Shown: positions 1 through 48,644 of the stretch, piece after piece
How the letters are laid out: each line of letters starts with the position of its first letter
How positions within the stretch are numbered: position 1 is the first letter of the stretch
NCBI RefSeq assembly: GCF_016903815.1
Contig: NZ_CP069971.1
Reading direction: 5' to 3' (one strand)
Length of the DNA stretch: 48,644 nucleotides
From: Escherichia coli
Lineage (GTDB): Bacteria; Pseudomonadota; Gammaproteobacteria; Enterobacterales; Enterobacteriaceae
Program-made: the position numbers and the translations under genes
The notes under the pieces: model-generated
Seen by the model: only the letters and a program-made list of their open reading frames with translations
What the model was told of the DNA's origin: nothing
Databases searched by the model: none

Positions 1-738
1 ATCTCCGGCCAGTAACTCTTTGGCTTCGCTTTCTGTAAACCTGAGATCGATTAATGCAGAAAGCTGCTGTAATTGGTCTTTTTTGTATTTGCGAATGGCC
101 TTATTTGCGGCCTTCATTTTGACGTGTGACTTCATGCAGCCTTGCAGCTTACGAAGCAACTTAAATAGCGCATCAGGATCATCAGACGAAATTCCATTAC
201 GACCAACACCTGCGGCTTTGCTCTCGTAGTGTGATGCTTTACTTTCGCATTCAACAAACGCTTTTCTTAATAACGCATCAGCTTTAGACAAACGGCGGCG
301 ATGGCCTTTCGCGCTATAATGGTCAACTAAAATCGGCTGGCCTAACGGGATCACATCCAACAGGTCATGCGCTCGCTTATGCGCTACCGCACCTTCTTTT
401 CTGGCTTTTTCTGCACGAGCAATATATCGGGCAAGACGCGCGTTCTGGCGTTCCTGATAGGTGTTTACGTAATCATCTCCGCGCTGCTGCTGTTCAAGCC
501 ATGCTTTGCGCAGATCTTCTGTTACGTCCACCAGCTCCGCAGGGATACAACCAGTTTGGGCTTCATAAGAGTAACCATCCTCATAGATACGCCCATCATC
601 TTCAACAAAGAAAAAGGTTTCGTGCTCATCGCTTTTGACCATACGACCATTAACATGGCGTAATAGGTAGCCAGTATCAGTGCTTAACAAGCTGTTAGGG
701 TTGTTGATCCAGTCAGAAATAATTACTTGTTTATTCAT
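1..738 (-). CDS. hypothetical protein, 5' portion only within window (possibly DUF3560-like); ORF runs off the window start
   Basis: Minus-strand ATG at 736-738 preceded by GGAGA; reverse translation is open to position 1 (MNKQVIISDWINNPNSLLSTDTGYLLRHVNG...). Not in the ORF track because it has no stop in the window. Family assignment is from memory only. Confidence 0.5.
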   Translation of the reverse strand, partial: MNKQVIISDWINNPNSLLSTDTGYLLRHVNGRMVKSDEHETFFFVEDDGRIYEDGYSYEAQTGCIPAELVDVTEDLRKAWLEQQQRGDDYVNTYQERQNARLARYIARAEKARKEGAVAHKRAHDLLDVIPLGQPILVDHYSAKGHRRRLSKADALLRKAFVECESKASHYESKAAGVGRNGISSDDPDALFKLLRKLQGCMKSHVKMKAANKAIRKYKKDQLQQLSALIDLRFTESEAKELLAGD

Positions 739-855
739 CAGATTTCTCCGGTTTAACCAGGGCGGGTATCGCTCGGTTTCGGGTATAACCTTAGGAAATT
801 TTTTCCCACCTGTAAAGCACTTTTTATATAAATCTATAATTATATATTTATAGAT
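739..855 (-). promoter_or_regulatory. conserved promoter-leader cassette, copy 1 (sigma70-like -35 TTTACA on minus strand, AT-rich palindrome upstream, ~45 nt leader)
   Basis: About 103 bp identical to 10174-10285 and near-identical to 41876-41987; sits immediately upstream of a minus-strand start codon in all three copies. Confidence 0.6.
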
Positions 856-907
856 TTTCGATGTTCCCGATATCTACACACCATCAAAACAGCTCAAAAT
901 GACACTT

Positions 908-1285
908 TTACTCTCTTCGCTTTTTCAAATAGTCGACAACATACGCCCTGGCTTTTGCCAGCTTCCGGCGATACTGTCTGAGACTAAGAGAAAGGGCGTG
1001 GGCTTTATCAATATGCGGTGCATTTATGTCGAGGCCCCGAATCTCCCACGCCCCGTATTCAATTCGGACAACCAGCGCCGCAGTCTCATCAACTACCGTG
1101 AGGGCCGTCACCGCTCCCTCGATACTGGTTTCCAGTGAGTCATTTGGTGCGCCGCCCCCTCCGGTAAACTGGCAGCGCGTAACCATCATCATTTCTAACA
1201 TCGACGCGAAACCGCTACGGGCGTTGCAGCCATTGCGCACCCACAGCGCCCATAGCTCAAACAAGCTATCCAGATCGCGTCTCAC
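908..1285 (-). CDS. putative late-gene antiterminator (Q-like, QuuD-type small family)
   Basis: 125 aa; N-terminal LFELWALWVRNG...SGF resembles the LERWGAWA...GF start of small Q-family antiterminators; sits at the end of a nin-like gene string. Confidence 0.45.
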   Translation of the reverse strand: MRRDLDSLFELWALWVRNGCNARSGFASMLEMMMVTRCQFTGGGGAPNDSLETSIEGAVTALTVVDETAALVVRIEYGAWEIRGLDINAPHIDKAHALSLSLRQYRRKLAKARAYVVDYLKKRRE

Positions 1286-1288
1286 TGT

Positions 1289-1621
1289 TCAGATCTCCCG
1301 TATCGTGACGGGATAAAGCGCCTCTACCTGCTTTTTCTTCATGATGTAGACGTCTGTTCGCACACCTTTAGTGTCGACACAATCAATCGTCCCATCGTCA
1401 TAAAACACCATGAAATCAAGTTTATAAACGACACCACCTGGCAGATGAAAAGGCACCTGCATAAGAAACGTCACAACGCGGCCAGCTTTTCTCAGTAGCT
1501 TCAGTTCGCAGTAGTAATCAGCCTCTTTTTTGCTATCAAAAGAGATATCATCGACAACAGTTTTTTTATTGCCGTATTTGCTTTTCCTGGTCGCTGGTTT
1601 GCGAAAGCCGGTATATCTCAT
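1289..1621 (-). CDS. DUF1064-like phage protein
   Basis: 110 aa with KYGNKKTVVDDISFDSKKEADYYCELKLL...VPFHL...DTKGVRTDVY..KKK...YPVTIREI, the characteristic DUF1064 pattern. Confidence 0.65.
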   Translation of the reverse strand: MRYTGFRKPATRKSKYGNKKTVVDDISFDSKKEADYYCELKLLRKAGRVVTFLMQVPFHLPGGVVYKLDFMVFYDDGTIDCVDTKGVRTDVYIMKKKQVEALYPVTIREI

Positions 1622-2022
1622 TTGGTATCCCCTGGTACTTCACCAAGACTAAGATCAAACCCAATTTCGTCTTTAACTGACTGCGGCAACAGCTCCCACG
1701 TCTGCGCACACAAAAATTCATCGGTGCCATAACGCTCAACAAAGCGAGCACAATTACTCAGGGGAGGGTGACGAACGGCAATATGCGGAGGCACGCGCCC
1801 ACCACCAGGCACAACACCGCGATGATGTGGTGCGCACAACCCAAAGCTATGGAAGTGGCAATTCTCATCAACGCTGCCGTAATCAGGATCGTGATGTAGC
1901 TCCGTCCACAGCTCTGGATTCTCAATTTCACGGCCATCAATAATGCAAGCTATGCAACCCACGTGAGTGAGCACCGCTTGTATATAAAGTTTCTCTTTCT
2001 TCGTTGGTGTACGTCCGTTCAT
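1618..2022 (-). CDS. Cys/His-rich putative zinc-binding protein (possible nuclease), function unknown
   Basis: 134 aa; GCIACIIDG...CHFHSFGLCAPHHRG cluster; 4-nt overlap with the downstream gene. Confidence 0.4.
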   Translation of the reverse strand: MNGRTPTKKEKLYIQAVLTHVGCIACIIDGREIENPELWTELHHDPDYGSVDENCHFHSFGLCAPHHRGVVPGGGRVPPHIAVRHPPLSNCARFVERYGTDEFLCAQTWELLPQSVKDEIGFDLSLGEVPGDTK

Positions 2023-2255
2023 CAGCGCCCCTTACCATTGATAAAGAGGTTGAACTCGTTGATTAACTGGACATACATGCTTCTGGCCGCGTAGTTCTTT
2101 GCCAGCTCTTTACGGGATGAGATCCCGCAAAACTCACGCAGAATCACAGAGGCCTCAGAACTGTTTGAAACGTTCTTCCCTGTTTTACTGGTCAGAAAGC
2201 GCCAGAATTGGGGATTCTGGCAATGCATCGCAGCACCGCGAACATAACTACTCAT
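2022..2255 (-). CDS. hypothetical small protein
   Basis: 77 aa ORF that overlaps its neighbours' start/stop codons within the minus-strand operon. Confidence 0.35.
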   Translation of the reverse strand: MSSYVRGAAMHCQNPQFWRFLTSKTGKNVSNSSEASVILREFCGISSRKELAKNYAARSMYVQLINEFNLFINGKGR

Positions 2256-2767
2256 TGATGGCCCCCGTCATTTCTGGTGCTTTTCACCGTGCGGCTTCTT
2301 AAAAACCTGCCATCACGAACAACAGACACTTCTCGTTTACCCAACCTCATTTCACGGCGGTAACATTCAGAAAATGCCTCGTCCGGCATCATATAAATGC
2401 GACGCTTCGCCTCCGTATCCAGAAGGGAACGGCTTGGGGTTACATATAAAAACGACTCATCAATAGGGACAAAACCACGAGCAAGAATTGCTGGCAGAAT
2501 GCCAGGAAGAACGCAGAAAACAGCTCCACGATGCAGCAACATCTGGTACTCCATGACCTCCGTTATCCCCGTGACTACTGTTACGGTGTCACGTCTGTTA
2601 CGGCTGGCAACCAGTCGCTGCACACGTCCAATTTTCTGATCTACAGATAGATGTTTGCTATCGTTATCAATATGATCGATAGCAAATCCTTTAATCGTTT
2701 GATCAAGGTAGTGCACCACCTTCGATTGAATCTGGTGATTATCACCAAAGAAGGCCAGAATCATCAT
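2252..2767 (-). CDS. hypothetical protein
   Basis: 171 aa ORF; start overlaps the Cro-like gene stop by 4 nt. No family recognised. Confidence 0.4.
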   Translation of the reverse strand: MMILAFFGDNHQIQSKVVHYLDQTIKGFAIDHIDNDSKHLSVDQKIGRVQRLVASRNRRDTVTVVTGITEVMEYQMLLHRGAVFCVLPGILPAILARGFVPIDESFLYVTPSRSLLDTEAKRRIYMMPDEAFSECYRREMRLGKREVSVVRDGRFLRSRTVKSTRNDGGHQ

Positions 2768-3258
2768 TCCTCAAGCCTCCCAAGTGCTGAACGCCGGGCG
2801 TTGCTAATCTCCTTATGAATCAGCTCGATATCGCTGGAATCTTTATTCTTAAGCTCCAGCACGGTAATCGCATCACGAACCTCTGAAACGGTTACGTGTG
2901 AGTGTTTCCAGCGAGCAATGAATCGCGGACCGCGTAGATTGCAACGCTCCGCAGGCATCCCCAACTCAGAGAAAACCGCTTTCAGCCTTGATAAGCAGTT
3001 AACAGGGAGATTCCCTTTGATCTTGTTCTGCCGAACCGATGTGCCATCGCTACGCTGGCGCTGACGTTCGGCAAAATCTGCCGCCCATTGCTGGACGTTA
3101 ATCCGGCCTTCCGAATACGCCACCAGCAGCGTCAGGTTATCCGCACGAGGGAATCTCTCGAAGCGATACCAGGCACCAATCAGTGATGACGTAAAGCCAA
3201 ACTTTCTGGCAACACCAATTTGGCCTCCATTTTCGTCAACCCACTCCTGAAAGGTCAT
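2764..3258 (-). CDS. Cro-like HTH regulator with C-terminal extension
   Basis: 164 aa; N-terminal GGQIGVARKFGFTSSLIGAWYRFERFPRADNL resembles Cro/YdaS-type HTH; divergent from the CI-like gene across an operator cluster. Confidence 0.5.
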   Translation of the reverse strand: MTFQEWVDENGGQIGVARKFGFTSSLIGAWYRFERFPRADNLTLLVAYSEGRINVQQWAADFAERQRQRSDGTSVRQNKIKGNLPVNCLSRLKAVFSELGMPAERCNLRGPRFIARWKHSHVTVSEVRDAITVLELKNKDSSDIELIHKEISNARRSALGRLEE

Positions 3259-3274
3259 TTAACGAACTCCAGTT

Positions 3275-3400
3275 AAAACCACGATATGTGGTATTAAAAC
3301 CACATATCGTGAGTTTTTCAATGGGCAAAACAAAAAATAACCTTCTATTTGTGGTCCACCTCTCGTCTTACCATGTGAAAACCACTAAATGTGGTAATGT
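3275..3400. promoter_or_regulatory. divergent promoter/operator region with ACCAC-N5-GTGGT operator sites
   Basis: Cores at 3278-3292 (ACCACGATATGTGGT), 3299-3313 (ACCACATATCGTGAG, the mirror of the first) and 3381-3395 (ACCACTAAATGTGGT), plus a GTGGTCCAC element at 3351-3359. Confidence 0.6.
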
Positions 3401-3432
3401 ATAAATAACCCACCATTCACGATTGATGAGAC

Positions 3433-4089
3433 ATGAAAAGCAACGACGAGAACATCAAGAAAGAAATAGGTCTGCGCATTCAGACTCTACGGAAACAATC
3501 CGGCATGACTGCCGGAGATCTCCAGCAAGTCACTGGAATAGGCTTAAGCACCTTGCAGAACTATGAGGCCGGATTAAGACAACCATCTATACCTGCCATC
3601 AAGAAAATCGCGCACGCCCTGAAAGCATCAGCGCCTTATATCGCGTGCTTAACAGATAACCCGTTCCCACCCCAGAATACTAACGCTCCTGTTATTCCTG
3701 GGCTTGTAGCTATAAAAAATGACATAGCATCGCACGCCGGAGAAAAGCCAGTGCTGGCGATAGAACAGGAGATTCTACGAAGCAAGAACATCAACCCATC
3801 GTCTCTGTCAGTTCTCCAGAGCAACGATGAGTTAATGTCACCAACAATATCCCCTGGCTCCCAAGTCCTGATTGATACAGACGATACAGAGATTCATGAG
3901 GGGATCTATGCCCTTGAAGACAGAAATGGCCTGGTTGTTTTGAGGCACTGTAGAGTCATACCGGGTGACAATGCTGTTATGCTGTCAACCGAAAGGGATG
4001 CTGAAATGAACACTAAGCATCTGAATAACGAGGAATTTAAGCGTTATAAAGTTCTGGGCCGCGTAGTTAGTGTTGTCAACTGGTTATGA
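3433..4089 (+). CDS. CI-like repressor (N-terminal HTH, C-terminal LexA/S24-type autopeptidase domain)
   Basis: 218 aa; HTH GLRIQTLRKQSGMTAGDLQQVTGIGLSTLQNYEAG; C-terminal ...VVLRHCRVIPGDNAVMLSTERD...YKVLGRVVSV resembles S24 peptidase. Confidence 0.75.
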   Translation: MKSNDENIKKEIGLRIQTLRKQSGMTAGDLQQVTGIGLSTLQNYEAGLRQPSIPAIKKIAHALKASAPYIACLTDNPFPPQNTNAPVIPGLVAIKNDIASHAGEKPVLAIEQEILRSKNINPSSLSVLQSNDELMSPTISPGSQVLIDTDDTEIHEGIYALEDRNGLVVLRHCRVIPGDNAVMLSTERDAEMNTKHLNNEEFKRYKVLGRVVSVVNWL

Positions 4090-4131
4090 TACACAGCACG
4101 GCGAAAGCCGTGCATTTCTACGCTCAAAAAA

Positions 4132-4146
4132 ACCACATTTTGTGGT
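4132..4146. promoter_or_regulatory. operator site ACCACATTTTGTGGT next to a TTGACA element
   Basis: Perfect 7-5-7 palindrome AAACCAC-ATTTT-GTGGTTT directly upstream of the 4182 ORF. Confidence 0.55.
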
Positions 4147-4181
4147 TTTGACAACATGTGAAAGTATAAAAGAGGCTACGC

Positions 4182-4556
4182 ATGGAATTACATACAGCCA
4201 ATAAAAACGAAACTCTGATCACTGCTGGAATCGAAATCCAAGCGTTGAACATAGCGATTGAGTGTATGTTATGCCAAATCATTGATAATGAGAAAGATAT
4301 CGACTGGATATCATCTACCCTTCATCTTGCTTACGAGCAAAAAGCCTGCCTCAAAACAGCCTTACAATACGATGTGCCTTCTGTATCAAAGCTGTGCCAG
4401 TCATTGATGGCATATAACAGAGCTATCATTTCTGTATGCCTCATGATTCTCGATGAGAATACCCCTCTTAGCGACCGCTCAGAAGCAGCTCTAACCCTCT
4501 CACGTAAACAGCGACAGCTAGCAAATCAACTGATATCAACGATAGCTGACCTCTGA
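4182..4556 (+). CDS. hypothetical protein (operator-controlled orphan gene)
   Basis: 124 aa ORF with an upstream GAGG RBS; flanked by an operator upstream and a hairpin terminator downstream. Confidence 0.45.
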   Translation: MELHTANKNETLITAGIEIQALNIAIECMLCQIIDNEKDIDWISSTLHLAYEQKACLKTALQYDVPSVSKLCQSLMAYNRAIISVCLMILDENTPLSDRSEAALTLSRKQRQLANQLISTIADL

Positions 4557-4560
4557 CTGC

Positions 4561-4585
4561 AAGCGGGCTAACGCCCGCTTATATG
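4561..4585 (+). terminator. intrinsic terminator hairpin
   Basis: AAGCGGGC-TAAC-GCCCGCTT followed by a T-rich stretch. Confidence 0.5.
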
Positions 4586-4589
4586 ATTA

Positions 4590-4683
4590 TAGATTTATAT
4601 AATTATATAAAACGCTTTTCATCCGCCAAAAAGTTGGTTATGCTTACCTCGTTCTATAAATATAGATTTATAGAATTATATAA
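4590..4683. repeat. two AT-rich composite sites (ATAGATTTATA + TATAATTATATAA) upstream of parA; candidate centromere/operator
   Basis: 4590-4610 ...tagatttatataattatataa and 4661-4683 tatagatttatagaattatataa. Confidence 0.5.
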
Positions 4684-4706
4684 CCAAACACATGGAGTCT
4701 CGACAA

Positions 4707-5360
4707 ATGACTATCTCTGTAGGTATTTTCAACGGAAAAGGCGGCGTAACCAAATCAACAATTGCCCGTGCTTTAGCAGTTGCTTATGCAAAGGCTGGCT
4801 GGAATGTATGCCTGATCGATATGGATGTGCTTAACGGAACGGTAACGCGTTGGGTACAACGCAGAATGGCCAACAATATCGAACCAGCAATCGCGGCGCA
4901 GCCGTGCGGCACACCATCACAAGTCCAGAAAATCATCGAATCAGAAGTATACGACCTGGTTATCGTCGATGGCGGTGCCTACGCATCTGAATCAGTACCG
5001 AAGCTCTCTGAATTTCTGGATATGGTTATTTTGCCAACCAGATTCTCTACCGATGACCTGGAAACCACCGTTAACACAGCTCACGGCATCGTTAAAAAGG
5101 GTGTACCAATCAAGAAAATTTGCATGGTGTTTTCCGGCGCGGCTGAAAACGAAGCTGACTATATTGAAGCCCAAGAGTACCTGGCTAATACGCCATACTT
5201 TGTTGTCGATAAGTACATTCCCCACAAGCCAGCTCTGAGCAAAGCTCAGGATAAGGGCTTAAGCCTTATTGAGTGCTCATACGTTGCGCCACGCAAAAAG
5301 GCAGACGATGTTATCCAGGGGATTATCAATCAGCTTGAGGCTCTGACTACTGCCGCGTAA
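4707..5360 (+). CDS. parA: ParA-family partition ATPase (deviant Walker A)
   Basis: MTISVGIFNGKGGVTKSTIA...CLIDMD; GGAG RBS about 10 nt upstream of the ATG at 4707 (the ORF track starts at an upstream in-frame ATG, 4692). Confidence 0.8.
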   Translation: MTISVGIFNGKGGVTKSTIARALAVAYAKAGWNVCLIDMDVLNGTVTRWVQRRMANNIEPAIAAQPCGTPSQVQKIIESEVYDLVIVDGGAYASESVPKLSEFLDMVILPTRFSTDDLETTVNTAHGIVKKGVPIKKICMVFSGAAENEADYIEAQEYLANTPYFVVDKYIPHKPALSKAQDKGLSLIECSYVAPRKKADDVIQGIINQLEALTTAA

Positions 5361-5391
5361 TATATAATTATAGTTTTATAGATTTATATAA
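5361..5391. repeat. AT-rich palindromic site between parA and the ParG-like gene
   Basis: tatataattatag ttt tatagatttatataa, the same motif family as at 4590-4683. Confidence 0.45.
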
Positions 5392-5403
5392 AAGGGGATA
5401 CAC

Positions 5404-5652
5404 ATGGCCGCACCATCAAAACCACCGAAAAAGAACAGCAAAGGCGTACCGCCATCAATCGAACAACCGCAGGTTTTCGACCCGACTGAAACGCCGACCA
5501 GAACCAAATCAGGTGGGGCACAAATGGCGTTTAACGTCGACCCTGAATTTAAACGCGAGTACAAAACGTTCGCCAGCTCAATGGATATGTCATTGAAAGA
5601 AGTGCTGACAAAATCTTTTGAGTTACTCAAGGCTCAATACAACCAGAAGTAA
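5404..5652 (+). CDS. small partition/centromere-binding protein, ParG-like (predicted ribbon-helix-helix)
   Basis: 82 aa; flexible basic N-terminus and C-terminal MAFNVDPEFKREYKTFASSMDMSLKEVL, RHH-like; immediately downstream of parA. Confidence 0.55.
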   Translation: MAAPSKPPKKNSKGVPPSIEQPQVFDPTETPTRTKSGGAQMAFNVDPEFKREYKTFASSMDMSLKEVLTKSFELLKAQYNQK

Positions 5653-5714
5653 GAGAAGGTGACGGCCTCCAGCGCCAACTGTTGGCCGTCGCGACACAAC
5701 AAGGGGAATTTGTT

Positions 5715-5864
5715 ATGTCCGAGCAACAATATACACGGTTACTGAAAACTCGTCTAACCGACCTCAAACGGCTGCAAGCTGGTTGCTTATTTGCCCTGCT
5801 ATCTACCAGGCCAGAATGGGTACGTGAAGCAGTTCTGAAAGGTTTAATGCGCTCCAGCGTTTAA
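5715..5864 (+). CDS. hypothetical small protein (49 aa from ATG 5715)
   Basis: AAGGGG RBS 8 nt upstream of ATG 5715; the track ORF at 5682 begins with TTG. Confidence 0.3.
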   Translation: MSEQQYTRLLKTRLTDLKRLQAGCLFALLSTRPEWVREAVLKGLMRSSV

Positions 5865-5874
5865 ATTCAACCAT

Positions 5875-5900
5875 AAAAAAGGCCCCCGAAGGGGCCTAAT
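5875..5900 (-). terminator. intrinsic terminator (GGCCCC-CGAA-GGGGCC, T-run on minus strand)
   Basis: Perfect GC hairpin flanked by an A6 run on the plus strand, i.e. T6 on the minus strand; lies between convergent genes. Confidence 0.65.
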
Positions 5901-5902
5901 CG

Positions 5903-6022
5903 CTACTTGCTGCTAATGTTTATCGTCACATTCAGAGCGTTATCAGTAATCTTCCAACCCTCCCCATGTGGCGTAAACAAAGCTCCAGTAACAACGATAA
6001 AAATACACATACAGTATTTTTT
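5903..6022 (-). CDS. small hydrophobic peptide (about 40 aa), function unknown
   Basis: MKKYCMCIFIVVTGALFTPHGEGWKITDNALNVTINISSK with an AGGG RBS, ending at the terminator hairpin. Confidence 0.3.
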   Translation of the reverse strand, partial: KKYCMCIFIVVTGALFTPHGEGWKITDNALNVTINISSK

Positions 6023-6423
6023 CATTGTATGGCCCTTACAGGCCGTTTCACGGCATCCCCACCGACGAAAACAACGCGAGAGCAAGCACGGCTGCTTGTG
6101 CTTGCATGTACGGCAACGGAGAATCCTCCCCTAAAGTCGGTGCCCGGGTGCGAATCGGCGGGAAGGTCCACAGGTATTTTACGATTATTTTAAGATTAGT
6201 TATAGGAAAGAAATTAAACGAAAAAACTCGTTTATTTTCACAAAATCAGTAACCTACCCACAATCTGTGAGTTTGCAGGCACAACAAGAACCACAATTTT
6301 ATGAAGCATAATAGTGGACTATTATTACCTTTTGGGTAAAATTAACTTGCTGCTTGTGCTTGCGTGGTTGTTTATACAACAACGTAATGCTGAAAGGACC
6401 GCGAATCCGATCAGCACGAAAGA

Positions 6424-6449
6424 ACCGTCCTCAATAGGGCGGTTTTTTT
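6424..6449 (+). terminator. intrinsic terminator/attenuator in the antirepressor leader
   Basis: ACCGTCCT-CAAT-AGGGCGGT followed by T7. Confidence 0.6.
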
Positions 6450-6468
6450 GTTTCTGCCTACCAATAAA

Positions 6469-6483
6469 CCCACACTATGTGGT
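6469..6483. promoter_or_regulatory. operator-like site CCCACACTATGTGGT (ACCAC-N5-GTGGT family)
   Basis: One mismatch to the operator consensus seen between the CI-like and Cro-like genes. Confidence 0.5.
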
Positions 6484-6593
6484 TGTCTCTGTTAAAATCC
6501 CGCCGTATTGACATAAATGCGCCATTGGTGGACACTTTCCTAGCCGTAGCAAAATCTACGGTCGGGATTGGAACCCCGTAGACACAATGGCGC

Positions 6594-6616
6594 ATACCGC
6601 GTTAGCGGTTTTTTTA
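6594..6616 (+). terminator. second terminator-like hairpin in the antirepressor leader
   Basis: ACCGC-GTTA-GCGGT followed by T7. Confidence 0.45.
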
Positions 6617-6781
6617 TGCGTAAAGCACTGCTACACCCAAATTATGGTGGGGCGTGCGGGGGAGTCGTAAGACTCGCCGGTTCGTCATTGTGTCCGGTAG
6701 TTCCAACCCTGCACGTCTCACCACCCAATGATTGGAACCTGACGGTGGTGAGTATCCTTAACCTTTAAGGGAATCATCACA

Positions 6782-6973
6782 ATGACAAACCTACCCCATG
6801 ACTATTACGTCAACCTCGTAAAGATCCTTCTCAAGAAAGCCTCATACGCCGATAAATTCCGCCTGGCTGAAATAATCGAGCGCGAAGCTATGCGCATCGC
6901 CAGCAACGATAACGCTGTTTCTGTCGCAAAAATCTCCCTCGTAACCAAAGTAGTTATGGGAGGTGCAAAATGA
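6782..6973 (+). CDS. small protein translationally coupled to the antirepressor gene
   Basis: 63 aa; its stop overlaps the ATG of the next gene (ATGA overlap at 6970). Confidence 0.45.
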   Translation: MTNLPHDYYVNLVKILLKKASYADKFRLAEIIEREAMRIASNDNAVSVAKISLVTKVVMGGAK

Positions 6974-8151
6974 AAACGCTTCCGACCGTTAACACCCTAC
7001 AGCCTATCCTGCATAACCAGATCCCCGTTATCACTACTGAACTACTGGCGCAATTGTATGGAACCGAGCGCCAACGTCTGACGAACAATTTCAATAGAAA
7101 CAAGGAACGTTTTATAGAAGGTAAACACTTTTTTAGGATAGAAGGTAAAGAGTTACGAGAGTTGAAGAACAAAAACTCTTTAAGAGTTCCTGTGAGAGTA
7201 GTTAACGAACCATCTTTAAGAGGGTTACAAATTCCCCCGAAAGTTCGCTCCCTCATCCTCTGGACAGAACGCGGGGCTGCACGTCACGCCAAAATGCTTG
7301 AAACTAACCAAGCGTGGGATGTGTTCGAACGGCTGGAAGACTGCTATTTCAGCCAGAACGCGCAAACGGCCGCGACCGTAACCGTCTCGCCAAGCAATGC
7401 TCGTGAGGTTGTTGATACGCTCAACGCCAAACCAATGTATTACGTTAAGGTGTGCAATAACGAGCCACTCACAACCTCAGCCGATGTTGCCCAGGCATTC
7501 AGCACCACAAACAATTCCATCGTTATGGCCATCGATGCGTTACGCATTCCTCGCACAGCTGCGGCGCGTCATTTCTTTAAAGAGCAACGACCGTTGGAAG
7601 GAAGCGACCGCGAAATAACAATCTATCGCATGACAAAAGACGGATTTACCTTGCTCATGGAAAGTATCGACGGTCCAAGCGTGAAGGATATCAAGCTGGC
7701 CTACATTGAAGCTTTTAACGCTATCAGCAGCGTGTTAAAGGCAGAATACGAGCGAATACTATACAACCGACTGTATCAGGAAACAAAGATTATCCGAACG
7801 GCAACAGAACATCATCGGCTATTAACGGAACCAAACTACCGCAAGACACTAATCAAAGAGTTTGACAAAGCGACGGAGAAAACTAAAGCGGCACTAAATC
7901 TACCAACAATGACTAAGGATGATGTGATATCAGCCTTACTTCTTGATCTACTCAGAAACGCCAGAGCACTTATAAGCTTTGACGAAAACCTGAATCCTCA
8001 GCTCAAGCTACTACCACCGACAGGCAAAGTAGTCGACCAGGCTGATCACAACAGCATACTCAGCGTTCTGGATGCAAACCTGCCAGCCAGGACACTACAG
8101 GAACTGATAAAAATATCTGCGGATAAACTGGCCGCAGGTGCAAAACCATAA
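6970..8151 (+). CDS. antirepressor-like protein (ORF6N/KilA-type N-terminal domain)
   Basis: 393 aa; N-terminal ...NNFNRNKERFIEGKHFFRIEGKELRELK...LILWTERGAARHAKMLETNQAWDVFERLEDCYF matches the ORF6N-type antirepressor pattern as I recall it. Confidence 0.6.
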   Translation: MKTLPTVNTLQPILHNQIPVITTELLAQLYGTERQRLTNNFNRNKERFIEGKHFFRIEGKELRELKNKNSLRVPVRVVNEPSLRGLQIPPKVRSLILWTERGAARHAKMLETNQAWDVFERLEDCYFSQNAQTAATVTVSPSNAREVVDTLNAKPMYYVKVCNNEPLTTSADVAQAFSTTNNSIVMAIDALRIPRTAAARHFFKEQRPLEGSDREITIYRMTKDGFTLLMESIDGPSVKDIKLAYIEAFNAISSVLKAEYERILYNRLYQETKIIRTATEHHRLLTEPNYRKTLIKEFDKATEKTKAALNLPTMTKDDVISALLLDLLRNARALISFDENLNPQLKLLPPTGKVVDQADHNSILSVLDANLPARTLQELIKISADKLAAGAKP

Positions 8152-8155
8152 AACA

Positions 8156-8176
8156 AAGCGCCCGATTTGGGCGCTT
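8156..8176 (-). terminator. hairpin terminator between convergent genes
   Basis: AAGCGCCC-GATTT-GGGCGCTT with a T-rich flank on the minus strand. Confidence 0.5.
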
Positions 8177-8185
8177 CTTCAATTC

Positions 8186-8821
8186 TTAATATTTCGGTGT
8201 AATCAGTAGCGATACATGCCCTGATTTGTCACGAGAAACGTAATACTCGCCTCTCTTAGTCTTGAACTCAGCTTTCTGCATATCAGATTTAACAATCTGC
8301 TCTAACTGCGCAATCACGGTGTCTCTTTCACTTGACGCATCCAAGACTTCAACTGCTACGGCCATAGAAAGCAAGGAATCAGAGTTAGGCTTGGATACTC
8401 GCCATAATAACTCAGAAATCTTCCCATCCTTATCAACTCTAGCCCGACCGTTAACAGATGAGTTGATGGCAAATTCAACGGTGTTGTTACCTTGTTTAAC
8501 AGACTTAATTCTTATAGTGGAGGTGGCTTTTCCTGATGTAGCGATGCCTTCAAGGTCATCATTATATAACTTCTTAAACTTATCTACGGTCACACCATCA
8601 AAAGCAGCTCCGGTAGTAGCCGCAGTGTTGGAGTCTTCTGGGATCAAGGTCACAGCCGCAAGAGTATTAACAACTACAAAAGTTGCAATCCCGAGAAAGC
8701 CACTCACTAAAACAGCTTTGAACTTACCACCAGAAGACGAGGCACATTGTTTCCGATATGCGCCACGAACTACGAAGAAACACAAAATCAGGCTAATAAT
8801 AAACGCCACCAGCATCCCCAT
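8186..8821 (-). CDS. membrane protein with two N-terminal TM helices, function unknown
   Basis: 211 aa; MGMLVAFIISLILCFFVV and AVLVSGFLGIATFVVVNTLAAV hydrophobic segments, then a soluble domain of about 150 aa. Confidence 0.55.
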   Translation of the reverse strand: MGMLVAFIISLILCFFVVRGAYRKQCASSSGGKFKAVLVSGFLGIATFVVVNTLAAVTLIPEDSNTAATTGAAFDGVTVDKFKKLYNDDLEGIATSGKATSTIRIKSVKQGNNTVEFAINSSVNGRARVDKDGKISELLWRVSKPNSDSLLSMAVAVEVLDASSERDTVIAQLEQIVKSDMQKAEFKTKRGEYYVSRDKSGHVSLLITPKY

Positions 8822-9386
8822 AGAAATCTCCTTTTAGATATAAGGGTAAAGCAATATCGTATTAGATCTTCCTTAAGACACAACCCCCCCTCCCCCCATA
8901 CAGGGTGCCCTTTACCGGAGTTCCGGCCCCTTCTCAAAAGCATCAAAAAAAGCTCGAGATCGAGTACCGGAACTCATGCCACCAGATAGCTCCACATCGT
9001 TTCCAATGCTTCGCCGCCGTGTGCGCCCTGTGACCCACAATCATGCCATTGGTCGTCTGATATACCTTCTTCTGCTCATAGAGCACAGGCGAGTTGTCGC
9101 ACTCCTGCCTTTCTCAGACTCGACTTAGTTTAGATCGCTGTTCCTGGCTTGCGTCAGCACACTTTCCCCTTGTACGCATACCCGCGCGCCACTTCGCCCA
9201 AAAACACCGAACCCAACGAAGTAGCAAAGACAACGACGCGAGCGTGAGTCTGAAACGTGCACCAGTAAAAAAGGGGTTGCAGGCGCAAAAAGATTTGATT
9301 ATCTTTAGACGCAAGAAAGCCGCCCCAATCAAGAGGTGTCTTTTTAAATCCAGCCTACCAAGCAAGATTTAAATTTCAGACTGAAA

Positions 9387-9408
9387 ACCGCCCGGCAAGG
9401 CGGTTTTT
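9387..9408. terminator. bidirectional intrinsic terminator
   Basis: ACCGCC-CGGCAA-GGCGGT with T-runs on both strands. Confidence 0.65.
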
Positions 9409-9456
9409 GTCTTTCTGGCGCTTACATTACACCACCAGAAAACGATCCGTAAAGGA

Positions 9457-9729
9457 TCATTTGATCCCTTGTTCCAATTCTGACGACACTTTAACCTTTT
9501 CCCATACAAGGGTTTGCAGCCTTAACAGAATCGCGTCTTTATCAAGGCGTGAAAGATCCTTAACCATATCGTCAAATGACAGAACGCGAATGGCCATCTC
9601 AATGACCCTCGGCGGCTCCCCCTTCTCATATCGCTTATATGTAGCCAACGATATCCCAAATTCTTCGGCGGCTCGCTCCTGCGTCCAGTTCATCCCACGA
9701 CGCCATAATTTCAATTCATAACCCGTCAT
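9457..9729 (-). CDS. XRE-family HTH DNA-binding protein
   Basis: MTGYELKLWRRGMNWTQERAAEEFGISLATYKRYEKGE; GAGGAGG RBS before the ATG at 9729 (the track ORF starts further upstream). Confidence 0.6.
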   Translation of the reverse strand: MTGYELKLWRRGMNWTQERAAEEFGISLATYKRYEKGEPPRVIEMAIRVLSFDDMVKDLSRLDKDAILLRLQTLVWEKVKVSSELEQGIK

Positions 9730-9740
9730 AGCATCCTCCT

Positions 9741-9790
9741 CGCACAATACTAACACTCGCAAAGTGTCAAAATGACACTTTGCGTATTGT
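9741..9790. promoter_or_regulatory. long nested palindrome (GCAAAGTGTCA-TTT-TGACACTTTGC flanked by CACAATAC/GTATTGTG)
   Basis: Perfect 11-bp arms with imperfect outer arms, between the 126-aa gene stop and the HTH gene RBS. Confidence 0.6.
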
Positions 9791-9792
9791 GT

Positions 9793-10173
9793 TTACTTAA
9801 CGAGGAATAAAAATGGTTTATTGTTCGGCGGTGTAATCGGGGCTGGCTCGCTTTTGCTCATGCGATCAGTGTACCAAGCCAACTCCTTGTCAAAGTAAGC
9901 CTGATTAAAATAGGCCATGAATGTAGTTTCAAATCCATAACGACCGCTAATACGCAGCATCTGATTGCCGTTCTCTGTTTCCAGATATACCTGGGCACGT
10001 TCCTGATTCTCCTTCAGCCAGGTTAAAGCCTCATCGCATGAGGACACACGATACTCATCATCGTAGCCGTCATCGATGCGGCTTGAGGAAGAACGGCAAA
10101 TCACGCCAACAGAACCAGCCAGGATAGTTTGAATTTTAAGGAAAGCGTTTTTGCGGATTTTAATCATGCTCAT
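9793..10173 (-). CDS. hypothetical protein (126 aa), first gene downstream of cassette copy 2
   Basis: ORF with a GGAGA RBS supplied by the conserved leader; no family recognised. Confidence 0.5.
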   Translation of the reverse strand: MSMIKIRKNAFLKIQTILAGSVGVICRSSSSRIDDGYDDEYRVSSCDEALTWLKENQERAQVYLETENGNQMLRISGRYGFETTFMAYFNQAYFDKELAWYTDRMSKSEPAPITPPNNKPFLFLVK

Positions 10174-10285
10174 CGGGTTATCTCCGGTTTAACCAGGGCG
10201 GGTATCGCTCGGTTTCGGGTATAACCTTAGGAAATTTTTTCCCACCTGTAAAGCACTTTTTATATAAATCTATAATTATATAAAT
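10174..10285 (-). promoter_or_regulatory. conserved promoter-leader cassette, copy 2
   Basis: Identical to copy 1 over about 103 bp. Confidence 0.6.
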
Positions 10286-10374
10286 AATAGTAACTGGTGT
10301 TTTTTTAGGCGAAGCATTAAACATTTTTGTTTAGCTTATTGGCAAGGTCTTGAAAAAGACATTTCAGCAATGCT

Positions 10375-10393
10375 ATACCATTGAACATGGTAT
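10375..10393. promoter_or_regulatory. operator-like perfect palindrome ATACCAT-TGAAC-ATGGTAT
   Basis: Lies about 50 nt upstream of the 10441 start codon, next to a TTGAAA -35-like element. Confidence 0.5.
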
Positions 10394-10440
10394 CGGCTGA
10401 ATTTTGTAATTAACACATTTTAAACAATTTGAGGTGCCAA

Positions 10441-10725
10441 ATGGCTAAACAAAAATCTGAAATTGATGCTATTCGAGCATTAACAGAAGTAACAATTAAA
10501 GGTTTTGAGCAGGTTGCTCAGGCATTAGTTGATATGAGAGAAGCTCAGGGAAAAGTCGTACGAGCAACATATAATGGATTAACCTCCTCAGGAAAATCTC
10601 GCTATGTTGCATCGCTAGTAGAGGAAGTAGGATCACAAGCTGAAGTAAGCCGCATGTTAAATATCACACCAGGGCGCGTTAGCCAGCTTATGAAGTCCGA
10701 AAAAAACCGCAAAAATGGAAAGTAA
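10441..10725 (+). CDS. small protein with a C-terminal HTH-like segment
   Basis: MAKQKSEIDAIRAL...GSQAEVSRMLNITPGRVSQLMK; GAGGTG RBS; the track ORF at 10429 begins with TTG. Confidence 0.45.
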   Translation: MAKQKSEIDAIRALTEVTIKGFEQVAQALVDMREAQGKVVRATYNGLTSSGKSRYVASLVEEVGSQAEVSRMLNITPGRVSQLMKSEKNRKNGK

Positions 10726-10731
10726 ATAAGT

Positions 10732-10750
10732 AAGGCCCCAATGGGGCCTT
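10732..10750. terminator. hairpin terminator between convergent genes
   Basis: AAGGCCCC-AAT-GGGGCCTT. Confidence 0.5.
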
Positions 10751-10758
10751 ACATTATG

Positions 10759-11058
10759 TTAGACATGGAACGCTACTCGCTTTCCTGTAGGAAGCTCAAC
10801 ATCCAGGCTTAATTTGCCTCCCATAGCTTCAACGTAACGCTTTAATGTCGCCAGCTTTAAATCATTTCCGCGCTGCTCCAGCTTTGTTACTGCTGGCTGG
10901 CTTATACCCATCGCCTCAGCAACCTGTTTTTGTGATAACTGGAGTTCTTCACGCATCATCTGCAAGCCGACCTCAAGAATCATCTCATCTGCCATTTCTT
11001 TAATTCGCGCCTGGCTTTCAGGTGAACGGCTGGCAATCACCTCATCTAATGTTCTCAT
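10759..11058 (-). CDS. HigA-like antitoxin (XRE-family HTH)
   Basis: 99 aa; ...LQLSQKQVAEAMGISQPAVTKLEQ...; 1-nt start/stop overlap with the upstream toxin-like gene. Confidence 0.6.
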   Translation of the reverse strand: MRTLDEVIASRSPESQARIKEMADEMILEVGLQMMREELQLSQKQVAEAMGISQPAVTKLEQRGNDLKLATLKRYVEAMGGKLSLDVELPTGKRVAFHV

Positions 11059-11411
11059 TACTTGCTCTCCAGTGTGTTCAGATGTGCTGCAAACTCATCC
11101 TCAGCTATACGCACCAGTTTTTCATAAAACCGTTTATCGTTACTTTTGTCTCCTGCACAAAGAACGATGGCCCGGCGAATCGGATCGAACGCATAAAAGG
11201 CTCTTATCGGACGGCCAGAAAACTGAACGCGAAGCTCTTTCATATTTTTGTACCGAGAACCTTTTACGGTATCGGCATATGGCCTGGGTAACTCAGGTCC
11301 GTAAACCTGTAGCTTTTTCAAATCAGCCAAAACCTTTTCCTGAAGAGCGTCTTCTTGCTCATTTAGCCAGTCGTCAAATCGCTGGCTAAAAAGTACCGTC
11401 CACATGCTCAA
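11058..11411 (-). CDS. RelE/HigB-family toxin-like protein (Gp49-type)
   Basis: 117 aa; ...VKGSRYKNMKELRVQFSGRPIRAFYAFDPIRRAIVLCAGDKSNDKRFY... matches the addiction-module killer pattern. Confidence 0.6.
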   Translation of the reverse strand: MSMWTVLFSQRFDDWLNEQEDALQEKVLADLKKLQVYGPELPRPYADTVKGSRYKNMKELRVQFSGRPIRAFYAFDPIRRAIVLCAGDKSNDKRFYEKLVRIAEDEFAAHLNTLESK

Positions 11412-11414
11412 TCC

Positions 11415-11460
11415 TATAACCTGTAGTTTATATCACTAACTATATAACCTGTGAGTTATA
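11415..11460. promoter_or_regulatory. two TATAACCTGT(G)AGTTATA repeats upstream of the toxin-antitoxin pair (candidate operators)
   Basis: 11415-11432 and 11443-11460; the second has palindromic arms TATAAC/GTTATA. Confidence 0.5.
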
Positions 11461-11649
11461 ATTTCAAGAAAAACGGGGCTATTTAACATAATGGACGTTA
11501 TCGGCACCACCGGATCACCGTTCATTGTCGGATCTAAAAAATCCGCTCAAAAGATCATGTTTTCCTGGGCGTTTTCCACCGTTTTTTATGTTGCTTATTT
11601 GTTAATGAAATCTCGTTTTCAGTTTCGCCTCATTTTCGACGCGAAAGCC

Positions 11650-11940
11650 CTATTTTTGTGACTTTACTCCTGGCATATGGACTTCCCAGCGACGAATCCC
11701 CATAGCTGCGCAAAAATCAGCCACATAATTCAATCCCGCCCATTCGCGGATACCACCACGGGCTTTTTCAATGAAAACGGCAATCCCTTTTTTATTGAGA
11801 GCAAAAAGCCGCCAGCTTTTTGTCACTTCGTCCTGGGTAGCCACAACACAAGTGAAAGCTCCCATGCGATACAGGTCCAAGAACTCTTTGCGTGTTTTGC
11901 GTACAAGTTCCATAACAAACCTCATATTTGCATGTTTCAA
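11650..11940 (-). CDS. hypothetical protein
   Basis: 96 aa ORF overlapping the upstream gene by 4 nt. Confidence 0.4.
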   Translation of the reverse strand: MKHANMRFVMELVRKTRKEFLDLYRMGAFTCVVATQDEVTKSWRLFALNKKGIAVFIEKARGGIREWAGLNYVADFCAAMGIRRWEVHMPGVKSQK

Positions 11941-12236
11941 ACATCTGTTTTGTTATCAATGAAGATTAACCCTAACCCAGCGAAGTAACACAGCAGCGCC
12001 CAGGCTGCATACGGAATGCTGGATCTGGATGTGGACTCCTTTAACATCTGCCAGTTGCGAACATTGCGACTATCTTTTAAGCCAAGTTTTTTGGCCAACT
12101 GCGATCCGCTCATTCCGGTCAGGCCAATGACTGCCCGAACTTCTCCACATGTAGGAGATTCCCATTCATCCGCTTTTTTTAAACAAGCCGGATTCAACAT
12201 TTTTAAAACAGTATCTTTATCCATAACCATCTCCAT
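11937..12236 (-). CDS. hypothetical protein with HTH-like segment
   Basis: 99 aa; ...IGLTGMSGSQLAKKLGLKDSRNVRNW... Confidence 0.4.
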   Translation of the reverse strand: MEMVMDKDTVLKMLNPACLKKADEWESPTCGEVRAVIGLTGMSGSQLAKKLGLKDSRNVRNWQMLKESTSRSSIPYAAWALLCYFAGLGLIFIDNKTDV

Positions 12237-12599
12237 TTATTATATCTACGATGGTAGGAAATCTTTTCCTATGTGGCAATAGAAATTTACTACATTGCGT
12301 ATAAGACAAGTTTTCTATGTCTAATAGGAAATGATGTTTCTTACGTTTTATCGCGTTCTGATGGCTACTGTGTGCGTATTTATCGATGTTTATTGATAAG
12401 GCTCGCCCCTTCCTCCTGCAAAGCCCGGCCGTAGGCCTTATTTCGGCCTTATATAAATTGATTTTGTATAGTTCGAAACGCGCCGTTTCGAAAAGGATGA
12501 TCAGGCTGCTCCATGCCTCCGGCAAGTGCCGGAGGAGGTATATTTGAGCGTAGCGACTCGAACCGGCGCGAGCTTTAGCTCGCTGCAAGGGCGAACATA

Positions 12600-12745
12600 T
12601 TCACAGGCAAAGCCTGCGTAAGTTAAATAAAGAAAGTTTTAATAAAAGAAAGTGATTTTGCATTTATTTGTTTAGTGCATCTATTATAAAAAACCATTTG
12701 CATATACATATCAAAACTGTGGATAACTTTATTATCCGATGCCTG
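12600..12745. other. oriR-like region: AT-rich tract plus inverted DnaA-box pair (TGTGGATAA 12718-12726; TTATCCGAT 12732-12740)
   Basis: Downstream of the repA stop, preceded by a GC-rich multi-hairpin segment (12380-12600). Confidence 0.5.
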
Positions 12746-12867
12746 TAAAGGCGATATTTTTGCTGTGTTCAGGTTTAGAGAAAATTAATTTAGATTGTTT
12801 TTTGAACAGATATTTTATTGCGACGTAGATAATCCTCCGGTAAAACCGGATTCATCATTCAGGTGGG

Positions 12868-13848
12868 TTAATGTTGGAGTGATTTCCAGGTCTTTCTTAG
12901 CCTGTTATAACGCTGCTCAACGAGGGAGCGTAAATATGCAAGGTCAGCACCAGGATACATGCCATCAGCAAATTCCTGGCTAACCTCTCTAGTGATTTGA
13001 TGACGAAGTTCGGCCTCTCCCTTTTCCTGAACAAGACGCGCAGCTCTCTCCGCTGCTTTCTGTTTTGCCTTTATCTCTCTGGCCGTCTTCCTCTGACGCC
13101 ATACATTCTCCATCTGCTCCTGAATAACAATACGCTTATAATCAGCCTCCGTTATCGCTTTTTTAAGCCGTTCGCTATTCTTCGCATTGAAGTAATTAAG
13201 TTTCTGGCTAACCGCACGTCTCCATGCTTGTTCAGTAATACCAACTGTTTCCAGCAGTTGATCACGAATCTCGATTTTCGCTGGCCAATACTGTTTATTC
13301 ACCCGATCCCAGCGACGTTCATAATCAATAAAACCTAACTCTTTCAGTTGCGACAACGCCCTTGTACAGCGCGTTATAGACTTGTTCCCAGCTTCGGATA
13401 CGGTAGACAGGCCGCAAAAATCAGCCAACGCCTCAGCACTGGCCAGAACCCGCTTAGAAATGATGTTTACATGGTGCAAAATCGCAGCAATCACAGCATT
13501 AATCGCCCGACGACGATGCTCGTTTATCCGGCGTTTCCGCTCTGACGGTTGATTAACGTAGAACGCAACCTCACACGTAAGATCACGACCATTAATGCGC
13601 TGTAAAGCATCAGATAACACCAGCGGCAGCTTGTGCGTATGGTGCTTTGGAGGCTGGAACTCCGGCGACAAATTACAAACGTAAGCTGAACGTAGAGACG
13701 GCATTGGTCTATCCATATGTTCGCTCTTGCGTCCACGGAAAACCAACGTATAATGGGAGTTGTCGAGGCGCCCATGGATTGTTGTTGTTGGTTTTCCGTG
13801 GATGTCGCAAGAAGCCCGCAGATTTATCTGCGGGCTTTTTGTTTCCAT
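12868..13848 (-). CDS. repA: replication initiator RepA (IncFII RepA-like); may include a leader ORF, with an alternative internal start near 13716
   Basis: ...CGLSTVSEAGNKSITRCTRALSQLKELGFIDYERR... resembles the conserved core of IncFII RepA1 (recalled, not searched). Confidence 0.65.
   Translation of the reverse strand: METKSPQINLRASCDIHGKPTTTIHGRLDNSHYTLVFRGRKSEHMDRPMPSLRSAYVCNLSPEFQPPKHHTHKLPLVLSDALQRINGRDLTCEVAFYVNQPSERKRRINEHRRRAINAVIAAILHHVNIISKRVLASAEALADFCGLSTVSEAGNKSITRCTRALSQLKELGFIDYERRWDRVNKQYWPAKIEIRDQLLETVGITEQAWRRAVSQKLNYFNAKNSERLKKAITEADYKRIVIQEQMENVWRQRKTAREIKAKQKAAERAARLVQEKGEAELRHQITREVSQEFADGMYPGADLAYLRSLVEQRYNRLRKTWKSLQH
13762..13840 (+). ncRNA. CopA-like antisense RNA opposite the repA 5' region (putative)
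   Basis: Plus-strand promoter TTGCGT (13727-13732), 16-nt spacer, TATAAT (13749-13754); terminator AGCCCGCAGAT..ATCTGCGGGCT + T-run at 13813-13840, antisense to the first repA codons and RBS. Confidence 0.5.
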
Positions 13849-14055
13849 ATCTGGTCATTTTCCAACCAGACACCCACAATCATAACCACGTTACGTGGTT
13901 TTAAGAGAACTCTACCACAACACTTTCGGTCATGCACGAAGTCTCTCACTGATCGAACGATAATCCACCAGTAAAAGGATCTAAATTGGATCTCGTTTTG
14001 CGAGCATCATACTACTGGCCTAACTCCAGTCAATGATGAACATAACAACACTCCT

Positions 14056-14583
14056 TTATTCTGGTTTGTCTGGCCATTCGGGGTTTGCTGTGTCCACGCG
14101 ACTGACAAGAACACTGTAACGTTCCCAGGCTTCCAGTCGGATACGCTCCTCATCTGTTGCCATGCTCAGCCTGACAGCGCGTTCCAGCGGCCGGATAACT
14201 GATTCAGCTTCGGAAAGTAACGTGGCCTTTTGTGATTCGGCCTGTTGTTGCTGTTCGCCTGCCGTATAAATCCGCTTAATCACGGCACCATCCTTAAACA
14301 TCCATTTACCTGAGTCATCAGCACGTCGGTTGGAGGTAATATCAGGAACCTCAACAACGCTAAAACCTTCAGGATTAAGCGTTGAAGCATCTCTGGTGAT
14401 AGCGACAATAATATTATTTTCATCGTAAACAATCTTTATTGTGTCTGGCTGAAAGTTCTTCACTTCCTCATACCAGTTTTTCCCGTCTTCAGTGTAAAGC
14501 CAGATGACTCCGTGCTTCTTTGTTAACTCATACTGTTCCAGTGTTTTAGCGTTACCCGCTTTTATGTTCTTTAAGTGCATCAT
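14056..14583 (-). CDS. tail fibre assembly protein (Tfa-like)
   Basis: C-terminal ...[27 protein letters not shown], the Tfa signature. Confidence 0.75.
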
Positions 14584-14584
14584 A

Positions 14585-15625
14585 TTAAACGCTCGCTACA
14601 TTATACCAGGTGCCATTTATATACTTTTGAACGGGTCTGTAATAAACGCCCGCTATATTATCGGCAGAGTTGGACCCTGTATCCTGAACATTAATACCAG
14701 ACAATACATGACCTGACGGGCACTGGAAATTCCATGTTTGCCAGTTATTCACTCCATAATATTGCTGTGAACCAAGTCGAACATCTTTCACATATCTGGA
14801 ATCAAAATTGCCATAGTTGCCGGGAATAACTTGCGAGCCGCAAAGCCAATTCCCGTTATTATCCATGTACGCCTGACCATCGGTGCCATTTTCTGTCCTT
14901 GAATTATTAATCATGTAGATGCCAAATTGCTTATTCCCCAGACCACCAATCATAAATTTGCGATCAGCATGGTCCTGACGTAACAATGCCTGAGCACCAT
15001 CGGTGGATACCACATTACGTCCGAAAATAACATTCTGGTCACGCATATTTATCCACATGCCGGTACTGCTATTAATTGCCAAACGATTTGCATATACCCA
15101 AGCATTGGTTCCTATATCACCAGTAACATTGAGTCCATTACCGATAGAAACAGCGCCATTGGCGTTATTAATGGCAAACGGCCTTAAACTACTCCATGTT
15201 CCCAGGCTGTCTCCCGAATTGGTCAACATGAAGTATGTGTTTGAACCATCGTTTCGGATAAAGAATCCATAGTTGCCATAGGCAATACGCAGACCATTCG
15301 CCGATTTGGAAATAATCTCGCCATCAGCCGTTAAACCGCCGGTAAGAGTTCCTCCCGTTATTGGCAATGCACCAATATTTTTCGGCGTCAGGTTAATATC
15401 TGATGTTCCATCAAACGAAACGTTATTAATTTTACGGGCTGTTTTCAGCTTTGTAGCCGTTGAGGCATTGCCGGACAGCTCACCAGAAATGCCACCAACA
15501 ACTGTTAGATCACCAGTTATTGTGCCGCCTGAAATTTCCAGTTTTTTAGCAACATTACTCTTAATAGAGTCGATTTCATTTTTCAGATTAGTTATATCTG
15601 CTGGTATTGTTGTCACTGTTGCCAT
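14585..15625 (-). CDS. tail fibre protein (second, shorter variant)
   Basis: Contains [28 protein letters not shown], a motif shared with the 792-aa fibre; followed by the Tfa gene. Confidence 0.7.
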
Positions 15626-15634
15626 ATTAATTCC

Positions 15635-15913
15635 TTACGCCCATTCCCGCAGCGGTTGTTCTAATTGAACTTCAAAACCATCAAACATTTGTTGTTTCAA
15701 ACTGTCGTTTAAAATACGAACATTAACAAAGAAGCCATCATTTTTAATCACTGTTGGTTCTTCGTTCTCGCCGTTTGGTATTTCGGTATATGTAATACCT
15801 ACAACATCAAGAAGGATGTTGTTTTGCAGTTCTTCATTATCGTGCCAGGATATACTCTCTAAAAAAGAGTCGTATTCTGCTCTGTCTCTGAATTTCAACG
15901 TAATATCTTTCAT
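15635..15913 (-). CDS. hypothetical protein, possibly a fibre chaperone
   Basis: 92 aa; start overlaps the fibre gene stop (TAATG). Confidence 0.35.
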   Translation of the reverse strand: MKDITLKFRDRAEYDSFLESISWHDNEELQNNILLDVVGITYTEIPNGENEEPTVIKNDGFFVNVRILNDSLKQQMFDGFEVQLEQPLREWA

Positions 15914-18291
15914 TAAATAACCTCAGCCATTTGTTGGTCTGTTAATGCTTTATGCCATATTCTGAAATTCCTGATATGACCAAATAAATGACGTAAGCCT
16001 GCTGTAGTCTGGCCTCCAATACGGATGGTTGCAGAGTTCTGAATATAGGACCACGTAGTCTTTGTTTCGCTGGATATGCGCCCGTTACTTACTGAGCACG
16101 TAGACTGATCTGATTTTACACGCATCCCCATAACCATTTTTTCAAGCGATGCGTTTTCGTTTACCCGTCTGTTAGCTCCTCCAATATTGCAATAAGGAAA
16201 TCCGTCGTAATCTGTTGAACGACCGAAGCCAAGAATAATAGCCGCTCCGGTTTGATGACCGCCTGTATCAAAAACACGCGGCGCTGCATTTGGCGTTTTA
16301 TACCAGTTCTTATGTACCTCACAAAGAACCGTAAAAGGAAGATTATAAAGATTATTATTAATTGGAACTGTAACTATATCGCTTGCGCGGGTAGCCGCCG
16401 TCGTTCCTGAGATAATAAAAGATGATGCACACGAACCATCCTCAACCTGAGGGGTGGCCAGATAAATATAGTCTCCAGATACGGTTGCTCCGCCCTGCTT
16501 AGGAGAATACTGTATCTGAGATCCTATTTTTAACTCATCATCAATTGCCAGGATTGTTGCCTCTGCAAAAATCCATCCGGTAGCTTCGTCCTTTCTGACT
16601 CTCGCTGTAATCCTTGAGGCCGCGCCACCTGTCATATTAATTTCAAGCGTTTGTGTATCAATATATGCATCACCAAGAAAAGTTGTTGCACTACCGTCAT
16701 ATTTATCAAAGCGGATACGCAACCTTACCTGTCGTTCTGTTTTAAAACGACATGAGGTTGTCACGTACTTGTTATCGCCTGAAACATCAACTGACTTTGT
16801 AGCAGCAATTGATGCCATATTAATGGCTGACGTTTGCCCAATCAGAGAATCGTTACAGACAAACTTTCCATAGGTAAAACCAAAACTATCAGTCCCGGTT
16901 TCGGGAACATCCATATTTGACGATCGCCCCCAACTGGCAGGGTTTTCCGAATTGAGCATGTAGTTTGTTCGTTGTCCCTCAATAAGCAGGCCATCACGTT
17001 CAAATCGTGGCTCGTCAATGGCAGCCTCTGTAAGCACACCAGATTTATTAATATAGGTTGCTTTCGATGCGCGTTTAAACTTAACAACCTTGTCGCCAGG
17101 CATTGTTATTTCGTCGTCGCCAATAACAATCTTTTTATATGATGGCGAAAAGCCCGTAATCATATCCAGCGAATCGTTAAACGGTATCCACACATCAGGT
17201 AGCGGTTGAATAATCTTCCGGGCATCCTCCAGTGACAATGCTTCGATATCCGAGGCTGTTAAAGTAATATCTGACGAACCGTCAAATGAAACGTTGTTAA
17301 TCTTCCGTGCGGTTTTTAATTTCGTTGCGGTGTCGGCGTTCCCCGTCAGTGCGCCGTTGAGTCCGCCGTTGAAAGTCTGGCGTTCACTCCATGTGTTAGC
17401 CGTGCTCAACAGGGGGATCTTTTCACCGCTTGTGCCGAGTTCTCTTAAACCAAGGTACTGGATAACAGCAAGGACACTTGTTTTAGCCAGAATATTACGG
17501 CCGACTGACGTTAAATCAGCCAGGGCTACTGTGTCTTTACCGGTAAAGTACGGCAATTTATTTGCAGCCGTCGCAAGTCCTGCCAGAGCGGTGAGCGTAT
17601 CATCTGCTGGTTGTTTTTGCTTTGCTAGGTCAAACACTTCTTTGACGGCTTTTGGCGTTGCTGCGCGCGTTTCAGAGGTACTGTTAGTGTCACTACTGAG
17701 TTGAACAATGCCTTTTGAGGTTAAAGTTGCATCAGGATGATTACGTGATTGCTCATGTTTTACAATGGCTTGCTTAAGTCGCTTTGCTGAAACAGCTAGG
17801 GAATCATCTGTACCTGCATCAATTTCTTGTTCATTAGCAAATCTTGCTACTCCAACAACAGTTTCGGTTGCGGGAGGGTTAATAAACTCAACATCACCAA
17901 ATGTAATGTTTTTAGTATCAAGATTTTTAATTGCTATATCACTTGATATTAAAGCAATTGTAGAAGATGCTTTATTTATTATTACTTGTTCTTGCGAGTA
18001 TACAGCAAACAATGTTCCTTTATTTGTATACAAACCTATTGTATGGACAACATACTCATCTTTACTATCATCCTTCGCAGTTACATGAATGGTATCAGGA
18101 GAAACGACTTTGCCTCCTATTGTGGTAAGTCGCTTTATTTCATCTGTTATTTTTGTTTGTGTGGTTGATGTGACATAATATCTACTACCTAAACCAACAG
18201 AAACGATCTCAACTTTATTTGTTCCAGTCTTGTTGGCATTAACCAGCTCCTGACGCCCGGCGTCAGTCATCGTAAATAATAATTTACTCAC
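15913..18291 (-). CDS. tail fibre protein (long)
   Basis: 792 aa; [28 protein letters not shown] motif; directly downstream of the baseplate genes. Confidence 0.75.
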   Translation of the reverse strand: MSKLLFTMTDAGRQELVNANKTGTNKVEIVSVGLGSRYYVTSTTQTKITDEIKRLTTIGGKVVSPDTIHVTAKDDSKDEYVVHTIGLYTNKGTLFAVYSQEQVIINKASSTIALISSDIAIKNLDTKNITFGDVEFINPPATETVVGVARFANEQEIDAGTDDSLAVSAKRLKQAIVKHEQSRNHPDATLTSKGIVQLSSDTNSTSETRAATPKAVKEVFDLAKQKQPADDTLTALAGLATAANKLPYFTGKDTVALADLTSVGRNILAKTSVLAVIQYLGLRELGTSGEKIPLLSTANTWSERQTFNGGLNGALTGNADTATKLKTARKINNVSFDGSSDITLTASDIEALSLEDARKIIQPLPDVWIPFNDSLDMITGFSPSYKKIVIGDDEITMPGDKVVKFKRASKATYINKSGVLTEAAIDEPRFERDGLLIEGQRTNYMLNSENPASWGRSSNMDVPETGTDSFGFTYGKFVCNDSLIGQTSAINMASIAATKSVDVSGDNKYVTTSCRFKTERQVRLRIRFDKYDGSATTFLGDAYIDTQTLEINMTGGAASRITARVRKDEATGWIFAEATILAIDDELKIGSQIQYSPKQGGATVSGDYIYLATPQVEDGSCASSFIISGTTAATRASDIVTVPINNNLYNLPFTVLCEVHKNWYKTPNAAPRVFDTGGHQTGAAIILGFGRSTDYDGFPYCNIGGANRRVNENASLEKMVMGMRVKSDQSTCSVSNGRISSETKTTWSYIQNSATIRIGGQTTAGLRHLFGHIRNFRIWHKALTDQQMAEVI

Positions 18292-18321
18292 GCTTAATTC
18301 CTTGGATTAACAAATCGCAAA

Positions 18322-18903
18322 TTAGCACTCACCAATTAATCGTACATAAGACACAGGCTGGAAAGCACCGACAATACCAACACCACCTGAAACATTGGTT
18401 GCTTGCGAAAATGTAAATAGTGTTCTTGCCGACTTTGCACTCTTGATACTTCTTAACGTATCCTCCAACATCTCTTTCGAAGGAACAGCACCATCAAAAG
18501 AGTTAATCGAAGCAACAATTGAGGCTGTATATGGTTCGCCAGGTGGTGATGTTTCAAACCATTCTGTTATGTTTACCTCTCCACCCAAGCTATTTACTAC
18601 ATCTTCAACCGCTGCCCTTGTACCCTTTATTCGCTTTGTTCGTATTATTGATTTAAAAACAGAACGCTTTAACGATACAGGCCAACTATCCCTCCATGTA
18701 TCAGCATTCCATTGCCAAGCTAAATGATCGAGAACAACTGAGTCCAGGTTATCAACAACGCTATATATTTCTGTCTTATATATTAAATTGTTAATTGCTT
18801 GTAGTTCATCATCAATAGCTTTCGACATAGCTATCACGTTGGGATCTCTAGCTAAGTTAGGAGGTAAAACATCCAACAAGCTAACATTAAAGATATCAGC
18901 CAT
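18322..18903 (-). CDS. baseplate protein, P2 gpI-like
   Basis: ...LAWQWNADTWRDSWPVSLKRSVF...NITEWFETSPPGEPYTASIV... parallels P2 gpI. Confidence 0.7.
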   Translation of the reverse strand: MADIFNVSLLDVLPPNLARDPNVIAMSKAIDDELQAINNLIYKTEIYSVVDNLDSVVLDHLAWQWNADTWRDSWPVSLKRSVFKSIIRTKRIKGTRAAVEDVVNSLGGEVNITEWFETSPPGEPYTASIVASINSFDGAVPSKEMLEDTLRSIKSAKSARTLFTFSQATNVSGGVGIVGAFQPVSYVRLIGEC

Positions 18904-20020
18904 CCTCTACCCCCGCATACTGGCAATTTATATTTCTCTCTCTGGCGACCTGCGTCTCTCCAACTACAGTAAATACAGGACTTGATATTTCTAATCTTTT
19001 AGCCCCAGCATTTTTTAAACGTTGAATAATTTCATCTGGATTTATATCTCTTCCCATAACCGAACGTTGCCATTGTTTATACTCATCAAGAGCTTTCTCA
19101 ACCTCACTTTGAATTAACGTTGTTCTGTTTTTGTCCGATGAGTTAATCCAGTATTTAATTATTATATCGTATTCAATGCTATCTGGTTTCTTAACAAGAA
19201 CTTTATCTGTGAATGGTCGAATATTAGTTGCAGAGAGAACGCTATTTATCTGCTCTAATAGTTCATCAGAAGGTATATCTCCGTTCTCTAACAAAGAACG
19301 GATTTCTACAGTTCCGGGCGATGGTGTATATACATTCACATCTTTTATATTCTGATTGGCTGTTCTTGTCCAATATTTATAAGAATCCTCCGGCCCTGCT
19401 GTAGACAGTTTTTCCGGCGACAGTTTTATTCTTTCAGCATAATTATCATCTGACTCTGTATCAGCACCAGAATTAGATGTTGTTAGATTCCTTACGCTGG
19501 AAACATACGGCAACGGAGTCACCAACTCGTTTATTTGCCCAGGTAAAAAGCCATTCCCCGATAAGCCAGGTATAACAGCATATCCTGAGACTGTACCAAC
19601 TGTTTTCCCAGCTGGTATTTCCAACAAAACATCTGTTTGGAAAATAACACTATTTCCAGTTGAAATTTGAGTGCCAGCAGGTATTGTATATATCCCCGAT
19701 AATTTTGTTGACAGATTAAACTCAAATGTAGTCAAGGCAGATTGAGCTTCCAGCCTGGGCGTATCCGTCAGATAGCCTATATGGTCGAGATATTCACCCC
19801 CACCATATGTAAGAAGGTTTTGTTTTGCAGAAAAATCGATAGCTTTTCTTTGCTGTATAATAATCTCACACAATGACAAGATGAATAATCTACGTGGATC
19901 AGCAGGTGCTAATGTTTCACCTGTTATACTCTCAAAAGCCCTGATTGAACGAGTTGTTATATCAGTCGGGTTAGAATCTGCGAAAGTAATATCTGGCAAA
20001 CCACCGCGCGGCAACGTCAT
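18896..20020 (-). CDS. baseplate assembly protein J-like
   Basis: 374 aa; position and size match between the gp25/W-like and gpI-like genes. Confidence 0.7.
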   Translation of the reverse strand: MTLPRGGLPDITFADSNPTDITTRSIRAFESITGETLAPADPRRLFILSLCEIIIQQRKAIDFSAKQNLLTYGGGEYLDHIGYLTDTPRLEAQSALTTFEFNLSTKLSGIYTIPAGTQISTGNSVIFQTDVLLEIPAGKTVGTVSGYAVIPGLSGNGFLPGQINELVTPLPYVSSVRNLTTSNSGADTESDDNYAERIKLSPEKLSTAGPEDSYKYWTRTANQNIKDVNVYTPSPGTVEIRSLLENGDIPSDELLEQINSVLSATNIRPFTDKVLVKKPDSIEYDIIIKYWINSSDKNRTTLIQSEVEKALDEYKQWQRSVMGRDINPDEIIQRLKNAGAKRLEISSPVFTVVGETQVARERNINCQYAGVEDG

Positions 20021-20337
20021 TCTCTAACTCCTATCACAAGTTTTGGCCTAATAAAACCATCAGAAACGTCCGTTCTTTCAAAAGTAACAGAATGGATAAT
20101 CGCTCTAGGCTCAAACTCACTAATTTTTTGAATTATTTCTCGTGTTGCTGTAGCAATAAAAATTGGGCTGGGGCTATCAACAAGACTTGAATTAACTCCT
20201 AATTTTCTGGCATATGGTACAGTGCCAATCTGAGTATTAATAATAGTAGAGACATTTTGCAAAACTTCTTCTACAACTGTTTTTGGCGACCAATCAATCG
20301 AGTAAGAAGGTGATGATATGGTAAACGTATTATTCAT
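20017..20337 (-). CDS. baseplate wedge protein (gp25/gpW-like)
   Basis: 106 aa; ...YARKLGVNSSLVDSPSP...ISEFEPRAII... Confidence 0.65.
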   Translation of the reverse strand: MNNTFTISSPSYSIDWSPKTVVEEVLQNVSTIINTQIGTVPYARKLGVNSSLVDSPSPIFIATATREIIQKISEFEPRAIIHSVTFERTDVSDGFIRPKLVIGVRE

Positions 20338-20801
20338 AATAATTTACCTAACGCACTTCTGGTTTTTGACTCTATATTGCCAGCAATATCAACTAATGCT
20401 TCTTTCAGAGAGGTCTGTCCGACTTCCTGTAATTTAATGCCGACGATAATCACTCGTGGATTCCCAGTTGGACCGAAATAAGTCCATGATTCCTCTATAT
20501 CTGTAATTATAAAATTACCAAAATACTGAATACCAATTACAACAGGATTTACTTCCTGAATTGATTGCATTGTCCTAAGTAATGAAAGCGCAGCCAATGG
20601 AACAATGCCAAGTGTTGTATCCAACCGCATATTAAAACTAACTTCATCCAGATCTGGACCTATATCCTCCAGAACAGGTTTAAGCCCAATAACATCATGG
20701 CGCGCTACACGACGCTTTGACGTCCTTTTAAAATTGTTGAACGTATTCACCACTATTGATGAGGCAACAAAAGGCATTGTACCAAGCATACCCACAATCA
20801 T
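20334..20801 (-). CDS. baseplate-associated protein (Mu gp46-like position)
   Basis: 155 aa between the spike and gp25-like genes. Confidence 0.45.
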   Translation of the reverse strand: MIVGMLGTMPFVASSIVVNTFNNFKRTSKRRVARHDVIGLKPVLEDIGPDLDEVSFNMRLDTTLGIVPLAALSLLRTMQSIQEVNPVVIGIQYFGNFIITDIEESWTYFGPTGNPRVIIVGIKLQEVGQTSLKEALVDIAGNIESKTRSALGKLL

Positions 20802-21418
20802 GCCTGAGCCTCCGTTGTCGGAGCGTATTCCCCCTGAGCTGTGTGATGGTGGCCTTTAGATTTAATCCCATCAACATCTATATCACCACCAACAACCTTA
20901 ACATCCCCAGAAATTGTAGCTGCAACACCTCCAGCAGAAGATCCTTTCATTCCACCTTTGAAGGTTAGTAATCCTTCAACTGTAGCATTTCCGGTAATGA
21001 TGGTTTCTGGAGCATCAATAGTTACGGTTCCTGTAGCCTTAACGGTTACATCTCCGACAGCATCAACAAGGAGTAAATTAGATTCTCTGTCTACCTCAAT
21101 ACGAGTTCCGTTATTAAATCTAATGACGCGTTTATTAACAGTATTAGATGGCGGCTTCTGTGTTTCATCATAAAAACTACCAAGAATAAAACCTTGTTGC
21201 GGCCCTGCGGGATGAAAGATACACAAAACTTGCTCACCAATATCTGGCATCCAGTAATCAGCATTCTTATCCGTATTTTTCACAATAACTGATAACTTTG
21301 CCGAAGTGACGTTATCCTGATCATCGAAAGTAACTCTTGCTGTAACATCACCATCATCAATATCAGAAACAACGCCAACTCTTATAGTCTGACGTAATAA
21401 TGTTTCTAAATCATTCAT
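20798..21418 (-). CDS. baseplate spike/hub protein (gpV-like)
   Basis: 206 aa; ...KLSVIVKNTDKNADYWMPDIGEQVLCIF... Confidence 0.7.
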   Translation of the reverse strand: MNDLETLLRQTIRVGVVSDIDDGDVTARVTFDDQDNVTSAKLSVIVKNTDKNADYWMPDIGEQVLCIFHPAGPQQGFILGSFYDETQKPPSNTVNKRVIRFNNGTRIEVDRESNLLLVDAVGDVTVKATGTVTIDAPETIITGNATVEGLLTFKGGMKGSSAGGVAATISGDVKVVGGDIDVDGIKSKGHHHTAQGEYAPTTEAQA

Positions 21419-21420
21419 AA

Positions 21421-22422
21421 TTAATACCCATTAATTACTCTTCGGACATCAATCGAGGTGGTATAACCACTAGCCCCAATTGAATGCACAGCTTTCGATA
21501 TAAGATATTTTCCAGAAAATGAACCGAATCTGTCCAGATTTATAGTTACACCAGCTACCAATCTGGTGTCTCCAACCAATACTAAAGATCCTGTATTTTG
21601 ATATCTATTTTTAAGCCGCAAAGCAGCCTTTGCCTTACGTTTTGCTTCATCTAAATTAGCTACCAGTTTTCTTATCTTAAGATTCGACCCTTCTTCTACG
21701 GATGGATCTACCCAAGTATACGAAAGCGACTTTCTTTTTTTAGGTACGCGATATTTGCACGTGCAACTTTTATACAAATCTGTAGATTGTGTGCTAAAGC
21801 TATATCTGATTATCTCATCAATACCTAACGTAAGCGTAGCGATAGGATCTTTTTGCTCAAACATCTCTTGAGCAAATATTATTAATTGGCTATCAGTGAC
21901 CTTTAACGACAACCCTTCATCCTGGCAAAGTCGATGGAGAAATTTTAAATCGCTTTCCTCCATTTGATCTTCACGCGCATAATATGGATTACTATCACCA
22001 TCAATAAGAAACAACAGTTCAAGGTTAGCTAATTTAGCTATAGAGGTTGCTATATCTTTAAGAGTTGTTTTTTCCCATGCATTACTTTTTAAATCACGTC
22101 TAATGCCTGATGAAACAGGAACAGAAACAGCAGTCACCTCAACAACAGAAGGTGGTCCAGAGCAAGTTATGCCATCTACCTGGAATTTCCCGCACTCAAG
22201 GACGATTTGATTTATAGGCTTAAAGCTCAAATCAATAAAATCACCCTTTTTAGGTGTCCAGTCTCCAGACCATTTCCCATCATCATTTTTTAATATAATA
22301 GAAATATCATCGACCTGACCATCTTCATTATCTGTATAAGACATTGACAAAACATCAGGTGACATATGAGCGGTAATATTTACATTCTGATATATAACAT
22401 CAAAAAGCGTTTTACGTAACAC
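21421..22422 (-). CDS. tail protein D-like (late control gpD family, baseplate hub)
   Basis: 333 aa; C-terminal ...SKAVHSIGASGYTTSIDVRR. Confidence 0.7.
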   Translation of the reverse strand: MLRKTLFDVIYQNVNITAHMSPDVLSMSYTDNEDGQVDDISIILKNDDGKWSGDWTPKKGDFIDLSFKPINQIVLECGKFQVDGITCSGPPSVVEVTAVSVPVSSGIRRDLKSNAWEKTTLKDIATSIAKLANLELLFLIDGDSNPYYAREDQMEESDLKFLHRLCQDEGLSLKVTDSQLIIFAQEMFEQKDPIATLTLGIDEIIRYSFSTQSTDLYKSCTCKYRVPKKRKSLSYTWVDPSVEEGSNLKIRKLVANLDEAKRKAKAALRLKNRYQNTGSLVLVGDTRLVAGVTINLDRFGSFSGKYLISKAVHSIGASGYTTSIDVRRVINGY

Positions 22423-22630
22423 TATTGCGTCTCCAAGGAGGCAAATTGTTTACTGATATTGGCATAACCGGAGCATCAGGAACTTTAAGAATAATTCCCG
22501 CAGAAAAAAGCACCGTAAAGCGGTGCTCAGTATTAGCATCAATAAGAAGATAAGACAGGTACTCATTACCATACAACTTTAACGCGATACTATCCCATGA
22601 GTCCCCTTGAACCGTTCTATAATCATCCAA
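22412..22630 (-). CDS. tail protein X-like (LysM-like)
   Basis: 72 aa; MDDYRTVQGDSWDSIALKLYGNE... Confidence 0.7.
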   Translation of the reverse strand: MDDYRTVQGDSWDSIALKLYGNEYLSYLLIDANTEHRFTVLFSAGIILKVPDAPVMPISVNNLPPWRRNSVT

Positions 22631-25415
22631 AACTTAATCTCCGTTGTTGGAACATATGAGCACTCAATTTCTTCTCAAAATCAGAATATCCCGCATCTAA
22701 TGCTCTTTTAGCTGCCGCCTCAGTTTCCTTTGGTGAACCAGCCGGAAGATTGATTACAGGTGAATAGGTTATTCCACCAGTCACAGCATTAACGTTCTGG
22801 CGAGGTCCAGAAGTCCCGGCGGCAGATATCCCGTGAGGTGATAAATTTGATTGCCCGAACTTGGTTGCTATTGCATTCTGTAAGCTGTTATTCCTGCTAA
22901 CGCCTGATGCCAGAGTAGTCATTATTGCACCACCTGACTTTGTTAGCTGTGAGAATGGACCTTTTTTCGCGTCAGAGAACGGTAAATACTCACGTACAGA
23001 AGAAAAAACGCCTTTCACTTCATTAATTAAAGCATTTGCTTTTGATTTTATCCCAGTGATTAACGTCTCAATTATTTTTGCGCCTGACTCACTCCAGTTT
23101 ATTCCAGACAAATAAGCCGTTACAGATTGGAATGCTCTTATAAAGAGTCCAACTGGTGAAAAACGCATAAAAACAGATACCAGTGTATCTATGATTTTCT
23201 TTCCTGTTTCGCTCCAGTTAATACCAGAAAGGTAATTTATTGTAAGTTTAAATGCTTTAATTAAGAACGGAAGCGGAGACATCCATTTAAAAGCACTAAT
23301 TAATGTACTGTAAATTCTTACTCCTGCCGAACTCCAGTTTATGTTGGAAAGATAATCCCATGCTTTACCAAACATAGATATAATCCATCCATTGAGATCA
23401 AAGTTTAAGATAAAGTTTTTTATAGCTTCAAACGATTTAACTGTATATTCCTTAACAGAAGGCCAAACTCTGACAGCATAATCTCTGATCTTATCCCAGT
23501 TCTGATAGAGCAATATTCCTGCGGCAACCAGCGCAGATATAGCCATCTGAATCCACCCGAAGGGTGTTAGCTTTGTCGCTACAGATAAAGCCAGCATAGC
23601 TACCCTACACGCTATAACCACACTTTTCATGGTTAGAAACGCACCTGCCGCCATCACAATCTGAGACACAAAATTGGGGTTGTTAGCTACAAATTCACTA
23701 ATTTTTGTAATCAGCGGAACCAAAACACTAAGCGCGGCATTCAAAGCAGGTTGCAAGGCCTGACCAAAACTTAATGATGCATTGCTAGCCTGAATACGTA
23801 ATTGTTTCAATCGCTCCGCATTGTCTTTCGTTATGTTGGCAAAATCGCGGTCAATAACAGCACTTCCAGCACCAAGAGATGTTGCTTTGATTCTCTGGTA
23901 TTCCTTCCAGTTTTGAATCATCGGACGAACAAAGTTCTGAACCTGCATATCGCCAAATAGCTCACCAAGTAACTTCTGATCTCCGTTCTTAGTCATTTTC
24001 ATGACAGAATGCATTGCAGCTTCGAATGGATTCTTCCCTTTTTTCTGCGCTGTTGTGACAATTTTATATAAATCTACACCGAAATTTTTCTTTGCTTTTT
24101 TTAGTGTTTCAGGGGAAAGTATTTTCGCCAAAAAGTTGTTCATATTATTAGCAGCCTCATCCGAAGTTGCAGCACCTTTGCGAGCTATCTGCAAAGCTGC
24201 CCCCATCGTCGCGGCGGCTTCTTTACCTCCCATTTTTAATGCCTGGAACTGGGCACCAAGCACAGGAAGATTTTTGGCCATATCTTTAAATTCAAAGTTT
24301 CCCTCTTTCCCTGCCTGAACCAGAATCCCCATTGCAGACTTCATTTGAGATGGATCAATCTTCAATGAGTCACTTAATGTAAATGATGCTTTCGAGACAT
24401 CGAGGATATCAGAGCCAGTAGCTGTAGCTGTTCGCCCAATAGTTAGTAGATTCGCCTGAGCCTCTTTATAATCCTGCCCAGCAGCGACGAGAAAACCCTG
24501 AGCAGCCTGAATATCAGATGCAAACTGGTTGGTAGCCGTTCCGGTAACAAGCATCGCCTGCCCCATCGCCTGAACTTCTTCCGGCTTCATATCTGCCGTA
24601 AGACCAATCATTTTGTTTTCACGATTGAAATTTGCTGCATTGTTAGCAGCAGCAAATGCACCAGCCGCTACAGCACCAGTTTGTAATCCTGACCTTACAA
24701 GTTGACTCTTTGCCTCACCAAGATGCTCTCGCTTCAATTCACGCTGCCTTTCCAACGCGCGGTTTAACTCCTCCTGAGCACGTTTTACTGCAAGAACATT
24801 TTTCCGTGCTTCAGCCAACGCATTTTTATAGCTGTTAATTTTATCAATACGTTGTTTTTCTAATGCCCGGTTAAGTTCCTCCTGCTGTTTTTTCACTTGC
24901 TGAACATTTGCTCTGGCTAAAGCCAAAGCCGTTCTGTAGCGGTTAACCTGCTCAACGCTACGGACCTGAGCCTCACGATTACGATCAATGCTGGCTTTAA
25001 GCTCTTTCTCTCTTGAGGCCAAAGCTCTGGCAGATGTATCAGCTCCCTGATAGGCAGACTTTAAAGCGGCCAGTTCTTCACGCTGAGAACGTAGTGATGC
25101 TCGTAAATTCGATGAATGTGTTTTTGCCTTCTCAAAGTCACGAAGCATCGCTCTGGTTGGATTGGCCGTGTTTTTTATTTGCTTCTGTAACTCTTCAACG
25201 CGAGCGGCAGCTTTATGATATTCGAGGGCAGTCTGTCCAACCTTTACTTTTACAGATTGTAGCTTTTGAATTTCCCCATGTTCTTTCGTTAATCCAGCAA
25301 GCTCGGCATTTAATTTAGCAACAGCCTGATTAGCTGTAGTAAAACTTTTGGGGAGAGAGGCGGCAACTTTGCCGCCAATTTCAAAAGCCAGCTTAAAGTT
25401 CTTATTGCTGGCCAT
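22623..25415 (-). CDS. tail tape measure protein
   Basis: 930 aa; coiled-coil N-terminal half, hydrophobic middle segments. Confidence 0.85.
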   Translation of the reverse strand: MASNKNFKLAFEIGGKVAASLPKSFTTANQAVAKLNAELAGLTKEHGEIQKLQSVKVKVGQTALEYHKAAARVEELQKQIKNTANPTRAMLRDFEKAKTHSSNLRASLRSQREELAALKSAYQGADTSARALASREKELKASIDRNREAQVRSVEQVNRYRTALALARANVQQVKKQQEELNRALEKQRIDKINSYKNALAEARKNVLAVKRAQEELNRALERQRELKREHLGEAKSQLVRSGLQTGAVAAGAFAAANNAANFNRENKMIGLTADMKPEEVQAMGQAMLVTGTATNQFASDIQAAQGFLVAAGQDYKEAQANLLTIGRTATATGSDILDVSKASFTLSDSLKIDPSQMKSAMGILVQAGKEGNFEFKDMAKNLPVLGAQFQALKMGGKEAAATMGAALQIARKGAATSDEAANNMNNFLAKILSPETLKKAKKNFGVDLYKIVTTAQKKGKNPFEAAMHSVMKMTKNGDQKLLGELFGDMQVQNFVRPMIQNWKEYQRIKATSLGAGSAVIDRDFANITKDNAERLKQLRIQASNASLSFGQALQPALNAALSVLVPLITKISEFVANNPNFVSQIVMAAGAFLTMKSVVIACRVAMLALSVATKLTPFGWIQMAISALVAAGILLYQNWDKIRDYAVRVWPSVKEYTVKSFEAIKNFILNFDLNGWIISMFGKAWDYLSNINWSSAGVRIYSTLISAFKWMSPLPFLIKAFKLTINYLSGINWSETGKKIIDTLVSVFMRFSPVGLFIRAFQSVTAYLSGINWSESGAKIIETLITGIKSKANALINEVKGVFSSVREYLPFSDAKKGPFSQLTKSGGAIMTTLASGVSRNNSLQNAIATKFGQSNLSPHGISAAGTSGPRQNVNAVTGGITYSPVINLPAGSPKETEAAAKRALDAGYSDFEKKLSAHMFQQRRLSFG

Positions 25416-25420
25416 TAGTA

Positions 25421-25603
25421 TTAATCCTCATTAAACACATCAATCCATGCGACGATTCGCCTCAACCGAAGCGAAAGCCAGTAGGATATAGGTGTTGATT
25501 GAGATGATTGAGATAGAGAACTCGCGGCCCTCATTATTTGCTTATCAATAGGTTTTTGCTCATCAAAACCTACGAGAGCAAAAAATTCTGTACCTTTTGA
25601 CAA
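25421..25603 (-). CDS. frameshift extension of the tail assembly chaperone (E+E'-like product via -1 shift)
   Basis: Overlapping ORF in the -1 frame; the slippery site TTTTTTG (minus strand, plus-strand A6 at 25580-25585) links the two frames. Confidence 0.55.
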   Translation of the reverse strand: MSKGTEFFALVGFDEQKPIDKQIMRAASSLSQSSQSTPISYWLSLRLRRIVAWIDVFNED

Positions 25604-25851
25604 ACTTTAACAAAGTCTTTCGCTGGCAATCCATTCAGATACTCTATTGGACGGCCAATACAGCGAGCAGCCAAGGCTGCATGGACTTTATTATCAAGTG
25701 ATGTTTGAACTGAAACATGCCCTTGAGATTGCAGTAAGTCCGATACCTCTAAAATATCACTGCCTTTTAGGTTGTCTAAATCAAGGTTGAGTTCAGTCAC
25801 CGGCTCAAAGTCTTCAAAACGATATTCTTTACTTAATTTAACAGTTTCCAT
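25570..25851 (-). CDS. tail assembly chaperone (gpE-like)
   Basis: 93 aa, immediately upstream of the tape measure gene; ends in a T6 slippery run. Confidence 0.65.
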   Translation of the reverse strand: METVKLSKEYRFEDFEPVTELNLDLDNLKGSDILEVSDLLQSQGHVSVQTSLDNKVHAALAARCIGRPIEYLNGLPAKDFVKVCQKVQNFLLS

Positions 25852-25860
25852 TTTGTCACC

Positions 25861-26382
25861 TTATAAACCTAAATCATCACGAACGCTTTTTAATATATCT
25901 TCACCATCAAAGATACAAATAAAGTTCAACTTATCAATTTCCAGGACTTCTTTTCCATCAATAAATAATTTGATATAGAGAACTTCAAATTCATTCTCTG
26001 AATCAGTAGCCTTTGCCACCTGTAGCGAACCTAAATCCAGTTTCTTAGGGTTTAGCTTCATTGAAGCCCGAATAGGAACCGTTTTATATTTTCCTGTTCC
26101 TGCATCATAAACCTGCTGGCTACCGCGAAAATCTACCTGATGCGATGAGGATAGAAATAATTTTGTACCAGCAGAGGTAAGAGTTCGCCATTTAAGAGAG
26201 ACAGTCATTGGTTTGAAATGCCCCAGAGTTCCGCTCTCAAGCTCTCCAGCGATACCTGCACCACTAACAGTTTCTGTCATCATCTCAATTGATGGCAGCT
26301 TTGCGTCAGCAACACCGATAATACGGTTTCCCTCACCGTATACTGTAAAGTTAATAAGTCTCTCAGGAATTTGATTGCTCAA
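25861..26382 (-). CDS. tail tube protein
   Basis: 173 aa; downstream of the sheath gene. Confidence 0.75.
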   Translation of the reverse strand: MSNQIPERLINFTVYGEGNRIIGVADAKLPSIEMMTETVSGAGIAGELESGTLGHFKPMTVSLKWRTLTSAGTKLFLSSSHQVDFRGSQQVYDAGTGKYKTVPIRASMKLNPKKLDLGSLQVAKATDSENEFEVLYIKLFIDGKEVLEIDKLNFICIFDGEDILKSVRDDLGL

Positions 26383-26398
26383 AGCAACCTCCTATTAT

Positions 26399-27862
26399 TT
26401 ATTCAGAAAACAAGTTCAGCAGATAATCAGGATTATATTCCATGACGAACTCTATATCTCTGGCAGGTGAGAATGGTGTCATTTTTACATGGAATTTAAC
26501 AATCCCGTCCATCAATGACGTAATCGTGTTTTCAGACTGATCAAAGGTAACAACACCACCTGCAATATCCTGATTACCTGTGAGGCCGTTAAGCCAAATA
26601 TTCGCACTTGTAACAATCGATTCAATTAATCGACGGTTTGCAGGATTGTCTATTTTTGACCAATGCGAAAGAATTAACGTATTACCCACCCAGTTAAACA
26701 TACGTCGGCAAACACGAAATGCGTCTTTGGGGTCTGTAGATGTTGGATAAATAGCATTACGGTTTCCCCATGATTTCCAACCATCAAAATTAAGGCTTGT
26801 TACAATCCCCTGTCCATTTAAGTAGTTTGCCTGGCTAATGTTAAGCCATACTTCACTGCCATCTTTACGTACAGCACCGTCCATCTGTAGTTTTATATTT
26901 GACGGAGAACGTGATGGAATATCACCATACTGACTATCCAGCAAGCATGTTGCGGCCGCTAAATGGGTTGAGTGATGGTAAATATTGTCACCAAGTTTCA
27001 CCATCGGCCAGCACACTGTCTGGTTAGCGGCCATGTGATTATTGTTCTGTTTCCATTCAGGAACAGCCGAGTAATCACTGATAGTAGATTTATCGGTCGG
27101 TGCATCAGTTATGGCTTCTGCTTTGAACAATTCACTAATCAACGCGGCTTTAGCCGCCATTAGCTGACCAACTTCACTATCAGAACTAAATCCAGGCGCA
27201 ATCACTTGTCCAGGAACCAACTTGAAGCGGGGATACACATCAGACAGTAACTCAAGCCCTGTATTGGCTTTAGTGTTGGAATCCACACCACCGATAATGT
27301 CATTTTTAGTTACGGCACCGGGATCAAGATGCGTATAACTAACCTTAAGAGTAGCGTCTTTTTCGGTAATTTTTCCTCCGCTAATAGCGGTAATGACCGT
27401 ATAGCCATTATCATCCAGCGCCAGCACATAATCGGTATCAACCGTTAATCCTGCAGAATCACCATCTGCTTTTTTCACAACAACAGATTTATATAAGACA
27501 CCATCGTTAGAGAGCGTACCTTTCCCGCCAGAAAGTTTTACTACCTCATCAGTTACGTCTTTCTTATGCTTTGCTGGATCAAGCACATTGATAAATACAA
27601 CTGGCGCAACACCATATATTCCAAATGCGACTTTAATTACTTCGCTTAAAGTATATTTCTCGAAGTTTGTGCTATATCCTATTTTAGATACGGCCTCTGC
27701 GTATGTATAAGCAATGATAGGTTTATTTACCGCTGAGGCTGGATCTTCCAACTGATTAACAGGAGCTGTACCAAATGCGACAATCAACCCAGCACTAACT
27801 TGTACTGGAGGAGTTATATATGTAGCCAGCTCAGATATATAAATACCGTGGCGATATCCCAT
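26399..27862 (-). CDS. tail sheath protein
   Basis: 487 aa; MGYRHGIYISELATYITPP... typical contractile-sheath start. Confidence 0.85.
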   Translation of the reverse strand: MGYRHGIYISELATYITPPVQVSAGLIVAFGTAPVNQLEDPASAVNKPIIAYTYAEAVSKIGYSTNFEKYTLSEVIKVAFGIYGVAPVVFINVLDPAKHKKDVTDEVVKLSGGKGTLSNDGVLYKSVVVKKADGDSAGLTVDTDYVLALDDNGYTVITAISGGKITEKDATLKVSYTHLDPGAVTKNDIIGGVDSNTKANTGLELLSDVYPRFKLVPGQVIAPGFSSDSEVGQLMAAKAALISELFKAEAITDAPTDKSTISDYSAVPEWKQNNNHMAANQTVCWPMVKLGDNIYHHSTHLAAATCLLDSQYGDIPSRSPSNIKLQMDGAVRKDGSEVWLNISQANYLNGQGIVTSLNFDGWKSWGNRNAIYPTSTDPKDAFRVCRRMFNWVGNTLILSHWSKIDNPANRRLIESIVTSANIWLNGLTGNQDIAGGVVTFDQSENTITSLMDGIVKFHVKMTPFSPARDIEFVMEYNPDYLLNLFSE

Positions 27863-28152
27863 TATTTAATCTCCATGATAGAAGAAGAAACTCTAGAGTA
27901 CATTACATACTCGACACTGGTTTTATCAGAAAGTCTTTTTTCTGCATCTGCAAAATCACTGGTTGCCACAAACAAACACTTTGCACCAGGAATATGTGAT
28001 ATTAATTTTTCACACTCTGGAGATAAGCCATTCTTAAATAGTTTATGCTTCAAAATTGAGAGTTGAGGGATTGTTGGTCCTATATATACAAATGTTTGAG
28101 CAACATCTTCCTTCTTTTCTATATCTTCTTTACTACTTTTCTTATTAGACAT
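27862..28152 (-). CDS. hypothetical protein
   Basis: 96 aa ORF coupled to neighbours. Confidence 0.4.
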   Translation of the reverse strand: MSNKKSSKEDIEKKEDVAQTFVYIGPTIPQLSILKHKLFKNGLSPECEKLISHIPGAKCLFVATSDFADAEKRLSDKTSVEYVMYSRVSSSIMEIK

Positions 28153-28638
28153 TTAGATAAACTCCTGAGACTGAATATTCTGAGGCTTTAATACTAGCCA
28201 CGTTCCAGTTGCTTCCGTTATCCAATATGGATATGGTTGATCATCAAACATTCGCCATCTGATATCACCCTGAAAGAGAAATTTCTCTTCAAGTAAAGGC
28301 TTCTCCTGGAAATGAAACATCATCCTTTCAAGAAGAGCCATTACCCATTCATATCCAGTATGGTCCTCACAAAAACCACCTAGAAGAAACTTAACCTTAA
28401 CTTCATCCGTTTCAGGCTGCATTCCTCCTTCCGTTGGTCTGATAATCACATGAGGAAATTCTGGCGATTTATCTGGAGATGGTTGTGATTTAGGAGGCAA
28501 GTACCCTTTAAATATTGTTGGAACAAACAATTTAATATCGCTGTCTGTTTCATCATAAGGAGGCCCCTGCACTAATAAATCATGGAAAACCTCATGTTCC
28601 AACCGATTTTTTATTGCATCTATCAAAAGATTAATCAA
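28153..28638 (-). CDS. putative neck/tail completion protein
   Basis: 161 aa; position between head and tail modules. Confidence 0.4.
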   Translation of the reverse strand: MINLLIDAIKNRLEHEVFHDLLVQGPPYDETDSDIKLFVPTIFKGYLPPKSQPSPDKSPEFPHVIIRPTEGGMQPETDEVKVKFLLGGFCEDHTGYEWVMALLERMMFHFQEKPLLEEKFLFQGDIRWRMFDDQPYPYWITEATGTWLVLKPQNIQSQEFI

Positions 28639-28979
28639 ATCGGCATTCCTCTGTTAGTATTAACAGTGAGAGTTATTTCCAATACACCAACATTATCTGA
28701 TACTTCATCAACAATATAATTTTTACCGTTGATTTTCATTGACTGGTCTTTGACAGGGAGAACAGGAAAATCTTTTCTTGAAACAAATAATATTATTTGC
28801 CCCTGATTTATTCCCTCTGCAAACTCAGCATATGAGCGTTTATTACGCTCATGAATAAGGTCTGTATCAATAACGGCAAGGATATCCTTGCCGTCTATGT
28901 TATATGTATCGGCAAACTCTTTTTCATTGAGGAATATTGCAGAAATATCTTGCGCTATAACCTCTTTGAAGGAGTTCAT
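28635..28979 (-). CDS. putative head-tail connector/head completion protein
   Basis: 114 aa; position only. Confidence 0.4.
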   Translation of the reverse strand: MNSFKEVIAQDISAIFLNEKEFADTYNIDGKDILAVIDTDLIHERNKRSYAEFAEGINQGQIILFVSRKDFPVLPVKDQSMKINGKNYIVDEVSDNVGVLEITLTVNTNRGMPI

Positions 28980-29371
28980 TACTTCTTATTACCTTTTTTT
29001 TGTGTTGATTTTTTCGCATTACTGGTATCAGAAGTAGCTACAGATTCAGATGAATCATCAGCAACCATTTCCTCATTGCCGCCATCATCCTCAAACTCAA
29101 CCTCGAATACACAGCTACCCGCCTCCGTTCGCGTAATCAACCCCGCGTCCACAGCATCATTAACAGCAGATGCGTATCCATGCTCAAAAGCTAACTTAGC
29201 AGCATCATAGCCCCCAGCCGATGCCAAATCACCATCCTCTTCGGTGGCAATAGCATGTCCTGACGCAATCAGTTCGGCAATTCTGGAGTTATCCATTAGC
29301 CCATTAAGCAAACGGCCCGCTTTTAGCGAGCCGTGGCTTATCGTATCAATGTTTTTAATCAGTCTGGCCAT
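28979..29371 (-). CDS. hypothetical acidic protein downstream of the major capsid gene
   Basis: 130 aa. Confidence 0.4.
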   Translation of the reverse strand: MARLIKNIDTISHGSLKAGRLLNGLMDNSRIAELIASGHAIATEEDGDLASAGGYDAAKLAFEHGYASAVNDAVDAGLITRTEAGSCVFEVEFEDDGGNEEMVADDSSESVATSDTSNAKKSTQKKGNKK

Positions 29372-30415
29372 TTAAACCACCTTAGCCACCAGATAGGCAT
29401 CAGCCACACCAGGATTAGGCAGTGGAGATGACTTCATGGCAACATAACGGCCAGCCGGCTTACGAGTTACCCAGGTGTCTGGAACTCGTGGCGACTCAAC
29501 AATCGTTAGAGTCTTTTCGGCGTCATCTACAAGCTCTACAGCACCATACAGCATCGTTCCTCGACCAGGAGAGCCAAAGAGGATCTTATCTTCCGGTACT
29601 AATGGTTCTGGTTTTCCTGTTTTATCATTGCGAATAAGTTCGTCGTAACCATAAAAATCGACACCTTCAAGATTGCCATAATGAGTTACGCCTTCTTCTA
29701 ACTCCTTAGGCTCAATATACCCAAGCTCTTTTCGGCGATTATCAAGATATTTAGTTACTGCTTCATTTTTAACGAAGGCATCAACAACTTTTGCGCCCAT
29801 TACGGCAACACGAGGTGTAAAACCTGAAGTTAGTGATACCCGACGTTTCCAGTTGCGAACATTGACCAACGGATCTGATTTTGCTGCACTCCATAAATCA
29901 TCACCTGTCAGTTCAAGATATGGTTTATCTCCTTCCTCTTCAGGCCAAAAATAAACTGTGTCATCCACTCCTTCACCAACAATATCAACCTGCCCCGTAA
30001 ACAAGACTTGTGCACACATCCATTCTTCACGGCGGTTAACCATTTCATCAAGCTCAAGCAAATCTTTACCTAATTGCTCGGCGGCTCGTTCTGCTGGCGA
30101 TTTTGCGTTGTAAATATTCTCACCCGGAAGCCTGTTTAAAAGCAGCTCGGCTGTTGTTACCAAATCAGGTGCAACAAGTGGTGGCTCCAGAGTTCTCGTT
30201 ACAAAGCCGCGTCGCTCAACGGTTTTTGAGCCAAAACCTTTACCAACAAACGGAGCCATAGTACGGCCACCGCGAACAAAATCCAGATCAACTTTCTTTG
30301 TATTAAAGGTCTGAACACCAGGAAAAAAGGTACGAAGAAGAAAACGACGAGCCTTGAAATTCTGAATAACAGGCTCAAGCATTGTACGTCGTTCAAAAAT
30401 ATCAATATTCGGCAT
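29372..30415 (-). CDS. major capsid protein (lambda gpE-like)
   Basis: 347 aa; gene order decoration-capsid as in lambda. Confidence 0.75.
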   Translation of the reverse strand: MPNIDIFERRTMLEPVIQNFKARRFLLRTFFPGVQTFNTKKVDLDFVRGGRTMAPFVGKGFGSKTVERRGFVTRTLEPPLVAPDLVTTAELLLNRLPGENIYNAKSPAERAAEQLGKDLLELDEMVNRREEWMCAQVLFTGQVDIVGEGVDDTVYFWPEEEGDKPYLELTGDDLWSAAKSDPLVNVRNWKRRVSLTSGFTPRVAVMGAKVVDAFVKNEAVTKYLDNRRKELGYIEPKELEEGVTHYGNLEGVDFYGYDELIRNDKTGKPEPLVPEDKILFGSPGRGTMLYGAVELVDDAEKTLTIVESPRVPDTWVTRKPAGRYVAMKSSPLPNPGVADAYLVAKVV

Positions 30416-30435
30416 AAAAATACGACCTCTTTATA

Positions 30436-30819
30436 TTATGCAGATGGATTTTGTTGTGCGGTATTAAGGAATATCCCAACCTTCCGGCAAGCCAGATATA
30501 CATCGGCAATCTTTGCTGATTCAGGAAGGACAACCGCATGTGCATTGAACATTCCGGTCAGCCATGCTGTTCCAACTTGCGCTGAATCAGTCGCATCAAT
30601 ACTATGTTGAGCGATACAATACGGTTCTTTTGCCACCCCCTCACCAGAGAGATTTATTGGTGCCACAGTGACAACATTTGTTGTCTGATCAATACTGACA
30701 AAAGCAAGTAACTCACCCCGTTTTACTTTACCGCTGGCAAGTTTAATACTTGTTGGAATTGCTGGCATACCACCAGAAATAATCAGATTATCTGGTTCAA
30801 ATGAAAAAGACTCTCGCAT
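30436..30819 (-). CDS. head decoration protein (gpD-like)
   Basis: 127 aa directly upstream of the capsid gene. Confidence 0.65.
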   Translation of the reverse strand: MRESFSFEPDNLIISGGMPAIPTSIKLASGKVKRGELLAFVSIDQTTNVVTVAPINLSGEGVAKEPYCIAQHSIDATDSAQVGTAWLTGMFNAHAVVLPESAKIADVYLACRKVGIFLNTAQQNPSA

Positions 30820-30828
30820 AAACTCACC

Positions 30829-31917
30829 TTAATTTTTATCGCGGTTTTTAAATACTGACCCAATAACATTTTTTACTGCTTCAGCCTGTTTGTTGCCGTT
30901 GTTTTCTGGTTGATTAACATCAACTGAATCATTCACCTCACTTGCGTCTTCTTGCCGTTGATTAAGAAAGTTTTTGTTACGCGCTCGCTCTGCATTCATA
31001 ATTTCCAAAGCAAGTTCAGCCGCAGAAACTCCTGTTTTGAATTTTGCATTCTTAACCAGGTCGTCATGACCTGGAATTACGCTATTCTCGATTGTTTCAA
31101 TGCGCTCGCGTTCTGATTTAACGCCCTCGTCTTTACCAGCATTAAAAACCTGATTGTATAATTCTGGATGTTTATTTTTTAATTCATCAAGAGTCACAAC
31201 ATCGTCCTCATTTTGTTCATTTAATTCAGTAGATAATTCATTTTTATTTTGTGGCAACTTTGCGAGCGAATCAGGTAATTTTGAAAACCTTGATGCTTCA
31301 AAAGTTATTCCATTGAGCGAAAGCATCCCTTCCTTTATAGAAGCGGATAAGCGCATTGGTTTTTCAACTTCGTCAGCAAATCCAAGCTCTACAGCCTCTT
31401 CTGCATTTAGCCATGTTTCCTGATCCATTAGTTCAATTAATTTATCCTCAGAAAGCCCTGTTTTCTCCTTATATGCAGATAAAATACTATCTCGTATCTT
31501 ATCCATCATCTCAGCAATATCACGTAGTTCATCTGCATCACCAGCAGCAAATGTCCACGGATTATGGATCATCATCATAGCATTAGATGGGATAACAACT
31601 TTATCACCTGCCATTGCAATAATGGTTGCAGCCGATGCAGCAATACCATCAATATAAACAGTAATATTAGCCTTATGACGTTTTAATGAAGAAAGAATAG
31701 CTTGAGCAGTAAAAACAGAACCACCATAACTATTAATTTTTACGTTGATAGCATTTGATGATATATTCTTTAATTTATTAACTATGTCAGAAGAAGAAAC
31801 CTCATCAAATTCGCCAATATATCCGTAGATTAAAAGTTCAGCCGGAGAGTCATCTTCACCCGTGCTATTTTTTATTTCCCACCAATTAGCCATCATCTGT
31901 CTCCATATTTTGTTCAT
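30829..31917 (-). CDS. prohead protease, ClpP-like (S14) with C-terminal scaffold-like acidic region
   Basis: ...INSYGGSVFTAQAI...YIDGIAASAATIIAMAGDKVVIPSNAMMMIHNPW. Confidence 0.75.
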   Translation of the reverse strand: MNKIWRQMMANWWEIKNSTGEDDSPAELLIYGYIGEFDEVSSSDIVNKLKNISSNAINVKINSYGGSVFTAQAILSSLKRHKANITVYIDGIAASAATIIAMAGDKVVIPSNAMMMIHNPWTFAAGDADELRDIAEMMDKIRDSILSAYKEKTGLSEDKLIELMDQETWLNAEEAVELGFADEVEKPMRLSASIKEGMLSLNGITFEASRFSKLPDSLAKLPQNKNELSTELNEQNEDDVVTLDELKNKHPELYNQVFNAGKDEGVKSERERIETIENSVIPGHDDLVKNAKFKTGVSAAELALEIMNAERARNKNFLNQRQEDASEVNDSVDVNQPENNGNKQAEAVKNVIGSVFKNRDKN

Positions 31918-33460
31918 TTACCTCAGAAACAGGAGGCGTAATCAGCCCCAACTCACGGCGAGCATTCTCTTCTCTGCCACAAATTTGTGCTGTTTCTTCC
32001 CAGTTAAGACCTGACATTTCAGCCGCTTCCTTTTCACGGGTAGAGAATGTTTCCTCAACACGCAGTTTTGCAGCTTTGACTTCTTTAAGGGGATCTAATT
32101 GGCCTTGTGATGGGCCATACCATTGAGCGCCACTCCATGCAGCGCGATATTCAGGCCCATAAAAAAAACCAGGGGCAATAACACGACCTTTAGCAACGGC
32201 TTCGGCCAACCATTCCTCATAGATCGGTTGGCAAAATGACTGAACCATCCAGTCACGTCGCATACGGAACATTTTCCAGGCTTCAAGTAATGCGGCCCTG
32301 CTTGCGCTATAACTTGCTGTAAAATGCTTTACCAAGAGTTCGTAAGGGAGTTCTAAAGCAGCCCCAATTTGACGGCATATGGCGACAACAAAACCATCAA
32401 ATGCCGTATTTGGTCGCCCGGGATTTGCTGTATCTATCGACTCACCTTCACCCAAACTTACTATGGAGCCATTCCCCATTTCTTGGGTGTTATCATCATG
32501 GTTATCGATCTGCTCGTACTGAGGGATACCCGATTCACCGACTGGCCCATCAGGAGCGTCTGTTTTAATAAAGACAGTAAACATCCCTGACACAACCGCA
32601 GCAACCAATTCAGCATCGGTGTATCGTCCTAACTGCTTCAATGCTTCAATTACAGGAGCAAGGACAGGAACGCCACGGCGTTGCCCAGGCCTTTCAAAAT
32701 CCTGCATGACATGCAGAATATTTCTTCTTCCTGTTTTACTCCCATATGCGGGAATACGTTCCCACTTGCGGGTTACAAAACCAGAAGTCCCGGCTGGGTG
32801 ATGTTTTGCAACCCAGTACGCCACAGGCTCGCTAAATTCACCAACCTCTACGCCACCGTAAAGATTTGGTATAAAACGATCCTCTGGATTGCAAACACGA
32901 TCACCTTCAATTAAATAGACGCACAAATCATATATAACACCCTTACGCTTAATAACTGGTAGCGCAGCAAATATATCGCCAGATGTTAACGCAGATATTT
33001 GGACCAATGATTGCAATTGTCCAAAAGTACACATTCTTGATGCATCACAATTTGGAGAATCAGCCCATAATCTAAACTCACGCTCAACATGCTTTTCCCA
33101 TGCTCGCGCTTCTTCCTGCGTCATCCCCAAGAAATCGGCATCAATGTTCGCATTTAGTTTTAAACCGGAACCAACAACGTTTGTCCTGATAGTTTTTATT
33201 GCGCCAACCGATAGCGGGTTTCCCATGAAGAGATCACGAGAACGCTCACGCAATTTATCTATATTTTTAACAATATCATCATCAGGGGAACCAGCTTTAC
33301 TAAACCAACCCCTTAATGATTTTTTATGAGTGCTTGCACCATGACGTGAATATCCAAGGTTATTAATACCTTCAAGTGCTTCTAACCGTTTTCTTGCCAA
33401 AGCTCGATTTAATGCCCTCTGAGGTGAAAACGGCGCAATAACTCGATCAAGAATATTCAT
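31886..33460 (-). CDS. portal protein (lambda gpB-like)
   Basis: 524 aa between the gpW-like and protease genes. Confidence 0.75.
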   Translation of the reverse strand: MNILDRVIAPFSPQRALNRALARKRLEALEGINNLGYSRHGASTHKKSLRGWFSKAGSPDDDIVKNIDKLRERSRDLFMGNPLSVGAIKTIRTNVVGSGLKLNANIDADFLGMTQEEARAWEKHVEREFRLWADSPNCDASRMCTFGQLQSLVQISALTSGDIFAALPVIKRKGVIYDLCVYLIEGDRVCNPEDRFIPNLYGGVEVGEFSEPVAYWVAKHHPAGTSGFVTRKWERIPAYGSKTGRRNILHVMQDFERPGQRRGVPVLAPVIEALKQLGRYTDAELVAAVVSGMFTVFIKTDAPDGPVGESGIPQYEQIDNHDDNTQEMGNGSIVSLGEGESIDTANPGRPNTAFDGFVVAICRQIGAALELPYELLVKHFTASYSASRAALLEAWKMFRMRRDWMVQSFCQPIYEEWLAEAVAKGRVIAPGFFYGPEYRAAWSGAQWYGPSQGQLDPLKEVKAAKLRVEETFSTREKEAAEMSGLNWEETAQICGREENARRELGLITPPVSEVNEQNMETDDG

Positions 33461-33696
33461 AAATCTCTTATCACCACTCGTTTAATTCGTGGGCCTCGGC
33501 GTATACCTGCTGATAATCTTTCTACTTCATTACGCCAGTAATCCATCTCTTTTCTGACTTCTGATAAATCCGCACGAGTTAACTGCCGCGTACCAAATTT
33601 ATATGACTGACCGCCAATAGCAATAGCGCGATATGCTTCCCGCCAGACAGATAACATCTCTCTGGCTTCAGTCAGAGAAAATGCTTCATTGTTCAT
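33457..33696 (-). CDS. head-tail joining protein (gpW-like)
   Basis: 79 aa between large terminase and portal, as in lambda. Confidence 0.6.
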   Translation of the reverse strand: MNNEAFSLTEAREMLSVWREAYRAIAIGGQSYKFGTRQLTRADLSEVRKEMDYWRNEVERLSAGIRRGPRIKRVVIRDL

Positions 33697-33707
33697 TTAT
33701 ATTTCCT

Positions 33708-35564
33708 CTATATGGTTACGCCTTTACTTATAACTCTACGGCGTCTTCTACGTATACCTGACGAGTTCTGCACATACACATTACCTCGCATTTCCTGTTC
33801 GGCAAGCCAGTTAAAATTAGGGTTCAGAATTTCCATCGCGGCAGTTGCATAGTTACGGCAATCAAGAGGCTCGTTACGCTCGTAGACTTTCACCCACTTT
33901 TCTTTTGTCTGCCCATTTTTATATTCAAATATTTTTTTCTCTGATAATAATCCTTTAAAGTATTCGGTATCATATCCTCTGTCAGAATCTAATGGGAAAT
34001 GCATATAACCAGGACCAGGATCATGTAGTTTAATTCTTGCCATGATGGTCCCTTTACCATCATCAACCCCCAAATTAAACAACATAGCACCCACACGGTT
34101 ATTATTACTTGGCTTTCCTATAAATGGTAAACCTACCCCACCACGCCCCCTGATAGAGTATATTCGCCTTGATTCTCTCGGCTTAGTAAAGCGATATACC
34201 TCTGTCGTAAAATGCCCACCAGAGTCAATACAAACGGAAGAAATCTGTAATTTTCGACCGTCACGGAATGACCAGCTACGGAGTAAGTATTCATCAAGTT
34301 GTTTCCAGACAACATCTTGTGCGGGATCACCTGGGAATATTTTATATTCTATCCCCCATGACTCCTTACCTTTTCCCCAACCGACCAATTCACAAACTAA
34401 ATACGTGTCCTGTACGTCAACACCAGCACTTAACAATAAAACATCATCTGGTAAAAACTCTTCAAACCTTATTCTGCGTTGCAACAAGTATTCAGGATCG
34501 ATATCGTCTTTAGCATCCTCTTTCCATGGCTCACCCAGCTTAAGGTTAATAAACTCCATTAATCCATTTTTATCGCGGTTTCTGGTTGCTTCCGTAAATT
34601 CTTCAACCAGCTCTGACAATGCAACCCACGGGGAGTAAAGACTGTTAATATGAAAACCAACAATACCTTTAACTCCAGTATGTTCAGCTATCCATACCCC
34701 CTTCGCCAACCAATCAACGTCTGGTTTACCAGATCCGCGCATAATCCCGCCGCACTCACAGCACTCATATCTGGCCGTTTCCGGTAACGCCTCACCTGAA
34801 TCGCTCTTATCCCATCTGACTTGCGACCATTTCATCACCTGCATGGTGCCACAACATGGGCAAGGAACATGGTAGTAACGCTGATCGGAGAGCTTAAACC
34901 ACTTGTGGATTTTGCTCGTTTCCTCCAAAACAGGAGTAGAAACAAAAACTTTCTTACGATTATGAAAGTTGGTAGTACGCTGAATACCTAGTTTTAGTGG
35001 GTCGCCCTCCTGCGTCACACCGTAACGATCAATCTCATCAGCTAACAGTATTCGAATTGGCCTGGATGCAAGACCTGCTGGGGAATTAGCACCAACAAGT
35101 GCTATATATCCACCAGCGTAATGCTTCATACGTATAGTCGTGCTGGACTTTTTGGCTGCACCGCGCCCCTCTTTCCCTTCATGCAGCTTGTGTTTCAAAC
35201 CAGGGGAATATTTGAACGTCGGATCAATACGCTCCTTTGAAAAAGCCTCAGCCGCCTCTACCGTTGGATAAATCATCAACTGAGGAGATGGCTCCTGATC
35301 TGCAAAGTAACCCATAACATTTAGCTGTAATTCGGATTTACCAATTTGTGAGCTACATTGCATCACTACTGTTTCTGTATCAGCGTCACCAATAACATCC
35401 ATTGGTTCACGTAAATATGGCACTCGGCTTGTACGCCACGGCCCTGGCTCTGGAGACGTTCCCGGCGCTACATGACGATACTTATCAGCCCATTCGGAAA
35501 CAGTTAGCCGTGATTTAGGGCGAAGCGCACGGAAAAAAGCGGTGCTCCATACTGTTTCGCCCAT
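33708..35564 (-). CDS. terminase large subunit (lambda gpA-like)
   Basis: 618 aa; ...YHVPCPCCGTMQVMKW...RYECCECGG... Cys cluster and overall size. Confidence 0.85.
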   Translation of the reverse strand: MGETVWSTAFFRALRPKSRLTVSEWADKYRHVAPGTSPEPGPWRTSRVPYLREPMDVIGDADTETVVMQCSSQIGKSELQLNVMGYFADQEPSPQLMIYPTVEAAEAFSKERIDPTFKYSPGLKHKLHEGKEGRGAAKKSSTTIRMKHYAGGYIALVGANSPAGLASRPIRILLADEIDRYGVTQEGDPLKLGIQRTTNFHNRKKVFVSTPVLEETSKIHKWFKLSDQRYYHVPCPCCGTMQVMKWSQVRWDKSDSGEALPETARYECCECGGIMRGSGKPDVDWLAKGVWIAEHTGVKGIVGFHINSLYSPWVALSELVEEFTEATRNRDKNGLMEFINLKLGEPWKEDAKDDIDPEYLLQRRIRFEEFLPDDVLLLSAGVDVQDTYLVCELVGWGKGKESWGIEYKIFPGDPAQDVVWKQLDEYLLRSWSFRDGRKLQISSVCIDSGGHFTTEVYRFTKPRESRRIYSIRGRGGVGLPFIGKPSNNNRVGAMLFNLGVDDGKGTIMARIKLHDPGPGYMHFPLDSDRGYDTEYFKGLLSEKKIFEYKNGQTKEKWVKVYERNEPLDCRNYATAAMEILNPNFNWLAEQEMRGNVYVQNSSGIRRRRRRVISKGVTI

Positions 35565-35569
35565 GAGGT

Positions 35570-36121
35570 TTATTCTTCCTGCTTAATAAATCGGGATTCC
35601 TGGAGCGCCTGAAGCGCAAAATTAATCTCGTCTTCAATAATGCGTTCGATCTCCCTGGCTGTTTTGCCTTCACAACGGGGAGCTGCTCTTGGAGCAATAC
35701 TAAATAAGCGGCTACGCAATTCATTAGCTGCCAGAAATGCATCATCCCTGACCGCATCTTTAGCGATGAGAGAGCCTTCCTTTTCTTCAAATTCAAGGCG
35801 TTTCAGCTTTGCCTGATAAATTTTTTCTGCGGTCTTAGCCTTGTTGAATTGCACCGCAACACCGGAAGTACCACCAGCTAATCCGGCATCATCAGCGGGT
35901 AACTCTGGTTGTTCCGAAGATATCCCATGCCCTCTTTTTCCATTTTCAGCAGATACCTCACGACCAACCTGTCGGCTCGCTTCATAAGCCGCACTGGCTT
36001 TATCAAAATCCAGCTTGCCGCTTTTCAGCACTGGAATGCGACCGGAACGACAGAGCTTCGTAACCATTGCCGGAGAAATACCTTTCCGGCGGGCAAACTC
36101 TGACTTACTGACGATGGCCAT
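35570..36121 (-). CDS. terminase small subunit (Nu1-like)
   Basis: MAIVSKSEFARRKGISPAMVTKLCRSGRIPVL... HTH N-terminus; ATG overlaps the upstream gene stop (TAATG). Confidence 0.7.
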   Translation of the reverse strand: MAIVSKSEFARRKGISPAMVTKLCRSGRIPVLKSGKLDFDKASAAYEASRQVGREVSAENGKRGHGISSEQPELPADDAGLAGGTSGVAVQFNKAKTAEKIYQAKLKRLEFEEKEGSLIAKDAVRDDAFLAANELRSRLFSIAPRAAPRCEGKTAREIERIIEDEINFALQALQESRFIKQEE

Positions 36122-36711
36122 TACTTGCAACCATTGGCAAGATACTGAACAAATCCCTCATGCGTTTCATGCGCGTCGTGGTACTGACGATAAACATCCA
36201 GCAACAATGCAATTTCCATATCCGTCGCGGGAATACGTTCTTTATCAATAGCCAGGTACTTAATTTGAACAACAGGGGAAGAATTATCGTCTTCTTCCTG
36301 CGGCTGTTCATCGCTTAACATTTCGTCAAGCTCTGCATCATTAAACCCAAGCAGATCAATATCAAAATCATCATCCATTAACTCTTTGACTTCTTCGGCC
36401 AGAAGCTGCATATCCCAGCCAGCATTTAAGGCCAGCTTGTTATCTGCAATCCTGTACGCCTTCTTCTGTTTTTCAGAAAGGTTACTCAACCGAATCGCCG
36501 GAACTTTATCCATTTCCAGAATTTCGGCTGCTGCAAGCCGCCCATGCCCCGCAATCAGTTCATTCTTTTCATCGATCAGCACAGGATTAGTGAAACCGAA
36601 CTCACGGATACTGTTCACCAACTGTTCAACTTGCTCATCTGAATGAGTCCGTGAATTTTTGGCATATCTGAGCAGCTTACCGACTGGTAAATATTCGATT
36701 TTTAGAGCCAT
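36121..36711 (-). CDS. ParB-like N-terminal domain (ParB/Srx fold) protein
   Basis: 196 aa; ...LIDEKNELIAGHGRLAAAEIL...; paralog of 39378-40001. Confidence 0.7.
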   Translation of the reverse strand: MALKIEYLPVGKLLRYAKNSRTHSDEQVEQLVNSIREFGFTNPVLIDEKNELIAGHGRLAAAEILEMDKVPAIRLSNLSEKQKKAYRIADNKLALNAGWDMQLLAEEVKELMDDDFDIDLLGFNDAELDEMLSDEQPQEEDDNSSPVVQIKYLAIDKERIPATDMEIALLLDVYRQYHDAHETHEGFVQYLANGCK

Positions 36712-37268
36712 TTTTTAACCGCCATAACACAACAGGTTAAAGAAAACTGTTTAACTTATTGATACTAAAAGAGAAAAATGACGATCTTTTTACTCATAAA
36801 AAATCACACAAACCAGCATAATCATCTGATTTTATTAAGTTTTTATAAGTAAAAAGGATCTTGCGATGGTTTTTTGGTTAAAAGATTGGATGTATTTGCA
36901 TGATTTATAACGATTTTTATCAGAACAACATCACATTGGTTAAAGATCTGCGCGTATCTTGATGATCTAAAAGAAAATTTTCTACTTTCTTTTTACCAGC
37001 ACAAGCACAGCAAAAAATCACGTTTTCCCAATATTTTTCAATGAGATGAGTAAATTTCTTTTACCGCAACTTTTAACCTAACTTTTTTCACGTTTAGCTA
37101 GCCGAACATCGGGGTTCGAATGACCCGCATCCAACGCTTTTGTCCAGAAGGACCCAATTCTGCCGGACGATGAAACGATGCTCGTGCACCCCCACAGACA
37201 GCCAGCGAGCGACGCTACAGAACACAGTGAATACACTCTGCATAACAACACCATCAACCACACGATGA
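36712..37268. other. AT-rich non-coding region with clustered GATC sites; candidate cos/packaging and late-promoter region
   Basis: About 550 bp without a credible ORF, upstream of the terminase operon. Confidence 0.35.
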
Positions 37269-37988
37269 TTAACGAGAGAAGGTCTTGGAAAGAATGTCAT
37301 CAATAGCCTTTGTGACTTCATCAGCAAACGCATCCTCACCAGCACGCAGCGCCACGCCATGCCAATCAAGACGCTGCGAATAGTTAGGTTGCTGGATAAA
37401 CGTAAGGATCAACGTAGGACGCCGCCCAACGCGCTGCCAGACGCCTGGTTGAAGCGGGTTACTTGTACCAGGTCGAACAACAAAAAACTCCGTAGGCTTG
37501 CCCTGACGGCGATTTTGATGCGCATCTCGCTGAACTCTTAGGCCAGATAAGACCTGCTGTAATTGCCCCCGCGAAATATTCCCGTATTTGTCCAGCTTTG
37601 CGCCGGGACCAGGAGCAATCTGCCAGCCGTTAGGCAAATATCCACCAGCCCTTAGCGCCCCTTCTGAGCGTTTGTACTGTCGTTGGCCACCTTCGATTTG
37701 CGGAGTCAACGTTACAGGGGCTGGCGTTCCTCCCCATTCACGAGCATACACAATGGCTGTAGGATCACTCTTCTTTGCGGCCAAAACGTAAGTAGAGTTC
37801 TGAATCCACGGCGTGGGCCTGTCAAATACCCGATTAATTTCATTCTTAATCGCAGCCTGAGAAGCCTTTGCCGTTCTGGTTGCCGCAAGCGCCATTGCGA
37901 ACGGCAATTCGCGTTCTTCAAGGCGCTGGAGTTGTCGTTGAATATCCTGAGAAGAAAAATCCATCTTTATCTCAATTCTGTCAGCCAC
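37269..37988 (-). CDS. hypothetical protein (239 aa)
   Basis: ORF downstream of the ParB-methyltransferase fusion gene. Confidence 0.5.
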   Translation of the reverse strand: MADRIEIKMDFSSQDIQRQLQRLEERELPFAMALAATRTAKASQAAIKNEINRVFDRPTPWIQNSTYVLAAKKSDPTAIVYAREWGGTPAPVTLTPQIEGGQRQYKRSEGALRAGGYLPNGWQIAPGPGAKLDKYGNISRGQLQQVLSGLRVQRDAHQNRRQGKPTEFFVVRPGTSNPLQPGVWQRVGRRPTLILTFIQQPNYSQRLDWHGVALRAGEDAFADEVTKAIDDILSKTFSR

Positions 37989-38004
37989 CAGCGCCTCCTA
38001 CACA

Positions 38005-39384
38005 CTACTTAATCAACGGCCGGAAAGCCGCCAGCACATCATCAGATCGTCCGATTGTTGAACCACCAGGCAACGGCAACTCAAACTCAAAACGAACAGC
38101 TTTCTCCAGACTCGCCCAACTAAGGGAATCATCGTTAATGACGTGCAAATACCAGCTCTTACAGTTGAATATTGACCGCTTAATCCTGAAACCATGTACA
38201 CGACACAACTGCTTCACTTCCTCATCAGAGTGAAACTTCTGGTAAAACCAGTGCCCCTTCCGGTACAACGCGGTAAAACCGTCATGATCAATAAAATAAA
38301 GCCGGCTTTTGGAACTCGCCGCTTGTGTTTGCTTCAGGACTGTTTCCAGTTCTCCACGGCTACGGCCAGAAAAGAATATTGACCCACCAGCTTTACACAG
38401 GCCTTTCAGAACCGTCAGAACGGACCATTCAGCCTCGACACTATCGACCGAGTTCAAAACGCTATCGCAAATCACGTAGTCGTAACGCCCTCGCGTTTTT
38501 AAGTCGTCCACCAGCGTATCAATCATCCGGTTTGTTGCGGCCCTATCCAGAGTGTTTCCAGCGCCCTTACGGCGGAAAAGCTCGAGATCATGCAGGTTAT
38601 ATCCCTTTGCCCTGAGCATTCGCGCGTAGTCTCCCTGCCCCGAACCAAAATCAATTCCTCTTGGCGTCTTGGCAATGATCGGGAGGATCAACGACTCATA
38701 CAGATTTGATTTCAGGCTGCCACCATTACGCAACCGCATAAGCTGCGCATACGTCTGGATGTATGTTGTTTTCTCCAGATGAGAATACTCAAATACACCA
38801 TAAGTTTTATTCAGATAACTTTGGTATTTTTCCTTCTCAACATCAGGGATCACAAACACCGTTAGCGGTGTGCGCGTCATTTTCGCTGCTAATGCATACT
38901 GAGCACAGTGAATAACCTCACCAGACTGAGTAGCAACACAACCACCCCACGGACCATACTTGATAACCAGTTCCGCTATGTTCTTTCGAACATATGCCAT
39001 TTTCGCGCGCATATTGCCTGAGATCTGGCTTGCCGATACCTGAACAAAACCATGCTTATCTTCCAGACCGGACACCCTGCAACGCTCATCTCCGCTATCA
39101 AAATCCGTTCCGTTATGCAGTTGGTTAAACCGTACTTCGTCGTATACCGTCGTTTCACAGGGCAACACATACACCGCAGCACGCGTTATTCCCAACTTAC
39201 GTAGCGCCTTCGTCCTTTGGTGTCCCGCCACCAGCAAATCGCCGCGCACTATCAATGGCTTCACAAGCCCCAGCTCCCTGACGCTTTCCGCCAGCCTCGC
39301 AAGATCATCCTCACCGATAAAACGCGGGTTATATTCCGCGCCGCGTAGGTGCGTTATGTCGTAATTGAGGTGAAGCATCAGCAC
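38005..39384 (-). CDS. fusion protein: ParB-like N-terminal domain + class-I SAM-dependent methyltransferase-like C-terminal domain
   Basis: N-terminal ...LIVRGDLLVAGHQRTKALRKLG...; C-terminal GIDFGSGQGDYARML, DYVICDSVL, LCKAGGSIFFSG motifs; no DPPY/NPPY motif seen. Confidence 0.65.
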   Translation of the reverse strand: MLMLHLNYDITHLRGAEYNPRFIGEDDLARLAESVRELGLVKPLIVRGDLLVAGHQRTKALRKLGITRAAVYVLPCETTVYDEVRFNQLHNGTDFDSGDERCRVSGLEDKHGFVQVSASQISGNMRAKMAYVRKNIAELVIKYGPWGGCVATQSGEVIHCAQYALAAKMTRTPLTVFVIPDVEKEKYQSYLNKTYGVFEYSHLEKTTYIQTYAQLMRLRNGGSLKSNLYESLILPIIAKTPRGIDFGSGQGDYARMLRAKGYNLHDLELFRRKGAGNTLDRAATNRMIDTLVDDLKTRGRYDYVICDSVLNSVDSVEAEWSVLTVLKGLCKAGGSIFFSGRSRGELETVLKQTQAASSKSRLYFIDHDGFTALYRKGHWFYQKFHSDEEVKQLCRVHGFRIKRSIFNCKSWYLHVINDDSLSWASLEKAVRFEFELPLPGGSTIGRSDDVLAAFRPLIK

Positions 39385-40001
39385 ACCTCCCCAGCCAGCA
39401 ATGCGGATACAAATCCGATATAGCTGCCATTATCATCAACATAACGAGACACCGCGCAGTCAAAACGATCCGCTTCCTCATCCGTTGCCGGGATTTTATG
39501 ACCTCCAAATGACAGGTACTGAACTTTTACGCCTGATTTGGCCTCATCCTTCTCAAATGGGATATCCATACCCTCTGTGTCATCGTAGACTGCCGCACTC
39601 AATAAGTTATCCAGTTCGCGCTGAGTAAAACCAATTGAGTCCAGAGCAAAATCATCGGCCGCAAGATCTGCAAGCTCCGCGCTTAACAACTCTTCATCCC
39701 AACCAGCATTCAGCGGAATACGGTTGTCGGCCAGACGATATGCCTTCTTCTGATTCTCCGTTAGCCCAGCCAGAACAATGCAGGGAACATCATCCATCCC
39801 CAACTGAGTGGCCGCAGCAATTCGACCATGACCAGCAATTACAACGTTGTTCTCGTCTATCAGGATCGGATTAGTCCATCCGTACTCCTGTATGCTGGCA
39901 ACAATCTGATCTACCTGCTCCACGGAGTGTGTGCGAGCGTTCTTTTCATAACCAATCAACACAGAAAGTGGTAAAGAAACCACATTAAGATGTTTTGTCA
40001 T
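39378..40001 (-). CDS. ParB-like N-terminal domain protein (paralog)
   Basis: 207 aa; aligns by eye with 36121-36711 over most of its length. Confidence 0.7.
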   Translation of the reverse strand: MTKHLNVVSLPLSVLIGYEKNARTHSVEQVDQIVASIQEYGWTNPILIDENNVVIAGHGRIAAATQLGMDDVPCIVLAGLTENQKKAYRLADNRIPLNAGWDEELLSAELADLAADDFALDSIGFTQRELDNLLSAAVYDDTEGMDIPFEKDEAKSGVKVQYLSFGGHKIPATDEEADRFDCAVSRYVDDNGSYIGFVSALLAGEVC

Positions 40002-40235
40002 GCCGTTTATCCGCTAAAATCCCCTCGCTTGTGCAAGCAAGTGGGCCTCGGTTTGTATCCACGGCACCCTGTGGGTATGAATGACTGTCGTCAGGTCGCA
40101 ACTGACGGCGGTCGCCCACCTTCCAGTAATAAAAAAGCCACCAGCATTAACTCCACAGCGAGCAGGAGTTAATGAGGCAGCTTTGGTTTGCGCATTATCG
40201 CAGCCCCTGATTAGCACAAGAGCTGCTGTAATGCG

Positions 40236-40646
40236 TTACGCAGGGATCAAACAGATGTGGCCGTTATTTACCTCAATACGGGAATATTCCGGCTTACCAT
40301 CCACGATTCCGGTAATGACAAGTTCGCCATCAGGCGACCATTCTTCTTTGTCGTCTTCAAGTACCGCGCCTTCTGGCAAATCAATACAGGCAAAAACAGG
40401 GCAGCCAGGATGACGTTTATCCTCCATCGCAATCAGCATCGACTCACCGAACCACTCTGTGGTAGCACGGCCATCAGCCGCCTGATAGTGAATCAGATAC
40501 TGGTTTTCGCCATTTGCATACTGAGCACGGGCTTGAACTTCTCCCCACTCTTCACTGATACGCATTGTTACCAGTTGGGATAATTCAAACTTAAACGGAA
40601 CAGACTCTGCACCAATGGCAATCGGTTTATCTTCTTTCTTTTCCAT
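40236..40646 (-). CDS. hypothetical protein (about 136 aa from ATG 40646)
   Basis: AGGTGA RBS before MEKKEDKPIAIG...; a hairpin terminator lies just upstream. Confidence 0.45.
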   Translation of the reverse strand: MEKKEDKPIAIGAESVPFKFELSQLVTMRISEEWGEVQARAQYANGENQYLIHYQAADGRATTEWFGESMLIAMEDKRHPGCPVFACIDLPEGAVLEDDKEEWSPDGELVITGIVDGKPEYSRIEVNNGHICLIPA

Positions 40647-40844
40647 AACATCACCTGAAAATAAAAAGCCCCGCGACACCGCGAGGCTGTAAGAGTTACT
40701 TTCGATATAAATCAAGGCGCATTTGCTCCCGCTTAAGCCGAAAAGCCCTCTGCGCCACTAAGATGCGCCACAGGACACCAGCGATAACCACCAGCGAGAT
40801 ACAAAAACACACGGCCACAACCATCAGAAAAATGCCAACACCAT

Positions 40845-41057
40845 TCATGAAACTATCCATTCTTCAATGAATATCTCCAGTAATGTCAAGAGATACGCCG
40901 TCCCCAGCGCGGTTCCTACCGATATAGCTAAGACAAACCTCAAAGATAACGAGGTGTCTTTCGCTTTTCTCCAGACGTAAGCGCCAGCTAGAAATACCAA
41001 CAAATCTCTTATTGGAAGCGGAAACCAGAACAAATCACTCGGCATAAGCACGATCAT
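40845..41057 (-). CDS. small membrane protein
   Basis: 70 aa with two hydrophobic segments. Confidence 0.4.
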   Translation of the reverse strand: MIVLMPSDLFWFPLPIRDLLVFLAGAYVWRKAKDTSLSLRFVLAISVGTALGTAYLLTLLEIFIEEWIVS

Positions 41058-41334
41058 CTTCCGCTGCTGATTTACATGCCGCAGTTACTGATATATTGAT
41101 AACCGGTGCGCTAATCGTGATGGACGACGCTGTCGGTTGACGCGATATAACTGAACGATGGCTATCAATGAAGTCCACAATCTCATTCAGGCACTCTTTA
41201 GCTGCCTCATCGTGACTTTTTCCGTATGCTTCATGGAGGACTTTCATCCTCATCATTGCTCCGTCACATATAGTCGAAAGCGCGTAAAGCACATCACTAA
41301 CCGCCATTTCTTTTTTGGTGCTTGTCGAAGGCAT
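41035..41334 (-). CDS. hypothetical protein
   Basis: 99 aa; AAAGGAGAA RBS. Confidence 0.45.
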   Translation of the reverse strand: MPSTSTKKEMAVSDVLYALSTICDGAMMRMKVLHEAYGKSHDEAAKECLNEIVDFIDSHRSVISRQPTASSITISAPVINISVTAACKSAAEDDRAYAE

Positions 41335-41408
41335 CCCATGTTCTCCTTTGTCTGGATGTAAAAAAGCCCCGGCAATTGCCGAGGCTCGTTGTTCGTTATC
41401 GTTACGGT

Positions 41409-41609
41409 TTAATGCTCGCGTCGTCCGGCGACAACTTCGGATTTGTATTTCAGGTCGCCCAGCAAGAATTGCAGTTTAAGCATCTTTGCCGCCGTGTAGT
41501 TTCCTGATTCCACAACCTCTTTCATGAGGTCATAAACGGCCGCAACATCATCAGCCAGGAACTCTTTGCGTTGCTGCTCAGTCGCACGTTTGAAGGAAAT
41601 ACGCATCAC
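41409..41609 (-). CDS. hypothetical small protein
   Basis: 66 aa, coupled to the upstream gene (4-nt overlap). Confidence 0.4.
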   Translation of the reverse strand: MMRISFKRATEQQRKEFLADDVAAVYDLMKEVVESGNYTAAKMLKLQFLLGDLKYKSEVVAGRREH

Positions 41610-41875
41610 TCATCATCTCCTGCCGCACATACAACCTCACAAAAAACATCAGCGGAATGTTTCTTTTTGAATGAATGGCGCTCAAAACCGCACTCAATAT
41701 CAGGCGCAAAAACATCCACCACATACGGTCTTTCAGAATGTTTGTTTTCCCAACGATAAACCGTAGTGACGTTGAAATGTTTTAACGCTTCACGGTACTC
41801 AACGCTGCCCGTCAGGTTTTTTGAGGTCAGGTATTGCAGGAGGTTTTTTACTACTTCACGGTCTTGTACTTTCAT
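41606..41875 (-). CDS. hypothetical protein, first gene downstream of cassette copy 3
   Basis: 89 aa; RBS supplied by the conserved leader. Confidence 0.45.
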   Translation of the reverse strand: MKVQDREVVKNLLQYLTSKNLTGSVEYREALKHFNVTTVYRWENKHSERPYVVDVFAPDIECGFERHSFKKKHSADVFCEVVCAAGDDE

Positions 41876-41987
41876 CGGGTTATCTCCGGTTTAACCAGGG
41901 CGGGTATCGCTCGGTTTCGGGTATAATCATAGGAAATTTTTTCCCACCTGCAAAGCACTTTTTATATAAATATATAATTATATAATT
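41876..41987 (-). promoter_or_regulatory. conserved promoter-leader cassette, copy 3 (four substitutions relative to copies 1 and 2)
   Basis: tatctccggtttaaccagggcgggtatcgctcggtttcgggtataatcataggaaattttttcccacctgcaaagcactttttatataaatatataattatataa. Confidence 0.6.
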
Positions 41988-42575
41988 CTATGCCACTTGC
42001 CAGAGAGCATCATGCAACTGGATACCTCCATTGCACTGGTTGCCCCAGCCATGCCAACCATCAGGTAAATCACCGCGAGCAAACAGCTCAATACGAGGAA
42101 CATCACCTAACAGCCTTACCAGCTTGTCACGAACCACATCAGGCTTCCGAGAATGCTCCAGACGAGGCGATGTAAACGACTGAATGATCCCCGCATCAAG
42201 GCGGGTCGGCAATTTGCCTTTTACCGCAAACAAGCAATCTTCACTGTTTGCACGAGTCATATGCCCCATCCCCATCACCAGCTTATCTGGTTGTCGGCTA
42301 CCACATTTGTTCCATGTGAAGCCCTTCATGGTCATAAGCCTGAATCCCCATGCTTTCACCACCAGCAACGCTTCTTCTGGCTGAGTCGGAACCCACCACA
42401 TGGCCAACAAACACGATTCAGGATTAGCAAGCTGCCAGACAGGAATACGAGCAATATCCTCAGCTTTCATCGTTGGATACTTAAAACCAGCTCCACGATT
42501 CCCATCCTTACACTTATCTTTGTATTCCCAGGGGGGATCTGCATAAATCAGATTAAACAATGCAATTGCCTCCAT
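41988..42575 (-). CDS. MT-A70-family DNA N6-adenine methyltransferase
   Basis: 195 aa; LIYADPPWEY and ...SRKPDVVRDKL... motifs. Confidence 0.75.
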   Translation of the reverse strand: MEAIALFNLIYADPPWEYKDKCKDGNRGAGFKYPTMKAEDIARIPVWQLANPESCLLAMWWVPTQPEEALLVVKAWGFRLMTMKGFTWNKCGSRQPDKLVMGMGHMTRANSEDCLFAVKGKLPTRLDAGIIQSFTSPRLEHSRKPDVVRDKLVRLLGDVPRIELFARGDLPDGWHGWGNQCNGGIQLHDALWQVA

Positions 42576-42883
42576 GTTAGTTGTGCCTCCGGCGCTGATC
42601 TCCGGCAGTCATAACGCTGGCCAGCTCTACAGCAGACACAACGAAAAGGGCACTAACCAGACTGATTAATGCCCTTGCCTGTTGTGTGCCGGATATCGCC
42701 CGACAACGCTGTTTTGGTAACACGGCTACAGTTCCGTGCCGCTCCAGCTTTTACCCCTTTGCGGATAACAGGCCCTGCCTGTAACTTAGCCCCACGTTCG
42801 CCCGAAATGCGCACCAGGCACGCATAAAGATGAGCACGAAGGAAGTAACTCCACCGCGCTTATCTTTATGTGTGAGAGTGAAT

Positions 42884-42959
42884 TGGTGGCCCCTACCGGA
42901 TTTGAACCGATGACCGTGCGATTATGAGTCGCCTGCTCTAACCACTGAGCTAAGGGGCC
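42884..42959 (-). tRNA. tRNA with CAU anticodon (Met or Ile2-type)
   Basis: 76 nt; GGCCCCTTAGCTCAGTGGTTAGAGCAGGCGACTCATAATCGCACGGTCATCGGTTCAAATCCGGTAGGGGCCACCA; cloverleaf folds by eye, encoded CCA end. Confidence 0.8.
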
Positions 42960-43100
42960 ATATTTGATCTGTTTGTCTGGTGTGGCGCCGCGCACGAAAA
43001 TCCCAGCCAATAAATTCAGGATTTTTGGGCGCGGCGGCATATCAGACAAACATGGTTGATGCGTGCGCCCATGAGAAAAGCGCATAGAATGTTGTAACTA

Positions 43101-43130
43101 TATATTTATATAATTATAGAAATATATATT
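43101..43130. repeat. AT-rich palindromic site (tatataattatag) upstream of the tRNA
   Basis: Same motif family as at the par locus and the cassettes. Confidence 0.45.
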
Positions 43131-43338
43131 ACTTTCGGCAGTTGATTTCCCATGCCCTGTTATGAGCCAGAATATCTTTCTTTGTCTGGCGGTCCATAAC
43201 ATCGATGTCGTGATCAGTCAGGTAGATGGGCTTTACCCAATCACAGGCGGTATCAACCACCACCGGGACGCTTCCACGACTCCCGCAGCTCGCGATCAAC
43301 ATCGTCATCAGCCATATGGTTAACACTCTGCTGTACAT
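43129..43338 (-). CDS. o-spanin-like lipoprotein (Rz1-like)
   Basis: 69 aa; lipobox-like LIASCGS; overlaps the 3' end of the i-spanin-like gene in another frame. Confidence 0.5.
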   Translation of the reverse strand: MYSRVLTIWLMTMLIASCGSRGSVPVVVDTACDWVKPIYLTDHDIDVMDRQTKKDILAHNRAWEINCRK

Positions 43339-43531
43339 TCCCCACCTCTTTTGTCACTTCTATACGCCGCTCCGCAGTGGCTTTTACAGCGGCTGCATTC
43401 TCATTAATGCGCTGCTTTTCAGCTTCATCTTCGGCCTTTTCTCGCCCCTTCATACGACCAAAACCAAACGCACCGAATGCAACCAATATAACGGTGCCGA
43501 TAAATGACAAAACGGCTTTCAAACCAGTCAT
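43253..43531 (-). CDS. i-spanin-like protein (Rz-like)
   Basis: 92 aa; N-terminal TM helix then a charged coiled-coil-like segment. Confidence 0.55.
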   Translation of the reverse strand: MTGLKAVLSFIGTVILVAFGAFGFGRMKGREKAEDEAEKQRINENAAAVKATAERRIEVTKEVGNVQQSVNHMADDDVDRELRESWKRPGGG

Positions 43532-44070
43532 ACCACCACTCGCTCTTTCATCCAGCCGTAGACAAACGACTCATTAGCCTCGCGCTTCTCCGCCAGCTCC
43601 AGATAGCGTTCGCCCTGCGTACAGTTCAGCGACGTCAGCATCACCCGTTCGCCGTCTTTTCCCCGATTCCCAAGATAAGCACGTAGCGCATTAATGGTAC
43701 GTGGACCGATTCGTCCGTCTGCATCCAAATCGGGATACAGCTTCCCGCGCAGGTTGAACACATTCAGCCAGCGTTGAAGCATTTTTGACGCCACTGTTGG
43801 CCCCATGTTCACCCCCGTGTCACACAGCTCTGCGGCAATATCAGAGGATAATGCGGCCACCTGATCAAAGCGTGGTCCGTACCAGTAATCAGCCTCAAGG
43901 ATTTCCAGTGCCTGTTCGCGGGTTAAATCGCGCATATCGCCACGGTATCCATGAGCACGGGCAGTGTTCTGAGTAATGCCCCACTTTGTTGGGCCTCCCT
44001 TGTCGTCAGGGTGATCCACATAGCCGCCCTCTTTTCCAAGAACGCTGTTAAAAATCTCATCTTTGGTCAT
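43528..44070 (-). CDS. endolysin, glycoside hydrolase family 108-like
   Basis: ...VLGKEGGYVDHPDDKGGPTKWGIT... N-terminal motif. Confidence 0.75.
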   Translation of the reverse strand: MTKDEIFNSVLGKEGGYVDHPDDKGGPTKWGITQNTARAHGYRGDMRDLTREQALEILEADYWYGPRFDQVAALSSDIAAELCDTGVNMGPTVASKMLQRWLNVFNLRGKLYPDLDADGRIGPRTINALRAYLGNRGKDGERVMLTSLNCTQGERYLELAEKREANESFVYGWMKERVVV

Positions 44071-44353
44071 GATTAAACCCTAATGCGTCAACTATCCGCG
44101 CCAGATTGCCCCTGAAATACAGAACAACGATGCAGATAATCAGATTTCCAATAACCACCAGCCAGTGGGATTCTTGATAAAGACCGAACACATAACGGAA
44201 GGGAACATTGGCGTATACAATGACGTAGATATAAGCCAGAAAGGAAACAAATGGACGATGCCTGGAGTCTTTCCGTCGATAAAGCATCAGCGCCATTACT
44301 ATTACTGTGCAAAGCACCGCATTAATCAGTGCTGACGGGTCACTGCTTACCAT
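44057..44353 (-). CDS. holin/antiholin-like membrane protein
   Basis: Hydrophobic segments; sits between holin and endolysin. Confidence 0.4.
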   Translation of the reverse strand: MVSSDPSALINAVLCTVIVMALMLYRRKDSRHRPFVSFLAYIYVIVYANVPFRYVFGLYQESHWLVVIGNLIICIVVLYFRGNLARIVDALGFNHDQR

Positions 44354-44735
44354 TTGAACCCCCTCCACGTAAGCGGGAAAGCATTCCAAAGATGCTACCG
44401 AGATCCTGGCTGTTTACGAACGTGAGGATTTTAATTGTCAATGCAGCCACAATAACCGCACCAAGTGCATCAAGAGGACGATCGTTGTAGCTGGTCCATT
44501 TGGCAAGAAATGAGCCAACTAACGGCGCTCCAATCACTCCAACAATGAACGATGTAAAGAAATAGCCAATCAGCTTGAGACGGCTAATATTCACCGCTGT
44601 AGCAACATAGAAAACAGCGCCAGCAAATGCCCCGAATACAACGCCGTAATCAATACCAGTTGCAATACCAAAAACGCTGGCCCCCATCAGGCCACCAGCA
44701 GCAACGGCCGTACCGGAAATTGGTTCTGCTGACAT
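44340..44735 (-). CDS. holin
   Basis: 131 aa with several TM segments; GAGGA RBS; first gene of the lysis cassette. Confidence 0.65.
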   Translation of the reverse strand: MSAEPISGTAVAAGGLMGASVFGIATGIDYGVVFGAFAGAVFYVATAVNISRLKLIGYFFTSFIVGVIGAPLVGSFLAKWTSYNDRPLDALGAVIVAALTIKILTFVNSQDLGSIFGMLSRLRGGGSNGKQ

Positions 44736-44748
44736 TGAAATCCTCGTT

Positions 44749-44782
44749 AAAAAAAAAGCCCCGCCGAAAAAGGCAGGGCTTC
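44749..44782 (-). terminator. intrinsic terminator immediately upstream of the holin RBS
   Basis: Minus strand GAAGCCCTGCC-TTTTTC-GGCGGGGC followed by T9. Confidence 0.6.
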
Positions 44783-45121
44783 ATAAAGCAACAAATTACG
44801 CGGTAATCGCTTAACGCAGTTTTACTACGTTAAATGAAACACTACACCCAGTTACCACCTAAAACAAGGTTTCCCCATAAAAAAACCTTCATATCGTGGT
44901 TAATCGATCAATAAAAAATCAATGTTCAACTTTTTACCAACCGAACATCCCGACCAGGACTTCCATAATATTCGCCGATATGCCACTGCTTAAGTTGAGT
45001 AATCTTCTCCAACTTAACTCCCATAGAGTCCAGTTTCTGCCATGTTTTCGGTTGTATGTGCTTCATTACCCGCTCTGAATATCTGAATACTGCTCGTAAG
45101 CGCATGGTTTCTCACTACAGC

Positions 45122-45529
45122 TTATATATGTTCACGACTGGACTTCCAGAATATCCACGCCAGATCAACATTCGGGTCCTGGTAATTCATCCCTTCGTTG
45201 GCACGAATCAATAATGTTTCATGGTTTTTATCACCCGCATGAAACCTGACAAGTGCTTCGAACTTTTCGCGCCCATCATCCGGCACTACCACCGTTGGCG
45301 GCGCGGAGAATAGAGGTTTAGGTGATATTTCCGCACGTTTTGCGTATGCTTCAACTGTGTCAGGGTTAAACAGGATTATGTTTTCACCGCATTCCCACGC
45401 TACCGGCTCTGCTTCCAGTGATGCCAGAGCAATTTCATAAGCACGGCGCTCAATATTGTCTCGGACGTCCAGGCTGCCTATGCGCTCTTTGATTTCTTTA
45501 ATCAGTTCTTTGTCGGTTAAAGTGGTCAT
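45122..45529 (-). CDS. hypothetical protein
   Basis: 135 aa ORF. Confidence 0.45.
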   Translation of the reverse strand: MTTLTDKELIKEIKERIGSLDVRDNIERRAYEIALASLEAEPVAWECGENIILFNPDTVEAYAKRAEISPKPLFSAPPTVVVPDDGREKFEALVRFHAGDKNHETLLIRANEGMNYQDPNVDLAWIFWKSSREHI

Positions 45530-45735
45530 TTGTTAATCCTCAAAACTTTATGCCCGGGCGCAAAAGCACGCGTTTTGTCGGCGCTTATTCGCCACCCATC
45601 TTTACGTGCCTCTTTTGCACAGCCAGCCCATGACGTACCGATATATTCACCGAAGTCTGGTACTGGATATACACCTTCCGTACACTGGCGGCAGTCACAA
45701 TAGAGATGCATGGTGTAACTTGCGGCAACAGCCAT
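45526..45735 (-). CDS. small Cys-rich protein (69 aa from the internal ATG)
   Basis: AAAGGAGAG RBS before MAVAASYTMHLYCDCRQC... Confidence 0.4.
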   Translation of the reverse strand: MAVAASYTMHLYCDCRQCTEGVYPVPDFGEYIGTSWAGCAKEARKDGWRISADKTRAFAPGHKVLRINK

Positions 45736-46100
45736 ATCACTCTCCTTTAGTACGCAAGTGGTTTTTCCAGCGGTTTTGCGCCGCGCTGCGCTTATCTTTG
45801 ACTCCCTCTCTGGCAATTCCAGAAAATGAAAACAACACCACACGGCGATTGCTAACTCTCAACCACTGGCTGGGGTAGCAAAGTCTGTATACACGGGAAA
45901 TAAGCATCTTTGCTTTACGGTTTTTCATCGCTTTGCTCTCCTGCGTCTCTTTGCTGCTCGTCGTGCCGCTGCAATACCGGTATGGCGGCGCTTTGGTGCC
46001 GGGATGATGTTGTCAGCCATCAGGACATGTGGCTTTGCAATTAGCGCAGAAGCCCAAAAACGAGTCGGGTACGGTAACAAGCCGATACATGCCACACGCA

Positions 46101-46736
46101 TTACTCACCTCCTTTGATGCGAATGCCAGCGGCGCGTGGCACATTAACTTCCACGATACGCACTGTTGGTTTGTACATCTCAATCGCTGTCAGCCAGTCA
46201 GCTCCTGTCATGCGCTTTTCCGCATCGCCATTAGTCCACTGAACCGGTACACCAATAGCCTTCATCGCGATTTCTATTTCCCCGGCGATGGCGCTTTTTC
46301 CGCAACCAGTAAAACCAGAAACAACGACAAGAACTTCACCTTTGGCTGGTTTTATTTCCCGCGCTTCCAGTTCTGCTATGCGCTTACTTCCATCCGCGAT
46401 TACTCCCTCGTAATACTCGCGTTGCTCGTTGAGTTTTGATTTTGCTTCCTCAAGCTCAACACGCAGCTTCCCTACCGTTAGCGCAATATCCTCGTTCTCC
46501 TGGTCGCGGCGTTTGATGTATTGCTGGTTTCTTTCCCGTTCATCCAGCAGTGCCAGCACGGTTTCTGGTCCGGTCAGAAATTTGAAGGCGTTGAGCGCAT
46601 CAATATCCACACCGTAATCTTTAAGTTCCTGTTCACTTAACAAGTCATCATCAGCTGGCAACATTAACAGGCGTTCCATTGCTGGAGTTGCACGTTCCGC
46701 CACCTCACGCAGTGCCTGGTAATTAATTTCGCTCAC
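46101..46736 (-). CDS. hypothetical coiled-coil protein (possibly Ea22-like)
   Basis: 211 aa; MSEINYQALREVAERATP...; family guess from memory. Confidence 0.4.
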   Translation of the reverse strand: MSEINYQALREVAERATPAMERLLMLPADDDLLSEQELKDYGVDIDALNAFKFLTGPETVLALLDERERNQQYIKRRDQENEDIALTVGKLRVELEEAKSKLNEQREYYEGVIADGSKRIAELEAREIKPAKGEVLVVVSGFTGCGKSAIAGEIEIAMKAIGVPVQWTNGDAEKRMTGADWLTAIEMYKPTVRIVEVNVPRAAGIRIKGGE

Positions 46737-47007
46737 TGGCTGCCTCCTGCTTTTCTGCCTTCAACACCATGCGAGAACCATCATCCAGCTCCCACACTAT
46801 CTCACCACCTTCAGCCATGACCAGTTGCCACACCAATTGAGCAGCCTCATTGGTAACATCACGACCTGGATCATTGCCAACGCGCATACGTCCACCTTCA
46901 ACATCGCGCATTTTTGCCAGCATGATAGTTTTTGATAGCGGTGAAAAACCAAGCTGTAGCCGTGCGGAATTACTCACTGGTTGCCCCCTGAATACGTTTA
47001 AACTCAA
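46723..47007 (-). CDS. hypothetical small protein
   Basis: ORF overlapping both neighbours; start uncertain. Confidence 0.3.
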   Translation of the reverse strand: MSLNVFRGQPVSNSARLQLGFSPLSKTIMLAKMRDVEGGRMRVGNDPGRDVTNEAAQLVWQLVMAEGGEIVWELDDGSRMVLKAEKQEAASERN

Positions 47008-47576
47008 TTACCCATACCCACGGGTTAGATAGCCAGTTCTCTTGCCCGTAAATACCGCGCCAGATATCACCAAAGCCAACGCGATAAACCGCTTCCGGCG
47101 GTGTAATCTTGTACGTCGCCGGAGATGCGCCTTCCGCTTTAGCATCTGCCTCGCTCATGTCATGCAGCCGTTCCACACGCACGTCGGTAATTTCCAGCAA
47201 AATACGCGAAGCCCAGCGCGGCATGTGAATCGACGGGGTCCAGCCCTCAGCTGGCTTGCTACTATCGGAGTAATCAGCCTTGTAATCACACAGTTCAGAA
47301 GCCAGAGAGACACCATCTTTGATTTCCTGAATGACATCGTTATCCAGCCAAAAAGCGTTGAATGTTTCACGGACCCATATGCGATCACCAACGTTACCGA
47401 ACGGGCATAAACCATGTTCCGGTGCATCCATAACGTGGGTATAGACACCATTGCGTTTCTTTGTCGGTTTACGGATAACCAGGCAGTTATCGGCCCTGAC
47501 ATTTTTTACAGGTCGGCGAGTCTGCGTTTTCCTTCCTTCGAGGATGGCTCTGACCATCTCATCATTAAAAATCATG
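46970..47576 (-). CDS. hypothetical protein, possibly ASCH/PUA-like
   Basis: MIFNDEMVRAILEGRKTQTRRPV...; AAAGAG RBS before ATG 47576. Confidence 0.4.
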
Positions 47577-47595
47577 CCGCGCTCTTTCACCTTGC

Positions 47596-47961
47596 TCACT
47601 TCAACTCCTCCCGACGACGTTCCTGAAGCTCTAGCATTGCGGCTCGGAAATCCTGCCACCACTCCTCATCTGCAACGGGGGTGTTCCGCTCCAGCACCTT
47701 GTCCGCATCTGCGATCAGATTTGCCAGACTCTTGTCTGAAATCTTCGTTACCGGAGTCGTTGGTTGCTCAACCTGCCCGATAGGTTTTATCGTGCTCAAA
47801 AGGAGGCGACGGCTGGAAAGTGGCGACCCACAACGGCGCCCATCTTCCTTGCGATATGTTTCTTTCGGACCAACACACCAAGTTGTCGGCGTTTCGCGTA
47901 ACTTCACTTTTTTCTCACCATCAATGGTGATGATTATTCCGGTATGGGTTTTGATGCTCAT
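47596..47961 (-). CDS. hypothetical protein
   Basis: 121 aa ORF. Confidence 0.4.
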   Translation of the reverse strand: MSIKTHTGIIITIDGEKKVKLRETPTTWCVGPKETYRKEDGRRCGSPLSSRRLLLSTIKPIGQVEQPTTPVTKISDKSLANLIADADKVLERNTPVADEEWWQDFRAAMLELQERRREELK

Positions 47962-48260
47962 GCCACAGCCCCTCTCAACGGCTTAACTTTGGCTAATAAG
48001 GTGTTAAACAACATGGAGTTAGGGTTCATGCCAAATGGCAATTCCGGTTTAGCGGAGTAGTACAGGCAACCATTTATTTTCCTGGTTGTTATCTGTCCTT
48101 CGGCAACCATGCTTCTCAGTCTGCAACGCATAGAGTTCTGCGACACACCAATGTGCTCCGCGATTACGTCCACTTTTGAACATGGGTGATCGGTCAGGAA
48201 ATTAATCACATCTTGGGGGTTAATAATTTTGCGTTTCATTGTCGAGGCGTCCTTATACAT
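47958..48260 (-). CDS. putative winged-helix DNA-binding protein (PapI/FaeA-like)
   Basis: ...INFLTDHPCSKVDVIAEHIGVSQNSMRCRLRSMVAEGQITTRK... Confidence 0.4.
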   Translation of the reverse strand: MYKDASTMKRKIINPQDVINFLTDHPCSKVDVIAEHIGVSQNSMRCRLRSMVAEGQITTRKINGCLYYSAKPELPFGMNPNSMLFNTLLAKVKPLRGAVA

Positions 48261-48261
48261 T

Positions 48262-48285
48262 TATATAAATATATAATTCTATATA
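48262..48285. repeat. AT-rich palindromic site (tatataaatatataattctatata)
   Basis: Same motif family as the other seven copies. Confidence 0.45.
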
Positions 48286-48306
48286 CGGCGGGAGACATCC
48301 CGCCGT
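48285..48306. terminator. hairpin ACGGCGGGA-GACA-TCCCGCCGT
   Basis: Perfect 9-bp stem between two minus-strand genes; no clear T-run. Confidence 0.4.
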
Positions 48307-48316
48307 AGGCTTACTG

Positions 48317-48644
48317 TCAGGCTTTCAATAGCGATTCTTTCAGATATCGGGCATCAGCCAGGGCATTTGGAGTAATTTTGCGAATCCATGCATTACGGGT
48401 TGGACTCCACTTAAAGGCGCGTGATTTAAGCAGCGAACGAATGTTTGCCTCTGGTTTGCCAGGGAAATAAAACAGGATGCGGTTATCCTCTGGATCTATC
48501 TCCATAGAAAAGTCGTCGTATTCTTCGCGCTGTGCTCCTGTTACAGACTTGACCGATTCAAGCTCCTTAATACGGCTCTGTAGTCGTTTGATCTCGGCGT
48601 TATTGTTGCTCAGTACGTATGAAGGGAATCCGATGCGCCCAGAA
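48317..48644 (-). CDS. hypothetical protein, 5' end beyond the window
   Basis: The reading frame stays open from 48505 to the window end. Confidence 0.4.
   Translation of the reverse strand, partial: SGRIGFPSYVLSNNNAEIKRLQSRIKELESVKSVTGAQREEYDDFSMEIDPEDNRILFYFPGKPEANIRSLLKSRAFKWSPTRNAWIRKITPNALADARYLKESLLKA

Follow-up and report, generated by a model that had tools for sequence, protein, structure and literature searches.

A putative lambda-type cos region in the gene-free gap upstream of the terminase genes of a plasmid-borne myovirus of Escherichia coli

The window analysed here, the whole stretch of 48,644 nucleotides from Escherichia coli, contains a gap of 557 bp (36712-37268) between the stop codon of a 239-aa ORF and the ATG of a ParB-like gene. 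Sequence comparisons indicate, with a probability that we put at roughly 0.8, that this gap is the lambda-type cos region of a temperate myovirus living as a plasmid of about 48.6 kb, with all cos features read on the minus strand. Such a cos site is an ordinary feature, of a known kind; no record examined annotates one, no publication describing the cos of this phage-plasmid family was found, and in the plasmid of E. coli ATCC 25922 RefSeq leaves the homologous gap without annotation. A first-pass annotation had described an AT-rich, gene-free region of about 550 bp upstream of the terminase operon. The gap is indeed gene-free, holding only short, unconserved ORFs; AT-rich applies to 36712-37100 (29% GC) but not to 37101-37268 (54% GC), and terS and terL do lie downstream on the minus strand, but with the ParB-like gene in between. 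The features discussed below are these:

33708..35564, minus: terL, large terminase subunit, lambda gpA family
35570..36130, minus: terS, small terminase subunit, 186 aa, phrog_57 at 7e-42
36121..36711, minus: ParB_N-domain gene, 196 aa, phrog_620, Pfam ParB_N 6e-8, the first gene after cos
36713-36720: ninth repeat copy, overlapping the ribosome-binding site, unconserved
36735..36742, plus (inverted): repeat 8, GGTTAAAG
36752..36764, minus: second IHF-like match, TATCAATAAGTTA, kept in lineage L011, not in L012
36786..36794, minus: repeat 7, AGTAAAAAG, adjoining GATC 36783, right arm of the inverted pair
36819..36831, minus: IHF-like site AATCAGatgaTTA (consensus WATCARNNNNTTR), between inverted repeats 6 and 7
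36848..36856, plus (inverted): repeat 6, AGTAAAAAG, adjoining GATC 36857, left arm of the conserved inverted pair
36876..36884, plus (inverted): repeat 5, GGTTAAAAG
36896..36985 (edges +/- ~3 bp): 90-bp segment naturally deleted in phage vB_YpM_44, holding repeat 4 and GATC 36945 and 36964
36938..36945, plus (inverted): repeat 4, GGTTAAAG, overlapping GATC 36945
36989..36997, minus: repeat 3, GGTAAAAAG
37058..37065, minus: repeat 2, GGTAAAAG, kept in all enteric lineages
37070..37078, minus: repeat 1, GGTTAAAAG, at a position common to all lineages and comparable to lambda R3
37079..37113, minus: spacer from cosN to the first repeat, CCCG...CTAGCT (37096-37101), then an A6 tract (37083-37088)
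37114..37125, both strands: putative cosN, 12-nt cohesive end, GGTCATTCGAAC on minus and GTTCGAATGACC on plus
37149..37155, minus: cosQ-like heptamer GGGTCCT, 23 bp upstream of the top-strand nick
37156..37268, minus: GC-rich (54%) tail, from the 239-aa ORF stop to cosQ
37269-37988, minus: 239-aa ORF, phrog_1924, "minor tail", bordering the gap
41988-42575: MT-A70 methylase, the phage-plasmid's own gene

What places cosN is where the records of related phages begin and end. The GenBank records of vB_YpM_39, vB_YpM_41 and vB_YpM_44, deposited as phages of Y. pestis EV76, match the window at 97-98.5% identity across the gap and the flanking sequence, with terL at 100%. The first bases of vB_YpM_41 and vB_YpM_39 are GGTCATTCGAAC; the vB_YpM_44 record starts exactly 12 nt later and ends with GGTCATTCGAAC. 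Four Vibrio phage records break at either side of the homologous GGTGCTCGCGAC, which stands at the start of PVP-XSN and at both ends of XM1, and of which 10 nt are found at the right end of R19R and 11 nt at that of X29. Acinetobacter phage HFM1 (terL 46% identical) has a PhageTerm-annotated 11-nt 5' cohesive end whose flanks, GCG/GG...AC/CCC with the slash marking the cut, are those of the window, and the N15 record annotates a 12-nt 5' extension. From these comparisons we infer nicks at 37125/37126 and 37113/37114; by analogy with N15 and HFM1, the left-end overhang GGTCATTCGAAC is most likely 5'-protruding. The 16-mer around cosN is exact in the enteric relatives. IMG/VR matches to this 16-mer in L034-L036, L049 and L057 have unrelated flanks and were set aside as chance hits. 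The cos candidate of the first-pass annotation is thus upheld but moved, since the cut site, at the boundary of the GC-rich and AT-rich parts, lies about 150 bp from the closest GATC.

That these record starts reflect an arbitrary choice or faulty assembly, and that the phages package headfuls from a pac site, has next to no chance of being correct. The Yersinia records are labelled circular, and our literature search found no publication on these three phages, but seven records from several laboratories and two genera all break at an edge of the homologous 12-mer, the defined ends of X29 have been published, as coverage drop-offs, and the cosQ heptamer keeps the lambda register. The proposal of a pac site likewise finds no support, because terL belongs to the gpA family and the genomes of related virions have defined ends. 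A lambda-type cos calls for a terminase of just this family, and the terL of the window matches Pfam GpA_ATPase (1e-75), GpA_nuclease (1.5e-84) and phrog_15 (1e-258); its identity to N15 gp2 is 27.5%, across 92% of the protein. The portal protein of the element belongs to phrog_21.

The sequence of lambda cosQ, which we take to be GGGTCCT, is conserved between lambda and N15 as measured here; cosQ was reportedly defined by Wieczorek and Feiss in 2001. Heptamer and nick are 23 bp apart in lambda and N15, as in the window, the enteric relatives, L011, L012 and XM1; X29 and L033 have a distance of 22 bp, and the heptamer of L103 matches at five of seven positions; CG/GG flanks the nick in the window, lambda and N15. 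The first pass had recognised no lambda-like cosN sequence; lambda-like elements are present. The literature describes cosQ as a highly conserved 7-bp element (PMC4669245). The GGGTCCT of the window is read here as cosQ, with a putative termination function. The tail beyond it (37156..37268) would form the right end of the virion DNA. Its sequence diverges between lineages, its fold is not significant (z=-1.0) and it contains no detectable terminator; a search of 37126-37272 found no significant structure. Conservation is highest from cosQ to repeat 2, and the remainder of the gap diverges.

On the other side of cosN, a cosB-like array of about 400 bp, 29% GC, combines eight to nine copies of GGT(T)AAA(A)G with a conserved IHF-like site and ends at the ParB-like gene, which terS and terL follow. 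Enteric lineages have arrays of 330-545 bp with 6-11 copies, and in all lineages the distance from the first repeat to cosN is fixed. The sequence context of repeat 1, AAAAGTTAGGTTAA, is kept in L103 and L033; in Vibrio phages the corresponding place is taken by GTTAACAC. Five of the nine copies of GGTTAAAR in the window, and five of the ten of RGTWAAARG, fall in the gap. The equivalent regions hold 11 repeats of the GGTTAACAAA type in L103, six in L033 and five GTTAACAC repeats in the Vibrio phages, and hardly any further copies occur elsewhere in those loci. Among 13 distinct enteric sequences, the consensus positions of the IHF-like site at 36819..36831 are invariant and its four N positions vary. 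The spacer between cosN and repeat 1 is conserved across the enteric, L103/L033 and Vibrio lineages and appears, by its position, analogous to the lambda I2 segment, an AT-rich stretch at bp 18-50 with poly-dA and poly-dT (PMC4856287). By the same analogy the array would be the equivalent of cosB, with the small terminase subunit as its putative binder.

The model of the small subunit shows an N-terminal winged-HTH-like domain (pLDDT ~90 at residues 11-50), and hhalign pairs residues 7-38 with residues 3-32 of lambda Nu1 (E=0.002, probability 14%). BLAST found no significant similarity between terS and Nu1 (E=0.41), and Foldseek searches against the PDB found nothing significant (E>0.3); the best local structural matches of the N-terminal region, none of them significant, are the phage excisionase Pukovnik Xis and the DNA-binding proteins BldC and RacA, which we take to be MerR/excisionase-type winged-HTH proteins. 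The putative recognition helix varies together with the class of repeat: ISPAMVTKLC is found with GGTTAAAAG, LSR[PA]A[VI]TKLC with GGTTAACAAA, and RSHVWV[SK]KLV with GTTAACAC. The "49% identical" terS of L032/L047, considered as a test of this co-variation, proved to be a frameshifted draft of the L024-type gene and was discarded. The ParB-like protein also varies between lineages, and the order ParB-like gene, terS, terL is common to the window, Vibrio X29, XM1 and L103. Since phage vB_YpM_44 lacks segment 36896..36985, this segment appears dispensable for phage growth; with repeat 4 lying in it and the array far larger than lambda cosB, part of the array may serve another purpose.

An iteron-type origin or a parS centromere, bound by a Rep or ParB-domain protein and unrelated to packaging, is highly improbable as an account of the array. 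An AT-rich region with eight to nine short repeats and GATC sites superficially resembles iteron-type origins, of which oriR of P1 is an example; three ParB_N-domain genes lie within 3.3 kb, and the element is a plasmid in 70 of the 71 E. coli genomes that carry it. In Vibrio X29 and XM1, however, the array likewise follows cosN and precedes the ParB-like gene, X29 being reported to have integrases, and its first repeat keeps its fixed distance from cosN in every lineage. No DnaA boxes were found in the gap, the ParA-like gene and the repressor/antirepressor module are some 30 kb away (3433-8151), and the ParB-like protein has a ParB_N domain alone, with no partition-type HTH detected. An origin or centromere of these classes would have iterons beside a rep or par gene, DnaA boxes and a link to the plasmid lifestyle, a description that the array does not fit. 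Within the cos reading, a different role for the ParB-like protein can be imagined, in which the long array and the protein, whose gene is found in every case between the array and terS, together form a packaging-initiation module absent from lambda; we regard this as improbable. The protein would then load on the array, spread over it or nick at it, much like ParB at parS, so as to tag or shield the left end of the DNA or to assist the terminase, and the two conserved GATCs around the IHF-like site could link packaging to the methylation of newly replicated DNA.

The four clustered GATC sites reported at first pass are present, at 36783, 36857, 36945 and 36964, but the aaagatct element said to accompany them is not repeated: AAAGATCT occurs exactly once (36942-36949), AAGGATCT once, and AAAGATC once per strand. 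Such elements are the 3' edges of another repeat, GGT(T)AAA(A)G. A copy of it adjoins or overlaps three of the four GATCs, and these three exist because GATC happens to adjoin the repeat. Across the window there are 135 GATCs against 182-214 expected. Random placement of 135 sites yielded one or more clusters of four spanning no more than 185 bp in 79% of trials, and the window has a second cluster of this kind at 9444-9555. Measured against local dinucleotide composition, the AT-rich part has four sites where 0.70 would be expected (P=0.004), and the whole gap four where 1.43 would be expected (P=0.045). The local enrichment is modest, and such a cluster is expected by chance somewhere in the window. 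The element carries an MT-A70 methylase gene, for whose specificity NCBIfam offered no matching hint; host Dam would methylate GATC regardless of this enzyme.

GATC-containing elements of the phage P1 pac site reportedly control pac cleavage, according to Sternberg and Coulby, and P1 pac is to our knowledge the only precedent for methylation-controlled packaging. That the cluster in the window is a comparable Dam-methylation switch, acting on packaging or on expression of the ParB-like and terminase genes and perhaps involving the MT-A70 methylase, is very unlikely. It would account for the local enrichment, for the methylase gene and for the symmetric placement of GATC 36857 and GATC 36783, retained respectively in 22 and 19 of 24 unique enteric relatives, at the outer edges of the inverted pair around the IHF-like site. 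The remaining two sites behave otherwise: GATC 36964 is restricted to the clade of the window and GATC 36945 to that clade plus the L011/L017 lineage. Phages vB_YpM_39 and vB_YpM_41 each carry a mutation in one of them, and the deletion in vB_YpM_44 removes both. In L018 and L031 none of the four positions remains and a single GATC lies elsewhere, L024 keeps one of the four, and L103 and the Vibrio phages have no GATC in the equivalent region despite the same cos architecture. Enteric relatives have one to four; a P1-type pac site would have several conserved GATC elements, against the 0-4 GATCs seen among relatives. Besides these losses, a cluster that chance would place in the window with P=0.79 argues against a switch. 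The GATC sites are host Dam sites inside the repeat array, mostly incidental and not a conserved control device, and the suggestion of methylation-sensitive control is left without support.

A late promoter had also been proposed, and we found no evidence for one. In 36500-37500 there were no sigma-70-like matches (1.7 expected in shuffles) and no terminators, and Rfam gave no match at E<=1. A late promoter that depends on an activator or on IHF and serves the ParB-like/terS/terL operon, placed in the half of the AT-rich part nearer the ParB-like gene (about 36712-36870) and present in addition to cos, would be compatible with several observations: blocks conserved among enterics lie 20-150 bp upstream of the ATG (repeats 6, 7 and 8 and the two IHF-like sites), the 23 other enteric sequences, though heavily diverged, all have the ATG 400-402 bp from cosN, and 36775-36870 of the window folds unusually well (z=-4.6). 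We nonetheless consider such a promoter unlikely. The upstream same-strand gene is not separated from the gap by a terminator, and read-through across the joined cos would therefore suffice, as in lambda; the Vibrio homologues, with a repeat-filled region of about 140 bp, have their last repeat only about 20 bp from the ATG. An RNA element at the hairpin 36786-36856 was considered and rejected: RNAalifold supports the outer 13-bp arms alone, with one compensatory pair, and the arms are better read as two inverted protein-binding sites.

Taking the gap as a lambda-type cos region, a packaging cycle can be outlined from sequence comparison and the lambda analogy. During lytic growth, terS would bind the GGT(T)AAA(A)G array at 36735-37078, possibly helped by IHF, the ParB-like protein or both. 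This binding would set the large subunit, of gpA type, in place at cosN (37114-37125), where it would cut the two strands with a 12-bp offset, leaving a left end with the overhang described above. Packaging would then run towards decreasing window coordinates, through the ParB-like gene, terS, terL and the head and tail genes. One genome length later the motor would reach the next cos, where GGGTCCT (37149-37155) would permit the terminating cut, and after injection the cohesive ends would anneal to give the circular plasmid form seen in the window.

Myovirus-type phage-plasmids of this kind, of about 48.6 kb, occur in 71 of 5,426 complete E. coli genomes (~1.3%), among them that of ATCC 25922, a widely used quality-control strain. 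The pSLy3 phage-plasmid group was considered as the family of the element and dismissed, pSLy3 belonging to the SSU5 supergroup. Placing cos as proposed would fix the physical ends and natural orientation of the phage-plasmid family and define a sequence of about 450 bp that a hitch-hiking element or cosmid would need for packaging by these phages, which bears on the prediction of transduction. Alongside an unchanging cosQ/cosN, the equivalent of cosB would come in interchangeable classes, which recalls the difference in specificity between lambda and phage 21.

Comparison with known packaging sites brings out both likenesses and departures. P1 offers a phage-plasmid packaging site with several GATC sites, but P1 packages by headful with an unrelated PacA/PacB terminase, and its GATC elements are the functional repeats, whereas the repeats of the window are GGT(T)AAA(A)G and its GATCs are unconserved. 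N15 is a cos phage, as the element is proposed to be, with a plasmid prophage, a 12-nt end, GGGTCCT in the same register and a large subunit (gp2) of the same family as terL; its prophage plasmid is linear, however, its virion that of a siphovirus, and its cohesive end nearly identical to that of lambda, and its cosB is described as "simple", a single terS site being critical (PMC4669245). Closer are the Vibrio phages X29, phi 2, vB_VpaM_XM1, PVP-XSN and R19R, for which the family "Weiviridae" has been proposed (PMC11432961). With terL 63-65% and terS 42% identical, they share with the window the order of end, ParB-like gene, terS and terL, the flanks GCG/12-mer/CCCG, the cosQ heptamer, CTAGCT with an A-tract, and GTTAA-core repeats ahead of the ParB-like gene. 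They differ in their 12-mer GGTGCTCGCGAC (8 of 12 bases identical to that of the window), in a spacer of about 140 bp with five GTTAACAC repeats in the same orientation and no GATC, and, for X29, in the integrases reported instead of plasmid functions. The published accounts of X29 and XM1 do not describe a cos site, and that of XM1 is silent on termini.

Lambda itself has a gpA-family terL as well, terminase genes directly downstream, the 12-bp nick stagger proposed for the window, GGGTCCT at the same 23 bp before the left nick with CG/GG at the nick, an AT-rich A-tract spacer between cosN and the first putative or known binding site, and repeats in both orientations with an IHF or IHF-like site between an inverted pair, R3 and R2 flanking the IHF site I1 in lambda (PMC4669245). 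The right nick of lambda is followed by CG, which is conserved in lambda-like phages (PMC4669245), but that of the window by CC. Lambda cosB comprises 120 bp with three R sites, against about 400 bp with eight to nine short (8-9 bp) repeats here, and the distance of the inverted pair from the end, with the site that it encloses, is about 270-340 bp in the window and 50-115 bp in lambda. Unlike lambda, the window has a ParB_N-domain gene between the putative cosB and terS, a terS without significant Nu1 similarity, a myovirus virion and a plasmid prophage. The element would work like lambda cos, yet it falls outside the "lambda-like phages" of Feiss et al. (PMC4669245), because its putative cohesive end GGTCATTCGAAC shares only 3 of 12 bases with that of lambda, GGGCGGCGACCT.

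The gap at 36712-37268 is, by sequence comparison, a putative lambda-type cos region, comprising predicted cosQ and cosN sites, a spacer resembling I2 and a long cosB-like array of repeats. This cos region is an ordinary genome feature, previously unannotated for this phage-plasmid family; the homologous gap in the plasmid of strain ATCC 25922 carries no RefSeq annotation. Every gene near the gap is encoded on the minus strand. GC content is 29% across 36712-37100 and 54% across 37101-37268.

Features of the window
3433-4089, CI-like repressor
4692-5360, ParA-like gene
6970-8151, antirepressor
31886-33460, minus strand, portal
33708-35564, minus strand, large terminase subunit (terL), phrog_15, Pfam GpA_ATPase and GpA_nuclease
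35570-36130, minus strand, small terminase subunit (terS), phrog_57
36121-36711, minus strand, ParB_N-domain gene
36712-37268, gap, 557 bp
37269-37988, minus strand, 239-aa ORF, phrog_1924 "minor tail"

Among 5,426 complete E. coli genomes, 71 carry the gap sequence at 95% identity or better. It is plasmid-borne in 70 of these 71 carriers, mostly on plasmids of about 47-51 kb, that of ATCC 25922 among them, and the window is therefore a phage-plasmid. The CI-like repressor, ParA-like gene and antirepressor all lie about 30 kb from the gap. A pSLy3 or SSU5-like identity for the element was rejected. An MT-A70-family methyltransferase (phrog_359, no NCBIfam match) is encoded at 41988-42575; in the ATCC 25922 homologue, a tRNA-Ile is annotated about 300-390 bp beyond its start codon, toward higher window coordinates. 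Two related copies of the element, L024 and L032, occupy separate contigs of one draft genome (IMG genome 2880350357); terS and/or terL is frameshifted in both, which could reflect sequencing error or decay.

We infer that cosN lies at 37114-37125 from the record ends of homologous Yersinia and Vibrio phages and the annotated cohesive end of an Acinetobacter phage. Three phages deposited as phages of Y. pestis EV76 show 97-98.5% identity to the window across the gap and its flanks, with terL 100% identical. The records of vB_YpM_41 and vB_YpM_39 open with GGTCATTCGAAC, corresponding to window 37125 down to 37114, while that of vB_YpM_44 starts exactly 12 nt further on and carries the 12-mer at its end, as expected from filled-in cohesive ends trimmed at one side or the other. 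Among Vibrio myophages (terL 63-65% identical), whose order of end, ParB-like gene, terS and terL matches that of the window, linear records break at one or other side of the homologous GGTGCTCGCGAC: it stands at the start in PVP-XSN, at both ends in XM1, and as 10 and 11 nt at the right end of R19R and X29, respectively; X29 has published coverage drop-offs that mark defined ends. In Acinetobacter phage HFM1 (terL 46% identical), PhageTerm annotation gives a 5' cohesive end of 11 nt, flanked, as in the window, by GCG|GG...AC|CCC. The first-pass annotation had named the gap as a candidate for cos or pac, and its placing of cos within these coordinates is supported. It had recognised no lambda-like cosN sequence, yet lambda-like elements can be recognised: the left nick reads CG|GG, and upstream of it stands GGGTCCT in lambda register.

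This heptamer, which we take to be the cosQ sequence, was placed by aligning the true termini of lambda and N15 with the window and its relatives. Its distance upstream of the left nick is 23 bp in lambda, N15, the window (37149-37155), L011 and L012 (both enteric loci) and XM1, and 22 bp in X29 and L033; L103, like L033 from another lineage, has AGGTACT at this position, a 5/7 match. The heptamer and its spacing persist although identity between the window's terL and N15 gp2 is only 27.5%. The 7-bp cosQ is highly conserved and needed for termination (PMC4669245; PMC4856287). Lambda and the window share CG|GG at the left nick, but their cohesive ends differ, only 3 of the window's 12 bases matching. 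Downstream of cosN, every non-lambda lineage keeps CCCG...CTAGCT and then an A-tract, in the place where lambda has its AT-rich I2 segment.

Conservation was assessed over 24 distinct enteric sequences: the window itself, the three Yersinia phages and relatives from IMG/VR. It is highest between cosQ and a point about 70 bp beyond the nick; the remainder of the gap is heavily diverged except for eight RGT(W)AAA(A)G copies, in the order F F F R R R F R from cosN toward the ParB-like ATG. Within the window, 5 of 9 matches to GGTTAAAR and 5 of 10 to RGTWAAARG fall inside the gap. Repeats 6 and 7 form a conserved inverted pair, GATCCTTTTTACY...RGTAAAAAGATC, and between them AATCAGnnnnTTA matches the IHF consensus WATCARNNNNTTR, with consensus bases invariant and the four N positions variable. 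The arrangement recalls R3-I1-R2 of lambda, here about 270-340 bp from the end. Despite heavy central divergence, cosN and the ParB-like ATG are 400-402 bp apart in 23 of the enteric sequences, the one exception being vB_YpM_44 (312 bp); outside this set, L033 and L103 depart from that length too. Other lineages show this layout with a repeat of another class: 11 GGTTAACAAA-type copies in the 545-bp, 30% GC spacer of L103 (terS 57% identical), six copies of a class other than the window's in the spacer of about 335 bp in L033, and five GTTAACAC copies in the spacer of about 140 bp in Vibrio phages. Almost every copy that those loci contain lies in these spacers.

The four GATC sites noted at first pass are present, at 36783, 36857, 36945 and 36964, and the "aaagatct elements" are explained by GGT(T)AAA(A)G copies whose 3' ends three of the four abut or overlap. 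The emphasis on GATC and methylation fails. GATC is under-represented in the window (135 sites, where base composition predicts 182 and a Markov estimate 214), and when 135 sites were placed at random, at least one group of four spanning no more than 185 bp arose in 79% of trials. Relative to local dinucleotide composition there is a modest enrichment in the AT-rich part (4 vs 0.70, P=0.004). Site fates were counted over 24 unique enteric sequences.

GATC sites of the gap
36783, kept in 19/24, abuts repeat 7
36857, kept in 22/24, abuts repeat 6
36945, in the window's clade plus L011/L017, mutated in vB_YpM_39
36964, in the window's clade only, mutated in vB_YpM_41

In vB_YpM_44, 90 bp (about 36896-36985) are deleted, and 36945, 36964 and repeat 4 are lost with them. 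Totals in enteric relatives range from one to four, and the equivalent region has zero GATC in L103 and the Vibrio phages. On these counts, a methylation switch built on the cluster is not supported; the two conserved sites, 36857 and 36783, may have some role. A second cluster, at 9444-9555, has three GATCs within 23 bp (aaaacGATCcgtaaagGATCatttGATCcc) and a fourth at 9555. A terminator-like hairpin (about 9386-9410) stands immediately upstream of this cluster, which falls where a minus-strand ORF (9457-9762) has its 3' end; by eye, that ORF resembles a small helix-turn-helix (HTH) regulator.

Against a replication origin or centromere, the gap contains no DnaA boxes, and the array is present also in Vibrio phages, of which X29 is reported to encode integrases. 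The gap matches no Rfam family. A scan of 36500-37500 found neither sigma-70-like promoters nor intrinsic terminators, and therefore transcripts running on from the gene upstream, through the joined cos, would be sufficient.

The odds seem slightly better than even that the array is a cosB equivalent bound by terS, whose N-terminal HTH-like segment varies with repeat class: ISPAMVTKLC accompanies GGTTAAAAG repeats, LSR[PA]A[VI]TKLC accompanies GGTTAACAAA, and RSHVWV[SK]KLV accompanies GTTAACAC. The segment is modelled with confidence (pLDDT about 90), and hhalign gives a weak alignment to the winged HTH of Nu1. The ParB-like protein is a candidate alternative or co-factor at the array. The order ParB-like gene, terS, terL is kept also in X29, XM1 and L103. 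A ParB-like gene always adjoins the long, class-switching array; in the window, the gene at 36121-36711 lies directly between array and terS, and with those at 38005-39384 and 39378-40001 makes three ParB_N-domain genes, on both sides of cos. The latter two, just before the right end, encode a protein of 459 aa (ParB_N plus phrog_5475) and its paralogue of 207 aa, respectively.

Across L033, L103 and the window, one cosQ/cosN core is paired with differing repeat classes (GGTTAAAAG or GGTTAACAAA), each with its matching terS helix. The pattern suggests that packaging-specificity cassettes are exchangeable, much as between lambda and phage 21.

Follow-up and report, generated by a model that had tools for sequence, protein, structure and literature searches.

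A stand-alone ParB-like protein and a ParB/methyltransferase fusion form a conserved, terminase-proximal gene pair in phages and are candidates for a DNA-modifying unit

What might a phage gain from a ParB-tagged methyltransferase and free ParB-like proteins whose genes are positioned next to those for DNA packaging? This question is raised by a locus within a stretch of 48,644 nucleotides from Escherichia coli (contig NZ_CP069971.1 of assembly GCF_016903815.1; hereafter, the window). The window represents an entire phage-plasmid of 48.6 kb, which is non-conjugative and possesses its own ParA partition system; 77 of the 80 places in which the element was found are on plasmids, and it is kept as a plasmid of approximately 48 kb in E. 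coli. The PGAP annotation of the whole element contains neither conjugation, nor oriT-associated, nor ard/psi genes, and it places the ParB/methyltransferase genes between the lysis and the terminase genes, amid the phage late genes. A preliminary description of the locus had likened it to the anti-defence (leading) regions of plasmids, an analogy that is ruled out by the full annotation of this non-conjugative element and by the affiliation of the genes with a terminase-proximal phage family. The four open reading frames concerned (two small ParBs, the fusion and a 239-aa gene) are real and are all located on the minus strand. They adjoin, as that description had noted, the terminase genes (33708-36121, minus strand), with terS at 35570-36121 (phrog_57, E = 7e-42) and a lambda gpA-type terL at 33708-35564, identified by its annotation as the terminase large subunit. 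In addition, the phage-plasmid encodes an MT-A70 DNA methyltransferase with the motif DPPW.

The fusion gene (38005-39378, minus strand) encodes a protein of 457 amino acids that starts with an ATG codon at position 39378, as it does in all homologs and in the GenBank/RefSeq annotation. The GTG codon at 39384, from which a 459-aa protein had initially been read, is not the start, and the overlap with the upstream gene, previously given as 39378-39384, amounts to a single nucleotide (TGATG) shared with the stop codon of sParB-207. The protein matches phrog_5475 (E = 6e-265), a family listed under 'unknown function'; its PGAP name is generic and GenBank annotators refer to it as a 'nuclease'. 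Pfam recognizes a ParB_N domain at residues 9-70 and a Methyltransf_23 domain (PF13489) at residues 233-400, a combination also precomputed for nearly all homologs, and an AlphaFold2 (AF2) model of high quality (pLDDT 93, pTM 0.89) supports the ParB folds and the C-terminal Rossmann methyltransferase fold that had been anticipated for the protein. The fusion is basic (pI ~8.7-9.1) and belongs to a family of roughly 200-400 clusters at 50% identity.

Domain 1 (residues 1-98; 39085-39378, minus strand) is a ParB N-domain with the NTP-pocket boxes YNPR, GHQR and FNQLHNGTD. It can be aligned to Spo0J/ParB chains of the PDB, with their GERR opposite its GHQR, and it is also related to the profile of the small ParB proteins (hhalign E = 5e-19). 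The fold of the N-domain and box I/II/III-like residues are thus held in common with the canonical ParB of ParABS systems, whereas the canonical GERR motif is replaced by GHQR or GHGR in the proteins studied here; the GHQR motif of domain 1 is present in all 66 family members inspected, and box I (YNPR) is likewise invariant. Domain 2 (residues 99-192; 38803-39084, minus strand) had been regarded as an unknown middle domain. It certainly exists, but most likely represents another ParB/Srx fold, degenerate and without the GxxR arginine: its order of secondary structure elements in the AF2 model (strand-helix-strand-strand-helix-strand-helix) is that of domain 1, and hhalign connects it with the small ParB profile (E = 4.7e-5, 67 columns in register) and with domain 1 itself (E = 0.003). 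Apart from phrog_5475, domain 2 has no Pfam or PHROG match, and it joins the methyltransferase domain in almost no architecture other than the one with three domains (199 clusters at E <= 1e-30).

Domain 3 (residues 193-457; 38008-38802, minus strand) is a divergent class-I SAM methyltransferase with the seven strands of a Rossmann-like methyltransferase fold. Its SAM loop reads DFGSGQGD at residue 243, E266 is embedded in the sequence ELFRR, and D243, G247, D250 and E266 are invariant. The lack of the DPPY/NPPY motif, pointed out at the outset, extends to the family, as [DNS]PP[YFWH] occurs in 0 of 103 distinct members; the MT-A70 gene of the phage-plasmid served as the control. The motifs of C5-methyltransferases are not conserved either (PC[QK] in 1/66, ENV in 4/66), and the near-invariant Cys304 is replaced in some family members. 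Pfam does not detect PF01555 (N6_N4_Mtase) in the fusion or in the small ParB protein. When used alone, domain 3 retrieves only noise from NCBIfam and PHROG (E between 0.04 and 0.3) apart from phrog_5475, and only marginal matches in a PDB sequence search; it resembles small-molecule and tRNA methyltransferases (Trm9, TehB, UbiG-like) more than DNA methyltransferases. The sequence points to a chemistry other than C5-cytosine methylation or, as a DPPY-type motif is missing, standard N6-adenine/N4-cytosine methylation.

Two paralogous small ParB proteins (48% identity, E = 5e-62), already recognized as such from the sequence, accompany the fusion. sParB-207 (207 aa; 39378-40001, minus strand) is a stand-alone acidic ParB/Srx-fold protein with a Pfam ParB_N domain and a match to phrog_620 (E = 4e-74), and sParB-196 (196 aa; 36121-36711, minus strand) matches the same family (E = 5e-75), whose label is 'ParB-like partition protein'. 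Members of the sParB family retain the NTP-pocket residues, with a conserved box II of the type GH(G)R, and lack the helix-turn-helix (HTH) DNA-binding domain; indeed, no recognizable DNA-binding domain is present in either the fusion or sParB. With a median pI of 4.5 and a net charge of -15.5, the sParB proteins are opposite in charge to the fusion. Longer sParB homologs carry low-complexity C-terminal tails only, and a Rosetta-stone check among them revealed no fusion to an enzyme. Upstream of sParB-207, a promoter scan found no promoter-like site, and the coding strand bears three terminator-like hairpins (42676, 41387, 40688); transcription together with the late genes can therefore only be inferred.

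Given the family label, and the designation as 'chromosome (plasmid) partitioning protein ParB' by annotators, one might take the small ParBs for the centromere-binding segregation proteins of an element that is, after all, maintained as a plasmid. We consider this exceedingly improbable and reject a partition role. The window has a partition system of its own, whose single ParA gene (217 aa, PGAP annotation) is followed by that for an 82-aa partner approximately 33 kb away from the ParB genes; therefore, the small ParBs are not partition proteins. The TIGR00180 scores obtained (29.8, 40.1 and 16.4 bits, the first two belonging to the small ParBs) cover the N-domain only and stay below the cut-off of 58.45, and the ParA-binding motif (L/F/I)G(K/R)G(L/F/I) occurs in 0 of 60 sParBs and is absent from the fusion. 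Furthermore, the same gene pair neighbors the terminase genes of a Bacteroides phage and of viral contigs that represent several terminase families.

The gene for the 239-aa protein (37269-37988, minus strand), which starts with GTG and is preceded by AGGAGG, had been counted as the third member of a three-gene cluster. It accompanies the fusion in merely 6 of 64 loci, namely the closest ones with fusions at least 69% identical; in distant fusion loci, the downstream genes are unrelated to it. In Pseudomonas phage MD8 and the loci L087 and L088, all of which lack the ParB and methyltransferase genes, a homolog is the final gene ahead of cos/terS. This pattern of co-occurrence and these independent contexts lead us to dismiss the gene as part of the unit and to assign it to the lambda-type cos/terminase module. 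The protein matches phrog_1924, a PHROG label ('minor tail protein') that stands by itself: no Pfam or PDB-sequence match was obtained with the single sequence or a profile, Foldseek found nothing significant in the PDB with the AF2 model (pLDDT 85; best E = 0.47), and a similarity to a chain of the SaPI1 neck complex is weak (82 columns, E = 8.4).

A probable cos cleavage site with a 12-nt overhang is situated at 37114-37125, in the 557-bp AT-rich gap (36712-37268) between the 239-aa gene and sParB-196. Its position is deduced from the breakpoints of Yersinia phage records, which fall at 37125|37126 in vB_YpM_39 and vB_YpM_41 and at 37113|37114 in vB_YpM_44, exactly 12 nt apart. Likewise, the genome or contig ends of MD8 and L088 are found just past the 239-aa homolog. 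The motif GGTTAAAAG is repeated in the gap, where 4 of its 16 occurrences lie; as a candidate binding site it was discarded since the count in the window (16 versus 15.4 expected) is at the level of chance. sParB-196 is the first gene past the probable cos site, and its stop codon overlaps the start of terS (TAATG), an arrangement indicative of translational coupling. Stand-alone ParBs of this type are also found upstream of the terminase in Vibrio phage phi 2 and Rhodobacter phage RcMeacham, in each case as the first gene of the record. sParB-196 is a separate neighbor, and the functional unit consists of two genes, sParB-207 and the 457-aa fusion.

How firmly these two genes belong together became evident from the comparison of phage genomes. 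Fusion homologs are carried by 77 IMG/VR loci. Among distinct loci with a full-length fusion and sufficient sequence ahead of it, all 59 carry an sParB gene directly upstream in the same orientation, and the stop and start codons overlap in most of them. The pairing persists down to 33% identity, and at one locus the partner ParB still shows 50% identity to sParB-207, against only 45% for the fusion. The hosts of the phages that carry the pair comprise Enterobacterales, alphaproteobacteria and Bacteroides. A homolog from a Brochothrix phage (27% identity) is exceptional, in that it resides in the early region and has no annotated ParB gene immediately upstream.

The genomic position of the pair is similarly conserved. 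In most loci it precedes terminase or portal genes by 0.4-3.6 kb, with at least five families represented among the terminases: a gpA-type terL lies downstream in 19 of 54 loci, and in a further 18 that were tested, 17 ORFs downstream of the pair encode a terL (phrog_38, phrog_9, phrog_979, phrog_2) or a portal protein. In Bacteroides phage BS-TP3 the order is ParB, fusion, terS, terL. The slot ahead of the terminase is commonly filled by unrelated accessory genes, and therefore position alone implies no function. It nevertheless invites the idea that the small ParBs, with or without the fusion, assist the terminase at cos/pac as a nicking or DNA-handling cofactor, with the methyltransferase labeling either the DNA end or the packaging machinery. 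HK97-like phages offer a comparison, as their HNH endonuclease (gp74) is likewise encoded by a small accessory gene in the cos/terminase slot, although its fold differs from that of the ParB proteins. The proximity to terL or portal genes across these terminase families speaks for such a packaging role, and so do the coupling of sParB-196 to terS just past the probable cos site and the leading position of the ParB genes of phi 2 and RcMeacham; moreover, the ParB domains of ParB-methylases can nick DNA, as exemplified by Bce_0392 (work cited in PMC5512222). Most phages of the same terminase families do without the pair, however; MD8 and L087, for instance, combine a gpA terminase with the 239-aa gene and are devoid of ParB, so that the pair cannot be a core part of the packaging apparatus. 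A conserved SAM-binding enzyme would also be left unaccounted for, and we regard a packaging role as improbable.

The relatives of sParB are more informative. Sequence comparisons place it closest to the ParB portions of DNA methyltransferases from phages and to a ParB whose gene overlaps that of a TET-associated glycosyltransferase (TAGT). The small ParBs match the ParB module of the ParB-N6/N4 DNA methyltransferases of phrog_498 (E = 2e-50 and 4e-52), exemplified by the 'ParB-methylase' Bce_0392 of B. cereus and Wolbachia WO methylases, and that of the PADLOC model MTase_II PDLC03229 (E = 3e-37 and 2e-40); domain 1 of the fusion yields weaker matches (E = 1.5e-11 and 5e-8). These alignments are restricted to the ParB part (positions 31-183 of 633 and 14-158 of 436), and in tblastn the N-terminal ~140 amino acids of sParB share 35-60% identity with the corresponding part of phage N6/N4 methyltransferases. 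Several members of the ParB-N6_N4 group map at or near record ends, the usual placement of terminase genes. There are clear differences in design: in the ParB-N6_N4 enzymes the ParB is fused to the enzyme, whereas here this type of ParB is a separate protein, and the enzyme has a different ParB of its own together with a degenerate second domain; for catalysis, phrog_498 uses an N6_N4_Mtase domain and the fusion a Methyltransf_23-like domain devoid of DPPY. In the E. coli phage vB_EcoS-473R12, a ParB with 61% identity is encoded upstream of terS by a gene overlapping that for the TAGT (PF20691).

Two described systems offer precedents for the pairing of a small ParB with an enzyme. A phage ParB without a DNA-binding domain activates the DNA T-dioxygenase 5mYOX176 on double-stranded DNA (PMC13229309). 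Going by its description, this ParB176 resembles sParB in being a small phage protein with a nucleotide-binding and a C-terminal domain and no HTH, encoded adjacent to an enzyme that modifies DNA post-replicatively and depends on it for activity on double-stranded DNA (PMC13229309). 5mYOX176 is, in contrast, an Fe/2OG dioxygenase devoid of its own ParB, whereas the fusion is a SAM methyltransferase bearing ParB domains. A type IV restriction enzyme requires both a ParB_N-only GmrS homolog and a ParB_N-HNH GmrSD protein (PMC12373910), by description the same two-gene logic of a ParB_N-only gene and a ParB_N-effector gene; these proteins serve host defence with an HNH effector and use the DUF262/DGQQR branch of the ParB superfamily, whereas the pair studied here is phage-borne and has a methyltransferase as its effector. 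Fusions of ParB-CTPase and Methyltransf_23 domains have been catalogued as enriched in phages and prophages in the relevant passages of a 2025 PNAS survey, according to which a gut-phage member (uvig_65837_18) was purified along with an R-to-A pocket mutant (PMC12704722). The Pfam architecture of this phage-borne class is identical to that of the fusion, and uvig_65837_18 may belong to the same family; those passages mention no substrate or role, no obligatory sParB partner, no second ParB-like domain and no terminase-proximal position. The earlier view of the module as uncharacterized thus holds in that no function has been assigned, NCBIfam has no match for the methyltransferase domain and our literature search found no characterized member of the fusion family, but the architecture as such has been listed by the survey passages just mentioned.

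Since sParB is akin to the ParB of DNA-modifying enzymes, a ParB-assisted modification of DNA before packaging is favored. We suggest, tentatively and with a probability that we put at about 45%, that sParB-207 and the fusion form an accessory unit that methylates phage DNA before it is packaged. The two proteins, produced together through TGATG coupling, would most likely act as one complex, in which sParB-207, in response to nucleotide, probably partners or controls the fusion's own ParB domain. Its target would be phage DNA, methylated late in infection and shortly ahead of packaging, and progeny DNA might thereby gain a protective or marking modification. The DNA-modification role put forward in the preliminary description thus receives circumstantial support from the phage ParB-methyltransferase, TAGT-gene and T-dioxygenase links. 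Several observations count against DNA methylation: the resemblance of domain 3 to Trm9/TehB/UbiG-like enzymes together with the absent amino- and C5-motifs, the absence of a DNA-binding domain from both proteins, the strongly acidic nature of sParB, the phage's own MT-A70 DNA methyltransferase, and the Brochothrix exception. To these can be added the mutations in the ParB pocket that left 5mYOX activation in place (PMC13229309); nucleotide gating may therefore not apply. A bolder version of the DNA-methylation proposal, which we regard as rather doubtful, has sParB and the ParB of the enzyme join in a heterodimeric clamp, gated by nucleotide, that loads a non-canonical methyltransferase on the DNA undergoing packaging, where a methyl mark of a type that known DNA methyltransferase families do not produce (e.g., at a ring nitrogen, the backbone or an already modified base) would blunt host defences.

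The same traits of domain 3 might be read differently. The ParB folds could sense or bind ATP/CTP, and the methyltransferase could act on RNA (tRNA or rRNA), on a protein of the host or the phage, or on a small molecule or nucleotide, possibly as a late-expressed host-takeover or anti-defence function. The basic enzyme suits a nucleic acid, a property that does not distinguish RNA from DNA. We deem a non-DNA substrate unlikely, albeit worth keeping in mind: sParB is of a type otherwise fused or adjacent to DNA-modifying enzymes, and the invariant adjacency to packaging genes would be left without explanation. Some ParB-like nucleases, as well as Osa, degrade or nick DNA, and a ParB nuclease or toxin directed at host or competitor DNA, combined with a methyltransferase that protects the DNA of the element, might act in the manner of a restriction-modification system or serve exclusion. 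Among ParB/Srx domains with GHxR-type motifs are DNases and nickases (PMC5512222), and the 'nuclease' label of the fusion and the PADLOC match to a type II methyltransferase model are in line with such a unit. That match is confined to the ParB part, however, and no PADLOC defence-system model matches a whole protein; nuclease-specific evidence is absent, and the family is carried by phages beside structural genes and not in defence islands. We attach little likelihood to this explanation.

ParB-fold domains are widespread as nucleotide switches outside chromosome segregation, and the sParB/fusion pair provides a clean and widely conserved test case for the roles of ParB proteins in phages. 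It can reveal whether an enzyme tagged with ParB domains is under the control of a free ParB, and whether phage DNA is modified by a methyltransferase outside the known families of DNA methyltransferases; such studies are eased by the small phage-plasmid, which is found in common E. coli strains such as ATCC 25922. Should the substrate be ordinary, or not be DNA at all, the value of the finding would mainly lie in a better annotation of proteins that are frequently mislabelled as 'ParB partition protein' or 'nuclease' in the genomes of phages. The clamp proposal, if true, would mean a new DNA-methylation enzymology and would put the ParB switch to a new use.

The conserved unit in this part of the window is a pair of minus-strand genes, encoding a small stand-alone ParB of 207 amino acids (sParB-207; 39378-40001) and a ParB/methyltransferase fusion (38005-39378). 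The four minus-strand open reading frames of the preliminary description are all present, and their coordinates need only small corrections. As it had proposed, the two small ParB proteins are paralogs: sParB-207 and the 196-residue sParB-196 (36121-36711) are 48% identical (E 5e-62), both match phrog_620, and the former also carries a Pfam ParB_N match. The genes of the pair do overlap, but by one shared base (TGATG) and not over 39378-39384; the ATG at 39378 gives a fusion protein of 457 amino acids, a start shared by every homolog and by the GenBank and RefSeq annotations. The 239-amino-acid reading frame (37269-37988) begins with GTG 16 nt past the fusion stop codon, with AGGAGG in front of it, and the stop codon of sParB-196 overlaps the start of the small terminase gene terS (TAATG).

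Between the lysis genes and sParB-207 the coding strand has three GC-rich, terminator-like hairpins, each with a T tail (40667-40688, 41364-41387 and 42646-42676, minus strand); transcription of the pair with the late genes would require read-through or antitermination past them. A phage-encoded tRNA gene with the anticodon CAT (42884-42959, minus strand) is called tRNA-Met by ARAGORN and in the GenBank phage record and tRNA-Ile by PGAP, the latter call requiring lysidine modification.

The domain reading of the fusion is borne out by Pfam matches to ParB_N (residues 9-70) and Methyltransf_23 (residues 233-400), and phrog_5475 (labelled 'unknown function') matches the protein over its full length (E 6e-265). 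The family is strongly conserved, with a mean column identity of 57% in a 40-sequence alignment, in which the ParB boxes YNPR, AGHQR and E..FNQLHNGTD and the methyltransferase motifs DFGSGQGD, E266 with R269/R270, D.V.N.S.D, FFSGR and W.FQK.H are invariant; GHQR is the alignment counterpart of the GERR P-motif in Spo0J/ParB structures. For the middle segment, earlier described as an unknown domain, a second ParB/Srx fold is suggested by the AF2 model (pLDDT 93, pTM 0.89), in which the strand and helix order of residues 1-90 recurs in residues 110-190, and by profile-profile alignments with 60 small ParBs (67 columns in register, E 4.7e-5) and with the first domain (E 0.003). This second domain (residues 99-192) would then be a degenerate ParB/Srx fold in which the GxxR arginine is missing. 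When 1.84 billion cluster representatives were scanned with the second domain plus methyltransferase unit, 199 clusters matched at E <= 1e-30; since nearly all of these proteins are 450-490 amino acids long and match from near residue 100-135 onwards, the three-domain architecture is fixed.

The catalytic domain lacks the (D/N/S)PP(Y/F/W/H) motif, as had been noted, in all 103 family members inspected (0/103), whereas DPPW is present in the product of the window's MT-A70 gene. This gene for an MT-A70-family DNA methyltransferase (41988-42575, minus strand) lies about 2 kb upstream of the pair and is transcribed in the same direction; the element thus holds two methyltransferase genes of very unlike kinds.

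Among 77 related loci from IMG/VR in which open reading frames were called, we found 64 distinct full-length fusions, 59 of them with 650 bp or more of sequence upstream, enough to look for a partner. A small ParB gene lies directly upstream on the same strand in all 59, usually with overlapping stop and start codons, and the pairing holds down to 33% fusion identity. The partner is itself conserved, being 50% identical at one locus where the fusion is only 45% identical. The gene for a Brochothrix phage protein with 27% identity to the fusion lies in the early region, and no ParB gene is annotated directly upstream of it.

The position of the pair recurs as well. A lambda gpA-type large terminase gene lies 0.5-3.6 kb downstream in 19 of 54 loci, a terminase of another family (phrog_38, 9, 979 or 2) or a portal gene follows just downstream in 17 of 18 further loci by PHROG comparison, and in Bacteroides phage BS-TP3 the order is ParB, methyltransferase-domain protein, terS, terL. 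This proximity, together with the terS-coupled paralog sParB-196, speaks for an accessory role in DNA packaging, an idea weakened by the fact that most phages sharing these terminases lack the pair, and one that we regard as unlikely. The pair is retained away from this position in a Bradyrhizobium prophage and in one metagenomic group. In the Bradyrhizobium barranii prophage (locus L003, 9900-17200), opposite-strand Amidoligase_2 and GGACT/AIG2 genes and weak N6_Mtase/MTS matches adjoin the pair; gene sets of the Amidoligase_2, GGACT/AIG2 and N6_Mtase type are connected to complex DNA base modification.

The small ParB also has relatives in other enzymatic settings. Over roughly the first 140 residues it matches the ParB portion of the common phage ParB-N6/N4 DNA methyltransferases (phrog_498, E 2e-50; PADLOC MTase_II, E 3e-37), and tblastn identities to such methyltransferases from Vibrio, Streptococcus, Wolbachia, archaeal and other phages are 35-60%. 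The records of Vibrio phage phi 2 and Rhodobacter phage RcMeacham each begin with a stand-alone ParB gene of this type, which precedes the terminase genes. A 61%-identical ParB gene in E. coli phage vB_EcoS-473R12 (locus L091, 3489-5205) overlaps a TET-associated glycosyltransferase gene (PF20691, E 3e-34), and both follow the lysis genes and stand just ahead of terS; this is a second case of such a ParB coupled to a DNA-modifying enzyme. ParBs of this type are thus repeatedly fused to, or encoded beside, DNA-modifying enzymes.

Comparable two-protein arrangements have been described. A T-dioxygenase acts on double-stranded DNA only with the help of a small phage ParB that has no DNA-binding domain (PNAS 2026, PMC13229309), and a type IV restriction enzyme needs both a ParB_N-only GmrS homolog and a ParB_N-HNH GmrSD (2025, PMC12373910), the same two-gene logic as that of the small ParB and the fusion. 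DNA nicking by the ParB domains of ParB-methylases has also been reported (PMC5512222); that the pair itself forms a nuclease or exclusion unit we consider quite improbable.

We tentatively suggest, as the best-supported reading and at a probability of roughly 0.45, that the pair is a two-protein, ParB-assisted methyltransferase in which the small ParB would assist the fusion enzyme, and that the complex may methylate phage DNA by a non-standard chemistry late in infection, ahead of packaging. The fusion is basic (pI 8.7), with its positive charge carried by the second domain and the methyltransferase, and the small ParBs across the family are markedly acidic (median pI 4.5, net charge -15.5); these opposite charges fit both a complex of the two proteins and a nucleic-acid substrate, while proving neither. 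However, the catalytic domain resembles small-molecule and tRNA methyltransferases, and no DNA-binding domain is visible. A non-DNA substrate, with the ParB domains serving as nucleotide sensors, is a reading to be weighed, albeit a somewhat doubtful one. In a survey of the ParB-CTPase fold (PNAS 2025, PMC12704722), ATP binding is reported for ParB-fold/SAM methyltransferase fusions, Methyltransf_23 is listed among the preferentially phage fusion domains, its activity is termed 'predicted DNA methyltransferase' with a proposed anti-defence role, and a gut-phage ParB-Methyltransf_23 example was purified together with a pocket mutant. Our literature search found no characterization of the family to which the pair belongs, in line with the earlier surmise, but the architecture had, as the survey attests, already been catalogued.

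The 239-residue protein had been grouped with the pair as a three-gene cluster, a view that does not hold: its gene accompanies only 6 of the 64 fusions, these six all being at least 69% identical, and in more distant loci the genes downstream of the fusion are unrelated. In phages with a lambda gpA-type terminase its homologs instead consistently close the right arm, behind the lysis genes and ahead of cos/terS. The homolog in Pseudomonas phage MD8 sits at the right end of a record that starts with terS, gpA-type terL, a small head-tail adaptor and portal, with neither ParB nor methyltransferase in the stretches examined; the homologs of F10 and JBD68 are likewise at the right end. A metagenomic prophage (L087) has the order holin, 239-residue homolog (6001-6744), a 191-amino-acid gene in the terS position and gpA terL, another homolog ends a 41-kb contig (L088, 6001-6792), and a further member lies at 5469-6212 of comparison locus L007. 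These recurring contexts make the gene part of a lambda-type cos/terminase module. Its family is phrog_1924, labelled 'minor tail protein'; in the confidently predicted structure (pLDDT 85) long helices at the N and C termini surround a beta sheet, and searches gave no Pfam or PDB sequence match and no significant PDB fold match.

An AT-rich gap of 557 bp (36712-37268) follows this gene, and the records of Yersinia phages vB_YpM_39, vB_YpM_41 and vB_YpM_44 break within it at 37125/37126 (two) and 37113/37114 (one). These two points are separated by exactly 12 nt, the spacing that a 12-nt cohesive end would give. A cos site at 37114-37125 is therefore probable, the putative cohesive end reading GGTCATTCGAAC on the minus strand; if so, the pair and the 239-residue gene end the right arm, and the terS-coupled sParB-196 opens the left arm. 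Of the 16 near-matches to GGTTAAAAG in the window, 4 fall in the AT-rich ~400 bp between the putative cos and the next gene, a stretch that also contains several inverted repeats, for instance one at 36786-36856 with 31-nt arms.

Over its whole length, and as a circle, the window is collinear with the 47.8-kb E. coli plasmid pMB17626_3, in which PGAP annotates RepA, a RelE/ParE toxin-antitoxin pair, a 217-residue ParA followed by an 82-residue protein, lysis genes, lambda-like head genes and a contractile tail; it is thus a complete circular phage-plasmid of ~48.6 kb with its own partition system. Among 5,426 complete E. coli genomes, 73 carry the region, ATCC 25922 included; 77 of its 80 places are on ~48-kb plasmids, and both E. 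coli and Y. pestis have served as hosts for the isolation of near-identical phages. The ParA and 82-residue genes (window ~4707-5652, mapped from 7915-8860 of comparison locus L086), far from the pair, look like a small type Ib-like partition system. The small ParBs were rejected as partition ParBs, having no helix-turn-helix, a TIGR00180 score below the cut-off and no ParA-binding motif, and a partition function of the pair is hardly credible. The likeness to plasmid leading-region anti-defence islands fails because the element has no conjugation genes. In the counterpart of window 1-25000, related Yersinia phages have annotations for a DNA invertase of the hin type and for a higB2 toxin, and the stretch at ~14055-17592 shares 84% identity with phage P1, which suggests an invertible tail-fibre segment.

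Our analysis adds to this family an invariant small-ParB partner, a likely second ParB-like domain and a terminase-proximal position that spans terminase families, and it excludes the 239-residue gene. The pair is neither a categorically new system nor unique to the window; we place it tentatively among the ParB-associated phage DNA-modification enzymes.

Follow-up and report, generated by a model that had tools for sequence, protein, structure and literature searches.

What is the role of a run of small, uncharacterised genes placed between the lysis and packaging modules of a phage-plasmid? The window analysed here, the whole 48,644-nt stretch of DNA, is an Escherichia coli phage-plasmid of ~48.6 kb, and the genes in question all lie on its minus strand, behind the third copy of a repeated promoter-leader cassette. 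The initial annotation described five small genes, one of them for a membrane protein, with a single internal terminator. We count six genes, g1 to g6, the fifth having been overlooked, and two of them (g4 and g5) encode membrane proteins. There are three intrinsic terminators, T2 and T3 being additional to the one described. The features of the locus, in the direction of transcription, are as follows.

41988-42575, minus strand: MT-A70 family DNA methyltransferase gene, flanking, directly upstream of the operon
41962-41993, no strand assigned: iteron array of tandem 8-bp TTATAKAW units, 7 nt upstream of the copy 3 -35 and overlapping the MT-A70 gene stop
41926-41954, minus strand: predicted sigma-70-like promoter of cassette copy 3 (-35 TTTGCA, 17-nt spacer, -10 TATGAT; 9/12 matches)
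41876-41919, minus strand: leader of copy 3, conserved, with a small predicted hairpin and the SD GGAGA (5' end estimated from the -10)
41606-41875, minus strand: g1, 89 aa, alpha-alpha-beta-beta-beta-alpha model, phrog_6143; its ATG ends the cassette repeat
41409-41606, minus strand: g2, 65 aa, basic, presumably helical, phrog_6621
41358-41387, minus strand: T1, intrinsic terminator, 10-bp GC-rich stem and U6
41035-41334, minus strand: g3, 99 aa, constant N-terminal ~65 aa and swappable C-terminus, phrog_8319 / phrog_14707
40845-41045, minus strand: g4, 66 aa (70 aa if from ATG 41057), two predicted TM helices, unannotated by PGAP
40696-40860, minus strand: g5, 54 aa (PGAP: 50 aa from 40848), N-terminal TM helix and basic tail, overlapping the g4 3' end
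40657-40688, minus strand: T2, intrinsic terminator, 9-bp stem (40667-40688) and U-rich tail, ~20 nt before the g6 start
40236-40646, minus strand: g6, 136 aa, acidic (pI 4.5), barrel at residues ~15-77 and optional C-terminal extension, phrog_1935
40125-40184, minus strand: T3, intrinsic terminator, long imperfect stem (40134-40184) and U6AUU
39378-40001, minus strand: ParB/Srx-domain gene, flanking on the g6 side and followed by a ParB_N-methyltransferase gene (38005-39384)

Judged from this layout, the six genes most likely form one transcription unit headed by the cassette. They fall into three translationally coupled blocks (g1-g2, g3-g4-g5 and g6), each closed by an intrinsic terminator, and they carry ribosome-binding sites and coupled stop/start overlaps. 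The 89-aa gene attributed to copy 3 does start right after that repeat. The coupling of the next gene to it also stands, the g1 stop and g2 start overlapping as TGATG; g2 has 65 aa from its ATG at 41606 and reaches the 66 aa first given to it only from the GTG at 41609. The 99-aa and 136-aa genes were found as described. The 70-aa protein keeps its two TM helices but not its length: its start overlaps the g3 stop by 11 nt, and because this overlap is kept in a distant metagenomic relative, L016, the start is most likely ATG 41045, which gives 66 aa. The g5 homologue in L016 again begins with MD within the 3' end of g4, which supports the 54-aa form of g5. The GC content of the operon genes (0.43-0.49, against 0.443 for the window) is not anomalous.

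The hairpin after g2 is real and strong, with a local fold of -20.9 kcal/mol (z -4.0), but its position had been given as about 41345-41375; the stem occupies 41364-41387 and the U-run 41358-41363, which places it ~25 nt upstream of the g3 start codon. The T1-g3 and T2-g6 gaps are only ~20-30 nt. T1 is identical in six relatives and recognisable in two more (L009 and L016), and L016 carries a terminator at the T2 position. T3 is the second of three hairpins in the spacer between g6 and the ParB/Srx gene, in a highly structured stretch (40100-40236, z -6.8), and 63-65 of its 66 nt are kept in six relatives. A scan of the minus strand over 40236-41870 found no promoter-like site outside the cassette, and none before g3 or g6. 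"Cassette-driven" is thus the best reading of the sequence, and expression of g3 and g6 would depend, putatively, on read-through.

The cassette is 114 nt long and is present in three copies, at 734-847, 10170-10283 and 41872-41985. On the minus strand it consists of three tandem 8-bp units, a -35 (TTTRCA), a 17-nt spacer, a TAnnnT -10, a leader of ~43 nt, GGAGA and ATG; the TAnnnT pattern and the spacing are kept across all cassette copies and relatives. Transcription most likely starts at the predicted sigma-70-type promoter inside copy 3. Over the cassette, the window and L016 have 88% identity even though the same comparison shows saturated synonymous sites, which indicates that the cassette is under selection. 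The positions that differ are concentrated around the -10 and the start site, and the leader hairpin is weak (predicted fold, z about -2.3). One candidate partner of the leader, the C4 / isrK RNAs (6543-6728), was set aside when no complementary stretch of at least 7 nt was found.

Eight TTATAKAW arrays occur in the window and none in 20 shuffled versions of it; parA is surrounded by three of them, and the cassettes contain another three. ParG (TP228) and omega (pSM19035) are ribbon-helix-helix (RHH) regulators that bind short tandem-repeat arrays, and the 8-bp arrays resemble their operators in flanking parA and in recurring at several promoters, including that of the operon. The obvious candidate for binding the iterons is an 82-aa ORF after parA, which by eye has the size and layout of an RHH partner. 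Unlike ParG and omega, it matches no RHH family by sequence, and binding is putative; with no match in Pfam or among PDB sequences, the RHH assignment is unsupported.

Are the genes real? It could be argued that a recombination-prone spacer merely contains non-functional remnants or frames that are open by chance. The ORFs are short, some relatives have individual slots swapped, deleted or frameshifted, and dN/dS among close relatives is uninformative, with 1-19 substitutions per gene. L016 provides the longer comparison. It keeps the order MT-A70, g1, g2, g3, g4, g5, g6, ParB_N, with amino acid identities of 60% for g1, 75% for g2, 26% for g3, 48% for g4, 43% for g5 and 49% for g6. Between the window and L016, pS is saturated (0.69-0.84) and pN is lower in every gene scored (g5 left out). 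The dN/dS values of g1 (0.15) and g2 (0.08) indicate constraint like that of the flanking methylase and ParB genes, and evolution is fast in g3 to g6. That every gene keeps a syntenic homologue (26-75% identity), with dS saturated and pN lower than pS, indicates that the genes are real. Together with the ribosome-binding sites, the coupled overlaps and a g1 fold that is predicted with high confidence, this largely refutes the idea of remnants or chance frames, which we now consider barely credible.

The element that carries the operon is widespread. It is present in 71 of 5,426 complete E. coli genomes, and 208 of the 211 matching places in complete E. coli genomes lie on plasmids, mostly 46-50 kb and non-mobilizable. 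Further matches to the 1.9-kb region come from a partial E. coli phage record and from vB_YpM_39/41/44, three Yersinia myophages of ~49 kb. An identical plasmid, NZ_CP064105.1, is annotated in RefSeq with a CI-like repressor, an early operon, a lysis cassette, a tRNA gene, the MT-A70 methylase gene, five hypothetical genes, three genes with a ParB/Srx domain (one fused to a methylase), genes for terminase, head and tail, repA, a toxin-antitoxin pair and parA. This phage-plasmid lineage, found in ~1.3% of complete E. coli genomes, clinical isolates included, is almost unstudied. The literature on it yielded nothing beyond passing mention, and searches on the related phages, protein accessions and PHROG numbers turned up nothing useful. 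A "pSLy3-like" label for the element was dropped, since pSLy3 belongs, according to the literature, to the SSU5 supergroup of ~100 kb.

Here the operon has the lysis cassette on one side and the packaging genes on the other, a location that belongs to the late region in lambdoid phages. Methylase genes stand on both sides of it (the MT-A70 gene, and the ParB/Srx-methylase genes). The lysis cassette (43129-44735) comprises two holin-family genes and a GH108 gene by PGAP, with two small ORFs that look spanin-like by eye, and the tRNA and MT-A70 genes separate it from g4 and g5. These two small membrane proteins gave no family hit in PHROGs or NCBIfam that would mark them as holins, and they do not adjoin an endolysin gene; a Hok/Gef-type toxin match for g5 was likewise sought in PHROGs, NCBIfam and PADLOC, and none was found.

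All six gene families are uncharacterised. The initial annotation had seen no resemblance to known functions, and family searches bear this out: Pfam and PDB sequences gave no match for g1, g2, g3 and g6, and neither NCBIfam nor PADLOC gave a match for the operon products. PHROGs places g1, g2, g3 and g6 in families of unknown function, and g4 and g5 in none. Profile searches for known anti-defence or defence proteins (PADLOC, PHROGs and NCBIfam, with Pfam for g1, g2, g3 and g6) gave no significant match. The outcome that was said to count against the initial proposal, that every protein would be assignable to a known family, was looked at and is not what we found. Two of the genes, g2 and g3, are confined to the phage-plasmid lineage.

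Homologues of g1 and g6 extend beyond this lineage. The g1 family has 29 representative clusters, and many members are 160-255 aa long, with a g1-like N-terminal part of ~90 aa and one of several unrelated C-terminal extensions; Pfam gave no match for family members, extensions of the long relatives included. In two Rac-like prophages (L017 and L021), no other gene separates the g1 homologue from the repressor that precedes it. In Pavtokvirus-like phages, PEp14 among them, it is near the start of the operon divergent from the terminase genes, and on large plasmids it adjoins an orphan N6 methylase or a hok locus. The small ORFs that follow g1 homologues elsewhere are not g2 homologues. No similarity to the leader was seen upstream of g1 homologues in other elements.

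Structure prediction, which had been proposed as a check, was confident for g1: the AlphaFold2 model (pLDDT 91.5) has the order alpha-alpha-beta-beta-beta-alpha and no solved structural neighbour. In a Foldseek search of AFDB it matched only its own family, plus weak integrase-arm-like matches, and its C-terminal beta-beta-beta-alpha half matched AP2 and integrase-arm DNA-binding domains weakly. The protein has a near-neutral pI of 6.1.

For g6, structure prediction was only moderately confident (pLDDT ~75 in the domain, 59 overall). The model shows an N-terminal SH3/Tudor-like barrel that appears closest to HspQ/YccV (PDB 5ycq). Homology to HspQ found no support at the sequence level: g6 had no Pfam hit even at E <= 10, a profile search against the PDB gave no match, and hhalign against an approximate HspQ sequence returned a probability of 0.3%. 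Compared with HspQ/YccV, g6 also has an extra acidic C-terminal part and a phage context. The protein is a member of an enterobacterial prophage family whose core is ~95 aa long. The phiP27 L33 protein (80% identity) and the "L33" proteins of ESSI2 P2-like phages (53%) are true homologues of its N-terminal domain and likewise uncharacterised; they differ from g6 in being shorter (65-115 aa) and in lying in late operons beside terminase genes. In phiP27 the homologue lies between the lysis genes and HNH/terminase, in phiBt-TXDOH just upstream of the HNH/terminase genes, and in the ESSI2 phages between the small terminase and head-completion genes. Burkholderia phages have g6 homologues in early or terminase-proximal positions, and that of Bcep176 is among small early-region genes. 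Taken together, the homologues of g6 speak for a location in the late region. The description of the locus as an early gene set is uncertain and needs dividing: by synteny of its homologues the label is supported for g1 only, whereas the operon as a whole sits between lysis and packaging genes, and g6 homologues are late in phiP27 and in a P2-like phage.

Relatives that are otherwise close differ slot by slot. In pMB9272_3 an unrelated 86-aa protein fills the g1 slot and g2 has 36% identity. In vB_YpM_41/44, which were submitted as complete phage genomes (host: Yersinia pestis EV76-CN), an in-frame deletion has removed g1, with 8 codons left fused to g2. The deletion and the replacement indicate that g1 is dispensable. 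Alleles of g3 are 99 or 151 aa long and have their first ~65 residues in common, and g5 is frameshifted or truncated in some relatives. The g6 slot may hold a DUF2513 protein instead, or a g6 extended to 237 aa by a tail-fibre-assembly fragment.

What, then, might the operon do? Our best explanation, offered tentatively and at somewhat less than an even chance, is a conserved non-structural accessory operon that is directed at the host or at establishment of the element, with graded expression and with g1 as the lead candidate effector. The terminators would set up a gradient in which g1-g2 are expressed at a high level and, barring read-through, the distal blocks at a lower one. The targets of the products would be the host cell or the establishment of the element rather than the virion or replication, and counter-defence, host takeover or exclusion would be candidate roles. 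The lead effector, g1, would be a new alpha/beta protein, with relatives that carry swappable C-terminal modules; g4 and g5 may form a small inner-membrane pair, and g6 may be a small acidic binding protein built on a barrel domain. A role in establishment or counter-defence is plausible. The anti-defence idea is putative and comes from association only, and guilt by association with methylase genes is weak evidence.

Other readings draw on parts of the same evidence. The conserved membrane proteins g4 (two TM helices) and g5 (one TM helix and a basic tail), translationally coupled to g3 in a locus whose units are bounded by terminators, could be a lysogenic-conversion or superinfection-exclusion module, expressed in the plasmid state, in which g3, g4 and g5 block DNA entry or lysis by competing phages, like small membrane morons of other temperate phages. 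The promoter adjoins the same iterons that flank parA, which on this reading suggests control by a plasmid-maintenance regulator and activity in the carrier state. However, g4 and g5 match no known exclusion protein or PHROG, the g3-g5 block has T1 upstream of it and no promoter of its own was found, and the g5 frame is broken or shortened in some relatives; we regard such a module as unlikely. Alternatively, g1, possibly with g2, might be a transcription factor or antiterminator that switches on the distal genes and the packaging operon through the leader common to the three cassette copies, or through the downstream terminators. The first position in the early-left operon is the place of N in lambda, and this is where Rac-like prophages carry g1 homologues, first after the repressor; g1 is likewise first after the cassette here. 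Beyond g1 lie three terminators that transcription would have to pass, conservation of the leader is strong, and the C-terminal half of g1 has the weak DNA-binding-domain matches noted above. But N-type proteins are small, basic, arginine-rich and largely unfolded, and the g1 product is compact, confidently folded and near neutral. It is also dispensable, and nothing similar to the leader was seen upstream of its homologues in other elements. A regulatory role is on this balance quite improbable. Ten further minus-strand proteins, eight of the early region and two of the cassette-2 unit, were examined for an antiterminator or late activator, and none was recognised.

The g6 barrel gives rise to a further reading, in which g6, perhaps with its neighbours, works with the flanking methylases or with terminase late in infection as a helper in DNA modification or packaging. 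HspQ/YccV, its apparently closest structural match, is a hemimethylated-DNA-binding protein and Lon adaptor, methylase genes flank the operon on both sides, and g6 homologues lie near HNH/terminase genes (phiP27 and phiBt-TXDOH) or small terminase and head-completion genes (ESSI2). Yet SH3-like barrels are very common, this one comes from a model of only moderate confidence, and membership in HspQ/YccV has no support at the sequence level. The unrelated DUF2513 protein that takes the g6 place in some relatives and the early-region position in Bcep176 also speak against such a helper, which we consider very unlikely.

A host- or establishment-directed accessory operon, the explanation we prefer, would have company among known systems. 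Phage morons are inserts of promoter, gene and terminator, for example HK97 gp15 and lambda bor/lom. Like them, the locus has small, non-essential genes with intrinsic terminators (T1, T2 and T3 after g2, g5 and g6), sits between lysis and packaging modules, encodes some small membrane proteins, and has slots (g1, g3 and g6) that are swapped or lost among otherwise collinear relatives. Unlike morons, the six genes travel as a conserved ordered set, behind one upstream promoter cassette rather than a promoter for each unit, and their base composition is not anomalous. The operon is an ordinary kind of object, a small accessory phage gene cluster in a little-studied, widespread element. Nothing in the sequence is surprising or overturns current understanding; its value is as a source of candidates, and six unannotated genes with swappable slots between methylase genes make a reasonable short list for counter-defence, exclusion and host-takeover screens.

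It is tempting to go further with g1. Promoter-proximal early genes for counter-defence are known, among them T7 gene 0.3 (Ocr) and the anti-defence genes in the leading regions of plasmids. The g1 homologues resemble these in standing first or early in early operons and in adjoining orphan methylases or hok loci on plasmids; the operon products are small and unannotated, and some are acidic. The difference is that the operon shows no sequence or confident structural similarity to anti-defence proteins, and that it is known here from sequence alone, its early timing being putative. That g1 founds a new family of promoter-proximal establishment proteins, which would neutralise host defence at DNA entry, is doubtful. 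If it were true, lytic phages, lambdoid prophages, phage-plasmids and large plasmids would all use this family, built as a conserved domain of ~90 aa with a swappable C-terminal module in the longer relatives. The confident model of g1 has no solved neighbour, and the first-gene position recurs in several kinds of mobile element, which makes g1 the most useful lead from this locus.

Tandem arrays of at least three 8-bp TTATAKAW units occur eight times in the window, versus none in 20 shuffles:
824-855, array 1
4579-4610, array 2
4652-4691, array 3
5360-5399, array 4
10260-10283, array 5
41962-41993, array 6
43098-43137, array 7
48253-48284, array 8
Such arrays flank parA, and they also adjoin the promoters of all three copies of the cassette (the promoter-leader repeat), as well as two further minus-strand units. 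Together they look like a putative common operator/centromere system that joins partition to phage transcription. The two cassette copies outside the g1-g6 operon, a run of six small genes, are both on the minus strand. The copy at 734-847 heads a DUF3560 gene that spans the ends of the window; in a circular sequence this gene would run from 738 to 48600. The copy at 10170-10283 heads a 126-aa gene, after which comes an HTH gene of 90 aa.

Immediately 3' of parA lies a further small gene:
5404-5652, plus strand, 82-aa ORF
This ORF is a candidate ParG/omega-type iteron binder; searches of Pfam and PDB sequences gave no match. By eye, it has a basic, proline-rich N-terminal tail and a short, strand-helix-helix-like C-terminus.

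The next stretch is a P1 immI-like immunity module, in which Rfam finds two small RNAs just 5' of an ORF6N-domain gene, with another Rfam-identified RNA on the opposite strand nearby:
5875-6171, minus strand, ryfA RNA
6543-6615, plus strand, isrK
6640-6728, plus strand, C4 antisense RNA
6970-8151, plus strand, ORF6N-domain gene
The ORF6N-domain gene, downstream of the C4 RNA, is antirepressor-like.

The g1-g6 operon itself is surrounded by a DNA-modification neighborhood, made up of the MT-A70 gene and three ParB/Srx-domain genes that follow one another upstream of the terminase genes; a methyltransferase domain is fused to the middle gene of the three:
36121-36711, minus strand, ParB/Srx-domain gene
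38005-39384, minus strand, ParB/Srx-domain gene with the fusion
39378-40001, minus strand, ParB/Srx-domain gene
In vB_YpM_41/44 (Yersinia phage relatives), the g6 homolog is fused in frame to a tail-fiber-assembly-like N-terminus of ~100 aa (PF02413 in cluster P0003), and g1 is deleted except for its first 8 codons, which are joined to g2. The vB_YpM_41 regions are:
3111-3824, g6 fusion
4740-4961, g1 remnant joined to g2
At 1217-1556, the distant metagenomic relative L016 has its own terminator directly 3' of g2, then ~250 nt that are apparently non-coding, and then a homolog of T1 (the predicted g2-g3 terminator) immediately before g3, so T1 travels with g3 and not with g2.

Beyond the operon lie a tRNA gene and the end of the lysis cassette:
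42884-42959, minus strand, tRNA gene
43129-43338, minus strand, 69-aa ORF in which LIASC resembles a lipobox
43253-43531, minus strand, 92-aa ORF overlapping the 69-aa ORF
ARAGORN calls the tRNA Met (CAT) whereas PGAP, in the identical plasmid, calls it Ile, a disagreement that a lysidine-type Ile tRNA would fit. By eye the two ORFs look like a spanin pair, of which PGAP annotates the 92-aa member only.

Finally, the minus-strand tail-fiber region (~12868-18291) has 80-94% identity to tail-fiber segments of P1, P2, Mu, and lambdoid phages. The hin DNA invertase that relatives have annotated there suggests an invertible host-range segment.

Follow-up and report, generated by a model that had tools for sequence, protein, structure and literature searches.

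A phage-plasmid of Escherichia coli carries a tRNA-Ile2 gene and an orphan MT-A70 methyltransferase gene along a long structured leader

In this work we have analysed a stretch of Escherichia coli DNA of 48,644 nucleotides (the window), in which a tRNA gene with a CAU anticodon and a gene for an MT-A70-family adenine methyltransferase lie on the same strand. Circular and 48.6 kb long, the window is a phage-plasmid that combines the plasmid functions RepA, ParA and RelE with the structural genes of a P2-like myovirus, and no integrase is annotated in the record of a near-identical plasmid. In 67 complete E. coli genomes, the 1.5-kb region containing the tRNA and the methylase recurs with 98-99.8% identity on circular plasmid records of 47-51 kb; three sequenced virion genomes contain it as well. 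E. coli ATCC 25922, for example, carries a plasmid with 98% identity. Phage genes border the tRNA on either side, the lysis cassette on one and the methylase with the late operon on the other; the neighbours of the methylase are the Rz/Rz1 spanin genes, the tRNA gene and, in the late operon, small hypothetical genes. Our literature search did not find a description of this plasmid family. The tRNA-Ile2 gene and the MT-A70 gene are ordinary phage cargo, which RefSeq already annotates as tRNA-Ile and MT-A70, and one more phage AUA-decoding tRNA with an orphan methylase changes little. The by-products of the analysis are more useful than the pair itself: a long structured leader, a widespread covarying phage RNA without an Rfam family, and operator-like arrays shared between promoters. 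The features are listed in Table 1 in the order in which the minus strand would be read.

Table 1. Features of the tRNA-methylase region, with positions in the window
Feature	Positions	Strand	Basis or remark
AT-rich operator-like array of about four TATA(T/G)AWW units with an 8-bp period	43092-43135	.	directly after the Rz1 stop
Conserved AGTTACAACATTC, proposed initial transcribed sequence	43087-43099	-	invariant in all four leader types
Long imperfect hairpin of 83 nt with 34-nt arms	42970-43052	-	inverted repeat I1; 10 nt upstream of the tRNA 5' end
tRNA-Ile2 gene, anticodon CAU, CCA encoded, P1 trnI lineage	42884-42959	-	ARAGORN, Rfam, alignment
Hairpin 9 nt downstream of the tRNA 3' end	42819-42874	-	inverted repeat I5; alignment
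Block C, conserved, non-coding, with three small hairpins	42678-42811	-	cross-leader alignment
Terminator-like hairpin followed by UUUUCGUUGUGU	42636-42676 (hairpin 42646-42676)	-	terminator scan
Block D, from the terminator-like hairpin to the methylase start	42576-42635	-	94-97% identical across leader types
MT-A70-family (beta-class) N6-adenine methyltransferase gene, orphan, 195 aa	41988-42575	-	Pfam, PHROG, PDB relatives
Next array (41956-41992), then sigma-70-like promoter cassette	41917-41992	-	heads the downstream late operon

A preliminary description, made from the nucleotide letters, had reported a phage-borne tRNA(CAU) of the ileX type next to an MT-A70 gene. Both genes are real, and the positions given there run precisely from the stop codon of the methylase to the 5' end of the tRNA. 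ARAGORN calls the tRNA gene and accepts its fold, and the match to Rfam RF00005 scores 67 bits (gathering score 29, E 1.6e-12). The label 'Met' given by ARAGORN is only a literal reading of the CAT anticodon; in the plasmid copies and in the chromosomal relatives RefSeq names the gene tRNA-Ile. Of 5426 E. coli genomes, 5423 have the chromosomal tRNA-Ile(CAU), ileX/ileY, to which the window's gene is 89.5% identical. The resemblance to ileX was also borne out in its details: nucleotides 1-42 are identical to those of the K-12 tRNA-Ile(CAU) in the alignment, and the eight differences (positions 43, 44, 49, 50, 51, 59, 63 and 65) fall in the end of the anticodon stem, the variable loop and the T arm. 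In the pairs 49:65 and 51:63 both sides have changed and the pairing is kept. With ileX/ileY the window's gene has in common the acceptor stem, the D arm, the complete anticodon loop, CUCAUAA, and the greater part of the anticodon stem; it differs by its eight substitutions and by being plasmid- and phage-borne within a structured leader. The acceptor stem, GGCCCCU/AGGGGCC, also contains C4:G69 and C5:G68, which are the identity pairs by which E. coli TilS separates tRNA-Ile2 from tRNA-Met (PMC11947777). The comparison supports a phage-carried tRNA-Ile2 of the ileX type, not a tRNA-Met, and predicts a lysidine-dependent decoder of AUA.

The mismatch at the top of the anticodon stem, which had already been pointed out, is G27·A43, where the host has G27·U43. 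The closest relationship is to the P1/P7 family trnI, also borne on phage-plasmids of enterobacteria, with which the tRNA shares 73 of 76 nucleotides (96%), including A43 and a CCGG/CCGG T stem. Because P1 trnI has G27·A43 too, the mismatch is a trait of this lineage and not a sign of decay. Of the proposal that the gene is a diverged phage copy, phage carriage stands, but membership of the P1-family trnI lineage describes it better. The flanks are dissimilar to those in P1, and the match covers the tRNA and about 5 nt only. In P1, trnI follows tciA-tciB-tciC and precedes ban, and the P1 tRNA genes are also close to a DNA methyltransferase gene, dmt (PMC10695390), although Dmt belongs to a different methylase family. 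Within the plasmid family the only variants of the tRNA-Ile2 gene are C13T, A26T and A59G, while the copy in the relative L029, at 86% identity, has compensatory substitutions in its stems but an unchanged acceptor stem and anticodon loop. In Stx phage 933W the rare-codon tRNA genes ileZ-argN-argO have the late promoter/terminator on one side and the stx and lysis genes on the other. The window resembles it in having a phage Ile(CAU) gene in a late transcription unit of a temperate coliphage; its tRNA, however, is single and lies downstream of the lysis genes, and our phage sequence search did not find a close match to Stx phages.

Does the element need a decoder of AUA? This codon makes up 17.1 per 1000 codons and 26% of the isoleucine codons in the whole window, and reaches 23.6 per 1000 in the tail block, compared with 5.9 per 1000 in a 50-kb sample of K-12. 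The comparison of element and host that the preliminary description had called for thus shows an enrichment of about three to four times, especially in tail and baseplate genes. AGA and AGG are equally enriched in the element, yet a tRNA-Arg is not carried. A Salmonella relative without the tRNA, pAR-0407-1, has 13.2 AUA per 1000 codons in the whole element and 16.2 in the tail block. Since this relative still has 13 per 1000, and since P1 trnI was non-essential in a CRISPRi screen (PMC10695390), any translational benefit of the tRNA is modest. Related phage-plasmids that have or lack the tRNA and differ in AUA usage, in a tractable host, offer a natural comparison for asking whether phage tRNAs pay.

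The methylase matches Pfam PF05063 over residues 7-180 (model positions 1-172 of 172, E 3.9e-23) and is included in phrog_359, 'DNA methyltransferase', at 1e-102. Its motif IV, DPPW, occupies residues 13-16 within IYADPPWEY (10-18) and is kept in the relatives L005 and L029. We judged the N-terminus by comparison with the same two: translation may start at a TTG at 42560 that has GGAGG 8 nt upstream, and the protein would then open with MFNLIYADPPW, like those of the relatives. The closest relatives in the PDB are the ciliate DNA 6mA enzyme MTA1 and the RNA m6A enzyme METTL3. No gene for a cognate restriction endonuclease is adjacent to the methylase, which is thus solitary. M.EcoGII was considered as a model and rejected, as it is a different enzyme of 349 aa (PMC5778455) and relevant only as a general principle. 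Better counterparts are PhiV10p33 of phiV10 and gp37 of the Stx2 phage P13374, orphan methylases of temperate enterobacterial phages with near full-length similarity; the homologues in phiV10 and Stx2 phages have 73-78% amino acid identity. Their genes, in contrast, belong to an early-left operon near int/xis and overlap the upstream gene by a few nucleotides, and when we looked in phiV10 and the Stx2 phages for synteny of a tRNA with the methylase homologue, neither the tRNA nor the leader was found.

The methylase had been placed immediately downstream of the tRNA. The shared strand is correct, but 'immediately' has to be qualified, as 308 nt (42576-42883) of structured, non-coding sequence lie between the two genes. 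We compared this leader among four leader types from three clades, in which the structure support for the window's own leader is modest. The consensus fold of the long hairpin upstream of the tRNA has 28 pairs, three of them with compensatory changes over the four leader types, and the leader that contains it has a folding z-score of -6.1; the hairpin is a candidate RNase III-type processing stem or regulatory stem. The 3' arm of the hairpin downstream of the tRNA is homologous to an arm of a larger stem in relatives. Further on, the core of Block C is 90-94% identical between leader types, compared with 72-83% for the methylase coding sequence, no ORF in it is conserved across leader types, and a 1-nt indel in L029 sits in a hairpin loop. 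In the terminator-like hairpin the identity between leader types is 25-27%, yet the structure is kept, with stem pairs changed on both sides, and the U-rich tail that follows is invariant. Block D includes a small CCGG/CCGG hairpin beside the Shine-Dalgarno sequence. The leader around the tRNA is unusually long, conserved, structured and non-coding, and it is conserved more than the gene downstream of it. Small proteins were also considered in the 308-nt spacer (minus-strand ORFs of 48 and 53 aa and an antisense ORF of 52 aa) and were rejected as coding, their start and frame not being conserved across leader types, with two synonymous against four non-synonymous substitutions.

A scan of the leader with Rfam 15 passed the tRNA alone and gave no SAM/SAH riboswitch, GOLLD/ROOL or other family. 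The rydB model reached 22-29 bits on Block D, below its gathering score of 50, and microRNA-like matches merely reflect the long hairpin. GOLLD and ROOL are large phage non-coding RNAs that can lie near tRNAs or contain them. The window is similar to them in that a long structured non-coding region of a temperate phage has a tRNA inside; it differs in lacking an Rfam match and in being the modular leader of a protein-coding gene.

Two of the four leader types in this family lack the tRNA or have something else in its stead, and in relatives the slot holds other structured RNA modules. One of these, which we call M2, is a covarying RNA of about 135 nt that occurs in the tRNA slot of relatives; it is present in at least 67 viral contigs and is not in Rfam. 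The tRNA is an optional cargo module of the leader and not an obligatory partner of the methylase. Searches for further leader types gave one chance match in genome contigs and E. coli-type copies only in metagenomes, and a third scan of viral sequences yielded nothing new. Perhaps the whole region of 0.5-1.1 kb from array to methylase is a phage platform for the expression and processing of non-coding RNAs, in which the tRNA and M2 are exchangeable cargoes of one slot; we put this forward tentatively, as an idea that is rather less probable than its opposite. Equally speculative are the parts assigned to such a platform: a promoter-proximal long hairpin, a slot that takes up RNA modules, and a nearly invariant riboregulatory block whose hairpin would gate the methylase. 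If the platform reading were true, the leader and the M2 RNA would both be undescribed RNA elements.

The boundaries of the unit are given by arrays. The one behind Rz1 is 80-93% conserved over the four leader types and coincides in part with the promoter proposed for the tRNA/leader transcript; AGTTACAACATTC lies 5 nt downstream of a TATAAA/TATAAT hexamer within the array that resembles a -10 element. A scan for consensus promoters did not call this putative promoter. At the other end, the cassette of the late operon has TTTGCA and TATGAT separated by 17 nt, with near-identical cassettes at 780-860 and 10215-10295, and this second array and its cassette mark the end of the tRNA-methylase unit. 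The AT-rich site first seen upstream of the tRNA is real, although it is not specific to this unit: the window has eight operator-like arrays of this kind (14 matches in a motif search against 0 expected). A mobile cassette with terminal inverted repeats of 32 nt (41962-41993 and 43082-43113) was rejected, the repeats being two of these eight genome-wide arrays. The Salmonella relative has arrays at the same places. Is the pair then one unit, as had been suggested? The observations bear this out only in part. In favour are the shared strand, the two bracketing arrays and the consensus scan, which called no sigma-70-like promoter between the genes. On the other hand, between the tRNA and the methylase there is a terminator-like hairpin whose U-rich tail is conserved, so that the two products may be uncoupled, and the leader types and the phiV10/Stx2 homologues without the tRNA also speak against a fixed pair.

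Starting from the gene identities, anatomy, conservation, codon bias and plasmid context that we observed, the best overall explanation, which we regard as probable, is a unit composed of array and promoter, hairpin, tRNA-Ile2, structured stretch and orphan methylase. Concerning the structure of the transcript and its processing, we infer that the unit, placed between the lysis cassette and the late packaging operon, would be read on the minus strand, and that host RNase P and 3'-end processing enzymes would excise the tRNA from the leader transcript. Lysidine modification is likewise predicted: host TilS would convert C34 of the phage tRNA to lysidine, and the tRNA, charged by IleRS, would then read AUA, a codon frequent in the genes of the element. 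The methylase would be made solely from transcripts that pass the terminator-like hairpin. As for its target and role, it would modify adenines of the element's DNA, most likely for the evasion of restriction in the next host.

Several other explanations have to be weighed against this one. Could the tRNA be the host ileX/ileY at the junction of an integrated prophage, with the methylase borne by the prophage? tRNA genes are common integration sites, and the first 42 nucleotides are indeed identical to the chromosomal gene. That gene, however, is located between mug and nfeF, and these flanks are unrelated to those of the window's tRNA, which are lysis and late genes. As the sequence belongs to a circular plasmid without an integrase, with some 60 near-identical plasmids, and has virion copies, this scenario, which the preliminary description had named as a point to be checked, is refuted, and we give it practically no weight. 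We also consider very improbable a functional coupling of the two genes, for example with the MT-A70 enzyme methylating the tRNA or the leader RNA and not DNA. RNA m6A enzymes such as METTL3 are among its closest solved relatives, besides the DNA 6mA enzyme MTA1, and the genes are adjacent on one strand; but the phiV10/Stx2 homologues do without a tRNA or leader, two leader types of the same family do without the tRNA, and the annotation of the bacterial and phage members is that of DNA methyltransferases.

Two further alternatives concern the purpose of the tRNA, and we regard each as unlikely, to a similar degree. There are documented cases of phage tRNAs that restore translation after attack by host anticodon nucleases, and the tRNA might chiefly serve counter-defence or replacement and not supplement codon usage: if induction or infection led to the cleavage or depletion of the host tRNA-Ile2, AUA could still be decoded. 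It differs from the host's in the T arm, the variable loop and the pair 27:43 while retaining all determinants of charging and modification, and the relative without the tRNA manages a similar AUA load. Against this, apart from the pair 27:43 the phage tRNA has the same anticodon stem and loop as the host's, so that a nuclease reading the loop would also cut the phage tRNA; we know of no nuclease that targets tRNA-Ile2, and the enrichment of AUA is a simpler reason for carriage. Alternatively, the tRNA might be chiefly a processing signal, at which a cut by RNase P separates the lysis mRNA, the leader RNAs and the methylase mRNA, with decoding secondary. Such processing of leader RNAs is established for the C4 RNA of P1 and the CI RNA of P4, and a C4-family RNA is encoded elsewhere in this phage-plasmid. 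The tRNA also lies between two long hairpins of a highly structured leader, in a slot where relatives have other structured modules. Nevertheless, two versions with no more than 86% identity and with compensatory changes both keep all IleRS and TilS determinants and the encoded CCA, which points to selection on decoding and not merely on a cloverleaf shape. A tRNA carried for decoding AUA remains our preferred reading.

The arrays extend beyond the tRNA-methylase unit. They also flank the promoter of parA and lie between parA and a gene (5404-5652) for a protein of 82 aa, for which AlphaFold2 predicts two C-terminal helices with pLDDT >90 and a disordered, basic N-terminus, and which has no Pfam or PDB match. 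ParG of TP228 and omega of pSM19035 are ribbon-helix-helix centromere-binding proteins of type Ib partition systems that double as global repressors. The arrangement is alike in having a small protein encoded after parA and repeat arrays at parA and other promoters, but the 82-aa protein, a putative binder of the arrays, has no sequence or Pfam similarity to ParG or omega, and the element has extra arrays at phage lytic promoters. Arrays common to partition and lytic promoters hint at a wiring between plasmid partition and phage lytic control.

The tRNA(CAU) gene and the MT-A70 methylase gene are already correctly labelled in public annotation, and P1 trnI, the 933W tRNA cluster and phage orphan methylases are known systems of the same kind; the unexpected part is the non-coding architecture around the two genes. 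The window's sole tRNA, with anticodon CAT, is accepted by both ARAGORN and the Rfam tRNA model (67 bits, E 1.6e-12). It is 89.5% identical (68/76 nt) to the chromosomal tRNA-Ile(CAU), a gene which is present in 5423 of 5426 E. coli genomes and is named tRNA-Ile in RefSeq, as is the plasmid copy. The preliminary description had noted a likeness to ileX-type tRNA-Ile2 as far as the anticodon arm, and this was borne out: positions 1-42 are the same as in the host, and the eight differences (43, 44, 49, 50, 51, 59, 63 and 65) all fall at position 43 or beyond. At pairs 49:65 and 51:63 both sides are altered and pairing is kept. The IleRS identity elements (A73, U12:A23, C29:G41 and the anticodon loop) are all found, and the loop itself, CUCAUAA, is that of the host. 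The acceptor stem, GGCCCCU/AGGGGCC, retains C4:G69 and C5:G68, which are major identity elements for E. coli TilS (PMC11947777).

Could this be a diverged phage copy of the host gene, as first proposed, or the host ileX locus itself beside an integrated prophage? The G-A mismatch on which the first idea drew is present as G27·A43, but the host gene is less close to the window tRNA than is trnI of P1-family phage-plasmids (73/76 nt), which lies downstream of tciB/tciC (gene order in PMC10695390). Since the P1-type tRNA also has A43, the mismatch characterises the phage-plasmid lineage to which this tRNA belongs. The related locus L029 has a third version (86% identity) with A27·C43; its changes at 31:39 and in the T stem are compensatory and its acceptor stem and loop are unchanged, a pattern which indicates selection for a working tRNA-Ile2. 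The host-locus alternative is refuted, since the chromosomal ileX/ileY locus is flanked by mug and nfeF, which are unrelated to the window's flanks, and a tRNA at a prophage junction is ruled out in an element that is a plasmid without integrase. Among complete E. coli genomes, 67 have the 1.5 kb around the two genes on a plasmid record of 47-51 kb, with 98-99.8% identity. The genomes of three phages with Yersinia pestis as isolation host contain this sequence too, as do plasmids of E. albertii, E. fergusonii and K. aerogenes. The annotation of a near-identical circular plasmid lists RepA, ParA, a RelE/ParE toxin-antitoxin pair and a CI-like repressor, together with a full P2-like myovirus morphogenesis set, holins, a GH108 endolysin and Rz/Rz1 spanins, and contains no integrase; the element is therefore a phage-plasmid. 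Its G+C content is 44.3%, versus about 51% in a K-12 sample. On the minus strand, the lysis cassette is followed by the tRNA, the methylase and a late operon with small genes, ParB-like proteins, terminase and others.

The leader, 520 nt of non-coding sequence between an AT-rich array and the methylase start, shows strong secondary structure (folding z-score -6.1). We compared it with the leaders of Salmonella pAR-0407-1 (L005), of L013, a close variant of L005, and of L029. The array, the 5' hairpin, the terminator-like hairpin and the conserved segments Block C and Block D are kept in all leader types, with identities of 90-94% in the Block C core, 94-97% in Block D and 72-83% in the adjoining methylase coding sequence. 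Three of the 28 pairs of the 5' hairpin show compensatory changes, and the terminator-like stem varies in sequence between types with its pairing kept. Because only three independent clades are represented, the case for structure in the window's own leader is no more than suggestive. No ORF is conserved across the leader types, a 1-nt indel in L029 sitting in a hairpin loop, and a listed 99-aa ORF across the tRNA and 5' hairpin (42786-43085, minus strand) is an ORF-listing artefact. No Rfam family matches the leader, Blocks C and D having only sub-threshold similarity to rydB. In the RNAalifold prediction, Blocks C and D pair with each other across the terminator-like hairpin (42576-42811, minus strand).

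Features of the window, and M2 RNA copies in related loci
Feature	Coordinates	Strand	Remarks
AGTTACAACATTC		-	leader element 1, conserved; directly after TATAAA hexamer
5' hairpin, 83 nt	42970-43052	-	leader element 2, before tRNA
tRNA(CAU)	42884-42959	-	leader element 3
Hairpin, 56 nt		-	leader element 4, after tRNA
Block C	42678-42811	-	leader element 5
Terminator-like hairpin, then UUUUCGUUGUGU	42636-42676	-	leader element 6
Block D		-	leader element 7; small hairpin beside Shine-Dalgarno sequence
MT-A70 methylase ORF	41988-42575	-	195 aa
AT-rich arrays	819-859, 4579-4613, 4655-4683, 5357-5393, 10255-10295, 41956-41992, 43092-43135, 48252-48286		motif search
Array plus promoter cassette (…AAAAAGTGCTTTACAGGTGGGAAAAAATTTCCTAAGGTTATACCC)	780-860, 10215-10295, 41917-41992	-	three near-identical copies, each at head of a different operon
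82-aa protein gene	5404-5652	+	after parA; 91% identity to Salmonella relative's protein
ryfA match	5875-6171	-	Rfam
isrK match	6543-6615	+	Rfam
C4 antisense RNA match	6640-6728	+	Rfam
ORF6N-domain gene	6970-8151		antirepressor-like
Strong intrinsic-terminator-like hairpin	44755-44782	-	11 pairs then nine T; about 20 nt upstream of first holin gene
M2 copies	L005 3106-3255; L013 8180-8329; L029 1836-1985; L117 2478-2627; L119-L183		

The methylase carries IYADPPWEY near its N-terminus, covers the whole Pfam MT-A70 model (E 3.9e-23) and matches phrog_359 'DNA methyltransferase' (1e-102), in keeping with its earlier assignment as an adenine methyltransferase; among solved structures, the closest to it are METTL3 and MTA1, a DNA 6mA enzyme of ciliates. 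The annotated ATG start may be wrong (42558-42575, minus strand). If translation began at the TTG at 42560, which has GGAGG 8 nt before it, the protein would start with MFNLIYADPPW, the N-terminus of the Salmonella and L029 homologues, and the alignment of other homologues begins only at residue 6-7. In phiV10 and Stx2 phages the homologous gene (73-78% identity) is part of the early-left operon and has no leader or tRNA beside it.

Do the tRNA and the methylase form one unit, as had been suggested? Their coordinates and strand relations had been given correctly, but 308 nt separate them, so that 'immediately upstream' applies only loosely. They share a strand and are bracketed by two arrays; against a single unit, a terminator-like hairpin lies between them, the phiV10 and Stx2 homologues lack the tRNA, and the tRNA is an optional leader module. 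Leader types differ in their central part, which holds the tRNA alone in the window, two other modules in L005 and four modules in L013, in both cases with no tRNA, and in L029 two modules, then a tRNA(CAU) and part of another module. The pairing is therefore a local arrangement and not a conserved functional couple.

Codon usage was counted by one ORF-picking procedure in the window and in a 50-kb K-12 sample. AUA reaches 17.1 per 1000 codons in the window (26% of Ile codons) and 23.6 in its tail and baseplate block, compared with 5.9 in the K-12 sample (10% of Ile codons); the major capsid gene has zero. The direction of this bias is consistent with a codon-supply role for the tRNA. In Salmonella pAR-0407-1, which has no tRNA gene at all, AUA stands at 13.2 per 1000 across the element and at 16.2 within the tail block. 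Such an element can plainly do without the tRNA, and P1 trnI likewise was scored non-essential (PMC10695390). AGA and AGG are about threefold enriched in the window, where the only tRNA, Ile(CAU), does not match them. In the best-supported mechanism, the P1-type tRNA-Ile2 would be processed and lysidine-modified by host enzymes and would then aid decoding of the element's AUA-rich late genes. The orphan methylase would lie downstream on the same transcript path, its expression gated by the conserved leader with its terminator-like hairpin, and would likely protect progeny DNA against restriction.

The AT-rich palindrome reported upstream of the tRNA is present, but it is not particular to these genes, being one of eight arrays of TATA(T/G)AWW units with an 8-bp period (14 motif matches in the window, none expected). 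Two arrays flank the parA promoter, another lies between parA and the 82-aa gene, and the remaining ones are at promoters of lytic operons. The arrays at about 825, 10255 and 41956 each precede a sigma-70-like promoter cassette, near-identical in the three cases, and those at 43092 and 48252 overlap the place where the promoter must lie. The N-terminus of the 82-aa protein is basic and rich in proline; in the AlphaFold2 prediction a disordered tail is followed by two C-terminal helices with pLDDT >90, and searches of Pfam, NCBIfam and PDB gave no match. ParG and omega are ribbon-helix-helix centromere-binding proteins which double as repressors. The layout here, with a small gene after parA and repeat arrays at the parA promoter and elsewhere, resembles theirs, and by this analogy the 82-aa protein is a candidate ParG/omega-like protein binding the arrays, which may thus be operators of a plasmid-partition regulator sitting on lytic promoters too. 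Arrays at parA and lytic promoters, at matching relative positions in the Salmonella relative, suggest that one regulator ties plasmid partition to phage lytic control. If the arrays are operators, the tRNA and methylase, bracketed by two of them, would form a separately controlled segment. Antitermination may also be needed for late and lysis transcription, because a terminator-like hairpin precedes the first holin gene. Elsewhere in the window, ryfA, isrK and C4 antisense RNA match above the Rfam gathering score, the latter two directly upstream of the ORF6N-domain gene; the isrK/C4/ORF6N region is a P1/P7 immI-like antisense immunity module, here in a non-P1 phage-plasmid.

In relatives, the tRNA slot or its neighbourhood holds M2. 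This multi-stem RNA, about 135 nt long, is absent from the window and has no Rfam match. At least 67 viral contigs contain its core, AAAACRGAGCGGCGGGAARTAAGC, as does, at a different intergenic site, a Serratia phage-plasmid. Across 30 sequences its 38 predicted pairs are 96.8% paired, with compensatory changes at 15 pairs (115 cells); slid controls are 25-48% paired, and 0/500 shuffles reach the observed covariation score or the counts of compensatory pairs or cells. Outside the relatives, M2 copies occupy long stretches between genes, one of which separates a CI-like repressor gene from an RdgC-like gene, and a position next to tRNAs is not the general case among M2 loci. In Serratia marcescens plasmid p2 (CP083756.1; L117 2234-2360), directly upstream of the M2 copy in a 1.2-kb non-coding gap, a match to the Rfam tRNA model (46 bits over 127 nt, no ARAGORN call) points to a tRNA-like sequence interrupted by about 50 inserted nt. 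The 90-kb Leclercia plasmid pZ96-1_2 (L118 1765-1930) has a tRNA-Val(AAC)-like gene beside a tRNA(CAU) gene, and a diverged M2-like sequence follows about 570 nt downstream of the two.

Follow-up and report, generated by a model that had tools for sequence, protein, structure and literature searches.

Closest described systems and the element

The closest described late switch is that of the lambdoid phages (Q, pR', tR' and S-R-Rz; lambda, 21, 82 and the Stx phages). There, the early operon finishes with a small regulator gene, after which comes a promoter; a strong terminator precedes the holin, and the lysis genes, and beyond them those for packaging and structure, run in the same direction, with several terminators to cross. 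N15 is a plasmid-prophage that has a par system, dispersed repeated sites beside its promoters and a late switch of the Q type. Antitermination can also be encoded in the transcript: in lambda N/nut and HK022 put, a conserved linear element and a hairpin lie a few tens of nucleotides before a terminator, and in lambda nutR precedes tR1. The Q protein of phage 21 (Q21; PDB 6P18, 6P1A and 6JNX) has extra N-terminal helices on a helical fold, and this fold has been described as ECF sigma-region-4-like (bioRxiv 10.1101/651190). The pR'-tR' transcript of the Stx phages is StxS (PMC7547250), and prophage sRNAs have been found to cluster downstream of pR' (PMC4104026).

The locus described here has a counterpart for each of the lambdoid features listed above, and its holin is homologous to holins of lambdoid prophages that share the same terminator placement. 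It departs from the lambdoid switch in that its candidate regulator belongs by sequence to no described Q family, in that the first terminator lies 4.7 kb from the promoter on the regulator side, as against ~70-200 nt, and in the presence of the promoter cassette in three identical copies. It is also carried by a plasmid-prophage with ParA, whereas the lambdoid phages are integrated. The element shares with N15 its plasmid-prophage nature, a par system, dispersed repeats beside promoters and, as a candidate, a late switch of the Q type, but it has no protelomerase or linear genome, and its repeats are AT-rich arrays with a period of 8 bp.

The window, by which we mean the whole 48,644-nt stretch of DNA that was analysed, is a complete, circularly permuted phage-plasmid of ~48.6 kb; across its joined ends, one stretch of 1500 nt aligns without a break with two circular relatives, at 99% identity. 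The element is a myovirus related to the Yersinia phages vB_YpM_39/41/44 and is found in E. coli as plasmids of 46-57 kb. Among 5,426 complete RefSeq genomes of E. coli, 62 contained close relatives of the leader in front of its lysis genes, and the 48.5-kb plasmid of the reference strain ATCC 25922 (NZ_CP009073.1) carries a leader that is 96% identical. The pSLy3/SSU5 phage-plasmid group was considered as its family but is not established as such; the papers examined on the SSU5 supergroup draw no link to this element.

An earlier note on this DNA, made from the sequence alone, had placed a Q-like gene about 44 kb from the lysis cassette. Since the ends of the window join in the circular relatives, this gap has no functional meaning and is an artefact of a linearised circle. 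The gene, which encodes a protein of 125 aa and closes the early rightward block, shares its strand with the holin and is really ~4.8 kb upstream of it. Gene order is the same in the annotated circular relatives, where the 125-aa gene lies 4.2 kb upstream of the holin. For genome scans this is a point of caution, the apparent 44-kb separation being an effect of the position at which a circular genome was cut.

Table 1. Positions of the features discussed, numbered along the window
Feature	Coordinates	Strand	Details
Candidate antiterminator, 125 aa	1285..908	-	Predicted sigma region 4 / Q21-like fold
Promoter cassette P1	857..734	-	AT-rich octad element, TTTACA-17-TAAGGT, conserved 5'UTR; immediately downstream of the Q-like gene
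Promoter cassette P2, third copy	10283..10170	-	Heads a short operon
Fourth terminator	22528..22508	-	-12.2 kcal/mol; tail block, after the tape-measure gene
Third strong terminator	40688..40667	-	-16.6 kcal/mol; ends ~12 nt before next ATG (40646)
Second strong terminator	41387..41364	-	-18.8 kcal/mol; T-run ends ~23 nt before next ATG (41334)
Promoter cassette P3	41995..41872	-	TTTGCA-17-TATGAT; precedes the packaging and structural genes
o-spanin, 69 aa	43338..43129	-	Lipobox LIASC; phrog_1275 Rz-like spanin, E 3.5e-33
i-spanin, 92 aa	43531..43253	-	N-terminal transmembrane segment; phrog_1026 Rz-like spanin, E 5.9e-32
Endolysin, GH108 and PG_binding_3	44070..43528	-	PF05838, E 6e-27; PF09374, E 8.9e-27
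Second holin-like or antiholin gene, 98 aa	44353..44057	-	From ATG at 44353; PF05449 Phage_holin_3_7, E 8.9e-18
Holin, 131 aa	44735..44340	-	PF16931 Phage_holin_8, E 1.7e-37
Holin Shine-Dalgarno, GAGGA	44741..44745	-	5 nt from the ATG; read from sequence
Intrinsic terminator before the holin	44782..44749	-	11-bp stem, 7 G-C pairs, 6-nt loop, nine U; -20.5 kcal/mol
Stem-loop SL2	44833..44811	-	9-bp stem, 5-nt loop UAAAA
57-nt leader core	44869..44813	-	G/U-rich stretch and SL2; almost invariant across lineages
Stem-loop SL1	44889..44866	-	In the Salmonella lineage, three U-A pairs replaced by A-U
Small basic protein gene, 59 aa	45105..44926	-	phrog_9594, E 8.6e-46

The lysis cassette and the terminator before the holin

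The lysis genes form a canonical Gram-negative phage cassette, with a holin, a muralytic endolysin and a pair of i- and o-spanins of which the latter carries a lipobox. Its composition as given in the earlier note (holin, holin-like protein, GH108 endolysin and overlapping spanins) is borne out by Pfam and PHROG matches, all on the minus strand (Table 1). In relatives the holin carries the PGAP name 'phage holin family protein'. The start of the second holin-like gene overlaps the 3' end of the first, and the o-spanin, whose lipobox was read from the sequence, begins within the i-spanin gene but in a different frame.

The strong terminator that the same note had seen ~14 nt before the holin start is likewise there. 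It has the make-up of a rho-independent terminator, with a G+C-rich hairpin and, straight after it in the transcript, a run of U, and ranks first among the terminator-like sites of the region. The stem occupies 44782..44755 and the nine T stand at 44757..44749; the U-tract is followed by AACGAGGATTTCA (13 nt) and then by the holin ATG at 44735. Three lineages retain the stem, in which one pair has changed in a compensatory way and two on one side only, and in the Salmonella lineage the spacing between terminator and lysis cassette is ~50 nt. A scan of the leader for consensus sigma-70 promoters gave none at the threshold used. Because 13 nt leave no room for a promoter and the scan of the leader gave none, the lysis genes would need read-through from upstream, and they are predicted to be transcribable only by upstream polymerases that cross the terminator.

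The same design of a terminator abutting the next ribosome binding site is repeated further down the strand at the second and third strong terminators. All four terminators face the same way, on the minus strand, and the genes for lysis, packaging and the tail lie beyond them; as in a lambdoid late operon, a terminator lies between a promoter and the co-directional late genes. By comparison with other holins the arrangement is ordinary in kind. A terminator was found at most 80 nt from the holin ATG in 69 of the 85 loci with homologous holins, with more than 15 different stem sequences among them, and these loci include lambdoid prophages with a bona fide Q gene 0.2-2.4 kb upstream.

The candidate regulator and the triplicated promoter cassette

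Searches with the 125-aa protein gave nothing significant in Pfam, PHROGs, NCBIfam or a PDB profile search. A match to PA0613_fam was weak, and the literature held nothing on the function of PA0613. The protein does not reach the cut-offs of the known Q families (PF03589, PF06530 and the lambda Q family), and one of the 24 members of its own family matches PF06530, with an E-value of 0.074. When its structural model was compared with the PDB using Foldseek, the top four hits were Q21, at weak E-values (0.3-0.9). The model shares with Q21 the sigma-region-4-like helical fold and the extra N-terminal helices; it differs in its length, 125 aa as against PDB chains of 138-156 residues, in lacking a significant sequence match, and in the low confidence or disorder of residues 23-46, which would form the 'torus'. 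Alignment of the family with ten PGAP-type 'antiterminator Q family' proteins using hhalign gave an E-value of 0.0049 over 71 columns at a probability of 7%, and the 125-aa protein has in common with these proteins an N-terminal LExWxxW / GF motif. The label 'Q-like' given by the earlier note is supported in part, by the resemblance of fold to Q21 and sigma region 4 and by the weak profile match, but not by membership of a Pfam or NCBIfam family. The predicted sigma-region-4 fold would also be compatible with an ordinary activator or repressor.

Directly after this gene, ~50 nt past its stop codon and on the same strand, starts the promoter cassette P1, from which the first terminator is 4.7 kb away. 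One extra gene is found between the Q-like gene and the cassette in the Salmonella lineage, and other genes intervene in some relatives. Downstream of the gene for a relative of the 125-aa protein with 59% identity, ~0.7 kb with three small ORFs is followed by an AT-rich region, a promoter, ~65 nt, a terminator and then genes, a layout which reads as a canonical pR'-tR'. Of the two other copies of the cassette, P2 drives a short operon with no late genes beyond it, and P3 is the one before the packaging and structural block. The cassettes are identical within one genome and differ between lineages at the same positions, which fits co-evolution with a trans-acting factor. They contain an inverted repeat, GGAAA-N3-TTTCC, in the spacer between -35 and -10, and their 5'UTR is conserved. 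No Q-binding element was identified in the cassettes, the two direct 8-bp repeats of the Q21 binding element not being recognised, and there was no clear -10-like sigma-dependent pause element.

Our best reading, to which we give about an even chance, is that this is an antitermination-controlled late operon in which read-through of the terminator is driven by a Q-type factor. The earlier note had proposed such an operon; the terminators upstream of homologous holins in Q prophages and the three further co-directional terminators speak for it, while the identity of the regulator is supported in part. The mechanism would most likely be processive Q-type antitermination, probably loaded at the triplicated promoter cassette. 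In the plasmid (lysogenic) state, the terminator, which is the 3' end of a conserved leader module of ~190 nt in front of the lysis cassette, would keep polymerases that transcribe the ~4.7 kb of upstream accessory genes from reaching the lysis genes, whose products are lethal. During lytic growth, the 125-aa protein would make RNA polymerase terminator-resistant, most likely by loading at P1, directly downstream of its own gene, and at the identical cassette P3. The modified polymerase would then cross the terminators at 44782, 41387, 40688 and 22528.

The leader and alternative readings

Between a 135-aa gene and the holin there are 386 nt, part of which is coding. The description of a ~340-bp non-coding leader in the earlier note did not hold, as a conserved gene, phrog_9594, lies inside it, and the true leader is ~190 nt long. 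This gene is conserved as protein in the Salmonella and IMG/VR relatives (L088, L099). Its product has a net charge of ~+8 and an Arg-rich N-terminus; a homologue search with it gave close homologues only, and its AlphaFold model was unusable (pLDDT 52.6). In one relative (L010) the protein is missing and the leader is kept. The boundary of the leader module in this relative is at about 44928, the ~190 nt always travelling with the terminator, and directly upstream there are only accessory genes, with no Q gene among them.

The near-invariant core of the leader is the unexpected part of the finding. Among the E. coli, Salmonella and IMG/VR lineages it shows at most 3 changes in 57 nt, with neighbouring genes 71-80% identical. 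It is conserved more strongly than any other part of the region compared, and persists where a non-homologous lysis cassette has replaced the original one. A Q-type model leaves this core unaccounted for. Its stem-loop SL2 is invariant, and so without covariation. An Rfam search of the leader gave no family above threshold. The GcvB sRNA (RF00022) was rejected, the score being 34.3 bits against a gathering threshold of 42 and falling in the Salmonella version to 21.7, which is background level; the UGUUGUG R1 seed of GcvB is absent from the leader. A riboswitch-like alternative, in which the G/U-rich stretch pairs with the 5' arm of the terminator, was also set aside, this pairing being found in the window and not in the Salmonella version. 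A search for targets of the G/U-rich stretch within the phage gave nothing convincing.

It is conceivable that antitermination resides in the leader RNA itself, the core being a nut- or put-like site that recruits an N-like protein or acts on RNA polymerase directly. The basic phrog_9594 product, encoded just before the leader, could be that protein, in keeping with its charge and Arg-rich N-terminus, and the strong conservation of the core, its persistence through cassette replacement, its position 30-35 nt upstream of the terminator and the 9-bp stem with a pentaloop in SL2 would all suit such a site. We consider this improbable, however. There is no convincing boxA, the loop of SL2 is unlike those of known boxB hairpins, and the search for an N homologue gave none; SL2 shows no covariation and has no Rfam family above threshold; L010 keeps the leader but lacks the phrog_9594 protein, whose model is unusable; and one site cannot explain read-through of the terminators past P3. 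A low probability is also assigned to a pR'-like late promoter within the leader, which in the lysogen would give an RNA of ~85-150 nt ending at the terminator. The Q-like protein would then load at this promoter instead of the P cassettes, and the transcript might have a second role as a small RNA of the Hfq type. The module boundary in L010 and the ~190 nt that always accompany the terminator are consistent with such a promoter, and a weak TTGTTT-17-TAGTGT motif lies in the invariant core with all three variable core positions in its spacer. The pattern of conservation is sRNA-like: the hairpin at the 5' end covaries, the single-stranded stretch after it is invariant, the linker varies, and the terminator covaries and ends in the long run of U that Hfq-binding RNAs typically have. 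The sub-threshold GcvB match points the same way. As with StxS and lambda 6S RNA, both short pR'-tR' transcripts, a conserved, structured segment of the size of an RNA ends at the terminator before the late genes, but here its promoter is putative and the segment may be the 3'UTR of the upstream operon. The motif matches 6 of 12 consensus positions, for which the chance expectation in ~190 nt is estimated at 0.15-0.5, and candidate promoter hexamers upstream of SL1 were rejected, as they vary between close relatives, at the would-be -10 positions. The GcvB score in the Salmonella version is at the level of unrelated sRNA models, and the target search within the phage likewise argues against a small RNA.

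There may, lastly, be no dedicated antitermination. The hairpin would then end the accessory operon, perhaps stabilising its 3' end or releasing a 3'UTR-derived RNA, and a constitutive leak of a few percent would set low levels of holin and endolysin when transcription from upstream rises after induction. Intrinsic terminators are rarely complete, and the terminator is part of a conserved backbone with lysis cassettes swapped in just downstream. Because the cassettes swap in just past the terminator, its closeness to the ribosome binding site in the E. coli lineage is a recombination joint. We regard this reading as unlikely: with -20.5 kcal/mol and nine U the hairpin ranks among the strongest designs, the same design stands before essential packaging genes, where leakage would be a poor strategy, and related holin cassettes are found behind Q-controlled terminators.

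Read-through driven by a Q-type factor remains our preferred reading. On it, the lysis genes of a common E. coli phage-plasmid would be wired like a lambdoid late operon, and a specific protein family is nominated as the candidate antiterminator. The conserved leader element and the triplicated promoter cassette are identified as well. More tentatively, and with more doubt than confidence, we suggest that the 125-aa family may be a new, Q21-like branch of antiterminators acting on the triplicated cassette, and that the leader core may function as an RNA of a new sort, as a site for antitermination in cis or as an sRNA derived from the terminator and made in the plasmid state. If true, this would be a leader RNA that survives the exchange of the entire lysis cassette, in a widespread family that spans E. 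coli, Salmonella and Yersinia.

Terminators and the lysis cassette

The window is a phage-plasmid whose lysis cassette is terminator-gated in the lambdoid manner, in kind a known system; the mechanistic steps beyond the sequence features are all ones that we infer. The ORF list and the PF/phrog family matches confirmed the cassette described in the earlier note, with the o-spanin start codon inside the i-spanin gene, and the ORF list and family scans placed every feature of that finding on the minus strand. A terminator does precede the cassette, as had been observed. The top-ranked site of the terminator scan was a stem of 11 pairs (7 G-C) with a 6-nt loop and nine T behind it, with a hairpin energy of -20.5 kcal/mol, and the T-run is separated from the holin ATG by 13 nt (AACGAGGATTTCA) that include a GAGGA Shine-Dalgarno sequence. 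The original description of this hairpin and its coordinates was thus exact.

Positions of features in the window
Feature	Position	Strand	Remark
Holin, 131 aa	44735..44340	-	PF16931, E 1.7e-37
Second holin-like gene	44353..44057	-	PF05449
Endolysin	44070..43528	-	GH108 + PG_binding_3, family scan
i-spanin	43531..43253	-	phrog_1026
o-spanin	43338..43129	-	phrog_1275; lipobox LIASC
Holin terminator	44782..44755	-	stem; T-run 44757..44749
Terminator	41387..41364	-	-18.8 kcal/mol; ends ~23 nt before ATG 41334
Terminator	40688..40667	-	-16.6 kcal/mol; ends ~12 nt before ATG 40646
Fourth terminator	22528..22508	-	after tape-measure gene
59-aa ORF	45105..44926	-	phrog_9594, E 8.6e-46
57-nt leader core	44869..44813	-
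Q-like gene	1285..908	-	125 aa
P1 cassette	734-847	-	repeat search
P2 cassette	10170-10283	-	repeat search
P3 cassette	41872-41985	-	repeat search
DUF3560 / phrog_6744 gene	1-738 + 48317-48644	-	cut by window ends
CAT-anticodon tRNA	42959-42884	-
Long hairpin	42970-43052		directly upstream of tRNA
AT-rich arrays	825-857, 4580-4612, 4653-4693, 5361-5393, 10261-10283, 41963-41995, 43091-43131, 48246-48286
ParA gene	4692-5360
Palindrome	3279-3312		13-14 bp, perfect
XRE/S24 repressor gene	3433-4089
ACCACAT-N-ATGTGGT half-sites	4126, 6463, 13879, 39973		repeat family D5
Rfam-matched RNA / anti-repressor region	5875-6171	-
	6543-6615, 6640-6728, 6970-8151	+

The design of a terminator close to the next gene is repeated on the same strand within the window, and at none of these terminator-gene junctions is there space for a promoter. 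Strong terminators interrupting a long co-directional late region are what processive antitermination predicts. The tRNA gene near the cassette was called tRNA-Met by ARAGORN, and its equivalent in a relative is tRNA-Ile by PGAP; the adjoining hairpin, also on the minus strand (arms of 34 nt that are 85% complementary, loop of 15 nt), may serve in processing or regulation.

We surveyed 80 IMG/VR loci with relatives of this holin, together with annotated E. coli, Yersinia and window loci. Of the 85 loci, 69 have an intrinsic terminator whose end is no more than 80 nt from the holin ATG, and more than 15 distinct stem sequences occupy this position. Recognisable antiterminator genes end 150-200 nt upstream in many of the lambdoid prophages; others have the gene farther upstream (0.6-2.4 kb), beyond inserted genes, and the terminator is still directly before the holin. 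These loci therefore indicate that a terminator in front of the holin is not unusual and represents the standard lambdoid layout. Lambdoid prophages whose holin is 82% identical (L012-L084) also conserve an element, TCCCCTC-N5-8-GAGAGGACTCACGGCAATAAGAGGGGGCTAA, between terminator and ATG, within the ~45 nt before the latter. Base pairing between its CCCCTC and the GAGGGG in the ribosome-binding site (RBS) is possible, and the element may be a translational control structure. The window is without it, and the cassette there begins right at the RBS.

Genome closure and a candidate antiterminator

The closest relatives are circular records, namely the Yersinia phages vB_YpM_39/41/44 (49 kb) and 46-57 kb E. 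coli plasmids. Window positions 1000 to 1 followed by 48644 to 48145 formed one continuous 1500-nt alignment with two circular relatives (99% identity), with a 2-nt gap that coincides with the window junction and lies inside the DUF3560 gene. These alignments indicate that the window holds a complete phage-plasmid genome, circularly permuted. The DUF3560 gene product has 355 aa in the relatives; its reading frame is broken in the window by the junction gap, which probably arose in assembly or trimming. The leader region before the holin has close relatives in 62 of 5,426 complete E. coli genomes in RefSeq (those listed being 46-57 kb records). It is also carried by 57 PLSDB plasmids, all typed non-mobilizable; among these are plasmids from E. 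fergusonii, E. albertii and Klebsiella aerogenes and that of reference strain ATCC 25922, 48,488 bp long.

On the circle, the Q-like gene lies ~4.8 kb upstream of the holin on the same strand, and the genes between are all co-directional. The ~44 kb previously put between this gene and the lysis genes was not borne out, and the objection that this distance raised vanishes because the genome closes into a circle. The suggestion of an antitermination-controlled late operon was broadly right, as seen in the terminators before homologous holins and the repeated junctions.

The 125-aa protein belongs to a family of ~30 uncharacterised enterobacterial proteins. A Pfam scan found no domain in this family, a profile search of PDB sequences gave no match, and NCBIfam returned only a weak, sub-threshold PA0613_fam match. 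When an AlphaFold model from a 24-sequence alignment (pLDDT 77; residues 23-46 disordered) was searched against PDB with Foldseek, the Q protein of phage 21 (Q21) supplied the top four matches and several others within the top 13, all of them weak (E 0.3-0.9, TM-scores ~0.5). Profile-profile comparison with ten PGAP-type 'antiterminator Q family' proteins from holin loci covered 71 columns, with E 0.0049 and a probability of only 7%; an N-terminal LExWxxW motif, a GF motif and an acidic helix are common to both. This is moderate evidence that the protein may be a distant Q21-type protein, not evidence of family membership, and we regard it as a candidate antiterminator that is Q21-like but outside every described family.

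A repeat search identified a 114-nt unit in three copies (promoter cassettes P1 to P3), which are 92-100% identical. Every copy has an AT-rich element of 8-bp periodicity, hexamers TTTACA-17-TAAGGT (TTTGCA-17-TATGAT in the third), an inverted repeat GGAAA-N3-TTTCC in the spacer between -35 and -10, and an identical ~45-nt 5'UTR reaching an ATG. P1 starts ~50 nt past the stop codon of the Q-like gene, and P3 is followed by two small genes, the terminators at 41387 and 40688, and packaging genes. In Salmonella relatives the cassettes occupy the same places; the copies there match each other exactly, and all differ from the E. coli ones at the same positions. Such concerted change fits co-evolution with a trans-acting factor. 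The 125-aa Q21-like factor could load at these cassettes. In L086, a more distant relative whose Q-like protein is 59% identical, the Q-like gene is followed by an AT-rich region, a TTAATA-16-TATATT promoter, ~65 nt, a terminator and genes, the textbook pR'-tR' layout. Against loading at the cassettes stand the lack of a terminator near P1, the position of P2 at the head of a short operon, and the fact that no pause element was recognised in the promoter cassettes.

The leader and its core

The leader had been taken for ~340 bp of non-coding DNA. Although 386 nt separate the 135-aa gene (stop at 45122) from the holin, the non-coding part is ~190 nt, because the 59-aa ORF is conserved as a real gene. 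It is annotated in Yersinia phage vB_YpM_41, and Salmonella plasmids and an IMG/VR contig keep it as a protein although its nucleotide sequence differs at many positions; one contig (L010) retains the leader and is missing the protein. Homologue search and AlphaFold could not characterise this small basic protein.

Two Salmonella plasmids (NZ_LN890526 and NZ_CP044178) and two IMG/VR contigs (L096 and L099) of the same family carry a non-homologous lysis cassette, with a 95-97-aa holin, a lysozyme and a 184-aa spanin with embedded o-spanin. These relatives retain the phrog_9594 gene, the stem-loop SL1 (44889..44866) with three pairs flipped from U-A to A-U, the 57-nt core with at most 3 changes, and the terminator with one pair fully compensated and two one-sided changes. 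The ~30-nt linker after the core is divergent, and surrounding genes are only 71-80% identical between the lineages. The exchange boundaries are the terminator T-run on one side and an AT-rich element just past the o-spanin stop on the other. The terminator is part of the backbone because the boundary falls at its T-run, and its abutting the RBS in the E. coli lineage is a recombination joint; the Salmonella lineage has ~50 nt there. In the Salmonella-type relatives L099 (4629-6009) and L088 (6225-7598), the alternative holin has a possible dual-start motif, MEMKSMNLK, the lysozyme an N-terminal hydrophobic segment, maybe a signal-anchor-release domain, and the o-spanin lies wholly inside the i-spanin gene. 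The shared leader here precedes spanins of another architecture.

The 57-nt core holds no ORF of at least 30 aa. It contains a G/U-rich stretch and the stem-loop SL2 (9-bp stem, loop UAAAA), which is invariant, so covariation is uninformative for it. The core could be a nut- or put-like cis site. It could also be a pR'-like promoter giving a short terminated RNA, similar to StxS of Stx phages (PMC7547250); the weak promoter-like motif TTGTTT-17-TAGTGT lies inside the core, and such a match is expected by chance in ~190 nt. A 3'UTR-derived RNA of the upstream operon is a further option. The G/U-rich stretch can alternatively pair with the terminator 5' arm in the window, a pairing that is not conserved. 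Kinship to GcvB was rejected: the Rfam match scores 34.3 bits in the window, below the gathering score of 42, and for the Salmonella version just 21.7 bits, no better than unrelated sRNA models. What stands is an sRNA-like architecture.

Dispersed arrays and the repressor region

AT-rich, 8-bp-periodic arrays (TATAAATC / TATAATTA / TATAGATT), direct and inverted, occupy at least 8 intergenic sites; 11 matches were counted where chance would give 0. The arrays lie on both sides of the ParA gene and upstream of all three promoter cassettes, and they bound the lysis module. Dispersed sites of this kind occur in N15, with RK2 KorB and with the omega protein of pSM19035, and by analogy the arrays could be dispersed centromere or global-regulator sites. 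The interval that separates the first early gene (3258) from the divergent XRE/S24 repressor gene contains a perfect palindrome, CACGATATGTGGT...ACCACATATCGTG, which together with the related ACCACAT-N-ATGTGGT half-sites probably forms the operators of this repressor. Above-threshold Rfam matches to ryfA, isrK and C4 antisense RNA are directly followed by an ORF6N/Rha-type anti-repressor gene; the region 5875-8151 resembles the immI-like regions of P1/P7 type, in which an anti-repressor is under antisense control, and ryfA may mark a small toxin locus.

Modest further interest lies in the invariant leader core and the triplicated, apparently co-evolving cassette, and in the dispersed AT-rich arrays around parA and next to the promoters.
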